Source: Geosiphon pyriformis uo1 (Eukaryota > Fungi > Glomeromycota). Taken from it: a stretch of DNA of 64,000 nucleotides. The position numbers were made by a program, and so were the translations under genes. Location: positions 496,617 through 560,616 of the forward strand of contig JAAOMT010000176.1 in assembly GCA_016748015.1 (NCBI GenBank), read 5' to 3'. Each line of letters starts with the position of its first letter. The stretch's first letter is position 1. A model generated the notes under the pieces. It was not told where the DNA came from. It was given only the letters and a program-made list of their open reading frames with translations, and searched no databases. Shown in pieces: positions 1 through 64,000 of the stretch.

Positions 1-1
1 A

Positions 2-3000
2 GGAAATATCATCCCACCTCCTCTTAGACCAATAAACCCACCAGCAGAAAACGGCAACGAAATGACCACACCATATATTGCAAGACTAACAGATTTCTCA
101 GGAGAGAAAGAAGAAACAGATGTGCACACATGGCTCAGAGAAGCACAAAAAGCCATCCAGGCAAATAACTGGAACGACCAAAGAGCAATTCAAACATTAC
201 CTTTCTTCCTGAAAGGCACAGCTGACTTGTGGTATCAAAGCCTGGAAACAAAACCCACAAGCTTTGCCAAATTTAAAAATGCACTTCTGGAGTATTTTAG
301 TGACCCAAACGCTGTAATCCAACTACAGAACGAATTCAATACTATCAAGCAAAATACTGGTGAAACTGTCACCCAATACCTTGCTCGATTCAATCAAATT
401 CGCCATCAGATTGAAGCAATTGAACAAGGATACTACACTGATCCTCAGGTTTTAAATCAGTTTATTAGAAAATTAAAAAGCAGCATTTTAGGAAGAGTAT
501 GTCCTGCCCACCCTAATTCCTTACCAGAAGCCATTACGCTCGCCAGAGCTCTTGAATCGGCTGAGAAAGAAGCTAACCATAGTCAAATGGTTAACATAGT
601 AATGGAGGAAAATAAGACAGAAACATTAGAGAAAAGAGTAACGCGATTAGGGGAGGAACTCTTTAAGAAAATAGAAAGTTACCTCATCCCAAATCTGAGA
701 AAAAATACATACCAACCACCCCAAAGATGCAGCCAGGAAGTCAGCAACAGTCGAAATAATCGCTCATCGTGCCAGGAATTCAGAACAGAAATGTGCACCT
801 GCCATTTTTGCAAACGTGTAGGACATTTAATTAGTCAATGTCGAATGCAAATGATACAGGAAGCATGCGAAAATAATTACTACGCGCCACCCCAAATGCC
901 CAGAAACCAGTACACGCCAATACCATGCCAATATCCCATCACATATCAAAATCAAGGAGCTTATCAGCAACAGCCCATGATAGCCAACCCGAATTGGCAT
1001 CCTGAAGCCCGAAATTAGCCCATGTGGAACCAGAATGCGTTGGTCCAGAGGAATCCAAACCACGCTGGAACCAATCAGCAAACCAATCCAAATTACCAAA
1101 ATTATCAACAAACTTACCTTAATATACCAGAAAATCTGATCATCAGAAACAATGATAGTAGAAACATAAACAGAACCAAGAATTCCTTCAAATTGAGCCA
1201 GACAATACCACCAGCAGTTGCCATCAAAGATAGCAGCCTCGCAGCTATTTTTTCTTTTGAATTAGAGGAAAACGAGGCTATGTTCAGTAGAGCAGCATTG
1301 GACAAAAAATGCCTAATCACTGCTATGTATACAGAAGCCACTGTAAACAATACCCCAATCAAACTTATCTTAGACAGCAGATCCGCTGGAAGCATCATAA
1401 CGCTTCAACTAGTAAACCAACTGGGTTTCAAAGTTGATTATGCCGCGATGTCCCAAATCATAACAGCCGATGGAAGTACAAAGCTGTCTCATGGTGAAAT
1501 CAACTCATTCCCTTTCGAAATTAACGGCATAGTAATACCTACAAAAGTATTAGTAATAGATGCTACACAATATCAAGCATTAGTAGGGAATGACTGGCTA
1601 ACAAAAGCCAACGCCACCCTAAACTGGACCACCCAAGAGCTTCTGATCAATTATAATGGCCACCAGGCCAAAATTCTAGCCACCTGTGGCCACTTCCAAA
1701 AACCCAGCGCCAACCAAAGACCTACCTTCGAATTTGAGGAAAATCCAGCACTACCAGCCATCGAAACCTATCAGCTCTCTTGGGCTGATGACCAAAAAAC
1801 AGGACTACCAGCTATACCAACGTGGACCAGCGAAGAAAGATCTGAATGGAACCAGGTAAGTTCACGAAGAAACCACCAGCGACGCAGACCAAAGCTAGAA
1901 TGCTCGGTTTGCAAGAAGAAACTCTCGTCTATGACTGCGTGCAGCGCACCAGACGAAGACCTAAGAAACCCCACCCACTACTATTGTAACTGTTGTAACA
2001 AAGAAAAATATGGTTACCCAGAAAGACACGGAAAATGGGACAAGGAACCGTGCCTCGCTTGTGGAGAACCGTTACCAAGAGGGTGCGACTAGAACAACTT
2101 ACCAGGCAGAGGAGGAATGTGTGACACAACTTGCCAATACACGATCCTCATCTGTAACTGGGTAAGAGGAGGAACGCCATTCGAAGCAGCGTTCAACAGA
2201 GCATTAAAAAGACTACAGCACTACTCACATGACGAGGACGAGTTGTACAACACCACACAAGCCAAAGTAAGAGAAGGAACCGCCAAAGAAATACAACGTT
2301 GGAAAGAGTCAGCCAAAGTAGCCGACAAAGTTACTAGCTACAACATGTTTGACCCAGTGGACAAATTCCAGAACTACTACCAATAACTATGCCCCACTCA
2401 ACAAGAGCAAGAACAATACCTCACTCAAATCAACACTTATCTCTGTGAAAACTGTCTCATCCCGTGCCAAAATCAGTGCTGTGAAGAGTGTTAAGACGAA
2501 AGGGACTTAGAAAGAAAAATGGAAATTGAAAATCAGCAGTCTCAAAATCAATCAATAAATCAACAAGACTCACCTGATGGTCCCGAGTCAGAAAAATTTG
2601 TAGCCTATACCAATCTAGAACAGGTGACCAACATCCAATACTTTGACAATGGGTATTTAGGAATAATACCCGAAAGAGCCCATCTAACCAACACCAGATT
2701 TGATCTATGTTATCCGGAAGACCAATCCACAATGTTACCACCCAGGAGCATCACCAAAATCGACCTAAAAATAGCGGTTGAAATTCCGCCAGGAATAATG
2801 GTTCAAATGGCGTTGCAATCAAGCCTCGCAAAAAAAGGAATAAGCATTCAAGGAGGAGTAATTGACTCTGGATACACTAAAAATTTGATGGTTTTGCTAC
2901 AGAACAATTCAGAAAAGCCTTATACTATTGAATTTAAGGAAAAGATTGCACAAGCAATTTTCCTACCATTGGTAAAAATTGGGAAATTTGTGCCAGTGGA

Positions 3001-4891
3001 AAATCATGAGGAATTGTCACAAACAACAAGAGGAACTTTTGGTTTCAGATCGACAGAAAAAGAAATTGAAGCAAATTTTGCTGAAACAATAGAGGAAAAA
3101 GGCGAAGTAATTAAAAATAAGTGGTCCATCATGCTCCTACCATATGGAAAATCAGAAATAAGAATAAAAAAGACAATTAAAGAAAAAGACCTAATATTTA
3201 AGCCCTACCCAAAAACTTGCCAACAGTTTCTCACAGGACTTACTAACCTTTTTATTCCAGCTAATAAAGCTCAATGGATAAAAATTCCTATCACAAACAC
3301 CACAGAAGAACCCATCTACATTCCGGAAGATACCATCATTGGATACCTCGGAACGGAGCTAGAAAATGCGTCAACACCACAAGAAATTCTAAATTTCCCA
3401 GAAATCGCCCTCTACTGTGAACTTACTTCAATAAATTGGCAACAACTGTTAAAATGCTATCAATTTACGCCAGAAGAATTGGCCAAATTAAACATTGAAA
3501 CAATGGATCCTGACCAACAGCAACAATTAAAAGCATTAATTTTAAAATACTCTGATATATTTTCAAGAAATGGCAAATTTGGAAGAACCAACTTGGTTCA
3601 ACACCAAATCCCCACTGGAGATGCCAGATCTGAAAAACAACGCGCTTACCGTGTTCCACCAATGGAGCATAATTTTATCAGAAAAGAAGTCCAAAGCATG
3701 TTGGAAAAAGGAATAATACAACCATTAATGAGCCCATGGTTCTTACCAGTTGTTTTAGTAAGAAAAAAGAACGGAAAAATTAGATTTTGCGTCGACTATC
3801 ACAAACTAAACAGCAAAACAACCAAAGACTCATACCCAATACTGTTAATTGACAAAATCTTCGACGTTTTTGGAGGAGCAAAATGGTTTTCTACACTAGA
3901 CTTGACCAGTGGGTACTGGCAAGTGGAAATGGACCCAAAGGACAGGCATAAAACAGCATTCACAACACAAAATGGCAATTATGAGTTCAATGTAATGCCA
4001 TTTGGATTAACAAATGCTCCCACAACATTCCAAAGACTAATGAACGTAATTTACTCTGGAATCCTGTGGCAATCTGTTGTTGTCTACTTAGATGATACAA
4101 ATGTTTTCTCGTCAAAATTCACAGATCATCTCCAACATTTACAACAAGTTTTTGAGAGATTAAAACATGCTGAACTTAAACTAAATCTAGAAAAATGTTT
4201 CTTTGGGAAAAATGAGCTAGCATTTTTAGGACATGTAGTTGGAAAAGATGGAATAAAACCAGATCCATCAAAAATAGACAAAGTGAAAAATTTTCCAGTA
4301 CCTCGAAACGTTTTAGAAGTTAGAAGCTTTTTAGGATTCACATCTTACTACTGCCACTTTGTAGAAAACTTTTTAAACATCGCCAAACCTCTTAATTACC
4401 TACTATCTAAAAATGTGAAGTTTGAATAGACTGAAGCACAACAAAAAGCTTTTGAGTACCTTAGACAAAAGCTCATTGAATCACCAATAATGATCTATTC
4501 GAATTTCAACAAGAAATTCAGTTTGGCCACAGATGCCTCTGGAACTGGACTTGGAGCCATTCTGTCACAAAAAGATGATAATGGAAGAGAACGTGTAATC
4601 GCTTATGCCAGCAGAAGTCTCAGTATGGCAGAACAAAACTACACAGCACATGAACTTGAATGCTTAGCAATAGTCTGGAGTTGTGTTCACTTTGACACAT
4701 ATTTATGGTACCAACCCTTTGAGATTACGACAGATTATAGAGGTCTGGTCTGGTTAAATAACAAGAAAGTGCTAAAAGAAAAATACGCCAGATGGTCACA
4801 AACATTAGCACCATATGATTATATTATCAAATACAAAAAAGGTACCAAAAATGCTAATGCCGACTGTTTGTCAAGAATGAGACACACATAA
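2..4891 (+). pseudogene. Gag-protease-Cys-rich-dUTPase-RT-RNase H polyprotein (single frame, broken by point stops)
   Basis: ORFs 62, 1022, 2117, 2519 and 4490 are all in the same frame. Zinc knuckle CHFCKRVGHLISQC; RT motifs LDLTSGYWQV, MPFGLTNAP, YLDD; RNase H ends NADCLSRMRHT*. Confidence 0.93.
2630..3060 (+). other. dUTPase domain within polyprotein (family A copy 1)
   Basis: Decayed trimeric dUTPase motifs: RFDL (AGFDL), QSSLAKKG (RSS), GGVIDSGY, IAQAIF, RGTFGFRST. Confidence 0.9.
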
Positions 4892-4920
4892 AAATTACCA
4901 ACCCACCTGCCACAACAACA

Positions 4921-6185
4921 ATAAACAACCACCTTTACAAAAACCTCAGCCAATACTTGGAAACACTACAAATAGATGAAGAAATGCCAGTAAAAGAGCT
5001 AATTAAGCTCCAAAAATTAGCAAAACACTATTTTATCCAAAATCACATACTTTATTACCAGAATTGACAAAATCCAGATAATTTATTAAGAGTTATAACC
5101 ATGGATGAAAAAAAAACTATCTTATTTAACATGCACTCAGATATTCATTCAGGCCACTTTGGAAAAACAGCAACCATCCAACGTGCAACTAGCCATTGCT
5201 ATTGGCCAAAAATGAGTTCAGACATAATCCAATACATAAAAAATTGTGACCCATGCCAATGAAGAGGAGGAGCAAAAACAACGGAATTATTAAGACCAAT
5301 AAAAGTTGGACAGCCATTTGACAGAATCGGAATTGATTTAGTTGGACTCTTATCAATAACAACAAAAAACAACCATTATATTGCAGTAGCCATGGACTAT
5401 CTCACCAAATGGCCAGAAGCTAGAGCTATTAAAACAGCTAATGCTATTTCCGTAGCTCAATTCGTACATGAAGACTTAATTTGCCGACATGAATGTCCAC
5501 AAGAATTGCTATCAGATCAGGGCACACACTTCATAAACAGCACCTTAAAAGAACTTAGCCAAAAATTTGGAATCAAGTGACCACTGTCATCACCATACCA
5601 TCCTCAAACAAATGGATTAGTTGAAAGATTTTAATCACACATTATGTGAATCACTGGCAAAAATTAGTAACGAACATGAAAAAAAATGAGATTTGTTCAT
5701 ACCAGCAGTACTACTAGCATATAGAACAGTAAAACAAGATACTACACAATTCACACTGTTTGAACTAGTTTATGGAAGAAAAGCCACATTACCAGTTGAA
5801 CTTACTATCCCAACTTATCCAAGTGACACTATCACGGAAGCAACATTTCAGGAAACACTACTTAGAAGAACATATGAATTAATGAGAACTTTAGAAAACA
5901 AAAGAAGAAAAGCAGCACAAAATATTGAACAATCACAAGAACAACAAAAAGTGAGACATGATAACCAGTTACCAGATAATATAATTAGCTACAAAATTGG
6001 AGATAAAGTATTGTTGCATCGTACAAAAATGGAAAAACAGTGGAGTGGAAAATTTGATCACAAGTGGAATGGACCATTTTATATTCACGAAATACTTGGA
6101 AATAGAGCATACAAGCTAAGACTAGATGATAAAATATTAAAAAAAGCAGCACATGGTAACTGGCTGAAATTCTATTACAGTAAAC
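4921..6185 (+). pseudogene. DDE integrase, separate reading frame (3' end in assembly gap)
   Basis: HHCC-type zinc region (HSDIHSGH...CDPC), IGIDLVG, DYLTKWPEA, SDQGTHF, WNGPF. Different frame from RNase H. Confidence 0.9.
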
Positions 6186-6327
6186 NNNNNNNNNNNNNNN
6201 NNNNNNNNNNNNNNNNNNNNNNNNNNNNNNNNNNNNNNNNNNNNNNNNNNNNNNNNNNNNNNNNNNNNNNNNNNNNNNNNNNNNNNNNNNNNNNNNNNNN
6301 NNNNNNNNNNNNNNNNNNNNNNNNNNN
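6186..6327. other. Assembly gap (142 N)
   Basis: Run of N. The equivalent interval in the 33-42 kb copy is about 400 bp, so the gap is under-sized. Confidence 0.99.
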
Positions 6328-6794
6328 AAGTTATTGAAAAATTAGAGATAGCATTGGGCAATACATTAATAATAGAAGAAATAGAAATAAGTGAATTAAC
6401 ACCAGACACATTTAGCAACTTGAAAACAAAATTTCCAATTAATTACTGTTATTATCAACTAGGAAAGCACTTGAACATACAAACATTATACTCAAAAGAC
6501 TTAACTAGAGTGTTTGACAAAACAACTATCCAACTATTAGAACCTTTCATTGGAAAAACCAACATTACATTCCATTCAAAAACAGTTTACAGAATTTTCA
6601 AAGCATTTGAAAACTGTCACAAATTATTGTTGGACCCAACCATGAACATAATAACAACCAACAGTATTGGACAACTTACCAACTCGCAATTTCAAGAATT
6701 ACAACAACAAATTAATAACACAGTATTGAACCACTATAGTAACTTAGAATTTAATGAAGAAATTAACTTCGATTTCGACGGAGCTCAATCTTGA
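6328..6794 (+). CDS. ORF3 of family A (unknown function), 3' part
   Basis: Near-identical to 33895-34335 and homologous to family B ORF3 (FPxNYCY..LGxHxNIQxLY). Confidence 0.75.
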
Positions 6795-6807
6795 AAGGAG
6801 GGGATAA
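6793..6807 (+). promoter_or_regulatory. Polypurine tract
   Basis: GAAAGGAGGGGATAA immediately before the LTR TG. Confidence 0.85.
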
Positions 6808-7684
6808 TGTTATGGTTTAAGAATTTAGCAAAAAGAATCATAAAAATAATACAAACTATTCAATCATAATATAGCACAATAATGATCTTAGAAAGGTAAT
6901 GATTAACATAGTAGCAAACACCATCTCGCAATAGTGGCAAGCACCAGTTCACAATAGCAGTCAACACCAACTGGTGATAGCAGCAAACACTAGGTTGAAA
7001 TATCAAAAAAAAAGTATTACAATGTGTTTTCTCATAGAACTACAAACATGTATATATACAGTAGTTTTAATATTGGGAAATAATTAATCAAGTAATAAAA
7101 ATCATAACTTATCAAGCAATAGATCCAATTTTATCCAACAAACTCCACTTTAAATCATACTTTCAAATTAAATATCCCAAGAAACTTTTAAAATCAAAAA
7201 GAAATGAAAAAGAATATTTAAAACTGAACTATCACAACCCAAAGTATTAAGAAACTTACTTGTATTATTTATTGAATGAAACTATCATTCATCAACTGAA
7301 TCCTTTGGAAGAATAATCCTTGATCAAGATTATTCACATTGTTACTAATTGATAAAAGCTTTATTGTAAGAATTAGAAAAGCACTAAAAGACCATTAATA
7401 TTCTGTGTTTCTAGATTAGAGAAACACATCAGTCAATTGCAAAGATAGCCTCAGAGAAGACCCCAGACAGCGGGTAGATTTCAGTTCAGCCTCTGAGAAG
7501 GAGTACATAAACACACACAACAATCAAGAATCGAAGAATAACTTACATTACAACAGTAAAAAGAAAGCTTTCAGTGTAACAGTGATATTATCACACAAAT
7601 AGAATTGAGGAACTCTCGAAAGACTGATTGCAATTAAAATGGGATATTAGCAATTAAATATAACAAGAAAACCATCCCGTAATA
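6808..7684 (+). repeat. 3' LTR, family A (877 bp)
   Basis: TGTTA...TAA(C>T)A. Matches the reverse complements of 33005-33881 and 41831-42706. Confidence 0.95.
6908..6999 (+). repeat. 4 x 23-bp tandem repeat in family A U3
   Basis: ATAGYRGCAAACACCA... units at 6908, 6931, 6954 and 6977, upstream of TATA-like TGTATATATACA (~7049). Confidence 0.85.
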
Positions 7685-7883
7685 GCATCAAATCTTTTGA
7701 GTTTGGCACCCTGATGGTGGTATCTGCTCTGGTTTCTTCAGCTTTGTCACTGTGGTGCTGAAATCCTACTTCATGAAAGCTTTCCATTATAGGCTGTCCA
7801 TGGCTGTGTGGAAAAAATGGTACAAACCAATTTATCCTAGCGTGGCATGCATCCATTGTGGTTTGGTTGAAAATTCTGACCAT

Positions 7884-8810
7884 TGTTACTTATAGAATAT
7901 AAAAAATATAATATTATTAGTTAGTAGATATTAGCCAATCAAATATAAACATAGTAAATGTGAAATTCCAAGATTTCTCTCAGAGGAATTGCAGGATTCC
8001 AAGAATTTCAGGATTCTCTGACAAGAAACCACAGGATTCCAGAATTCCAGGATTCTTCTTATCAGGAATCACAAAATTCCAGAAATTTCAGGATTTCTGT
8101 CACAAGGAATTGAGGAATTGAGAAATCTTAAATATGTATATATAGCAGTAGTATTAGAAGCAAAAAAGACAAAATCGACACCAAGAATCCTTAGCTTAGT
8201 TACTACAATCCTCAAATAAATAATTATTCACTATATCAAATTTATTCTTTACTATCAACACTTTATGTTGATAGTAACTGATACTTAACCATACTGGAAC
8301 AATAGCTCTTGATCATAGCTATTGATGGAATACTAACTTGCAAATTGCCTTGGCTTATTTCTTATTTTTTTTTTTATCTTTCTTTATTTTCTTTGTTGTT
8401 TACTAACTTGATTAAAGGATTTATTCTTGGAGGACTTATGAAGGAATAAAATTTACTTAAAAATACTTACTCTTGAAGGACTTATGGAAAAATAAACTTG
8501 CTTGAAACAATACTTACTCTTGGAGAACTTACAGAGGAACTGACATCAAGAAACAGCACTAGTATATACTTATAGAGGATATTGTACCAGGAAAATTATC
8601 AACCATCAAGCTGAGCAAGCAATCAATGAAACTAAGGTTTTAGGGAACTACTAATAAACAGTTGCCACTGAATCTCTGTTCATTATACAAAGAACTCAAT
8701 AGGAAAACCTTCAGATAAAATACCTTCAAATTATTATCATTACTAATTGCCTTGAGCACCAAGTTATGGATTTATTATTCACTCGACACCCCAAAGACTC
8801 ATCTGTAACA
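7884..8810 (+). repeat. 5' LTR, family B (927 bp)
   Basis: Direct repeat of 17226-18192. Contains ~40-bp GGAATTCCAGGATTCC-type tandem units and a TATA-like TGTATATATAG. Confidence 0.95.
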
Positions 8811-8812
8811 TT

Positions 8813-8829
8813 TGGTGCTCCTTGTAAGG
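8813..8829 (+). promoter_or_regulatory. Primer binding site (family B)
   Basis: TGGTGCTCCTTGTAAGG 2 nt after the LTR CA. TGG start is complementary to tRNA CCA. Confidence 0.85.
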
Positions 8830-8869
8830 TATAATTCTACAGAGAACCAGCAATAATACAAATCCAAAT

Positions 8870-11800
8870 GTGGCAAAATCAGAAATTATAGGAGCCAACC
8901 ACTTAGGATTCGCAAAATTCTTGTTTCAACAATACAGCCAACTATTAGGATTAAACAATAATCACTACCCCACCAAATCAGCCTTCAACTATTACGTTAA
9001 CAATAAAATTACAGACTGTTTAGAAGGAACAGTTAATATTGAGTCAGCAAGAGAAAATTTCTATACGAAATTATTTCAACACACCAGCTTACCAAGAAAT
9101 TACAGTTTCGCCCCAATTATCAGGGAAATTAATCAAATCATTGAAAGATACACACAACAACAATTTCTTATTACCTACACAGACAAAGGTAAAGAAAGAA
9201 TACAAATACCAGCAGCAACACCAAAAAGAATACAGTTATCTAGTTAGAAGAAATACAGAATAGAATCACCAACAGCTCCATCATATCACTACACACCTGG
9301 AAGTGCCATCAACATTTTATTAACAGATGTATCCATCTCAAATGCGACATCAACATTTGGAAGATTTCAGTTCCAAAGCAAACAATGGAAAGAAGACTTA
9401 CTAAGACCATATGGAGCGTATTTTGAAAGATTTAAATCACAATCTCCAATGCCATCAGAAATTCGATCACCAATACTCCAACCAGATTTCGGAGCCACTA
9501 CTCCATAGAAATTATCAGAGAAAGAAGAGGAAGGAAGTGAGGATCAAGGATTTACTTACCAAAACCTGATCTTAGAAAACTCGGAATTTGAAACCCCAAA
9601 TTTTCAAACCCCAATAAACCCAAATTTAGAAAATTTAGAAAATGCAACTCCGAATATTCAAACATCGCAAAACCCCGAACAAATTAATCAAAATAACTTA
9701 CCTCTGAATATCGTTATCGATCAATCACCAATTGATCTAATAGCCAAACCTAATACACCAACCCATCCAACAACCACATCAACCAAATCAACCATCCCTT
9801 CAACAACCTGCCCAACAGCTGCTTCAACTGCTGCCACAACAACTTCAACAATCTGTGCAACAACAAATGGCATATGCACCTATAACCAAACTTGAAAAAT
9901 TTACTGGCAACAAAGACGATGCACAAACATGAATAAACAATGTCATCAAAGCAATTGTTGCCAATAATTGGAACAATGCCAGAGCTCTTTAAGCGATCCT
10001 CTATTTTCTCCAAGATACTGCAGATGCATGATATTAGAGTTTAGTTGCCTCACCACAGACATTTCAGCAGTTCAAAACCGAGTTTCTGAGATATTTCAGC
10101 AATAATAATAGCATCAACAGATTAGGCAATACTTTCAACACTATCAAACAAAAAGACACTGAAGCAGTCACCACTTACTTGGGATGCTTCCATAAAAATC
10201 TGCATCAGATTTAGGCCATTGAAGCTAATTACTTCACAGCACCATAAATTTTAAATCAGTTTATTAGAGGATTGCACAGCAGCATCCTCCAACAAGTACG
10301 CCCAATTCATCCAGCCAACTTACCAACCGTAGTCACACATGCTAAAGACTTTGAAGCCACAGAACTTGAGACTAATCACGCCCAAGCCGTCAACCTAGTG
10401 ATGAATGGATCATCTGAATTGGACTCCAAATTGAAACAATTCAGTGATTCAATTAATCAGAAATTGGAAGGATACTTAGTTGACAATTGCACAATTTATT
10501 AACCACTTCAACGATGTAGCAATCCAGGAAACTACAATCATTTCCAAAATCAAGCATGTCTCTCAACATTGGCCAATCAGCAGTGGCAGCCAGAGATGCG
10601 TGTCTGTTACAACTGTGGTAAATAAGAGCACATCAGAGCAAACTACAATGCTTATAACCATCTGCAATCAGGAAATCAATATAGAAACCCTGATTTCCAA
10701 TTTCAAACTTCAAGATATCAACAAAATCAGAAACAATATCAACCCACTTACCTGCCAGTGATGCAGCCAATGTATCAAACACCTACACTAGTATATCAAA
10801 TCCCGATTTATCAACTGTAGCTGCAAGTAATATATCAACCACAGCCACAAATCATTTATCAACCCCAATCAATTCAAATACCACCTCAGAACCCAGCTCA
10901 AATGATATCAAGCAATCCCCAATCCAGAGTCACTCAAAACTGGAGATTGGCGATGATTGTTCACCAACCAATCTCCAGTTCATTAAACCCACAATCAGGA
11001 TCATGCCCACAGAATTTGAATACTGGTCACACTCAAAACCCAAATTCCTAACACTATTTAAGTCTCCTGGTTACTCCAGAAGATGCCACATCCAACCATC
11101 CAGAGTCCAATCAGCAATTACTTACCAACACAATTCCACCAGCAACCATCTCCAATGACAAATTCCTAGCAGCTATCTTTTTTTTCAAACTCGAAAAAAC
11201 CACACCAGTATTGTTATTTAGTGGAGCTACCCTCGAAGAGAAACCTATCACAGTGATATACATGGATGCCAGAGTTGATGATCACCCCATTAAACTTATT
11301 CTAAATAGTGGATCAACTAACAGCATTATTACAAGACAGCTCATGGACCAATTAGATTGCCGAGTTGATTGTGCTGCCAGTGCATGCATCATCACTGCTG
11401 ATAGCACCACCAAAACACCTATTGGTGAGATTGATGATTTCCCATTTGAAATCAATGGTCTTGTCACATTGATTAAAGTCTTGGTAATGAAAGCCACTCA
11501 ATACCAAGCTTTATTTGGGAATGACTGGTTATCAAAAACCAATGCTGTACTTGACTGGACAACACAGGAGCTCCAGCTCAGCTAGAACAGCCAACATGTT
11601 TAAGCACCAGCCACGTGTGGCCATTTCAAAGCTCTTTCAAGAAAGGAACCATTAATTGAGCTAGAGGAAAAAGAAAAGAAGCCTACCTGGGAAGCATACC
11701 AAGTTTCCTGGACTGAAGATAACCACAGCGAACTACTGCCCATACTCTCATGGGATGACAAAAGGAAAAAGAAAGAGGAAGAGGAACTTACCTAAGGAAC

Positions 11801-14800
11801 AAATCAGGGATATTGGAATAATGACAGCCAAAGTGAACCAACCACAGAATGGACTTGGGAAGAGAAAGAAAAAGGGAAGGAACAAGAAAAAGAGCCAGCA
11901 CAATCTGCCACTCCTACATATGTCTCATATTTTACACAACATCAGGTCATCTACTGTCGACCTAAACTTGAATGCATCACTTGCGGCAAGAAATTGTCGA
12001 CAATGGGCACATGTTGTGGCAACAACAAAAACTGGTAGACAGCAATATGATACTATTGTCGCCTATACATCATTAAACATGATGGCCAACCACTAAAAAT
12101 AGGAAAATGGGATAATATACTATGCCTAGCATATAGAGAAATGCTTCTGGATGAAAGAATGTGGAATGACATTCTAGGGCAAAGAAGAATGTGTGATGAA
12201 ACATGCCAGTAGACAATCCTAATAAACGATTAAATATGTAAAAGAATTCTCATCGACAATGCTTGGAAAAGATCATTGTGACATTTGGAGGAGTACTCGC
12301 ATGATGAACATGAAATCTGGAGAATGACCAGCACCATAGCAAAAGGTGTGACAACCAGCAAACTATTGGAAATCAAAAACAACCCACTTACTCTTCCTGA
12401 ACCTGAGTACATTGTGACTTTTGACATTTTTGACAATGTCAAAGACAATTCTGAGCAATTCTATGAGTACTACCAGAACCTGGCACTCACAAGAGAGGAG
12501 CAAGAACAATGGCTAGCACAGTTAAATACAAGGTTATGTCACCATTGCCTAATTCCCAATGACTTCGAATATTGTAATGATTGTAACCTCATCTACAATC
12601 TACCACCATGCATGATATATATCATTTCAGAGGAAATCAAACCAATTAGCAACTGTACATTAGAATTGGAATCGATTTTCAATCCCAATTCAAACTCCGA
12701 CAACGATAATAATGAAAACACTAGTTCTGGCTCCATTCAATATGACAACAACAATGATACTGATTCCAACTCAAATTCAAACTCTGATACAAAATATGAA
12801 CAATATATCGCAATCTCTGACCTCACCAGGGAATTGGAACTAAAATGGTTCAGCGATAATAATGAGGGTATTATGTCTAAACGTGTGCATAATACTGATA
12901 CCGGGTTTAATCTGAGATATCCAAGAAAAGAGGCCATTAAATTGGAACTACATTCACACATCAGGATTGATTTGAAAGTAGCACTAGAAATTCTAGCAAC
13001 AACAATGGTTCAATTAGCATCTAGGAGTAGTTTAGCAAAAAGAAGGATAAACATCAAAGGAGGAATAATTGACACGGGATATGTAGAAAATATTATCACC
13101 ATGCTACAAAATGACTCAGAAAAGACCTATATAATAGAGCCCAATGAAAAGATAGCACAGGCAATATTTCTATCTCTGGTTAAGATAGCTCAATTAGTGT
13201 CAGTGGGAAATAGAGAGGAATTAGGGATAACAGCAAGAGGAATACAGAGATTTGGATCAACAGGTAGAATAGATGTACCAGTCAATATGGCAGAAAAAAA
13301 AATTGTTGACCAAGGAGAAATTATCTTGACAGGTTAAGCAATTTCTATTTCACCATATAGCCAGTACATGGTAGAGATAAAATGAGAAATAAAAGAACAG
13401 AATCAAATTTTGAAGCTGAAGCAAGCCTTTGTGAATCAGAAGAAGTTGGACTCATCAATCTCCACATACCAGCCAAGAACTATAACTACATCAAAATTCC
13501 TATCTACAACAACACCAGAAATGTTGTCAATATACCGGAAGAAACTATCATCAGATATTTGACCACAGAAATAGAGGATCAACCACTAAGCACCATTTCA
13601 GACTTTCCACAGCTTTGTGGATATGTCAATATCACATCACAAATGATATACGGATGAAGCAAATGTTATCTGCTTCAACCAGAACAGTTGGAACAAATGA
13701 ACATGGGAAACTTAGATCCACTCCAACGTATGCAACTTAAGATGTTGCTCAACAATTTCAATGACATCTTTGCCAGCAAAAATGAGTTTGGCCAAACTGA
13801 CATCATCCAGCATCAAATCAAGACTAGAAATGCAATGCCAATTAAACAAAAAGCATACAGAGTACCACCAGCTAGCCATGAGATTATTCGTCAAGAGATA
13901 AACCAAATGCTTGACAATGGGCTAATTCAGCCATCAATGAGCCCATAGTTATTACCAGTGGTATTTGTCCAGAAAAAGAATGAGAAAATTTGCTTTTGTG
14001 TAGATTATAGAAAACTCAATAGAATAACTCGTGGAGATAGCTACTCCACTCCATGGATCCAAGAATTATTTGATGCTTTCAGTAGAAACAAATGGTTTTC
14101 AACATTAGACCTAAACAGTGGTTACTGGCAAGTAGCCATGAATCCAGCCGACAAAGAGAAAATGGCATTCATCACAAAGGAAGAGAATTTTGAATTTGAA
14201 GTAATACCATTCAGCTTAACTAATGCTCCAGCAACTTTCCAATGATTAATGGAAATTGTTTATACTGGCTTATTGTAGAAATTAGTAGTTGTATACTTAA
14301 ATGACACCAATGTATTCTCAAAAACATTTGATAATCATCTTCATCATCTTCAACAAGTATTCGAAAGACTAAGAAGAGCAGGACTAAAGTTAAATGCAAC
14401 AAAGTGCTTTTTTGGCAATACAGAACTAAAATTCTTGGGACACATAGTCAGCAAAGACGGCATCAAAATGAATCCAGAGAAAATAGGGATAGTAAAGAAC
14501 TTTCTAGTGCTAACCAATATGACAGAACTAAAATCATTCTTGAGATTTGCCAGCTACTATCAATGTTTTATCAAGAACTTTTCCAAGATAGCGCAGCCAT
14601 TCAACTAACTGCAAACCAAAAATACAAAATATGAATGGACAGAAAGTCAACAAGAAGCTTTTGATATTTTAAAAAGAAAGCTCATTCAAGCTCCAGTACT
14701 GATCTATCTAGATCACAGCAAACCATTTATCATCACCACCAATGCATCCAGCCAAGTATTGGGAGCAGTACTATCTCAGAGAGGACCAGATGGCAGAAAA

Positions 14801-15097
14801 CATCTAGTAGCATATGCCAGCAGAGGTTTAACACCAGCTAAAAAGAACTATGGAACACCAGAACAAGAACACTTATCGATATACTGGGCAGTCATGAAAT
14901 GGAAAGAATACTTGAGCCAGAAGTTTGAAGTATATACAGATCACAAAAGACTAACATCACTTCAAAAACAAGAATTTGGAAATGGAAGACAGTCAAGATG
15001 GAAAATGGCACTTGCACCATATAATTATACTATACATTATAAAAAGGGAAAAGACAATGGAAATGCTGATGGTTTGTCATAAATGAAACAAATTTAA
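8870..15097 (+). pseudogene. Gag-protease-Cys-rich-dUTPase-RT-RNase H polyprotein, family B copy 1
   Basis: Fragmented ORFs: capsid-like Gag, CYNCGK knuckle, LILNSGS protease, dUTPase (RSSLAKRR, GGIIDTGY, IAQAIF, RGIQRFGSTG, ~12840-13265), RT LDLNSGYWQV, RNase H ending NADGLS(Q)MKQI*. Confidence 0.9.
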
Positions 15098-15159
15098 AAA
15101 CATTTCAACCCAAAAATATAACAAAACCAGAACAATACCAACGAAAAATATAACAAAAG

Positions 15160-16528
15160 ATGAACATACAAAAATATTAACAACTGCAATATTATATAAA
15201 CACTTAACAGTTCAAGGAGAATTTATTTTAAACAGAATAAAAAAGTATCAAACAACAATCAAAATATTTTATCACTCACCAAAATATACTTTATTAGAAA
15301 AATAGAAAAGATTCAGATTAACCAACCAGAGTAATTACAGAGCCAGAAAAAGAGACAATATTATTCAACATGCACTCAAATCCAACAGCAGGACATTTTT
15401 ACAAAGAAGCAACCATAGAAAGAACCAGAAAAAAATATTATTGGCCATCAATGTATCCAGACATCATTCAATATGTTCAAAATTGTGATGTTTGTCAGCG
15501 AAAAAGAGGAACAAGACCCAGTGAACCATTAAGACCAATCAAAGTGGGACAACTATTTGACCATATTGGAATTGATTTAGTCAGACCATTAACAATTACC
15601 AGCAGAGGAAACAGATACATAGCAGTAGCCATGGACTATTTTACTAAATGGTTAGAGATGAAAGCAATTCAAAGAATGGATGTAGAATCCATTGCCGAAT
15701 TCATTCATTAGGATTTGATTTGTCAACATGAATGTCCAAAAGAATTATTATCAGACCAAGGAACTCATTTTGTGAACAGAACATTTACAGAATTGAGCCA
15801 AAAATTCGGAATTAAGAGACCACTATCATCACTATACCATCCACAAACCAATGAATTAGTCAAAAAATTCAACAGAACATTGTGTAAAACAATAACTAAA
15901 CTCAGCCAAGAAAACCAAAATGACTGGGATTTGTTAATACCATCAGTACTATTTGCTTATTGGACAATGAAGCAAGATACTACACAAGCAACACCATTTG
16001 AATTAGTATATGGTAGAACAGCAACACTACCAGTGGAGATAGAAGTCAGCACATACCCAACCAGACTAATAACAGAAGAAAATTTCAAAAACACATTGTT
16101 GAGAAAAACATATGACTTAATGGAAACATTAGAAAACAAATGACAAAGAGCAGCTGATAACATACAAAAATCACAAGAGAAACAAAAAAAAAGACATAAT
16201 AACCAACTACTAGATAAACCAGTTGAATTTAGAATTGGAGACAAAGTACTACTACATCGTATCAAAGTGGAAAAACATTGGAGTGGAAAATTTGACTCCA
16301 AATAGGATGGACCATTTCACATAGAAGAAATTCTAGGAAATAGAGCTTACAAATTAAGATTGAATAACAAAATCTTGACCAAAGCAGCACATGGAGATCA
16401 ACTGAAACCATACTACCATATAGTATCATCATCCACAATTAGGAGTACAGAGAATACTGGTCCAACCAGATGAGATTTCACGAGATCTGAAACCAATCAT
16501 TATTATTAACAACAACATGTCCAATTAA
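15160..16528 (+). pseudogene. DDE integrase, separate ORF with own ATG
   Basis: ATG at 15160 (MNIQK...), HSNPTAGH...CDVC, IGIDLV, SDQGTHF, GPF motif, stop at 16526-16528. Confidence 0.88.
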
Positions 16529-16582
16529 TTGACAAAAGAATATATAAGAACATGGTTAATACAACAGAAAAGATCAAAAAAA

Positions 16583-17212
16583 ATGAAAATTATGAACAAT
16601 ATCTATTCATTAGCCCAACAAAATTTTCAATTAATCCAACACCAGAAGATAGAAATTACAATCAATCAACAAATCATTCGTTACAAAAATACAGTAAAGA
16701 TACCACAAAACAAAGCACAGAAAAGACTTGAAAATGTTGTTAACAAGATCATAACCAAAATAAAATTGGCCATAAAAGAACAACAAATAGTCAGATTACA
16801 CCAAGAACTTATCAGAAAAACTTGGACTTGGTGGACACAACAATTTCCAAAAAATTATTGTTATTTTTACTTGGGACAACACGTGAATATCCAGAACTTA
16901 TATATAGATAAAACAAAGCGGTTATTCGACACAACAATACTACAACAACTAGAACATTTTGTGGGGAAAAACAACTTATCCACATAAGCTCGAGCTATAT
17001 ACTGAATACACACAGCATTTTAGGATTGACCAGAAATCCTACTCAACAAAGCAATGGATACGGTTACCAGTAATCAATTGGAAAAAATCATTAATGCTCA
17101 ATTTGAAGAATTACAGACTCAAATAACACAAGTAATTCTCGAAAATGAAATTCAGAAAATACTTCAAGAAAGAGAATTAAAGGAATTAGATTTTAACGGA
17201 ACTCAATATTAA
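16583..17212 (+). pseudogene. ORF3 of family B (209 aa, unknown function)
   Basis: One frame with point stops, ending DFNGTQY* at the PPT. Same 630-nt length in copy 2. Confidence 0.8.
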
Positions 17213-17225
17213 AAAGAGGGAATAA

Positions 17226-18192
17226 TGTTACTCATAGAATATAAGAAATATAGTATTATTAGTCAGTAGATATTAGCCAATCAGATGTAGACATAGTAAA
17301 TGTAGAATTCTAAAATTCCTCTTAGAGGAATTGAAAAATTCCAGGAATTTCAAGATTCTCTGACAAGGAATCACAGGATTCCAGAATTCCAGGATTCCTC
17401 TCATCAGGAATTGCAAGATTCCAGAATTCCAAGATTCCTCTTATCAGGAATTGCAGGATTCCAGGAATTCCAGAATTTCTGTCACAAAGAATTGAAGAAT
17501 TGAGAAATCTCAAATATGTATATATAGCAGTAGTGTTAGAAACAGAAAAGACAGAATTGACACCAAGAATCCTTAGCTTAGTTATCACAATCCTTAAATA
17601 AATAATTATTCACTATATCAAATTCATTCTTCACTATCAACACTTTATGTTGATAGTAACTGATACTTAACCATACTGGAACAATAGCTCTTGATCACGA
17701 CTATTGATAGGATACTAACTTGCAAATTGCCTTGGCTTATTTCTTATTTTCTTTTTTATCTTTCTTTATTTTTTTTGTTGTTTACTAACTTGATTAAAAG
17801 ATTTATTCTTGGAGGACTTACGGAGAAATAAAACTTACTTAAAAATACTTACTCTTGGAGGACTTATGAAGGAATAAACTTGCTTGAAACAATACTTACT
17901 CTTAGAGGACTTACGGAGGAACTGACATCAGGAAACAGCACTAGTATACACTTACAGAGGATATTGTACCAGGAGAATCATCAATTATCAAGCTGAGCAA
18001 GCAATCAATGAAACTAAGATTTCAGAGAACTATTAATAAACAGTTGCCATTGAATCTCTGTCTATTATACAAAGAACTCAATAAAAAAACCTTCAGATAA
18101 AATACCTTCAGATTATTATCATTACCAATTATCTTGAGCATCAAGTTATGGGTTTGTTATTCACTCGACACTTCAAAGACTCACCTGTAACA
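17226..18192 (+). repeat. 3' LTR, family B (967 bp)
   Basis: Preceded by PPT AAAAAGAGGGAATAA. One extra 40-bp unit (17401-17440) relative to the 5' LTR. Confidence 0.95.
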
Positions 18193-19303
18193 CCATACGT
18201 TCTTATGCACCTGGAATACTGATGCCAAAAAAAAGTTGATTTCTGACATGATTAAGACATAAACTAGCTTGTCTGGAATTGGTGATGTTAATTGTGCTGT
18301 GATTTGCTCTTTGCATGATATTGAACTGTCAGATGGTTTGTATATGGCTCTGGCCAAGAGTTTCGTGTTAAAGGAATGAGTGGCTAACACAATGCATTTG
18401 TTAAGCCCTGGATCTAACAGGGGTTTGTTGGTCATTAATCTGGTTTGTGAATTTGCAGAAGGTCATCGATCTTTTATTTGGATACCGACCACCAAATTGA
18501 GGGTGTATTATGAGAAACACGGCCTTTTGCTAAGGAATGGCTTTGTGTTTCTGACCATATCTAGCTTGGCGTCTGTGTGGTTTCATAAAATGGTTTTTGA
18601 TTTTGGAGTCAGATTGGACATACATATTTGTTTTGGTTTGTATCCTAGTTTAGTGAACTTGTATTTTGGTTTTCTGCATGACTTTCCTGTGCTGGAAGGT
18701 TTGGGTGTGTAGTGTTGCCTTAACTTGGCTCGAGTGGCCAGTCACATGTTGACAACACATGAGCCATGCTTAATTTAGAGTCTTGTTAATTCTATGTACT
18801 TAGATAGTGATTGGACTGCATTTGTAAAAGCTAAATTAAAAAAAAAAATAGAATAACAACTAAATTAAAACATTTAATTTATTTATTATATTAGTATTTT
18901 TTTTAAAAAATACAAAAACATTAAAACAAAAATAAAAAAATAAATTGCCAGAAAAAGACTTATTTTCAAAAAAAATATATAAAACTTTTATATCAAAAAT
19001 AATTTTACAAATTTAGAAAATTTTTTATAACTTATAATAATTATTTCTTAAAACATTTAACAAATATTCCAAAAATTAATAATAGCTTTAAAAATATTTT
19101 CTGATTTATTTATAATAATTAATAGAAGTTAAATTAATTGTAAATAATTTACAAAATTATTATTTTATTATTTTTTATTATGCATTTTAACGAACAAAGT
19201 CCAATTGCTATTTAGTATATAGAGCCAAACTAAATGGTTCAAACTAAATGCAATTTACACACTTACTACATATGACTAGCCACTCAGGCCAGACAAAGCA
19301 ATA

Positions 19304-22300
19304 CTACACACCTATATTAACACTTATATTGTCACCCAGACCAGAGAAAAAACAACATGGCTTACAATGACCAAAGCTAATAGCAAAAGATTCAATGACA
19401 CCAAGTAATTTGACTACCCCTTTAGACAACATTGAAGACACACTACAGGAAAGACCAGAAATCACACCCCCATCAACAACCAAGCCAGTCTTTTCCATTT
19501 GCATCCTGTGTTTAGATCTCACCAACTATATCTTCACATAATACAACTCTGTAATAAATCTAACAAAATTGACAACCTTACCAACAGCCTGCTTTTTATC
19601 ATCAAAAACACTTTGTGTCTCCTCATATCACTCACTCAATACAAAACCTTTACAAACAACAAAATACAAGCCAACATCCAAAAAACAGATAGACAAAGCC
19701 TGCAGAATGGCGGAAAATGACAAAACACAGACACCAGTCACAGAAACCCAATAGGTAGAAGCCTCAGCCAGAATCTTATTGCAAATAACTACATCCTGAG
19801 CACACATAAAAGCATGATCCAAAAACTCTACCTTGCTGTACAGCAAGCACATCACACCAAGATACTTCTTATTATACAACCTTTTCCAAACCATCACTAG
19901 GAGATGCCTATGCACAGCCTTCATCAAATAAGTACACAAGTTCAAAAAACTCTGATTAGTGAACTCAGCAAGCATATGAGAATTGGAATGCCATACTTTT
20001 GCAGTAGCAACCCAGTCTACACCTCTAACCAGCACATCAGGAACCACATTATAACCAAGCCCAGCCTCCCAGTAAGCATGATTAACAGACTGAAAAATGT
20101 CCTTAACAAAATGATAGGCATTGCCAGAAACTGCAGTATCCTCAGCCACCAAAAATTGCTCGCAAACTCTGGCCAGTAGTGTAAAAGGAAACCGAATAGC
20201 CTTCTCAGCTGCCAAATCAGCCTTAACATTGCCAGAGACACCAAAATGCCCCTTAACTTTAACCCAAACCACTTTAAAATCTTTATCTTAAATCAAATTA
20301 AAAATATGACACCTCTCTAACCAGCACCAGTTTTGAAAATCAGACACAGTAGACAACAATTCCAACAAGCAAGAATTGATAGCAATCTGACTGTCAATAT
20401 GCAAAACCAACTTACATGAAGATGGAACACATTCAAGAAACAAAGCAACAGTCTGTAATTCAGCAAGAGTGGATGACAAAAGACCATAAACCACAACCCC
20501 AACACTCAAATCCAAAGCCAGAAAATATGCAGTTGCACCACAAGTAACATTAGCAGAGCCAGCCCTTTTCAAAGACCCATCAGTATATACCTCAAAACAA
20601 TCAGACCAGACATCATGCAAGCCATCTTTCACAGTGAAAAACACATTAGACTCCAAAATGTTCAGATGACCAGATCGACCAGATCCAGTAGAGCTGGGCA
20701 AAAAAAAACCTTGGATCAACAAAAACTTAGATGCAATTAAGAACCAGTGAAGTACAGAGCCTCAAGAATCCAATCTCTTCCAATGACAAAAGGTTTTCTA
20801 ATCAAACACACTACTTTTCTTGCTCAAAAGATGGTTATCAAAAGCAATCCCAAATCTCCTCATAGATTGACCAGAATCAAAATACAAAGAATTCTCTAGA
20901 ATTGATAACATCGGAAAATAACCAAGACTATGAAAGACATTAGGAAAGTTATTTACCAAAGAAAGTTCATTATCCAAAAAAATCTTTACAATCCCAGCCA
21001 AAAAATTGTTAATAGGACTAATACGCAGCTTGACAGAAAACTGGAGTGGGTTTAGAGAAGCCCAACCAAGAACCTGCAAGTCCAAAAACCTATGATTGAA
21101 CAGACATCCAAGAACACCAGAGACATTAGAAAAAAAAACCAAAGCAACAACCTTCCTCTCAGATTGCACTTACTCGAAAGTCTTCAAGTCATACAAAAAA
21201 AGGTAATGCAAAGCAGCATCAGAGAAATCACAAGGCAGACCAGCCTTGGACTTAAGATCTTTTCTAACCATAACATCCTACTTGTGACAAACACCAGATG
21301 AAACATAACTAAACTGAGTTCAGTAGCTAATAATAGGCTACAAGACAGCAGAAACCAAGTATGAATACTGTTTATCTGTAATAGCCTTTCTGAGCACAAC
21401 ATTGACAAAAAAACGAACATCAGAATGAGTTTTTACAACACTCGACTTAGACAATCTCTCTGTAAACAAGAAGATCCCCAAATAACGATGCGCTTTGCCC
21501 TTTTTGGTAATAAAAATCAGTTGACCACAAATGTTTAGAGAGACAACTTTGACACCTTGATTAATGGGAATAGCCACTGTTTTATCATTATTCATAGAGA
21601 TATTGTTGATCTTGAAAAACTCACTGGCAATGTTCAAAGCATACTAAGTAGAGGCTTGATAATTTCCAACCCAAATTGTGTCATCAACAAAGGCACCAGC
21701 TGCGAAATAAGATGTTATTTCACCAACACTCTTAACCTTGCCCGTTTTCACAACAAACTTTGAGTCAATGCGATACCCACATAACTGTTCATGTCTTTTT
21801 ACCTTACACAAAAGCAGATCATAGAAAATCCTCCACAAAAGAGGTGAAAAAACTTCACCCTGATCTAAACCATCATGAACTTTGTAACCATTTGACAAGC
21901 CAAAATCAGTCATCATTCTGTTAATCTTGTTCTCATGAATATTACCAAAAAAGTTAATGAATCTTTCGCACATCTTGATATGTCACAAGCTAGCTCTCAA
22001 ATGATGCCAACCAATGGAATCATATGTCTTTCGCATATCCAGCAACACCAACCAAATTTTCCTGTTCTTCTCGAGAGAGTCCTTTACTACAAACCCAACT
22101 GCAAACACTAGAGATTGTATGGACATGTTGCGAAGCACCGAAAAGTTATTACCTTGGAGAACACCAAACTTGCTACACACCAATGATATATGATTAAAAA
22201 AAATTTTGGACAAAATTTTCCTAGCAGTTTCAATCAGAGCAATCAGCCGAATGTTTGTAAGGACCCTATTCCAATCATAAGACTTAAGAATTATTGAAAT

Positions 22301-23998
22301 CCATGCCCTTTTTCACAAAGCAGACATTATACCAACAGATAAACACATGTTCAATAACACCAAAAAGCACTTCAATACTTCTTCACCACCATGTTTTTAC
22401 AGTTTATTAGGAATGCCAGATAGGCTAGTGGCTTTGCCATTAGGCAGATCACCAACAACCGAAAGCAATTTATCCATACTGATCACATTTATCACACTAG
22501 AAAAAATACCATCTCTAACATAGTCCAAAGGTGCATACTGATGAGCCCAGAGACCAGAAATCACAGAAGACACCACATATTCCCTTGTCCAATCTTCCAT
22601 GATTTTTTTGACATTCAATTTCACCCCATCTGGCTCCAAAATCAACTCATCATTGACTACCAAATGATTCAACACAAACTTTCGAAAAGGCCTATCTAAG
22701 ACACTCTTGATCATACTTCCCTTATCCAAACAAAACTTTTCCATGTGCTTTTTGACAGCCTCTCTAACAGCAGCCTCTTGTGCCAACTTTGATTTGTGTA
22801 ATTTAAACTTTCTATATTCTTTTCTGATAAGTGACAAATACTTAAGAACATCCTCCAATTTTCGACCATCATGAATCATGTTTTCCAAAACAAGAGCATT
22901 AGTAGCATTCAAAAACACCCACTTCTTAGCAAAACGGTTGAAACCAAGAATATTAATGGAATCCAGTTTCTTGACAATCTTTGCAATTAACAACTCCAAA
23001 CCCAGAAATTTAGAAGATTGCATATTTCTCGAACACTGAAAAACACTGAACCAATGTCTAGAAAATATCTCATCAGCAAAATCCACTAAAGCCTTTTTTA
23101 GCAGTGACCACATAGCATCTAAATTACGATTAGCAGCAGCAGCAGCAAAAAACCTATTCTTCATCATCAAAATTTTGGTGAAGGAGCAGTCTTTAAAATA
23201 AGACCACTTAACACTATTTGCATCTCTGATTTTGAATTTCCAATGATCCCTATTAGCCTGCTTATGCAAACTATTCAACTGAACATCCAAGAGTCTTTCC
23301 AAACCAATTGACACAACAACAGTATTGTGATCCATATCAAAAAATTCAGAAACAGAACCAACCCAATGTTTAGCAACAGAAGAAGCCAAACTCTCACTAA
23401 CAAAAATGTAATCAATAGTCTTTTCAACTCTTTTTGAATTGCACCAAGTAGGAGTATTAACCAAAAGATAACCAGTAAACAAATTTACCAGACCCAGACT
23501 TGAGCAAAACCTGAAACTCATGCTCTTTCCAAACTCACATTCATTAAAATTCTCACCTAGGACCACAAAAGTGCTGGAGTTAACAGCTTTAGCAATAATG
23601 GAGTTCATCTCAGATGCCTGTCTAAAATGAACACTAGAGAAAGCACCAGTGTACAAACCAAGAACAGTCACAGAGAGCTTGTCTTTGAACAAAAGTCATA
23701 CCGAGACAATCCAACCAGGCATCTCTTCAATCTTAGACACATGTTGAGCCAGAGAATTGTTCATAATAACAGCCACTCCTGCACCAAGAAAACTTTTCTC
23801 CAAATCTGACGTGAAGATACACATGCCCTCAAACTTATTAGCAATCCATGGCTTAACACTGGACCTCAATTTAGTTTCCATGACAAAAGACACCAAATTA
23901 CCTGAATTTACATACCAATGCATAATGTCCACTTGCTTGGCAGGAACATTGATACCCCAGACATTACACATACCAAATTTTCAAACTAACTCACTTAT
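19304..23998 (-). pseudogene. LINE ORF2: AP endonuclease - RT - RNase H - CCHC finger
   Basis: CNVWGIN, ETKL, LGENFN, IDYIFVS (APE); LLDMRKTYDSI, GLDQGEVFSPLL, AFVDDT (RT); VYTDGS, WVKVKGH..GNVKAD (RNase H). Confidence 0.92.
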
Positions 23999-25850
23999 TG
24001 AGAGACAGTAGAAGCCGGCAAACCCAAACCAGAACACAAACAATTCAACTTTTCCAAAACCGACTCAACTGATACTTCTAAAGCCACCAACTTAGATTCC
24101 AATCCATCCACCTTGGAGGTTAAAACCTTAGAACTACTCAAGCTAAGATTGGCAACTGTGTCTACAACAATCACAGGAGGAAGAATGGAAGATGCCAGCG
24201 TATCATCTATGACCATATCTGAATCCACAACAAAGATTAAAGGCACTGGAATGACTGAAGGTAAGACAGATGACTTGGATGCCAGAGGCACCAATTCCAC
24301 AAAACTTAACTTCTTCATAATTTCAGACACCTGATCTGCCAAAAGTTTCAGAAACCTTTCCAAGACTGCCAAATGATCATTTAAGTCAGAGAAGACTATA
24401 GACACAGGAGAAGAAATACCACCAAAACCCAAGAGTTCATAAAAAGAGAGATCAGGACCAGATTCAGAGCGAATACTACCAGAAGACTTAGAGAGTGAGA
24501 CCACTTGGGTCCAAAATTTGCCACCAAAAGCAGCAAGATGAGATATTGAAACACATTTTTTTTCATACAGTTTAGCAAACTGAAAACAAACTTTCTCTGA
24601 AGCATTTTTTTTGTATGATCTCTTAAATGATGGCTGCATGATTGCATCTGGTGTATCATATTCAAGAGCTGAATGTCCAAAACACCCACACTTCTCACAA
24701 TGAACCAAATCCATTCTAGCCCAAGAGAGTTTCATCTCATTGAAGATAGACTCTGTGTAAAAAGCAGATTCTAGATTCTCATTAGAGACAAAACTAACTA
24801 CCACACAGTGAATTCTATTACCAATTTCCATAGACCTGTTTATGATGCATGTTTTCCCACCAGCCCTTTCTAAGAGATTGTTCAAATCATGAGCAGTTGT
24901 TCTCACAGATAAAGTAAACAGAAGTGCTCTAAACCGATCCCTAGATGCCCAAGTCTCACAATTCCCTACTGCTTTGGCTACATGCACAGAATCTTTACCA
25001 ATCAGGAATGACCACTTTGATGCCAATGAATCAGCTTGGTCTATTTCAACAAACTCCACTATAGTCTTTTGCCACATTCCAATTAATTGAATTTTGATTG
25101 ACACAATTTCCTCAAATTCAAATACTGTGGTAACAATCATATCTTTAGGTATATTCATGGGAATTTTTTTGATTATCACAGCCCAATCTGACCTCATTCT
25201 TTGTCTCTTAAGATCACTGTTTACATCAATTCCTTTTTTCCTAGCCAATAATGCGACTATCTTCATGCTTTTTTCTGATGTAAACATTGATTGGATGATC
25301 CCTTCAAATTTTGAGGGGGTAGTGGCCTCCCCAAAACCATTGACTGTTGAAAAAATTTTCCTAATTAACTAAGTCTTTGCTATTGCTAATTTACTTTCTA
25401 CAGCTGAGAAATTAATATCCAAAGCAAATAACTTTCTAATTGACACTTCCACAGGAGTCTTGATAATTTTAGGGTCAATCCACTTTTTTTCTAAAGAGAT
25501 AGACAAGCAAGGAGGGAGCACAACTTTATCATCATCCATATGAAAGTTAAGAGAGCTAAGTAGAGAACTAAAACCAACACCAGTATTGACTTACTTTGTC
25601 TTGGATGTAGTAGCAGCTGAACCCAAAAGAGACCCACCATTTGTCCTAGACATGCTAACATCCTCATCCTCACCAGATAGACTCTCCACATCAGAATAAA
25701 TACTGCCACTAGATTCAGATTTGTTCAAAGATATATTTTTTTCATCACTAGAATGTTTTATATTACCAAGAACAACTTTTTTTTTCTGAGAAAAGAAGTC
25801 ACCAGCAGGACCATGAAAAACACCCTTAGAAGCCTTCTTTTTCAGAAAAT
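23995..25850 (-). pseudogene. LINE ORF1 (RRM-like domains + CCHC knuckle + C-terminal heptad-like segment)
   Basis: 430-aa open stretch; CEKCGCFGHSALE knuckle; upstream fragments KKVVLGNIKHS. Confidence 0.85.
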
Positions 25851-27399
25851 ACACTTTTTGGGAATTTGTAAAGGTAAAAGAGAAAGAAGTTTCAAAATTA
25901 TTATTCTTATAAAAAAACATAAAAAGTTTTTGGATTTTATTTACCCAAATTTTTGAAACAAGCTTTGAAAAAAAATCTATTGTTTATTTCTATAAATATT
26001 TTTTTAAATGTTATATATAACAAAAACTTTAACTGTATTTTAATAAAAGCAGTAAATATACTTTTATTTATCAATACTTTTAAATTAGAAAAATATTGTA
26101 TCAATAAAAACTAGAACTTGAAGCTACTAATCTTATTCCTAAAGTTATATAAAAACAAATACACCATAAATTTAAGACAATAGCTGAACCAATAAATACA
26201 CAATACAAACTTAAAACAGCTTTTAAACTTTACAACTTATTTAATACTTGCAAAAATATTCTATAAAACTTAATATTTTAACTAATAAAAATTCAATATA
26301 TTAACAAGTTTACAGAATTAAAATTTCAATAATTTTTAGACCAAATTACTTTAATAATACTAGATTATTATCTAAATACTATAGATAATATTTGAATTTT
26401 AATAAAGCTTAGTTTTAAAAAAGAAATTATATTATTAATAAAATTTAGTTAATAATTAACATAAAATTATTTTTATAATTTTTATTTTTAATTAGCATAT
26501 ATTATTATTAATTTAATTATTACTTATTATTTAATCAAATTTTCAAATATTATTATTCAATTAATAACCCAATTTATATAAATACAAATATGATGATCAA
26601 ATTATATAATACTTTAAACTCTGTAATATTTAAAAATTTACCAAATTTATAAAATTTTGTAAAATAATTGAATAATTCACTAAAATAATTTGTAATTTAT
26701 AGAAACAACTTATAGTTTACCAAAATATATCTTTTGTTTATTAAAATAATAACAAAGAGAAAAATGCAAATTCAAAATTTATTATTATAACAAATTGTAT
26801 AAAAGAAAAGTTTTTTTCTTCAAAAAAATATATTTTAGCAAAAAATAATAATTTTATCTTAGAATTATCTTTCTTAAAACAAGTTTCTTTATATAAATTA
26901 ATAAATTATCAAATATTTCAAAATTATAATTCAATTTAATTAACTTACAAATTAAAATTCTTTAAATTTCAATTAATATTTTAAAATTAAATAGTTACCA
27001 ATTTTAGTAATTTATTAATAATCTTAAGTCTAAACAGAAAATAATTTTTTTAATAAAATTTCTTTTTTTTATATTTTTATATTTTTTATTATAATCATTA
27101 AAATAGCTTATAAACAAGATTTCTGTAAAAAAATTGACTTTTACAACAAAGTAACTACATATTTTAGTAAGCTTTTAAACAAGTATTTTCTGAATAAAAT
27201 TTGACTTTTATCATAAAATAACTATATAAATAACTGATATAAAATTACTTATTTTATTTATAAATTTAGCTATTTAAATTATAAGAGATAATTTGAAGAT
27301 AAATTTAGTTATTAGAAGTTTAATTATTTCTAATAATCAAAAATTAACAACAAAACAATATTAACAACATTTAAAAAAAAAGACCAAAAATTTTTAGTA

Positions 27400-29500
27400 A
27401 TAATAATAAAAACTAAATTTTTAGACTTTTTATGTTATTTAACAATATTATTCTGCTTAGTTAAATTGTTTATATCTTTAATATTATATATAACAAACTT
27501 CCAAACAAATTTAATTATTGAAGTATAAAAAATATCAAAAAATTTAAGCCAAAATACAACTAATTTAACTTTACTAAAATAAAATTAACTAAAATCTTTA
27601 GCACAATTATTTTTGATTTTATGCTTTTTATCTTAATGGTTAAGATTTTTAAACTACTTATATCCAAAACTAAAGCTTTTAAAATGTCTATTATAAAAAA
27701 AAAGACAGTTTATATAAGATGTTTATAACCAAGTCTGAATTTAAATTTATAACAAAAACTAGTGCTTTGTTATAAAAAAAGAAATAGTTGCTAAAACATA
27801 AAAACTCAAGTTAAAACCATTTAACTTGTAAAAAATACTAGACATTTAATCTTATCAAAAGTTTTATAAACTATTTCAAAGATGTCAAATAAGTATTAAC
27901 AGAAATAACTAAATTTAATAGCAGATTTTTATTAACAAAAAAAAAAATACCAGAAAATAAAAAATTATCTTGAAAATTATTATAAACATTAACTAGAATA
28001 ACAACTAGAAAAATTATTTGCACTCAGAATTTATTATTAAAAGTTACAAGTTATAAAATAAAAATTTTTTTTTTTGGCATTAAAATGAGTTAACTAAAAG
28101 CAATCTTTATTTAAAATAAACTTTTTATAGACTTTTTTTAAAGTAAAACTAATTGTATTAATAACATTATATTTAAAAATTAAGTGTTTAAATCACTTAT
28201 TCTTTTTATAATGAACCAATTCTAATTTGGTCTAAAATAATTTTATCTTACTAAAAACAAATTTTATACAAAAAGCCAATTCTAAAATTTTTTTTGATTT
28301 AAGCTAATTATAATACAATATATTCTATTATCAGTTTTAAATAAGTAATTAATTATACAAGTTTTTTTATTACTTTTTTTTAATAAAGTATTAAGATTAT
28401 AAACAGTTGTTTTTACAGACAAAATAAACAAAAGCACTTTAAACTAATTTTTAAATATTTAAATATTATAATCTCTTATAATTTTAGCTATATACATTGA
28501 ATTTTTTTAATTAAAAAAGATTATTTAAATGCCAATTAATCTGCTTAACTTAATACAGTAAATTTCATTACAGTCTTCTGTCATAGTCTAATTAACTGCA
28601 ATTAAATTAATATTATCTAATTATATTTAGCAACTATAATAATAATCATCTTTTTTAACATATTTATAAAAAAATTTTTATTTATTACAGTTTAATTTAA
28701 GCAAAATTTTTGTTTGTTAAGATTGTTGTTTATTATAATGTTTTTTTTTTTAGCCAATAAAACAGTTTTTTTATGTTTTTTTTTAATATAAACATAAATC
28801 TAATAATTTTTTCAAATTTTGAAAAAGTGGCTCTTTTAAAATCATTAATTAATAAAAATAATTTCCTAATTACGTGTTTTTGTCATTATTGATTTGTCTT
28901 TTATTATTAAAAAATTAATGTTTAAAGCAAAAAATTTCTTAACAGTTATTTTTACTTGAGTTTTGATAATCTTGGGATTTATCTATTTTCTGTTCAAAAA
29001 GATTAAAAGATAAAAAGAAAAAAAAAACCTTATTATTTTTAATATTGTAACTAAAAGAACCAATTAGTAAACCAATTACAGCACCAGTATTAATTTGCTT
29101 AGTCTTAAGAATATTTATTTTAAAATCTAACCATTTTTTATTTTTACTATTTGTTTTATAGTTTGTATTAAAACCTAAAAAAATTACTAAAAAAGTATTA
29201 TTATTTGTATCTATTTTAGTAAACTAATTAACAATATATTTTAATCTATTAAAATCCAAATGTGTCTTATTATTTAAATGTTTTATATTATTAAAGAAAG
29301 TTTTTTGTTTCTAAACCAAGTTTTTACTAATAGAATTTAATGCCAAAACTTTGATTAATCTCTTTTTAGCAATAATATTACTTATAATAACAGCCAGTTT
29401 AATAAGAAAAAAAATTGTTTTTAAGAAATAATAAATATAAAAACAAAAAAAAACAGAAAAAAACTTTTCTTAAAAATTTTGACTCTTTTTTTGGAAATTT
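27400..29500 (-). mobile_element. Hypermutated LINE relic (ORF1 and start of ORF2)
   Basis: 27430-27525 aligns by eye with the ORF1/ORF2 junction at 55440-55535, and 28920-28990 with 25430-25490, with pervasive C>T/G>A. Ends approximate. Confidence 0.7.
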
Positions 29501-29569
29501 GGAATAAAAAAAAAATGTTTTTTTTAAATTATTACAATAAAAATATTGAAAATCTATTAGTATTATTTA

Positions 29570-30800
29570 TTAAATAAAACTGTTATTTATTAACTAAATC
29601 TATTGAAAAAATAATTTCTAATTAAAATTATTTATGTTATTATTAATTAATAAAAACTTTATTGTAAAATTAGAAAAAATGTTAAAAAACCATTAATATT
29701 TTATGTTTTTAGATTAAAAAAATACTTTAAACAATTACAAAAATAATATTAAAAAAACTTTAATAGCAATAGATAAATTTTAGATTAACTTATAAAAAAA
29801 ATATATAAAATACACAATAATAATTAGAATTTAAGAAATAATTTATATTATAATATTAACAAAAAACTTTTATTATAATATAAGTATTATTATATTATTA
29901 AAATTAAAAAACTTATAAAAATTAATCATAATAAAATCAAAAATATTGATAATTAATTTAATAAATAATTTATATTATTAAAATTAAAAAACTTATAAAA
30001 ATTAATCATAATAAAATCAAAAATATTGATAATTAATATATCAAAAAAATACTCTTATAATATTTAATAAATTCTATAAAAAAAATCAAAAAAATAATAA
30101 TTAATAATAATTTATTGCTAAAAAAAAACCAAAGTAATAACAAAAATTTTTAATTTTACTGTTATTAAATTTTGTTATGCTTTTTATTTATAATACTAAA
30201 ATAACTTTAATTATTAAAAAAGTGTTATTTAATTGAAAATATTTTTATATATAACATTAATACTAAAATAAATTATTATATAAAAAAAAATGATATAATA
30301 TAAAACTTAAATTATATAAAATTTATTATAATATTTAACAAAAAAAGCAATAACAATAACTGTATATATTGTTTAAATTTATTACAAAATTGAATAATAT
30401 ACTAATAAAATTTATTTAATATTTATAAAAAATTCTAAAAATTATGTTAATAAAGTCAAAAATTTTTAGAAACTAGTTACCAAAAAATTAGTAAAAATTA
30501 AAAATACTTGTCTAAATATCAAAAAAAACTGTTATATAATTAGTAAAAAAAACAATGTATTATTTGTTAAAAAACAAATATTATCATTTTTTATCAGAAA
30601 ATAAAATACAAATTTTATTAAAAATATATTATTATTTATATTAATTTTATAAATACCAAAAATTTTTAATTATATTAAAAAATTTAAACAATATAATTAA
30701 AAAAAATATTAATTACAAAAATTATTTTTTTATCCAAAATTTAAAACAGAATTTGAAAATCATAAAAAAAAAAACTTATTAAAAAACCAAAAACAAAAAC
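29570..30800 (+). mobile_element. Hypermutated family A-related gypsy relic (3' half of LTR, PBS, 5' gag)
   Basis: 29571-30062 follows 7263-7684 (TATTATTTATTAAATAAAAC vs TATTATTTATTGAATGAAAC). 30063 onward follows the reverse complement of 41830-41100. Confidence 0.8.
29891..30037 (+). repeat. Local duplication (67-bp exact unit, 80-bp period) inside relic LTR
   Basis: TATATTATTAAAATTAAAAAACTTATAAAA...GATAATTAAT at 29891 and 29971. Confidence 0.9.
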
Positions 30801-33004
30801 AATTATAAAACTAATATAAAAACAAATAATTAGTTTAAAAACCAAAACACTTATAATTAAGAAAAAAAAACCTTTTTTTTTTTATTAATTTTATGAGTGA
30901 AGTCCAATCACTATCTAATACAATACAACTATCTAAAGTTCTAAATTAAATATGATTTATGCTCTTGCTACATGTAACCAGTCACTCAGCCAATCAAGGC
31001 TACACTATGTAACTATATTTACTGTAACTTCACCAACAGCACCAGTGAAAAACAAACGGCCAATACTTAGACCAAAGTTGATTGCATGACCCCTCTTAAT
31101 TTCTAGTAAATAAGCAACACTACCTGAAACCTTAGCAGAAAGACTCTAAATAATATTATATAAAGACCCATCTGCACACAATAACTCATGACACTTCATT
31201 TCAGCTCAAAGTTTTGAATTAGGCATCCAAATTTGCTTTCTATGGCCAACAATCACACTCTGAACAAACTTGACCAAATTAGATATTGTGAGCTTAGTAT
31301 CTGCAAAAGATGTTTTAGCATCTGTCAACCAATCTTCAAATACAAGATCCTTGCACAAAGTTGTGTAGAGACCATTATTAGAAACAAAAGAAACCAGAGA
31401 CTGCAAAACCACAGATAACAACAAGGTTGCCCCAATAAGAGATTTCCAATGAGAGAAATGCTCACCTAACAAGCTCTGACATGTCAAAAAGTCCAAGTGA
31501 CAAACAAAACTATGATCTGAAAAATCCACATCCCTGCAATATATACATAATACACTAGGATAATTTCAATTATACAAGTACTTTCTAATAGCTACAGGCA
31601 GCCTCCTGTGTAAAGCTTTCATTAAATATGTGCACAAACTGGCAGTGGTTCTGCTTGTATAATTTGCAGACATGTGAGAATCAGGGTGCCAGACTGAGGC
31701 AGTACAAATTCAATTTATGTTCCTGACCCGTGAAAGATCCACAATGCTTGAACCAAATCTAAATTTCTATTGAAAACATCTAATAGTATTATTTGTTAAT
31801 TTAATGAAGCGGCGTGCATTCCCAGAAATCACCTTACCATCTGCCATTAAGAAATTTTCTTTGATGTTTGCTGAAAGAACAAGTCCTGAGGATGTGGCTA
31901 GATTAGCCAAACAATCAGCGCACTCATTGCCTAATACACCAGAGTAACTTTTTACCTTTGTCCAGATGACAGAAATGTTCTTATGTTTGACCAAATTGCT
32001 AATATGACAGTGTTCTATCTAGCACCTATTGCAAAAATCTGGAGCCACCAACCTCAATTCAGTCTGACAAGCATCTAAGAAAGCCTGACTGTTAGAGAAA
32101 ACCATAACATTCAAGGAAGCCGGAATGCACTTAAGAACCAGTACAACAGTCTGTATTTTAGCTAGGGTAGATGACAGCAAACCATGGATCTCCATACTTA
32201 CATGCAAACCTAGATCAGAAAAATAAGTGGCAGTTCTTTTAACAGCATCAGAGATACCAAAGTTTTTAACAAAACCATTAGTATAAACTGAGATCACTGG
32301 CAAAGAAGCATCTTTTAAACTAGAACAAACAAAACCAAAGTGTTCTATATTAGAAACATCCAACTTGGAAGGGGACTCAAAAACAGAAAAAGAATCTTTA
32401 ACCAAATCACTACTCTTGACAAAATCTGAAACCAGTATAAACCATATAAGAACTGGATTTCTGGGATCCAATTGTTTCTAATGGCAAAAATTCTTCCAAA
32501 TAAAACACTCTCCATGACTGTTCAACAACTGGTCTGCAAAAATGATCTCAAAACACTTCAGTGATTTGTAAATCTGGAGATACATTGCCTGGCCCAAAAT
32601 ATCCAGAACGGAAAAACCTCATTTAAGACGAAAAACATTGGGCAAACTATTAGCTAAAGAGATCTTATTACACAAAAAAACTTTAGTAACACCAGCCAGA
32701 AAATTGTTCATTGGATTGACCATCAGTTTAACAGGAAATTGAAAAAAGTTCTGAGGAACCCAGCCCAAAACCTGCAAATCCATTGACCTGTGCTTAAAAA
32801 GTTGACCCATTAACCTACTATCATTAGCAAACTGTAACACTAATGAGACTTTTGCTTCTGTCTGAACTTGTTCAAAGAGCTTCAAATTGTAAAAAGAAAG
32901 ATAATGCACTGTCTCATTAGAAAAGTCTCTAGGCAAACTGGCTTAAGATTTCAATCTCTTTCTAATCATATGGTTTTATTTCTCACATGTGCTTCTATTG
33001 ACAA

Positions 33005-33881
33005 TGTTACGGAATGGTTTTCTTGTTATATTTAATTGCTGATATCCCATTTCAATTGCAATCAGTCTTTCGTGAGTTCCTCAATTCTATTTGTGTGATA
33101 ATGTCACTGTTATACTGAAGGCTTTCTTTTTACTGTTGTGATGTAAGTTATTCTTTGATTCTTGATTGTTGTGTGTGTTTATGTACTTCTTCTCAGAGGC
33201 TGAACTAAAATCTACCCACTGTTTGGGGTCTTCTCTGAGGCTATTCTTGCAATTGTCTGATGTGTTTCTCTAATCTAAAAACACAGAATGTTAATGGTCT
33301 TTTAGCGCTTTTCTAATTCTTACAATAAAGCTTTTATCAATTAGTAACAACGTGAATAATCTTAATCAAGGATTATTCTTCCAAGGGATTCAGTTGATAA
33401 ATAATAGTTTCATTCAATAATTAATACAAGTAAGTTTCTTAATACTTTGGGTTGTGATAGTTCAGTTTTAAATATTTTTTTTCATTTCTTTTTGATTTTA
33501 AAAGTTTTTTGGGATATTTAATTTGAAAGTATGATTTAAAGTGGAGTTTGTTGAATAAAATTGGATCTATTGCTTGATAAGTTATGATTTTTATTACTTG
33601 ATTAATTATTTCCCAATATTAAAACTACTGTATATATACATGTTTGTAGTTCTATGAGAAAACACATTGTAATACTTTCTTTTTGATATTTCAACCTGGT
33701 GTTTGCTGCTATCACCAGTTGGTGTTGGCTGCTATTGTGAACTGGTGCTTGCCACTATTGTGAGATGGTATTTGCTACTATGTTAATCATTACCTTTCTA
33801 AGATCATTACTGTGCTATATTATGATTGAATAGTTTGTATTATTTTTATGATTCTTTTTGCTAAATTCTTAAACTGTAACA
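33005..33881 (-). repeat. 3' LTR, family A copy 2 (877 bp)
   Basis: TGTTAC...GTAACA termini; PPT at 33882-33896. Confidence 0.95.
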
Positions 33882-33894
33882 TTATCCCCTTCTT

Positions 33895-34560
33895 TCAAGA
33901 TTGAGCTCCATTAAAATCAAAGTTAATTTTTTCATTAAATTCTAAGTTACTATAGTGGTTCAATACTGTGTTATTAATTTGTTGTTGTAATTCTTGAAAT
34001 TGCGAGTTGGTAAGTCGTCCAATATTGTTGGTTGTTATTATGTTCATGGTTGGGTCCAACAATAATTTGTGACAGTTTTCAAATGCTTTGAAAATTCTGT
34101 AAACTGTTTTTGAATGGAATGTAGTGTTGGTTTTTCCAATAAAAGGTTCTAATAGTTGGATAGTTGTTTTGTCAAACACTCTAGTTGAGTCTTTTGAGTA
34201 TAATGTTTGTATGTTCAAGTGCTTTCCTAGTTGATAATAACAGTAATTAATTGGAAATTTTGTTTTCAAGTTGCTAAATGTGTCTGGTGTTAATTCACTT
34301 ATTTTTATTTCTTTGATTATTAATGTATTGCCCAATGCTATCTTTAATTTTTCAATAACTTTGCTAATAAATTTGTTGTTATATTTGGCAATATTATATG
34401 GTTCGAAATTATGTTCTTTTCTTGTTTTTGGATTTTCTATTGTTCTTTTTATGTATGTTATCTTGGAGCTATTAACTGTGATTTCCAGATCGGATTTTAA
34501 TTGTTGTAAGCTTTCAACTAATTGTTGAGTTATATTGTTGATGTTTTCTAGAATAAGTAT
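33895..34560 (-). CDS. ORF3 of family A (~221 aa, uninterrupted; unknown function)
   Basis: Frame open from the integrase stop (34648-34650) to 33895. ATA at 34560 aligns with the family B ATG (ILILENI vs MEITDNI). Confidence 0.75.
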   Translation of the reverse strand: MLILENINNITQQLVESLQQLKSDLEITVNSSKITYIKRTIENPKTRKEHNFEPYNIAKYNNKFISKVIEKLKIALGNTLIIKEIKISELTPDTFSNLKTKFPINYCYYQLGKHLNIQTLYSKDSTRVFDKTTIQLLEPFIGKTNTTFHSKTVYRIFKAFENCHKLLLDPTMNIITTNNIGRLTNSQFQELQQQINNTVLNHYSNLEFNEKINFDFNGAQS

Positions 34561-34647
34561 TATTGTTTTAATTTTGACTGCTATTTTGGAATCTTTTGCA
34601 TGCGTTTTTATGGTTGTTAAATCATTTTTGCCGTGATCTAAGATTAA

Positions 34648-36039
34648 TTATCTTTTTGAATAATGTTCAATTAAAACTATTGGTTCTAAATCTCGTGGAA
34701 TTTGTTCTGGTAGAATTAAAGGTAATTGTGTTCCAATTCTGGGTGTTTTTGTTGTTATTACTGGTTTACTGTAATAGAATTTCAGCCGGTTACCATGTGC
34801 TGCTTTTCTTAATATTTTATCATCTAGTCTTAGCTTGTATGCTCCATTTCCAAGTATTTCGTGAATATAAAATGGTCTATTCCACTTGTGATCAAATTTT
34901 CCACTCCACTGTTTTTCCATTTTTGTATGATGCAACAATACTTTATCTCCAATTTTGTAGCTAATTATATTATCTGGTAACTGGTTATCATGTCTCACTT
35001 TTTGTTGTTCTTGTGATTGTTCTTGTGATTGTTCAATATTTTGTGCTGCTTTTCTTCTTTTGTTTTCTAAAGTTCCCATTAATTCGTATGTTCTTCTAAG
35101 TAGTGTTTCCTAGAATGTTGCTTCCGTGATAGTGTCACTTGGATAAGTTGGGATAGTAAGTTCAACTGGTAATGTGGCTTTTCTTCTATAAACTAGTTCA
35201 AACAGTGTGAATTGTGTAGTATCTTGTTTTACTGTTCTATATGCTAGTAGTACTGCTGGTATGAACAAATCCCATTTTTTTTCATGTTTGTTACTAATTT
35301 TCGCCAGTGATTCGCATAATGTGTGATTAAATCTTTCAACTAATCTATTTGTTTGAGGGTAGTATGGTGATGACAGTGGTCGTTTGATTCCAAATTTTTG
35401 GCTAAGTTCTTTTAAGGTGCTGTTTACAAAGTGTGTGCTCTAATCTGATAGCAATTCTTGTGGACATCCATGTTGGTAAATTAAGTTTTCATGTACAAAT
35501 TGAACTATGGAAATAGCATCAGCTGTTTTAATAGCTCTAGCTTCTGGCCATTTGGTGAGATAGTCCATGGCTACTGCAATATAATGGTTGTTTCTTGTTG
35601 TTATTGGTAAGAGTCCAACTAAATTAATTCCAATTCTGTCAAATGGCTGTTCAACTTTTATTGGTCTTAATAATTCCGTTGTTTTTGCTCCTCCTCTTTG
35701 TTGGCATGGGTCACAATTTTTTATGTATTGGATTCTGTCTGAACTCATTTTTGGCCAATAGTAATGGCTAGTTACACGTTGGATGGTTGCTGTTTTTCCA
35801 AAGTGGCCTAAATGAATATCTGAGTGCATGTTAAATAAGATAGTTTCTTTTTCATCCATGGTTATAACTCTTAATAAATTATCTGGATTTTGTCAATTCT
35901 GGTAATAAAGTATGTGATTTTGGATAAAATAGTGTTTTGCTAATTTTTGGAGCTTAATTAGCTCTTTTACTGGCATTTCTTCATCTATTTGTAGTGTTTC
36001 CAAGTATTGGCTGAGGTTTTTGTAAAGGTGGTTGTTTAT
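34648..36039 (-). pseudogene. DDE integrase, separate ORF (~463 aa)
   Basis: ORFs 35440-35859 and 34648-35079 share one frame; HHCC region, core, GPF-like WNRPF. Confidence 0.9.
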
Positions 36040-36237
36040 TGTTGTTGTGGCAGGTGGGTTGGTAATTTTTATGTGTGTCTCATTCTTGACAAACAGTCGG
36101 CATTAGCATTTTTGGTACCTTTTTTGTATTTGATAATATAATCATATGGTGCTAATGTTTGTGACCATCTGGCGTATTTTTCTTTTAGCACTTTCTTGTT
36201 ATTTAACCAGACCAGACCTCTATGATCTGTGGTAATC

Positions 36238-36256
36238 CTGTCTCTTATACACATCT
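36238..36256 (+). other. Nextera/Tn5 mosaic-end adapter (assembly artefact) separating a ~265-bp false duplication
   Basis: Exact CTGTCTCTTATACACATCT. 35972-36237 is repeated from 36257. Translates to the MCIRDR signature. Confidence 0.97.
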
Positions 36257-36353
36257 GGCATTTCTTCATCTATTTGTAGTGTTTCCAAGTATTGGCTGAG
36301 GTTTTTGTAAAGGTGGTTGTTTATTGTTGTTGTGGCAGGTGGGTTGGTAATTT

Positions 36354-39300
36354 TTATGTGTGTCTCATTCTTGACAAACAGTCGGCATTAGCATTTTTGG
36401 TACCTTTTTTGTATTTGATAATATAATCATATGGTGCTAATGTTTGTGACCATCTGGCGTATTTTTCTTTTAGCACTTTCTTGTTATTTAACCAGACCAG
36501 ACCTCTATAATCTGTCGTAATCTCAAAGGGTTGGTACCATAAATATGTGTCAAAGTGAACACAACTCCAGACTATTGCTAAGCATTCAAGTTCATGTGTT
36601 GCGTAGTTTTGTTCTGCCATACTGAGACTTCTGCTGGCATAAGCGATTACACGTTCTCTTCCATTATCATCTTTTTGTGACAGAATGGCTCCAAGTCCAG
36701 TTCCAGAGGCATCTGTGGCCAAACTGAATTTCTTGTTGAAATTCGGATAGATCATTATTGGTGATTCAATGAGCTTTTGTCTAAGGTACTCAAAAGCTTT
36801 TTGTTGTGCTTTAGTCTATTCAAACTTCACATTTTTAGATAGTAGGTAATTAAGGGGTTTGGCAATGTTTGAAAAGTTTTCTACAAAGCGGCGGTAGTAA
36901 GATGCGAGTCCTAAAAAGCTTCTAACTTCTAAAACGTTTTGAGGTACTGGAAAATTTTTCACTTTGTCTATTTTTGATGGATCTGGTTTTATTCCATCTT
37001 TTCCAACTATGTGTCCTAAAAATGCTAGCTCATTTTTCCCAAAGAAACATTTTTCTAGATTTAGTTTAAGTTCAGCGTGTCTTAATCTCTCAAAAACTTG
37101 TTGTAAATGTTGGAGATAATCCGTGAATTTTAACAAGAAAACATTTGTATCATCCAAGTAGACAACAATGAATTGCCACAGGATTCCAGAGTAAATTACG
37201 TCCATTAGTCTTTGGAATGTTGCGGGAGCGTTTGTTAATCCAAATGGCATTACATTGAACTCATAATTGCCATTTTGTGTTGTGAATGCTGTTTTATGCC
37301 TGTCCTTTGGGTCCATTTCCACTTGCCAGTACCCACTGGTCAAGTCCAGTATAGAAAACCATTTTGCTCCTCCAAAAATGTCGAAAATTTTGTCAATTAA
37401 CAGTATTGGGTATGAGTCTTTGGTTGTTTTGCTGTTTAGTTTGTGATAGTCGACGCAAAATCTAATTTTTCCGTTCTTTTTTNNNNNNNNNNNNNNNNNN
37501 NNAAGTGAGTTCACAGTAGAGGGCAATTTCTGGGAAATTTAGAATTTTTTGTGGTGTTGATGCATTTTCTAGCTCTGTTCCGAGGTATCCAATGATGGTA
37601 TCTTCCAGAATGTAGACGGGTTCTTCTGTGGTGTTTGCAATAGGAATTTTTATCCATTGAGCTTTATCAGCTGGAATAAAAAGGTTAGTAAGTCCTATAA
37701 GAAACTGTTGGCAAGTTTCTGGGTAGGGCTCAAATATTAGGTCTTTTTCTTTAATTGTTTTTTTTATTCTTATTTCTGATTTTCCATATGGTAGGAGCAT
37801 GATGGACCACTTATTTTTAATTACTTCGCCTTTTTCCTCTATTGTTTCAGTGAAATTCACTTCAATTCCTTTTCCTGTTGATCCGAAACCAAAAGTTTCT
37901 CTCGTTGTTTGTGACAATTCCTCATGATTTTCCACTGGCACAAATTTCCCAATTTTTACCAATGGTAGGAAAATTGCTTGTACAATCTTTTCCTTAGATT
38001 TAATGGTATAAGGCTTTTCTGAATTGTTCTGTAGCAAAACCATCAAATTTCCAGTGTATCCGGAGTCAATTACTCCTCCTTGAACACTTATTCTTTTTTT
38101 CGCAAGACTTGATTGTAATGCTATTTGAACCATTATTCCTGGCGGAATTTCAACCACTATTTTTAGGTTGATTTTGGTGATGCTCCTGGGTGGTAACATT
38201 GTGGATTGGTCTTCTGGATAATGTAGATCAAATCTGGTGTCGGTTGGATGGGCTCTTTCGGGTATTATTCCTAAGTGCCCATTGTCAAAGTATCGGATGT
38301 CGGTCACCTGTTCTAGGTCAGTATAGGCTACAAATTTTTCTGACTCGGGACCGTCAGATAAGTCTTGTTGATTTATTGATTGATTTTGAGACTGCTGATT
38401 CTCAATTTCCATTTTTCTTTCTAAGTTCTTTTTGTCTTGACACTCTTCACAGCACTGATTTTGGCATGGAATGAGACAGTTTTTGCAGAAGTAAGTGTTG
38501 ATTTAGGCGAGGTATTGTTCTTGCTCTTGTCGAGTGAGTCATAGTTGTTGGTAATAGTCCTGGAATTCGTCCACTGGGTCAAACATGTTGTAGCTGGCGA
38601 CTTTATCGGCTACTTTGGCTGACTCTTTCCAACGTCGTATTTCTTCAGCGGTTCCTCCTCTTACTTTGGCTTGTGCGGTGTTATACAACTTGTCCTTGTT
38701 GTGTGGGTAGTGCTGTAGTCTTTTTAACGCTCTGTTGAACACTGCTTCGAATGGCGTTCCTCCTCTTACCCAGTCACAGATGAGGATCGTGTATTGGCAA
38801 GTTGCGTCACACGTTTCTCCTCTGTCTAGTAAGTCGTTCCAGTTGTACCCTCTTGGTAACAGTTCTCCACAAGTGAGACATGGTTCTTCATCCCATTTTC
38901 TGTGTCTTTCTGGGTAACTATATTTTTCTTTGTTACAACAGTTATAATAGTAGTGGGTGGGGTTTCTTGGGTCTTTGTCTGGTGCACTGCACGTAGTCAT
39001 AGATGAGAGTTTCTTCTTGCAAACCGAGCATTCTAGCTTTGGTCTGTGTTGCTAGTGGTTTCTTTGTGAACTTACCTGGTTCCATTCAGATCTTTCTTCG
39101 CTGGTCCACATTGGTATGGCTGGTAGTCCTGTTCTTTGGTCATTAGCCCAAGAGAGCTAATAGATTTCGATGGCTGGTAGTGTTGGATTTTCTTCAAATT
39201 TGAAGGTAGGTCTTTGGTTGGCGCTGGGTTTTTAGAAGTGGCCACAGGTGGCTGGAATTTTGGCCTGGTGGCCATTATAATTGATCAGAAGCTCTTGGGT

Positions 39301-41748
39301 GGTCCAGTCTAGAGTGGCGTTGGCTTTTGTTAGCCAGTCATTCTCTACTAACGCTTGATATTGTGTAGCGTCCATTACTAATACTTTTGTAGGTATTACT
39401 ATGCCATTAATTTCGAAAGAGAATGAGTCAATTTCGCCATGAGGCAGCTTTGTACTTCCATCAGCTGTTATAATTTGGGACGTTGCAGCACGATCAACTT
39501 TGAAACCCAGTTGGTTTACTAGTTGAAGCGTTATGATGCTTCCAGCGGATCCGCTGTCTAAGATAAGTTTGATTGGAGTATTGTTTACAGTGGCTTCCGT
39601 ATATATAGCAGTGATTGGGCATTTTTTGTCCAATGCTGCTCCACTGAACATAGCCTCATTTTCCTCTAATTCAAAAGGAAAAATAGCTGCGAGGCTGCTA
39701 TCTTTGGTGGCAACTGCTGGTGGTATTGTCTGGCTCAATTTGAAGGAATTCTTGGTTCTGTTTATGTTTCTACCATTATTGTTTCGGATGATCAGATTTT
39801 CTGGTATATTAAGATAAGTTTGTTGATAATTTTGGTAGTTTGGATTGGTTTGCTGATTGGTTCCAGCACGGTTTGGATTCCTCTGGACCAACGTGTTCTG
39901 GTTCCACATGGGCTGATTTCAGGCCTCGGGACGCCAATTTGGGTTGGCTATCATGGGCTGTTGCTGGTAAGCTCCTTGATTTTAATATGTGGTGGGATAT
40001 TGGCATAGTATTGGCGTGTACTGGTTTCTAGGCATTTGGGGTGGCGCGTAGTAATTATTTTCGCATGCTTCCTGCATCATTCGCATTTGACATTGACTAA
40101 TCAAATGTCCTACACATTTGCAAAAATGGCAGGCGCACATTTCTGTTCTGAATTTCTGGTGCGATGAGCGATTATTTTGACTGTTGCTGACTTCCTGGCT
40201 GCGTCTTTGGGGTGGTTGGTATGTATTTTTTCTCGGATCTGGGATGAGGTAACTTTCTATTTTCTTAAAGAGTTCCTTCCCTAATCGCGTTACTCTTTTC
40301 TCTAATGTTTCTGTCTTATTTTCCTCCATTACCATGTTAACCATTTAACTATGGTTAGCTTCTTTCTCAGCCGATTCAAGGGCTCTGGTGAGCGTAACGG
40401 CTTCTGGTAAGGAATTAGGGTGGGCAGAGCGTACTCTTCCTAAAATGCTGCTTTTTAATCCTCTAATAAACTGATTTAAAACCTGAGGATCAGTGTAGTA
40501 TCCTTGTTCAATCACTTCAATCTGACGGCGAATTCAATTGAATCGAGCAAGGTATTGGATAACAGTTTCACCAGTATTTTGCTTGATAGTATTGAATTCG
40601 TTCTGTAGTTGGATTACGGCGTTTGGATCACTAAAATACTCCAGAAGTGCATTTTTAAATTTGGCGAAGCTCGTGGGTTTTGTTTCCAGGCTTTGATACC
40701 ACAAGTCGGCTGTGCCTTTCAGGAAGAAAGGTAATGTTTGAATTGCTCTTTGGTCGTTCCAGTTATTTGCCTGGATGGCTTTTTGTGCTTCTCTGAGCCA
40801 TGTGTGCACATCTGTTTCTTCTTTCTCTCCTGAGAAATCTGTTAGTCTTGTAATGTATGGTGTGGTCATTTCATTGCCGTTTTCTGCTGGTGGGTTTATT
40901 GGTCTAAGAGGAAGTGGAATGATATTTCCTTGAGTGTTTCTAAAAGTGGCTTCCTTTATATCCAGTTCTTTCTCTTGATTACGAGTTTCTTGGTTTCTGG
41001 ACTGGCTGCTTGTTTCAGTGACTGGTCTTGTGATTGTTTTTTCGCTGGTCTCTTTTTCGGATTCCGATTCAGACTCCTCTTCACGGTTTGCAAACCCCGT
41101 TCTAAATTTTGGCTGAAAAAGAGGGTTTTGGAATAGTGATGAATATCCTCCTGTAATTGGTATGTCTTCCCAGTTACATTGTTTAATTTTATCAGTATAA
41201 CTAGGAGTTCTTGGCATTTGTGGAGTTAATGTTGATGATGATGCAGCTCCTAATGGAATTTGTATTTTATTTTCTGGTGAAAAATGGTATGATTTATCTT
41301 CTGGTGAATAAATACGTTGTTTTTTTATTGATTGAGTGACAGTTTTCTTTGGTGTTTGAGCTGGTGTTCCTAGTTTTTGCTGGTTACTTTTCTGATTAGT
41401 TTCTAAATTTTCTTTGGTTTTGTTGGCACGTTCCCTAGTGTTTCCTGTGGATATTGGAAAATTTTCATTGGCGTATTGCTCAATTTCTCGATGGATTTTG
41501 ACAATAGTTGCAGCTATTACTGTTACTTTTTTTGTAGTGTATTGTGATAATTCTCTATACAATCTAAGTTTTGCGTCATGTGGTTCTTCTTCTTTTCTTA
41601 TATGATAATTTATTCTGGCATTTATATAATAAATAAGAGCAGATTCTGCTGGACAACACCCTTCTGGTAATCCAAGATCACTTTGATTTTGTGTGTAAAT
41701 AGCACGGCAGAATTCAAGAACAGTAAGATTAGGGGTTTTTGTCACCAC
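36354..41748 (-). pseudogene. Gag-protease-Cys-rich-dUTPase-RT-RNase H polyprotein, family A copy 2
   Basis: LILDSGSAG protease; dUTPase ~37873-38290 (GGVIDSGYTG, FGFGSTG); RT YLDD; a 20-N gap at 37483-37502 replaces ~330 bp. Confidence 0.93.
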
Positions 41749-41811
41749 TTTTGTCTCTTCCTTTTTAGCAATGAATTATTGCTAATTATTATTTTCTTTT
41801 TGATTTTCTTT

Positions 41812-41828
41812 CTTCGTAGGGTTCACCA
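41812..41828 (-). promoter_or_regulatory. Primer binding site (family A)
   Basis: TGGTGAACCCTACGAAG, 2 nt after the 5' LTR. Confidence 0.85.
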
Positions 41829-41830
41829 AA

Positions 41831-42706
41831 TGTTACGGGATGGTTTTTTTGTTATATTTAATTGCTGATATCCCACTTTAATTGCAATCAGTCTTTTGTG
41901 AGTTCCTCAATTCTATTTGTGTGATAATGTCACTGTTATATTGAAGGCTTTCTTTTTACTGTTGTGATGTAAGTTATTCTTTAATTTTTGATTGTTGTGT
42001 GTGTTTATGTACTTCTTCTCAGAGGCTGAACTGAAATTTACCCACTGTCTGGGGTCTTCTCTGAGGCTATCCTTGCAATTGCCTGATGTGTTTCTCTAAT
42101 CTAGAAACACAGAATGTTAATGGTCTTTTAGCGCTTTTCTAATTCTCACAATAAAGCTTTTATCAATTAGTAACAACGTGAATAATCTTGATCAAGGATT
42201 ATTCTTCCAAGAGATTCAGTTGATGAATAATAGTTTCATTCAATAATTAATACAAGTAAGTTTCTTAATACTTTGGATTGTAATAGTTCAGTTTTAAATA
42301 TTTTTTTCATTTCTTTTTGATTTTAAAAGTTTCTTGGGATATTTAATTTGAAAATATGATTTAAAGTGGAGTTTGTTGGATAAAATTGGATCTATTGCTT
42401 GATAAGTTATGATTTTTATTACTTGATTAATTATTTCCCAATATTAAAACTACTGTATATATACATGTTTGTAGTTCTACGAGAAAACACATTGTAATAC
42501 TTTCTTTTTGATATTTCAATCTGGTGTTTGCTGCTATCACCAGTTGGTGTTGGCTGCTATTGTGAACTGGTGCTTGCCACTATTGCGAGATGGTGTTTGC
42601 TACTATGTTAATCATTACCTTTCTAAGATCATTACTGTGCTATATTATGATTGAATAGTTTGTATTATTTTTATGATTCTTTTTGCTAAATTCTTAAACC
42701 ATAACA
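41831..42706 (-). repeat. 5' LTR, family A copy 2 (876 bp)
   Basis: Direct repeat of 33005-33881. Confidence 0.95.
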
Positions 42707-45004
42707 ACGAAGCTAAATTGAGTTCTATATCTTACTATGGGCTGTAAAACAGCTAATACCAAATAAGAAAATTGCTTGTCCATAATAGCTTTGCACAAAA
42801 CCATGGACAAGAAAAACTTGACATCTGAATTTGCCTTTTTCAAACTTGGACCAGAAAGACCTTTAGTTAACAGAAAAATACCTAGATACTGATGAGCTTT
42901 GCCAGCCTTTGTAATTGAAATTGGAGATCTGCTCACATTCAAGAAGGTGTTGCTAGCCCTTGGGTTAATAGGAATGGCTACTGTCTTCTCTATGTTAATT
43001 GTTATATCCATTAATTCAAAGAACTTACTAGCAATGTCTAAAATATTCTGTGTCATTGTGTGACAATTACCAATTCAAATGGTGTTATCCACGAAAGCAC
43101 CAGCAGCCAAATAAGAAGTCAAACCAGTGTTCGATTTAATTTTGCTCATTCTGGCCACAAATTTGGAATCAATCCAATACCCAAAAAATGACTCATGCTT
43201 TTTCATTTTGCACAACAAAGAATCATAAAAAATTCTCCACAAAAAAGGAGAAAAAACTTCTCCTTGGTCCAGACTATCATGAACTTTGTAACCTTTGGAT
43301 AAACCAAAGTTGGTCATGACTCTATTTATGTGGCCATTGTGAATATTACCAAAAAACTTGACAAACTTCTCACATATTTTGATTCTCTCCAGACTACTTC
43401 TCAAATGCAACTAGTCTACTGAATTATAAGCTTTGTGCATATTTTGAAGCACCAACCAGAGTTCCCTGTCTTTTTCCAGAGCATCTTTTACAACAAATCC
43501 TACAACAAAGATAGGAGACTATGTAAAAATGCTTTTCAACACCAAAAAATTGTCTCCATGCAGAATGTTGTGTATGCTGCAGGCCCTTGAAATGCAATCA
43601 AATAGAATCTTTAAAAAAATTTTCTTAGAGGTTTCAATGAAAGCAATAGGTCTGGTGTTTGTTAGGACTCCTTTCCACTCATAAAGTTTCGGAATTATAG
43701 ATACTTAGGCTTCTCTTCAGGCATCTGGAACAGATTCACATACTAAGCACAAGTTGAGCAGACACAAAAAAAGGACCAGAACAGACTTATCACAGTGTCT
43801 TCACATCTCATTAGAGATATCAGACAAACCAGCAGCTTTTCCATTAGAAAGATTCTTGACCACCAATGAAAACTCATCAAAATCTATTTGCTTCATCATG
43901 CCAGAAAACACATCATCATTGACATGATTGAAAGGAGAAAATTGTACTTGCCAACAGAAAAGCACAGAAGATTTGACTGCACATTCCCTGGTTCAATTTT
44001 CCATAATTCAATCCACCCTGCCCTTGACTAAATCAGGTTCTAAGACCAAATCTCCATTATCAACCAGATGATCCAAAGTGACTTTTCTGAAAGGCTTTTC
44101 CAACACACTTCTGATCATTTGATCTTTGTTGTTTATAAAAGCTTCCATGCACTTATCAATGGCTGCCCAGATCTGTGAATCCTTAGTAGCCTTAGATTCC
44201 AAATACTTGTGAGACCTATATAATTTCTTAAAACATGCTAGCAATTATTCAACCAACACTCTGTCATGACTATTGCCCAAAGAACTCTTGAACTCTACAG
44301 TTTGGTCAAAGTTCAAGTCAATCCATTTATTAACTAGAGCCTAAAATTTTTTCAGATTTTCTGATTTGTATGCATTCAAAATTTTTGTCATTAAGAGTTC
44401 TAGCTTGTAGAAGATGCTATAGTCTTGACCAATCCACAATTACTGGACCGTGTTTTTATGAGAGCAGCTTCTGTTGCAGAATGCACCATTTGACAGAGGA
44501 GTTTCCACATCCCATTGATATCACTTTTAGTGGTGTGGTATTCAAAATCACCAGCTGACTTTGAAGCAGCAGTCAATGATGCATCCCCAAACTTTTTCCA
44601 AATCTTACTACTAATACCACTAACTTTGTATTTCCATTTCTTTTTCATGATTTGTCTGTGTACCAAATTAAGCTGAGAATTGAGAAAGCCTCCTAAACCA
44701 ATGTCTACTGACATGACCAAGTGGTTAGAATCAAAAAACTCAGCCAAACAATAAACTTCTTGGTTAAAAGACAAGCTGCAAAGACTATTACTAACTAATA
44801 TAAAGTCTATGCACTTTTGAACACCTTCCAAATTGGACTATGTGAGAAGTTTGTGCAAAGAAAAACCATGTAAAGAATCAAACAAACCCAAATCCAGACA
44901 TTTCTTGAAGTTTGTACTGCAACCAGAATCATTTTCATTAAAGTCACCACCAAGAACAATAAATAAACTACTATTTAAAGTCTCAGTCATCATAGAATTG
45001 ATGA

Positions 45005-45858
45005 TGTTACAAATGACTATTTGGAATCTTGAGTCAAATAACACACTCATAACTTGGTGCTCAAAAGCTATTTCCATTGATAATGTTCTAAAAGTGTTGT
45101 ATCTGAAGGTGTTGATGGAGTCCTTTGTATAATAGACAGAGATTCAATAGTAATGATATTTGTGTGTTCAGTGGTTTCCTAATTTCTTTCTCAGCTTGGT
45201 GGCCAGATTTATTCTGGCAGTTATGCCCTTTTGGTAAGTTAACTGATAATATATATAAATCTACTCTTATTTCTGGGTTTTTTACCAGACTATCTATGAC
45301 ATTAATAACTCAGCGCTTTTAATTCTCAATTAATTAGTATGCATCACAAAATCAAAGAAAGATAAAAGAGAAAATAAGAAAATAAGCCAAAGCAATTTGC
45401 AAGTTAGTATCCCATTAATAGTCGTGATTAAGAGCTATTGTTTCAGTATGGTTAAGTATCAGTTACTATCAACATGAAGTGTTGATGGTGAAGAATGAAT
45501 TTGATATAGTGAATAATTATTTATTCTTTAGAATTGTGGTAATTAAGCTAAGAATTCTTCTTGTCAATTCTGTCTTTTCTACTTCTAATGCTACTGCTAT
45601 ATATACATATTTGAGATTCCTCAATTCCTCAATTCCTTGCAACAAAAATCCTGGAATTCCTGGAATCCTGCAATTCCTGATGAGAGGAATTCTGGAATTC
45701 TGGAATCCTGTGATTCCTTGTTGGAGAATTCTGAAATTCCTGGAATCCTGCAATTCCTCTGAGAGGAATCTTGGAATTTCACATTTACTACATCTACATC
45801 TGATTGGCTAATATCTACTGGCTAATAATACTATATTTTTTATATTCTATGAGTAACA
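45005..45858 (-). repeat. 3' LTR, family B copy 2 (854 bp)
   Basis: Direct repeat of 54287-55140; PPT adjacent at 45859-45873. Confidence 0.95.
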
Positions 45859-45871
45859 TTATTCTCTTCTT

Positions 45872-46501
45872 TTAATATTAAGCTTTGTCAAAATCTAATT
45901 CCTTTAATTCTTCTTCTTGAATTATTTCTTGAACTTCTTTTTCGAGTATTATTTGTGTTATTTTAGTTTGTAGTTCTTCAAATTGGGCATTGGTTATTTT
46001 TCCCAATTGATTACTCATAACTGTATTCATTGCTATATTGAGTAAGATTTTTGGTCAGTTTTGAAATCCCATATATAACTGGTAAATGGCTTGAGCTTGT
46101 GTGGTTAGATTGTTTTTTCCCACAAATTGTTCCAGTTGTCTCAGTATTGTTGTGTCGAATAACTATTTTGTTTTGTCAATGTACAAATTCTGGATATTTA
46201 CATGTTGTCCCAAGTGGAAATGACAATAGTTTTTCGGAAATTGTTGCGTTCACCAAGTCTAAGTTTCTCTGGTAAGTTCTTGGTATAATCTGACTATTTG
46301 TTGTTCTTTTATGGCCAATTTTATTTTGGTTATAATCTTGTCAACAACATTTTCAAGTCTTTTTTGTGCTTTGTTTTGTGGTAGCTTTGCCATATTTTTG
46401 TAACAAATGGTTTTTTGATTGATTGTAATTTTCATCTTCTGGTGTTGGATTAATTGAAAAATTTGTTGGGCTAATGAATGGATATTGTCCGTAATTTCCA
46501 T
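45872..46501 (-). pseudogene. ORF3 of family B copy 2 (209 aa)
   Basis: MEITDNIHSLAQQ...; same start, length and end as 16583-17212. Confidence 0.8.
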
Positions 46502-46555
46502 TTTTTTTGATCTCTTCTGTCACATTGACCATGTTTTTATATATTTTTTTATTGA

Positions 46556-47938
46556 TCAATTAGATGTGTTGTTGTCAATGATAATGATTGGTTCCAGATC
46601 TTGTGGAATCTTATTTGGTTGGACTAGTATTCTCTGTACTCCTAATTGTGGAATATTACTGGTGAATGATGATGTTATCTGGTGGTATGGTTTCAGTCAA
46701 TCTCCATGTGCTGCTTTGGTCAAGATTTTGTTATTCAATCTTAATTTGTAAGCTTCATTTTCTAGAATTTCTTTTATGTGAAATAATTTGTCTCATTTAA
46801 AGTCAAATTTTCCACTTTATTGTTTTTCCACTTTGGTATGATGTAGTAGTACTTTGTCTCCAATCCTGAATTCAACTGGTTTATCTGGTAGTTGGTTATC
46901 ATGTCTTTTTTTTTGTTTTTCTTGTAATCTTTGTATGTTATCAGCTGTTCTTCGTTATTTGTTTTCTAATGTTTCCATTAAGTTATATGTTTTTCTTAAC
47001 AATGTGTTTTTGAAATTCTCTTCTGTTATTGGTTCGGTTGGATATGTGCTGACTTCTATTTCTACTGGTAGTGTTGCTGTTCTACCATATACTAATTTAA
47101 ATAGTGTTGCTTGTGTAGTATCTTGCTTCATTGTCCAATAAGCAAATAGTACTGATGGTATCAACAAATCCCAATCGTTCTGGTTTTCTTGGCTGAGCTT
47201 AGCTATTGCCTCACACAATGTTCTGTTGAATCTTTCAACTAATCCGTTGGTTTGTGGATGGTATGGTGATGATACTGGTCTCTTAATTCCGAATTTTTGG
47301 CTCAATTCTGTAAATATTCTGTTCACAAAATGAGTTCCTTGGTCTAATAATAATTCTTTTGGACATCCATGTTGACAAATCAAATCCTGATGAATGAATT
47401 TAGCAACAGATTCTACATCCGCTCTTTGAATTGCTTTTACCTCTGACCATTTAGTGAGATAGTCCATGGCTACTGCTATGTATCTGTTTCCTTTGCTGGT
47501 GATTGTTAATGGTCTGACTAAATCAATTCCAATACAGTCGAATGGTTGTTCCACTTTGATTGGTCTTAATGGTTCACTGAGTCTTGTTTCTTCTCTTCAC
47601 TGACAAGCATCACAATTTTGAACATATTGAATGATGTCTGGATACATCGATGGCCAATAGTATTTTTTTCTGGTTCTTTCTATGGTTGCTTCTTTGTAAA
47701 AATGTCCTGCTGTTGGATTTGAGTGCATGTTGAATAATATTGTCTCTTTTTCTGGCTCTGTAATTACTCTGGTTGGTTGATCTGAATCTTTTCTATTTTT
47801 CCAATAAAGTATATTTTGGTGAGTAATAAAATATTTTGATTGTTGTTTGATACTCTTTCATTCCATTTGAGATAAATTCTTCTTGAACTGTTGAGTGTTT
47901 ATATAATGTTGAAGTTGTTGATATTTTTGTATGTTCAT
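46556..47938 (-). pseudogene. DDE integrase, separate ORF with own ATG (~460 aa)
   Basis: MNIQKYQQLQHY start; IGIDLV, DQGTHF, YHPQTNGLVERFNRTL. Confidence 0.9.
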
Positions 47939-48001
47939 CTTTTATTATATTTTTCGTTGGTATTGTTCTGGTTTTGTTATATTTTTGGGTTCAAAATGTT
48001 C

Positions 48002-51000
48002 TTAGATTTGTCTTATTTGCAACAAACCATTAGCATTTCCGTTGTCTTTTCCTTTCTTATAGTGTATAGTATAAGTATATTGTGAGAGTGCTATTTTCCA
48101 TCTGGATTGGTGGTCATCATCATATTCTTGCTTTTGAAGTAATGTTAATCTTTTATGATCCGTGTATATATTAAATTTTTGGCTCAAGTATTTGTTTCAC
48201 TTTATGACTGCCCAGTATATCAATAAGTGTTCTTGTTCTGGTGTTCCATAGTTCTTTTCGGCTGGTGTTAAACCTCGGCTGGCATATGCTACTGGATGTT
48301 TTCTGCCATCTGGTCCTCTCTGAGATAGTACTGCTTCCAATGCTTGGCCGAATGCATTAGTGGTGATGATGAATAGTTTGCTGTAATCTGAATAGATTAG
48401 TACTGGAGCTTGAATAAATTTTCTTTTCAGAATATCAAAAGCTTCTTGTTAACTTTCTGTCTATTCATATTTTGTATTCTTGGTTTGCAGTTGGTTGAAT
48501 GGCCATGCTATCTTGGAAAAGTTCTTAATAAAACGTCAATAATAGCTGGCAAATCCCAAGAATGATTTCAGTTCTGTTATATTGGTCAGTACTGGAAAGT
48601 TCTTTACTATTTCTATTTTCTCTGGATTCATTTTGATGCCATCTTTGCTGATTATGTGTCCCAAGAATTTTAGTTCTGTCTTGCCAAAGAAGCACTTTGT
48701 TGCATTTAACTTTAGTTCTGCTCTTCTTAGCCTTTCGAACACTTGTTCAAGATGATGAAAATAATCATCAAATGTTTTTGAGAATACATTGGTGTTGTCC
48801 AAGTATACAACTACTGATTTCCACAATAAACCAGTATAAATGATTTCCATTAGCTGTTGGAAAGTCACTGAGGCATTGGTTAAGCCGAATGGCATTACTT
48901 GAAATTCGAAATTCTCTTCTCTTGTGGTGAATGCTGTTTTCTCTTTGTTGACTGGATCCATGGCTACTTGCCAGTAACCACTGTCCAGGTCTAATGTTGA
49001 AAACCATTTGTTTCCACCGAAAGCATCGAATAATTCTTAGATCCGTGGAGTGGGGTAGCTATCTCCATAAGTTACTCCATTGAGTTTTCTATAATCCACA
49101 CAAAAGCAAATTTTCCCATTCTTTTTTCAGACGAGTACCACTGGTGAATACTATGGGCTTATTGATGGCTGAATTAGTCCATTGTCAAGCATTTGGTTTA
49201 TTTCTTAATGAATAATCTTGTGGCTAGCTGGTGGTACTCTGTATGCTCTTTGTTTAATTGACATTGCATCTCCAGTCTTGATCTGATGCTAGATGATGTC
49301 AGTTTGGCCAAACTTGTTTTCACTGGCAAAAATGTCATTGAAATTGTTGAGCAACATCTTGAGCTGCATACATTGGAGTAGATCTAAGTTTCTTATGTTC
49401 ATTTGTTCCAATTGTTCTGATTGAAGCAAATAATATTTGCTTTGTCTGTATATTATTTGTGATGTGATATTGACATATTCACAAAGCTATAGAAAGTCCA
49501 GAATGGTGCTTGGTGGTTGATCCTCTATTTCAATGCTTAAATATTCAATGATGGTTCTGGCTGGTATTACTATGACATTTCCTGTGTTATTGTAGATGGA
49601 AATTTTGATGTGGCTGTAATCTTTGGCTGGTATATGGAGATTGATGAGTCCAATCTCTCCTGATTTACAAAGGGTTAGTTCTGCTTCAAAAATCTGATTC
49701 TGTTCTTTTATCTCCCACTTTATTTCTATTATGTACTGGCTATATGGTGGAATGGAAATGTTTTGACCTATTGAGATAATTTTCCCTTGGTCAACAATTT
49801 TTTCTTCTGCCATATTGACTGGTACATCTTCTCTACCTGTTAATCCGAATCCCTGTATTCCTCTTACTGTTATTTCTAATTCCTTCCTCTTTCTCACTGA
49901 TATTAACTGAGCTACTCTAATCAGAGACAGAAATATTGCCTGTGCTATCTTTTTGTTGGGCTCTATTATATAGGCCTTATCTGAGTCATTTTGTAGCATA
50001 GCGATGATATTTTCTATATATCCCATGTCAATTATTCCTCCTCTTATATTAATTCTTTTTTTTGCTAAACTACTCCTAGATGCTAATTGAATCATTGTTG
50101 TTGCTGGAATTTCCAGTGCTATTTTCAAATCAATGCAAATGTGCGTATGTGGTTCCAATTTGATGGGTTCTGTTTCCAGATATCTCAGATCAAATTCTGC
50201 ATCAGTATTGTGCACATGTTCTGACATAATATCTTTATTGTTATTACTGAACCATTTCAGTTCCTGTTCCTTGGCGAGATCAAAAAGCACAATACATTGT
50301 TCATAATTTGAATCTGAGTTTGAATCTGAGTTTTTTTTGTTGCCATATTGAACTGAACTGGAACTGGTGTTTTTGTCATTGTCGTTGTCAGAGTTTGAAT
50401 CAGGATTGAAAATCAATTCCAATTTTGATGTGCAGTTGCTGATTGGTTCAATTTTCTCTGGGATGGTATATATTATACATAGTAGTGGATTGTAGATAAG
50501 GTCACAATTGTCACAATATTTGAAGTCACTGGGAATTAGGCAATAGCAACACAGCTTTGTATTCAACTGTGCTAGCCGTTGTTCTTGCTTCTTTCTCATG
50601 GGTGCCAGATTCTGGTAGTGTTCGTGGAATTGCTCGGAATCATCTTCAACATTATTGAAAATGTCAAAAGTCACAATGTACTCGGGTTTAGAAAGAGTAA
50701 GTGGGTTGTTTTTGATTTTCAGTAGTTCACTAATTGTCGCATCTTCTGCTATGGCACTGGCCATTCTCCAGATTTTATGTTCGTCATGCGAATACCTCCA
50801 AATGTCACAATGCTCTTTTTCAAGCATTGTCGATGGGAGTTTTTTTACATATCCAATCATTTATTAAAATGGTATACTGGCATGTTTCATCACATGCTCC
50901 TCTACATCCAGGAATGTTGTTCCATATTTTTTCAACTAAGAGAGTCTCTCCACAAGCTAGACATGGTGTATTATCCTATTTTTCTACTCGTTTTGGTCTT

Positions 51001-54000
51001 CCAAAACATTCTAGGATGCATGGGCAGCAATAGAATTTAGTTGTCATTGAATATTCCTCATCATTGCCACAGCATACACCCATTGACGACAATTTCTTGC
51101 CACAATCAATGCATATCAGTTTGGGTCGGTGATAGGTTGATAATTGTTGTTGACTGTAAGTGTATGGGATATAAGTGTTGTTGGCTTGAGTGTTTTCTTC
51201 CTCCTTTTTTTTCCCTTTTTCTTTTTTTTCTTTCCACTTCCAACTCAATGGTTTTTTCTGTTTATTATTGGTCCAGGTCAAATTGTCTATCTCCTAGATC
51301 AGTTCTTCTTTTTGCTTTCCCTTAGAGTTGTCGTTCCATAAGAGTATCAGCAGCAGTTTGTTGTGGTCTGGGTTGGCCCACAAGACTTGGTAGGCTTCCC
51401 AGGTAGGTTTTGTCTCTTCTTTTTTGAAATCAATTAGTGGTGCTAATGAGTTGGTGGTTTTGAAGTGGCTACACATGGCTGGTATCCGTGTGTGTTGTCT
51501 GTTCTGACTGAGCTGGAGTTCTTGCATGGTTCAGTCGAGCACAGTGTTGGTTTTGACTAGCCAATTATTACCAACTAGTGCTTAGTACTGAGTTGCTTCC
51601 ATCACCAAGATCTTAATAGAAGTAACAATACTATTGACTTCACTTAGGAAGTCATCAATTTCACCAATAGACATTTTCATGGCACCATCTGCAGTGATAA
51701 TTCTAGCACTAACAGCTCGATCAACTCAGTGACTTAATTGATCCATGAGTTGCTTGGTGATAATGCTGCCTGCTGAACCACTATTAAGGATGAGTTTGAT
51801 AGGGTGTTCATCTACTTTCACATCAGTGTACATCACTGTGATAAGTTTCTTCTCAAGAGCGGCTCTACTGAATAATAATAATTGGGATGGTTCCTTAAGT
51901 TCAAAAGAGAAGATGACTGCTAATGATTCATCATTGGTGACAGTGGCTGGAGATATGTTGCTGGTAAGTGTCACTTGTTGGTTGGTTTCTGAATTGTTGG
52001 AAGTGGCATCTTTTAGGGTAACCAGGAGACTTAAATAGTTCTGAGAATTCGGGTTTTGGGTGGAACTGGTACCCAAATTCCGAGAGTGTAATCCAGCTGG
52101 TTGATGATAGGAGTTGGGAATTGGTTGGTGGACAACCATTGCTAATCTCCAGTTTTGAGTGATTCTAGGTTTTGGGTTTCTTGATGTCATAATAGCTGAG
52201 TTTTGGGGCAGTGTTTAAATTTGTTGGGATTGATAGATCACTTAAAATAGTGGCTGATAGATTACTTGTGGCTGCAGTAAATAAATGGTTGGGCTTTGAT
52301 ACACTAGAGATTGATATACTGGTGGTTGATAAATTGGTTGCTGCGTCATTGGTAGATAAGTGGTTTAATATTGTGTTGAGTTTGATTGATGATTCAGAGT
52401 TGAGAACTGGTGATTGGAGTTTTGATATTGATTTCCCAATCATTGGTTATTTAAATACTGGCAGCAATCAATTTGAATATGTCTTTGTTTACCACAATAG
52501 TGGCAGATACGCATTTCCTGTTGCCACTGTTAATTGGTCAATGAAGATGGACATAGTTGATTTTGGGCATGATTAGGGTTTCCTTGATTATTATGTCATT
52601 GTAGAGGCTAATAAATAGCATGATTGTTAGCTAAGTATCCTTCCAATCTTTTATTAATTGATTTACTGAACTTCCCCAATTTGGAATCCAATTCAGATGA
52701 TCTGTTCATTATTAGATTAATGGCTTGGGTATGGTTGGCCTCTGACTCAGTGGATTCAAAATCTCTGGCACATGTGACTGCATCTTAAAGTGTGCCTGGA
52801 TGCAATGGATATACATGTTACAAGATGCTGCTGCACAGGCCATGGATAAACTGGTTGAAGATTTGTGGTGCTGTGAAATAGTTGGTGTTAATTGCTTGAA
52901 TTTGGTGCAGATTTCAATGGAAGCATCCCAGATAAGTGGTGACTGCTTCAGTTTCTCTTTATTTCATGGTGGCAAATGTATTGACTAGTCGATTGATGCT
53001 GTTATTGTTGCTGAAGTATCTTAAGAATTCCACTTTGAAGGCATTGAAATCTTGTGGTTTATTAATCAAGCTCTAATACCATGAATTGACAGTATTCTTG
53101 AGAAAGTAGGGAATGGCTTGTATTGCTCAGGCGTTATTTCATCTATTGGCTGTAATGGTCTTTTCTATATCATTCAGCCATACTTGAGCATCGTTCTCTT
53201 TATTGGTAAAGTTGTCAAGTTTTGCAATTGGTGCGTAGGTCATTGGATCTAAGTTGGGTGGTTGTGGTGGCTGTTGAAGCAATTGTTGTTGTACTGATTA
53301 TTGGGGTGGTAATTGAAGTGGCTGCTGTATGGGTTTGGCTATGGAATTAATTGGCAGTTGATTGATGATGATTACCAGAGATAAGTTTTGCTGATTAATT
53401 AATTCGGGGTTTGGATTGTTCTGCCTTTGATGATTTGGAGTTTTGATTTCCAAATTTTTTAGATTTAGATTTTGCTGAGTTTGAAGATTCGGGGTTTCAA
53501 CTTCCGGGTTTTCAGTGATTGGGTGCTGGTAAGTGAATTCTTGATCTTCTGATTTTTTTTCCTTTTTTTCTGATTCTATTACTTCTCACAGATCAGAAAT
53601 TCCGAAATCTGATAAAGGCAGTAGTAATCGAAGTTTTGATGGGGTTGATGATCGCGAATTAAATTCTTTAAAGTATTCACCATATGGTCCTAATAATTCT
53701 GTTTTTTTTTGTCTACTTTGGAATGGAAATCGTCCAAATGCTGATGTCGCAGTTGATGGGAATGCATTTGTTGATAATATGTTGATGGCACTTCTGGGTG
53801 TATAGTGGTAGGATGGGTTGCTTGGGGATTCAATTCTGTTTTTCTTCTAAGTAGATGGTTGTATTTTTCTGAATGTTACTGCTGGTGTTTGTAGTTTTTT
53901 TTTGCCTTTACTAGCGTATGTAATTGGATATCTTTGTTGGGTGTGATGTTCAATTTCTTTGTTGATCTCAGTGATGATGGATGCAAAATTATGATTTGTT

Positions 54001-54224
54001 GGTAGGTTGGTGTTTTGAATTAATTCCCTATAAAAAGTTTCCCTTGCTGATTCAGTATTCACTGGTGTTTCTAACAAAGAGAAAATTTTTTCATTGACGT
54101 AGAAATTGAAAGCTGATTCGGCAGATATATAATTGTGGTTTAATCTCAAGTATTGACAATAGTGTTGAAATAAGGATTTTGTGAATCCTAAATGGTTTGC
54201 TCCTATATTTTCTGATTCTGCCAC
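48002..54224 (-). pseudogene. Gag-protease-Cys-rich-dUTPase-RT-RNase H polyprotein, family B copy 2
   Basis: LILNSGSAG; CIDCGKK; dUTPase DAEFDL/RSSLAKK/GGIIDMGY/IAQAIF/RGIQGFG (~49835-50255); RT MPFGLTNA; RNase H ends LLQIRQI*. Confidence 0.9.
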
Positions 54225-54286
54225 TTTTGGATGGTGTTTGTTGGTGTGGGTTCTCTGTAGAATTATACCTTACAGGGAGCACCAAA

Positions 54287-55140
54287 TGTTACAGATGACT
54301 ATTTGGGGTCTTGAGTTAAATAACACACTCATAACTTGGTGCTTAAAAGCTATTTCTGTTGATAATGTTCTGAAAGTATTGTATCTGAAGGTGTTGATGG
54401 AGTTCTTTGTATAATGAACAGAGATTTAATAGTGATAGTATTCACATGTTCAATGGTTTCCCAATTTCTTTTTCAGCTTGGTGGCCAGATTTATTCTGGC
54501 AGTCATGCCTTTCTGGTAAGCTAACCGATAATATATATAAATTTACTCTTATTTCTGGGTTTTTTACCAGGCTATTCGTAACATCAATAACTTAGTGCTT
54601 TTAATTCTCAATTAATTAGTATGTACCACAAAATCAAAGAAAGATAAAAGAGAAAATAAGAAAATAAGCCAAGGCAATTTGCAAGTTAATATCTCATCAA
54701 TAGCCATGATCAAGAGTTATTGTTCCAATATGATTAAGTATCAGTTATTATCAACATGAAGTGTTGATAGTGAAAAATGAATTTGATATAGTGAATAATT
54801 ATTTATTTTTTAGGATTGTGGTAACTAAGCTAAGAATTTTTCTTGTCGATTCTGTCTTTTCTGCTTCTAACACTACTGCTATATATATATATTTGAGATT
54901 CCTTAATTCTTCAATTTCTTGCGACAGGAATCCTAGAATTCCTGGAATCCTGCGATTTCTGATGAGAGAAATCCTGGAATTCTGGAATCCTGTGATTCTT
55001 TGTCGGAGAATTCTAAAATTCCTGAAATCCTGCAATTCCTCTAAAAGGAATCTTGGAATTCCATATTTATTATGTCTACATCTGATTGGCTAATATCTAC
55101 TGGCTAATAATACTATATTTCCTATATTCTATGAGTAACA
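54287..55140 (-). repeat. 5' LTR, family B copy 2 (854 bp)
   Basis: TGTTAC...GTAACA termini. Confidence 0.95.
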
Positions 55141-55528
55141 ATGACATGAGAGTAAACCAGTCTCTTTTCCAAGGTGGCACCTGCATATAAGCCCAAAACC
55201 ATCAATGAAAACTTGTTTTTAAAAAGCAATTTTACAGAAATGAGTTGGCCAGGCATCTCAAAAACTTTGCACATGTGCTTTGCTAGAGAAGCATTCATAA
55301 TTATGGTAATGTCTGTATCCAAATAACTAAACTCTAAACCAGAGGTGAACACTCGAATACCATCAAACTTATTCATAATCCAAAGACAAATTTTGCCTTT
55401 CAACTTTGTTTCAGTAACCACAGAAATCATGTTGTCCTTATTTTTGTGCCATCGAACAATGTCTTCCTGTTTGGCAGGATTGTTCATGTCTCTGACATTA
55501 CATGTAGCCACTTTCCATACCAAACTAC

Positions 55529-57415
55529 TTATTGAGAAAGAAGGAAAGCCAAAGAATCTGCACCAGAACATAGACAATTCAACCTTTCCAAAACTGAACC
55601 GATTAAGACCTCAAAAGCTACCATTTTCAATTCCAATTTGCCCATTTTAGAGATTAAAACTTTGGAAAAACTTGAGCTAGAATTATGGACTACATCATCA
55701 ACAGCTGAGAGAGGGGGAGTGGAAGCCAACATCTTATCATTCAAAACCATATCCACATTCAAATGTGGCACCAAAGAGGTGGGAGTGGCTGGAAGAAGAA
55801 TGCTAAAAGAGGTTGCCATCAGTATCAGTTCCATGCCACTTAACTTTTTTAATATACCAGACACCTGATTCATTAAAAGCTCCAAGAAGCATTTCAAAGT
55901 GTCCAATCGAGCATTCAAAAAAGAGTTGTTGGCTGAAACAAAAGGAGAACTACTGTTTGAATCTGAGACATCAGAAAGAGGGAAGCCAAAACTGTAACCA
56001 GAACTGAAACAAGGACCACCAGAAGGACTAGTGAGTGTAACCACCTAGGCTCAAGATTTGCCACCAAAGGCAGCAAGGTGAGATATCGAAACACTTTTTT
56101 TTTCATACAACTTTGCCAACTGAAGATGATGTCCATCAGATGCAAACCTTTTAAATGTTCTTGAGAGCTTAGATGGGAATGCAACAGATCCATCACACTT
56201 TAGAGCAGAATGACCAAATTTTTCACATTTTTTACACCAAACCAGATCTATCTTTGCCCAAGAAAGTTTAACACCACCAAGAATTGGCTCTGTGCAAAAG
56301 GCAAATTCCAGATCATTGTCAAATTTAAAACTGACTACAGCACAATGAATCTTATTACCAGTTTCCAGAGATCTGTTTATGACACAAGTTTTCTTACCAG
56401 CTCTAACCAGAAAAGTTTTAAGATTATGTGTCATCATTCTCACCAGCAAAGTAAACAAAAGTGCTCTAAACCGATTCCTTAATGCTCAAGTTTTATGATC
56501 CTCCACCACTTTGGCTATGCATACAGAATTCTTACCAATCAGGAATAACCACTTAGAGGCTAATAAATTAGCTTGGTTTAGCTTAGCAAATTCCATCACT
56601 GTTTTTTGCCACATTTCAATTAGTTGAATTTTGATCAACTTAATTTCTCCAAATTCGGATACTGTGGTGATGATCATATCTTTAGGCATATTCATAAGAA
56701 TTTTCTTAATCACCACAGTCTAATCTGACCTCATTCCTTGTCTCTTAAGATTTTTGTTTACATCAATCACTTTTTCTCTGGCCAATGATGTGGCCATTTC
56801 TATGCTGCTTTCTGAAATGAAGATAGATCTGATGATCTCTTCAAATTTTGAAAGGGTAGTAGCCCTCCCAAAACCATTGACCATTGAGAAAATTTTCCTA
56901 ATGAACTAAGTCTTTGCTGTAGCAGATTTGCTTTTTATCACCAAAAGATTGATATCCAAAGCAAATAATTTTTTGACTGACACTTCTACAGGAGTTTTGA
57001 TGACCTTTGGGTCAATTCATTTCTTTTCAAGAGAAATAGACAAGCAAGGAGGGAGCACAACTTTATCATCATCTATATGAAAGTTAGAAGAACTGAATGG
57101 AGAACCAAAAACAGCACCAGTACTGACTTGCTTTGCCTTGGGTGTAGTAGCAGCTGAGCCCAAAAGAAACCCACCATCCATATCAGACATGCTAACATTT
57201 TCATCCTCACCAGAAAGACTTTCCACATCAGAATAAACATTATTACTAGATCCAGATCTGCTTAAGGATATATCTCTTTTATCACTAGAGTGTTTGACAT
57301 TACCAAGAACAACTTTCTTCTTTTGAAAAAAGAAACCACCAACAGAATCATGAAAAGCACTTTTAGAAGTCTTCTTTTTAAATGTGGTGCTACTAAGAGT
57401 AGTTTCTATATCCAT
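55529..57415 (-). pseudogene. LINE-3 ORF1
   Basis: Fragments homologous to 23995-25850; CKKCEKFGHSALKC knuckle. Confidence 0.87.
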
Positions 57416-57756
57416 GAAAAATGGGCTATTATTAGGTAAAGAAATATTGATATAGACTAAAAAACAAAAAAAACTTCTTTTTACAGAAAATGTGCTTTTT
57501 AAGAATTTTTGGAGATAAGAAAGAAAGAAGTTTTTCTTTTTTAACTTTTAAATAACCAAGTCTTTTTGATAAAATAATTATATTATATATCATGTGATTA
57601 ATTATACAAAAAAGCTTAATATTGTTTTTAATAATTATTTTTAAAATTAATAAAATTATGTAAAAATTAAAACACAATTATAATATAAATCTATTTAATT
57701 TTAAAAGTTTTTACTTATTTAAAAAAGTAATATAGACTCTTTGTCTTCTTAATTTT

Positions 57757-59964
57757 ATGACCACAATCAGAACAAAGAATAAAAAAGCTATATCTAATAT
57801 TTTTTCTGAGATATCTAATAAAATTTCAACCAGAAAAGCTCTCTCTATTATAGAAGCAATCAGACAAAATGTTTTAAAAGTCTTCTCTTTATTTAGTAAT
57901 TGTAAAAAGCTGTCTTTAATAACTACTGAAGCAACTTTCTCTTCTTTGGCTGGTTTTTTACCAGTCAAAATTCTTTTAAAGAAACACACTTGGATTAATT
58001 TCAGTATTATCTCTACTTCAACTAAGAGCCCAAAAGTTTTTAATAATAGACCAGTAAACAAGTTGGTCTTTTTTTCTATAGCTTTAATACTTAGTGCTAT
58101 TAACATCATCTCTTCAAAAAAAATGGTTAAAAAGACCAAAAGTTCAGAAAAGTAAGAGCAGTTGCTTGCTTCTGCTATTGTTATACTGAATCTTTTTGTG
58201 GTTTCCAATAAAATTTTGGGTGAGATCTTCATAGCATCATTCAGCACATTATCTAAGATAGATTAAAATCAACTACTAACTGTATTGTCAAATGTGGTAT
58301 TACTTGTTTTTAAAAACTGAACTGACCAAATAGAAACTGAATTATTTTTTCCTTTGGTTTCTGGTACTGCTACTGTTGGTGCTTGGAAAACTATTACTAG
58401 TTATTAAAGATTTGCTGGATTAATGGCCTCTACTTTAGTGTTTGATGCTATTTTTAAGATCAAATTGGCTTATGTTAAAACTGTTTTTCAGTATGTATAT
58501 GGTTTTTTGGATATGAAATTAATTGTAAAAAACAATATAAAGCTTTTTTGTGTAGAGTTTGCTTCTTAAAACTCTTTAGATGCTGTATTTTTAGTCAAGT
58601 TTACAAGTTTTGTTTATCTTGTTACTCTTAAAATTACCAAGTTTTTAGTGGTTTCTGAGTCTGGCTCCCTTTTTGCTGCTGTAGTATTGCATGATGTGTC
58701 TTTAGATGTGTCTGTTATTGATATTAAGACAGCTTTCAGTGTTTTTGGTATGATTACTTGTGTTGTGCTGAAGTCTGTTGGTATTTGGCAATATGTAGTG
58801 GTTTATTTTGAGAAGTTAGATTTTGCTGTGTCTGTTTTAAATTATTGGTTAATTTTGATGGACAAGAATAGTGTTAGAATTCTTCTCTTGGTAAATCAAA
58901 ATAAGACTATTCTGTTTTATAATAGATTTAAGACCAAATTAGTCAACCTTTCTTCTGACTGTACTGCTTTTGAAATTAGTAATTTGATTTTTCAAGTTAA
59001 TAATCAAACATGTTTTATTTTTTGCTTTCCTAATTCTGGTTATTGTTCCCAGTTTGCTCTGATTATGTTTAATTTTCAGATAGATCTGAATGTTACTGTA
59101 CTTAAGACTGGTATACTAAGAAAATATTGTATCTGGTAGAAAACTTCTGAAAATTGGTGCTGTTTTTGGTGCCAAGATTTGGATCATCTGGTTTCAGATT
59201 GTAAAATGTTTTCATTTCTTTCTTTTAGAATCTCTAAATTTTTTATTTTTTATATTATTGGTAACAAGTTTTATGCCAATACTACTGCTTTTGTGCCTTC
59301 TGTAATCTCTTGTCTTTCTGGTAGTTTGGTTTTACTTGCTGATATATTTGCTTATAATTCTGTGGTTTTTTTTTGGTTGTCTTTTATAGAGTTTGAGTTA
59401 ATCAAGCTTTCCAATTTGGTCAACTCTATTGTTAAGTTTATTGGTTCTATGGTCAAATTATTTGAACAATTTGTTAATAAAGATTTAGTTTTAAGTAGTG
59501 CTCTTGGTCTTAGGGTCAATAAAGTTTTAGTACATATAAGTATCTTTAGCAAAGCTATTAGTAAGCTGGAACAAGAGATAGTTGCTTTGAAAACTAAGTA
59601 TGGTTATAAAAACATTAATATGTCTGGTCCTCATATAAGTTTGTTTTCTGTTGATAATAATATGTTTTCTAACTTAATGTTATTTTGGAAACATGAATCT
59701 GCTGTTGTAAAAACTGATGCCTTTAAAATGACTAAGTAGCTGGTTGAATTAGTTAGTAATAGTGCTATATTGTTTGAAATTGTTCAAAAAATGTCTTCTT
59801 TAGATAAGTTTTCTTCTAAGACTTCAGCATAGTGTGTTTTTGATTGGTCTGAGTAACTAATTATGTGTAGAAAACACATGATTAGCACCTAGTTTAGATT
59901 ATTTAGTTTAATGTATTGTATTAGATGGCTTTTGGATTGTACTCATTAAACAATAAAAAAAAAA
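57757..59964 (+). mobile_element. ORF1-only non-autonomous LINE derivative (HAL1-like), decayed
   Basis: Single frame 57757-59832 (~690 codons, point stops) homologous to LINE ORF1 (GIWQYVVVYFEK..W..L..K.SVRI; CFWCQDLDHLVSDC). Followed directly by the LINE-type 3' UTR and poly(A); no ORF2. Confidence 0.8.
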
Positions 59965-60524
59965 TTTAATAATTATTAATTATTTTTTAAAATAAAAAAG
60001 AAAAAAACTTTAGTTTTTATTTTATTAATTTAATTTTTAAGATTAAATGGCCTAATAAATTAATTGGTTAACGTTGTATATAGAAAAGTTATTGTTTTGC
60101 TTCTAAAACTAGTAAAAATTAACTAAAATTTAATGTATTAAGCATAGTTATGTATTAATTCAAACCAATTTTGACAAATATGTTGCTATCATTTAAAAGA
60201 GAAAAAAAACTGTTGTTTACAGTCAAATTAAGATTGAATACTATAATTGGTGTAAATACTAAAAAACTGAAAAAAGCCAATACTTTATTTTTTACAAATC
60301 TTAAGTCAAAGATTATCATATATTGTTTAAAAATATTTCGTACGACAGACGGATCCGTGATTTCTTGGGTCAGGTGACCTCGTTGTTAAATTGTAAATAA
60401 ATATTGTTAGCAAACTACGTCAACCAAGATATAACCTTTTGGTTCTTAGAGCCGGGGAATTTGAAGCTATAGACGTTGTCGCAGGTGTTAAATTTTCTTC
60501 AAACCTTGCTTAAGCATTGTAACC

Positions 60525-63500
60525 ATGGCAAATATCACTCATAGTCCACCAAGAATCGACAAAAGCCTTTATGAACGCGCCTCAACGTTCGCGTTGCTGG
60601 AACCACTTCGCCAGAAATTAGTCAATGATCTCTCACAAATACACGCCGAGATTGCTGCTGTGTCTTCAAGGGAACTCTCTTCATTCCTCGGGGATTTTTT
60701 AGAATTTCAACAAGTGGTGTTAGGAATTGATCCTTCACATACATCTCTGCCGCGTCCTGTTAAGATCCCTCCAAAACTTTTCAAACTAGATCCCGCACCT
60801 TCCCCGTCTTCTGCTGTTTACTATATCCTTTTTGCTGCTTACCAGTATCGAGGGCAGAATGGCTGGAGGAGTTGGGACTGGACAAGAACGGATAAAATGG
60901 TAGAATTGGTGAGCTACGTCCGAAGAGAACTTATTCAAAGAAATATTATAAAAAATCCAGTAATATCGTTTGAGGAAAGTGTCAATGTGAACACAAGGCA
61001 GGAGCTAAGGCAGATTGTGATTAGCCTAGGCGGTAAATTTTCAATTTCTGTCTTAGAAATTTATGGCTACTGATTGATATACATTTTGATTCAATGATCA
61101 TTTCCTAATTAGGTTGAGGTTTAATTTTATTCCTTAAGGTCAATTAGCTGATAATAAGAATTCCCCAACTCATATAATAAATGGAACAAATGATGGGATC
61201 GACGATACCGAATTAGACTATTTTCGCACCCTTGAAAAGAAAAACGGAAAGGTTTTCATCCATTGGTGGTATTATCCAGACTCTTATGATACATGGGTAC
61301 AAGAAGCACCCGAACATGCTGATCCTGAGCCCGCCCCTGAGCATAATGGCCATTGGAATGTGGGAGTCCGTTGGCTGAGAGATAGCCTAAAGTTTAATGA
61401 ATGGATGAATGAAGAAGATTATGAGATAAGTGAGGAGCGGAGACTATCCGCTGAAGAAGATCAATCCTTTTTAAGGGAAATGGAATCATCAGCAATGAAT
61501 AAGCGAAACTTAGATTATTCAAACTCGCCTTTAAACATGGATATTGATACGCAAAACAATACAGCGAAAAGGTTAAGAACTGAAACCCCAGATCCCGACC
61601 CAGATCCAGTCCCAGAACATCACAGATTGTCTGTAGTCAACATTGAAAGTCAGTTATCCCGACCTGGAGCTCGCAACAAGAAAAATGAGTTTGAGCCTTT
61701 ATCTAATACCGACATTGTAAATATATCGGAAGCATATCCACCAATTTTAAATAAGCTTGAAGAAACTAAATCGACAAGCAAAGAGCAGACTGCGTTCTCC
61801 AATGCTCCCATAGAAATGGACAGTCTTGCTACTGATTTGAGCGAAATTCATATTCCCGCGGAAAATCGAAGTAAGCTTAAGAACGAGAGTGCTTAATATC
61901 AAGTTTTTTGTTAATTTTCAACATGAATTCTCCATATTATTAGACAATATGGATATTGATACGTCTTACCAGGATCAAAAAGAAATTGTTGATGAGATGA
62001 CCGAGGAAACTCCACATGCCCCAAAAGATGAAGATGAACCTGAGCATAAGGAGAGCCCAGGGGAGCCTAGAGCCTCTGAAGAGCCCAGCAACGATAATGT
62101 AATATCCGAAAATATTAACAATGTAGACACTGAAGCTATCGCTGCTCATGCTGAAGAAGAAAAGAAACGGATTGAGGAAGAGGCTCGAAAATACTTATCA
62201 GCGCAAACTCAGGAAGTTATCATTCCATCATATGCCGCCTGGTTTGATATGGCAAAGATACACGAAATCGAAAAAAAAGCTTTACCCGAATTTTTTAACA
62301 ACAAAAATAAATCCAAGACTCCCAGTATTTACAAAGATTATCGAGATTTTATTCTTAATACATACCGGCTTAACCCCTCTGAGTATCTCACAGTAACAGC
62401 ATGCAGAAGAAATCTTGCTGGAGATGTTTGTGCAATAATTCGTGTCCATGCATTTCTTGAACAATGGGGATTAATAAATTATCAAGTATGTTCAATGTTT
62501 CCTTTTAATTTATTGGTAGAATTTGGGCTGACATCATCTGGTACTACCATAGGTTGATCCAGAAACCCGGCCTTCTACTATTGGACCACCATTCACGGGG
62601 CATTATCGAATCACAGCTGACACCCCCAGAGGGCTCCAACCCTTTCAACCCAGTGCAGCTCCTCCAACAACCTTAAATTCTCAAGCACTGCAAGTTTCCG
62701 CGTCTACTAGTGCTGCTACTACAACATCAGCTAAGGTGGAATTAAATCTTGGATTGCGGCAGTACATCTACCAATCAGATGCCAAGTCTACACCTCAAGA
62801 AATTTCCCAAGAGAATGGAAATAACTCGGTTGATAATTCATTATCAGGCTCCAAAAGACCTTACAATTGTTTTACTTGTGGGGCTGATTGTACACGTGCT
62901 AGATATCATAATGTTAAGACTAAAAATTTTGAATTATGCCCAAACTGTTACCTGGATGGTCGATTTCCCTCAACAATGTACAGTGGGGATTTTGTAAAAA
63001 TGTGCGAAACGCCTTTTAATCACGCTCAGGACAATGACTGGACTGATGAAGAGGTCCTTAGACTTCTGGAAGCTTTAGAAATGTTTGATGAGGATTGGAA
63101 TCAAATTGCAGATCATGTTGGAACTCGAACAAGAGAGCAATGCATTTTGCATTTTATGCAACTTCCAATCGAAGATCCATATTTAGGAACACCAATATCA
63201 AATTTAGGGCCCTTGCAATATCATAGACTTCCTTTCAGCCAAGCTGATAATCCAATAATGTCAGTTGTAGCTTTCTTGGCATCTGTCGTGAATCCGGGTG
63301 TAGCCGCAGCTGTTGCAAAATCTTCACTACAGGAAATGTCCATGCTAAAAAAAAATCGAGATGTTATTAAGGACAAGAATGGAGTTAATGGTGCTAAGAT
63401 AGGTGATAATTTATCAACAAATGACCCCAATACCCCAACAGTTGAAGTCAAGCAGGAGGATACGATGGATACGGAAGTAACTAATCAATCTAGCTCAACA

Positions 63501-63971
63501 GATCAAGGCACATTATCTCCACGCTCTGTGATGGAGAAGGCAGGTGCTGCTGCTTTAGGGGCTGCTGCTGCTAAAGCCAAAGCGCTCGCAGATTATGAAG
63601 AAAGAGAGATCCAAAGGCTTGTGAACACAGTAATTGAGTCACAGTTGAAGAAACTTGAACTTAAGCTTCAACAATTTGAAGAAATGGAAAGCATATTGGA
63701 AGTCGAAAAGCGTGAGCTGGAGAATCAACGTAATCAGCTGTACATTGAACGTTTAACGTTGAAAAAAAATCTTCTGTTGGTTCAAGAACAATTAAAAACA
63801 GCTCAGGCAACTGGGACAATTAACGTACCAGTCACTGGTTATAGCTATGCAAATGCCAGTAATACTATGATTTTATCTGCTTCGGAATATCATGAGGAAC
63901 AGGACCAAAATTATCCTGAAATTCCGCTTAGTCAAGAAGCACCAGAAAATATCGTAATGAATAGCTTTTAA
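60525..63971 (+). CDS. SWI3: SWI/SNF-RSC core subunit, SWI3/RSC8/SMARCC family; exons 60525-61032, 61139-61870, 61944-62485, 62553-63971 (~1066 aa)
   Basis: GT-AG introns keep frame. SWIRM (IIPSYAAWF...[15 protein letters not shown]), ZZ finger (CFTCGADC...CPNC), SANT ([14 protein letters not shown]), [18 protein letters not shown]-terminal leucine zipper, N-terminal [20 protein letters not shown]. Confidence 0.95.
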
Positions 63972-64000
63972 TGATATTTTAGGTTTTTTTTCTAATGACG

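What the first reader, a model, noticed from the sequence alone, without database searches (positions are those of the whole stretch)
33895..34650. Conserved third ORF of unknown function between integrase and PPT
Seen: both families carry a ~210-220 aa ORF in the env position (6328-6794, 16583-17212, 33895-34560, 45872-46501). Shared motif: FPxNYCY(Y/F)xLGxHxNIQxLY...R(V/L)FDxTx(I/L)QxLExF(I/V)GKxN...QFxELQxQI...DF(D/N)GxQx*. The stop abuts the PPT. Protein-level conservation between otherwise diverged families implies selection. No obvious signal peptide or transmembrane helix, so it is not a typical Env, and it is not a chromodomain. Inference: an accessory factor for targeting, anti-silencing or movement in coenocytic hyphae.
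Basis: partly seen in the sequence, partly recalled or inferred. Interest (0 to 1): 0.8.

Follow-up and report, generated by a model that had tools for sequence, protein, structure and literature searches.

The report
Conserved extra gene in fungal retrotransposons
Jumping genes of a fungus that is likely Geosiphon carry, where retroviruses keep their envelope gene, a conserved small gene under purifying selection; its protein has no membrane anchor and no recognisable relatives, and likely acts in the nucleus to help the element against the host's silencing.

Summary
Confirmed, with corrections. Four dUTPase-bearing Ty3/gypsy elements (families A, B) carry a sense ORF3 of about 210-220 codons between integrase and PPT. 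A fifth, decayed copy of a third family lies at 25890-26446.

Selection: omega 0.20-0.26 (integrase 0.12-0.15); omega=1 is rejected (2dlnL about 73-94).

Range: seven lineages at 19-40% identity, five in Geosiphon pyriformis and two from unnamed assemblies. One of these (L001) shows RT-RH-IN, a 316-nt spacer, then ORF3 with its own ATG in another frame.

Protein: no membrane segment, no credible family match. AlphaFold gives a confident helical core (pLDDT 90) with no fold match (best Z 5.7). ParB-HTH and DUF1016 leads failed profile tests.

Corrections: this copy's ATG has decayed to ATA; B copies hold 4-5 stops; the terminal GAQ motif largely reflects conserved DNA beside the PPT.

Function is inferred: likely a nuclear nucleic-acid-binding regulator (conserved basic helix-turn-helix-like unit; PY-NLS-like motif in 5 of 7 lineages), perhaps countering heavy C-to-T decay. 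Extra ORFs here are a known kind; this family appears undescribed. The scan noted similar ORFs in two other genomes.

The parts
33895..34563 (-). ORF3 of element A2 (222 codons plus stop; start codon decayed to ATA; no internal stop; the frame is open back to 34647)
34564..34647 (-). 84-nt spacer, in frame with pol and ORF3 and without a stop
34648..34650 (-). pol stop codon (TAA) after the integrase SH3-like tail; at the same aligned place in family B
34651..36045 (-). Integrase (H2C2 finger, core, SH3_Tf2-1-like tail; no chromodomain), with decay stops
36046..41775 (-). gag, protease, dUTPase, RT and RNase H of A2 (decayed; 268-nt tandem duplication at 35970-36522; 20 N at 37483-37502)
33882..33894 (-). 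Polypurine tract directly after the ORF3 stop; preceded by a DNA motif conserved with L001
33005..33881 (-). 3' LTR of A2
41831..42706 (-). 5' LTR of A2 (96.6% identical to the 3' LTR); PBS-like TGG at 41828; 4-bp target duplication TCGT/TTGT
6330..6794 (+). ORF3 of element A1 (3' 154 codons; 5' part lost in the N gap 6186-6327); 3' LTR 6808-7684
16583..17212 (+). ORF3 of element B1 (7884-18192, target duplication CCAT); ATG kept, 4 internal stops
45872..46501 (-). ORF3 of element B2 (45005-55140, target duplication TCAT); ATG kept, 5 internal stops; in frame with pol
25890..26446 (+). Fifth ORF3 copy, third family (61% to P0038), frameshifted near 26022, cut on its left by a LINE-like element, in 15% GC decayed DNA

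Best explanation
ORF3 is a conserved, selected accessory gene of a dUTPase-bearing Ty3/gypsy lineage, and it encodes a predicted soluble helical protein that likely enters the nucleus and likely binds the element's own DNA to keep it transcribed against host silencing. Shown: position, sense orientation, purifying selection, seven lineages, a conserved start-Met column, no membrane segment. Predicted: an N-terminal helix plus beta-hairpin, a disordered basic linker, and a compact seven-helix core. Inferred: translation as a separate protein (the route, internal promoter or spliced subgenomic RNA, is unknown); nuclear import by a PY-type signal in the linker; nucleic-acid binding by the helix / G-K-T-N turn / helix unit; family-specific action on its own LTR, working like the VANC proteins of plant DNA transposons. 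Odds: real gene 0.95, nuclear nucleic-acid binder about 0.45, this DNA-level regulator about 0.3.
For: Selection: omega 0.20-0.22 vs 0.12-0.15 for integrase; 2dlnL = 94 without kappa and about 73 with kappa scanned from 1.5 to 4; B1/B2 ungapped permutation P about 0.01. Independent ORF: L001 has a 316-nt spacer, another frame and a stop right before the ATG; Met at the first column in 6 of 7 lineage representatives. Soluble: highest 19-residue hydropathy 0.44-1.29 in 6 of 6 proteins. Folded core: pLDDT 89.8, pTM 0.83. Conserved polar and basic residues cluster at the turn and second helix (K143, N145 invariant, R155; basic also at 126, 127, 131, 151). An R/K/H-x2-5-PY motif in 5 of 7 lineages lies in the segment modelled at pLDDT under 50; the consensus is from the PMC2408616 abstract start. 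Host pressure: LTR pairs differ by 199 transitions and 1 transversion; CpG o/e is 0.25-0.47 in the elements vs 0.69 in the neighbouring host gene. ORF3 diverges faster than integrase.
Against: No direct evidence of binding, localisation or expression. The HTH resemblance is below significance: Spo0J Z 5.3, rmsd 4.8, 94 aligned, tied with unrelated helical proteins, and the ParB profile score (11.8) equals block-shuffled controls (mean 11.9, max 18.3). Families B and E lack the PY motif. Two of six proteins are acidic overall (pI 5.4, 5.9). Most conserved columns are hydrophobic core positions. Heavy decay shows that host defence exists, not that ORF3 counters it. ESM recognition scores (1937, 2186) are under the tool's 2300 mark.
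Confidence: 0.3

Rival explanations
1. ORF3 is a Rev/CERV-like RNA-binding factor that would bind the element's full-length RNA and get it out of the nucleus unspliced, or chaperone it for packaging.
For: Same nuclear, basic features as the best reading. The host does splice this element's RNA at many sites, seen on the antisense strand. CERV of Cer1 is a precedent (PMC10309623, abstract and outline).
Against: No splicing of the sense RNA was seen. CERV comes from a spliced mRNA, and no sequence comparison with it was made. No export-signal pattern is kept in frame at the C-terminus, whose tail changes frame between lineages.
Confidence: 0.2
2. ORF3 works with the integrase, as a partner or, in families A and B, as a C-terminal extension made by stop-codon readthrough, and would tether integration to chromatin in place of a chromodomain.
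For: In A2 and B2 ORF3 is in frame with pol behind a single pol stop. The spacer is open for 28 codons in A2 and 18 in B1. The integrase has no chromodomain. Readthrough into an env-like ORF is recalled for SIRE1 (search listing only).
Against: L001 has ORF3 in another frame, 316 nt downstream. The B2 spacer holds a stop, possibly from decay. A start Met is conserved. CpG-type 4-bp targets are described for Ginger1 transposases, so the integrase may set the target by itself.
Confidence: 0.15
3. ORF3 is a captured coat or nucleocapsid protein of a filamentous virus that would wrap the RNA for movement through hyphae.
For: ESM Atlas second hit for P0043 is a Closter_coat cluster at 0.93. An archaeal filamentous-virus coat chain (6v7b) appears at Z 5.2, rmsd 3.2, 70 aligned.
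Against: Only 156 of 256 features are shared, under the tool's 170 mark. The window protein did not return this hit. No Closter_coat Pfam match among the 25 of 27 families shown. The element already has a capsid-bearing Gag.
Confidence: 0.07
4. ORF3 has some other role (protein-interaction adaptor, RNAi suppressor, antagonist of a host restriction factor) that these data do not point to.
For: The fold has no match in three libraries, so no function is implied by homology. Non-envelope ORF3 types are diverse in rotifer elements (PMC5408684 abstract).
Against: No catalytic-looking invariant residues: the invariant columns over seven lineages are P, Y, N, F, L, mostly structural.
Confidence: 0.24
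5. ORF3 is a divergent Env, or is not a gene at all (a neutral passenger kept open by base composition).
For: It occupies the env position. The A-rich sense strand (40% A, 23% T) favours open frames. A2 vs A1 differences look neutral (P 0.58).
Against: No hydrophobic segment. Omega far below 1, and the annotated frame gives the lowest pN/pS of the six frames in 4 of 5 pairs. Seven lineages at 19-40% identity fold to one confident domain. A2 vs A1 is decay after insertion (14 differences).
Confidence: 0.04

Closest known systems
Sense additional ORFs (aORF-3S) between pol and the 3' LTR of plant LTR retrotransposons such as Athila and Bagy2 (PMC7264820, parts 1-2 of 3 read)
   Same: Sense ORF between pol and the 3' LTR, present in most copies and conserved.
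   Different: Fungal host; no transmembrane segment, which some of the plant env-like ORFs have; no Pfam match to any plant aORF domain; dUTPase in pol.
Fungal Gypsy elements with dUTPase between PR and RT (PosPlaTy3-5) and an 'add. ORF' of unknown function (PMC2864245, section 5 and passages read)
   Same: dUTPase placement, and the existence of unexplained extra ORFs in fungal Gypsy elements.
   Different: That survey covered Dikarya and one chytrid, no Glomeromycotina. The text read does not describe its added ORF; its figure and supplementary table were not seen, so homology is untested.
VANC anti-silencing proteins of Arabidopsis VANDAL DNA transposons (PMC5735166, PMC10398659; listing and abstract starts only)
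   Same: Proposed working analogy: a fast-evolving element-encoded protein that binds its own element and counters silencing.
   Different: DNA transposons of plants; no homology shown or tested; activity is demonstrated for VANC and only inferred here.
CERV of C. elegans Cer1 (PMC10309623, abstract and outline)
   Same: Non-Env accessory nuclear protein of an LTR retrotransposon.
   Different: Made from a spliced mRNA, shown to export genomic RNA; no homology tested.
Non-envelope ORF3 types of bdelloid rotifer LTR elements (PMC5408684, abstract and outline)
   Same: dUTPase-bearing LTR elements with a third ORF.
   Different: Those are fusion glycoproteins, GDSL esterases or DEDDy exonucleases; none of these matched here.

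Membership tests
Ty3/gypsy LTR retrotransposon | Paired LTRs TG...CA with a target-site duplication | tested here: met
   A2, B1, B2: LTR pairs 87-97% identical, 4-bp duplications (2 exact, 1 with one transition)
Ty3/gypsy LTR retrotransposon | Order gag-PR-RT-RH-IN | tested here: met
   dUTPase between PR and RT
Ty3/gypsy LTR retrotransposon | PBS after the 5' LTR and PPT before the 3' LTR | tested here: met
   TGG two bases after the 5' LTR in 3 of 3 full elements; 13-nt purine tract in 4 of 4. The priming tRNA was not identified.
Sense aORF (aORF-3S) | [quoted passage not shown] | tested here: met
   4 of 4 window elements with an integrase, plus L001; omega 0.20-0.26
Sense aORF (aORF-3S) | Expressed as a sense transcript or protein | tested here: inconclusive
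   One run of contigs only; the contig over ORF3 begins at an antisense splice acceptor
Env / env-like | Signal peptide and transmembrane helix | tested here: not met
   Highest 19-residue Kyte-Doolittle mean 0.44-1.29 in 6 of 6 proteins; no dedicated predictor was available
Env / env-like | Fusion-protein fold | tested here: inconclusive
   No match at E <= 0.001 in PDB or BFVD
Chromovirus | Chromodomain at the integrase C-terminus | tested here: not met
   Only SH3_Tf2-1 on the integrase tails of A1, A2 and L001; no family on ORF3
ParB/KorB helix-turn-helix domain | Profile similarity to HTH_ParB | tested here: not met
   hhalign against 27 ParB domains: probability 0.2%, score 11.8 vs 60 block shuffles mean 11.9
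ParB/KorB helix-turn-helix domain | Same fold | tested here: inconclusive
   Spo0J Z 5.3, rmsd 4.8, 94 aligned; ParB Z 4.3; KorB Z 3.7; tied with unrelated rows
DUF1016 N-terminal domain (YhcG) | Profile similarity | tested here: not met
   Pfam E 0.037 on 1 of 24 members; hhalign against 71 sequences, probability under 1%
Closterovirus coat protein | Sequence or fold similarity | tested here: inconclusive
   ESM feature hit 0.93 with 156 shared; not among the listed rows; no direct comparison
VANC-type anti-silencing factor | Sequence-specific binding to its own element and loss of silencing marks | not testable with these tools
   needs binding and reporter assays
Rev/CERV-type export factor | Needed for nuclear export of unspliced genomic RNA | not testable with these tools
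   needs cell assays; CERV sequence not compared

The most novel reading that the evidence does not exclude
ORF3 is a new-fold, family-specific counter-defence protein with which an LTR retrotransposon shields its own copies from methylation and RIP-like C-to-T mutation in an arbuscular-mycorrhizal-type fungus: a VANC-like arms race in fungi and in retroelements, which would help explain why LTR elements fill about 41% of the Geosiphon genome.
Probability: 0.15. Interest if true: 0.85.

Novelty: new variant of a known kind. Interest (0 to 1): 0.52.

Why it matters
Fungal LTR elements are usually described as gag-pol, some with a chromodomain. Here a whole lineage keeps a third gene across at least seven families, under selection nearly as strong as the integrase's, with a confidently predicted fold that matches nothing searched. 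G. pyriformis has 41.2% of its genome in LTR sequence (PMC11952901 passage). At least 90 annotated 'hypothetical proteins' retrieved here are pieces of this ORF, so naming it cleans up annotation. It also gives a small soluble protein with which to test how retroelements persist under strong C-to-T genome defence.

Tried and rejected
No host genome is held, so genome-wide copy number and linkage could not be counted.

Family scans: Pfam 0 families for P0001 and P0043 at E <= 1; PHROGs best E 0.0012 on 1 of 11 members; NCBIfam best 0.005; PDB sequences best E 0.7.

Fold searches: 0 matches at E <= 0.001 in PDB and BFVD; best Z 4.7 for the full model and 5.7 for the core. This shows neither a new fold nor a different one.

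DUF1016_N and ParB-HTH leads were tested by profile comparison and dropped. DUF3102 gave one locus in 36 genomes, too few for a profile, so it is untested.

Homodimer prediction: no answer (0.24 against a mark of 0.32; the alignment was not used).

Viral contigs: no relative of P0040 among 58 candidate stretches, none of the L001 integrase among 10. The longer-protein search gave 7 of 7989 candidates, all Geosiphon gene models.

Expression: no RNA holder listed; one run held 0.18 of the words; its contigs cannot show strand or level; no cover over B2's ORF3. I first read the contig over A2's ORF3 as ORF3 mRNA and dropped that, because it starts at an antisense acceptor.

P0048 (repeat protein, E 1.9e-4) matched no lineage representative and was left out.

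Literature: searches listed no paper describing this ORF. PMC3248453 passages have no ORF3 or dUTPase mention. Repbase, Dfam, GyDB and subscription journals, including the Geosiphon genome papers, were not searchable.

Full report
Setting. The window is a stack of nested transposons. The closest database proteins to ORF3 (88-95% identity for the top five) are annotated Geosiphon pyriformis hypothetical proteins; all 9 hits of 534 candidates carry that name. The host is therefore likely G. pyriformis; no genome is held to confirm it. Self-comparison and boundary reading give four LTR elements: A1 (window start to 7684, +), B1 (7884-18192, +), A2 (33005-42706, -) and B2 (45005-55140, -). A2, B1 and B2 have TG...CA LTR pairs, a PBS-like TGG and 4-bp target duplications. 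The domain order is gag, protease, dUTPase, RT, RNase H, integrase with an SH3-like tail and no chromodomain: Ty3/gypsy.

The observation. Its stop is followed by a 13-nt purine tract and the LTR in all four copies. None is intact. A2's start has decayed to ATA where sister proteins begin with Met; B1 and B2 carry 4 and 5 stops; A1 is cut by an N gap. A profile scan found a fifth copy at 25890-26446 (E 3e-33), 61% identical to a third Geosiphon family, frameshifted and cut by a LINE.

Selection. Between A and B the proteins are 35-38% identical with saturated synonymous sites. Codon models on five copies give omega 0.20-0.22 against 0.12-0.15 for the integrase. Fixing omega at 1 costs 47 log units without kappa and about 37 with the best of five kappa values. 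The four window copies alone give 0.255. Protein-guided alignment can bias this downward, so I also tested the ungapped B1/B2 pair: 51 residue differences against about 61 expected when the same base changes are scattered (P 0.007-0.012). The annotated frame has the lowest pN/pS of six frames in 4 of 5 pairs; the exception, A2 vs A1, has only 14 differences and looks neutral, as expected for decay after insertion.

Range and linkage. The full-library search gave 45 proteins at E <= 0.001. Of 20 looked up, 18 are Geosiphon, one is an unnamed ENA protein and one an unnamed JGI protein. A profile search gave 51 of 3411 candidates, 50 of them Geosiphon. Of 95 proteins held, 94 sort into seven lineages at 19-40% pairwise identity. 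Gene models join pol sequence upstream of ORF3 in 19 of 41 family E, 2 of 23 family B and 1 of 11 family A proteins, and in none of 11 D or 5 C; these are annotation fusions and show linkage only. The JGI protein's contig L001 holds RT, RNase H, integrase, a stop, a 316-nt AT-rich spacer, then an intact 230-codon ORF3 in another frame that reads through the PPT into the LTR. So the architecture recurs in a second, unnamed source, and there ORF3 cannot be a readthrough product. In A2 and B2 it is in frame with pol behind the pol stop, which keeps readthrough open for those families.

The protein. There is no hydrophobic segment and no credible family match in Pfam, PHROGs, NCBIfam or PDB sequences. 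AlphaFold on the intact JGI member with 24 rows gives pLDDT 78.7: an N-terminal helix and beta-hairpin, a disordered linker at 40-51, and a helical core. The core alone reaches pLDDT 89.8, pTM 0.83. Fold searches give nothing significant. The weak rows include several DNA-binding helical domains (Orc6, Spo0J, ParB, KorB, sigma F), but they tie with unrelated helical proteins. My profile tests of ParB (27 sequences) and DUF1016_N (71 sequences) scored at shuffle level. ESM Atlas returned for P0043 an unnamed 98-member Mucoromycota cluster (0.94, 176 shared features) and a closterovirus coat cluster (0.93, 156 shared); for the window protein only unnamed clusters. The Mucoromycota cluster is the best lead to wider relatives and could not be retrieved. 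Across seven lineages the conserved polar positions are the G-K-T-N turn and the Arg of the next helix, with further basic residues on the helix before. Five of seven have an R/K/H-x2-5-PY motif in the basic linker, the pattern given for PY nuclear localisation signals (PMC2408616, abstract start).

Mechanism. Shown: a real, selected, non-membrane accessory gene. Inferred: a nuclear protein that binds nucleic acid. I commit to binding of the element's own DNA to sustain transcription against silencing (0.3), because of the HTH-like arrangement, the faster, family-specific divergence, and the strong host pressure: LTR pairs differ by 199 transitions to 1 transversion and CpG is depleted. Rivals are a Rev/CERV-like RNA factor (0.2), an integrase partner or readthrough extension (0.15), a captured coat protein (0.07), another role (0.24), and Env or neutral (0.04). 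None of these was tested by experiment. Expression is unresolved: the single run holding this DNA shows spliced antisense contigs, and the contig over ORF3 starts at an antisense acceptor (33640, equal to 42465 in the other LTR), so it is not evidence for ORF3 mRNA.

Comparison with what is known. Sense extra ORFs between pol and the 3' LTR are a recognised class with mostly unknown function (PMC7264820, parts 1-2 of 3). Fungal Gypsy elements with dUTPase between PR and RT and an unexplained added ORF were reported in 2010 (PMC2864245, section 5 and passages); its figure and .DOC supplement were not seen and may bear on novelty. Rotifer ORF3 types (abstract), CERV (abstract) and VANC (listing and abstract starts) are analogies, not shown homologues. 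Ginger1 transposases make 4-bp CCGG/CCGT duplications (passages), which weakens the need for ORF3 in targeting. Searches listed no description of this ORF. Earlier scan notes report similar env-position ORFs in two other genomes; no sequence look-alike was indexed, and I did not test those notes.

Verdict. A new variant of a known kind: an apparently undescribed accessory protein family in the env position of Glomeromycotina-type gypsy elements, with a solid gene-level case and a speculative function. Interest 0.52.

Noticed in passing
window 33064-42465 (+), antisense to element A2: Contigs of run X1 skip 15 listed stretches. Of 14 scored, 8 are strict GT..AG on the + strand (3.4% at random, 0 on the - strand); most of the rest have GT(A/G)AG-like donors nearby. 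This points to a multi-exon spliced antisense RNA running from the 3' LTR through gag. One run only; kind guessed by the tool; coding potential not tested.
   Followed up: partly
LTR pairs of A2, B1, B2: 199 transitions to 1 transversion. C-to-T occurs in all contexts, with CpG the hottest (31 changed vs 8 unchanged), which looks like RIP-type or methylation-driven mutation in an early-diverging fungus.
   Followed up: partly
window 25900-31000: 14% GC stretch with CpG o/e 0.04, holding barely recognisable remains of LINE, LTR and ORF3 sequence: the end state of that decay.
   Followed up: partly
B1 8813-17225 vs B2: Mosaic: about 70% identity with about 10% transversions over gag and PR, 81-93% with few transversions over pol, 80% at the ORF3 3' half; recombination between subfamilies is likely.
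   Followed up: partly
window 33895-33909 (-), L001 3091-3105: A DNA motif with a GAGCTC palindrome lies just before the PPT in family A and L001 (decayed in B) and is read in different frames; likely a cis signal for plus-strand priming or 3' end function.
   Followed up: no
flanks of A2, B1, B2: 4-bp target duplications TCGT/TTGT, CCAT, TCAT fit a CpG-centred target with decay, as a sister note proposes.
   Followed up: partly
window 18900-25850 (-), 42713-43701, 55249-57379: LINE-like elements (gag-like ORF, endonuclease, RT, RNase H) into or beside which the LTR elements are nested.
   Followed up: no
window 60492-63971 (+): Host gene with SWIRM, ZZ, Myb/SANT and SWIRM-associated domains (SWI3/RSC8-type chromatin remodelling subunit; the name is recalled).
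   Followed up: no
window 35970-36522: 268-nt tandem duplication (99%) at the RNase H / integrase junction of A2; real or an assembly artefact.
   Followed up: no
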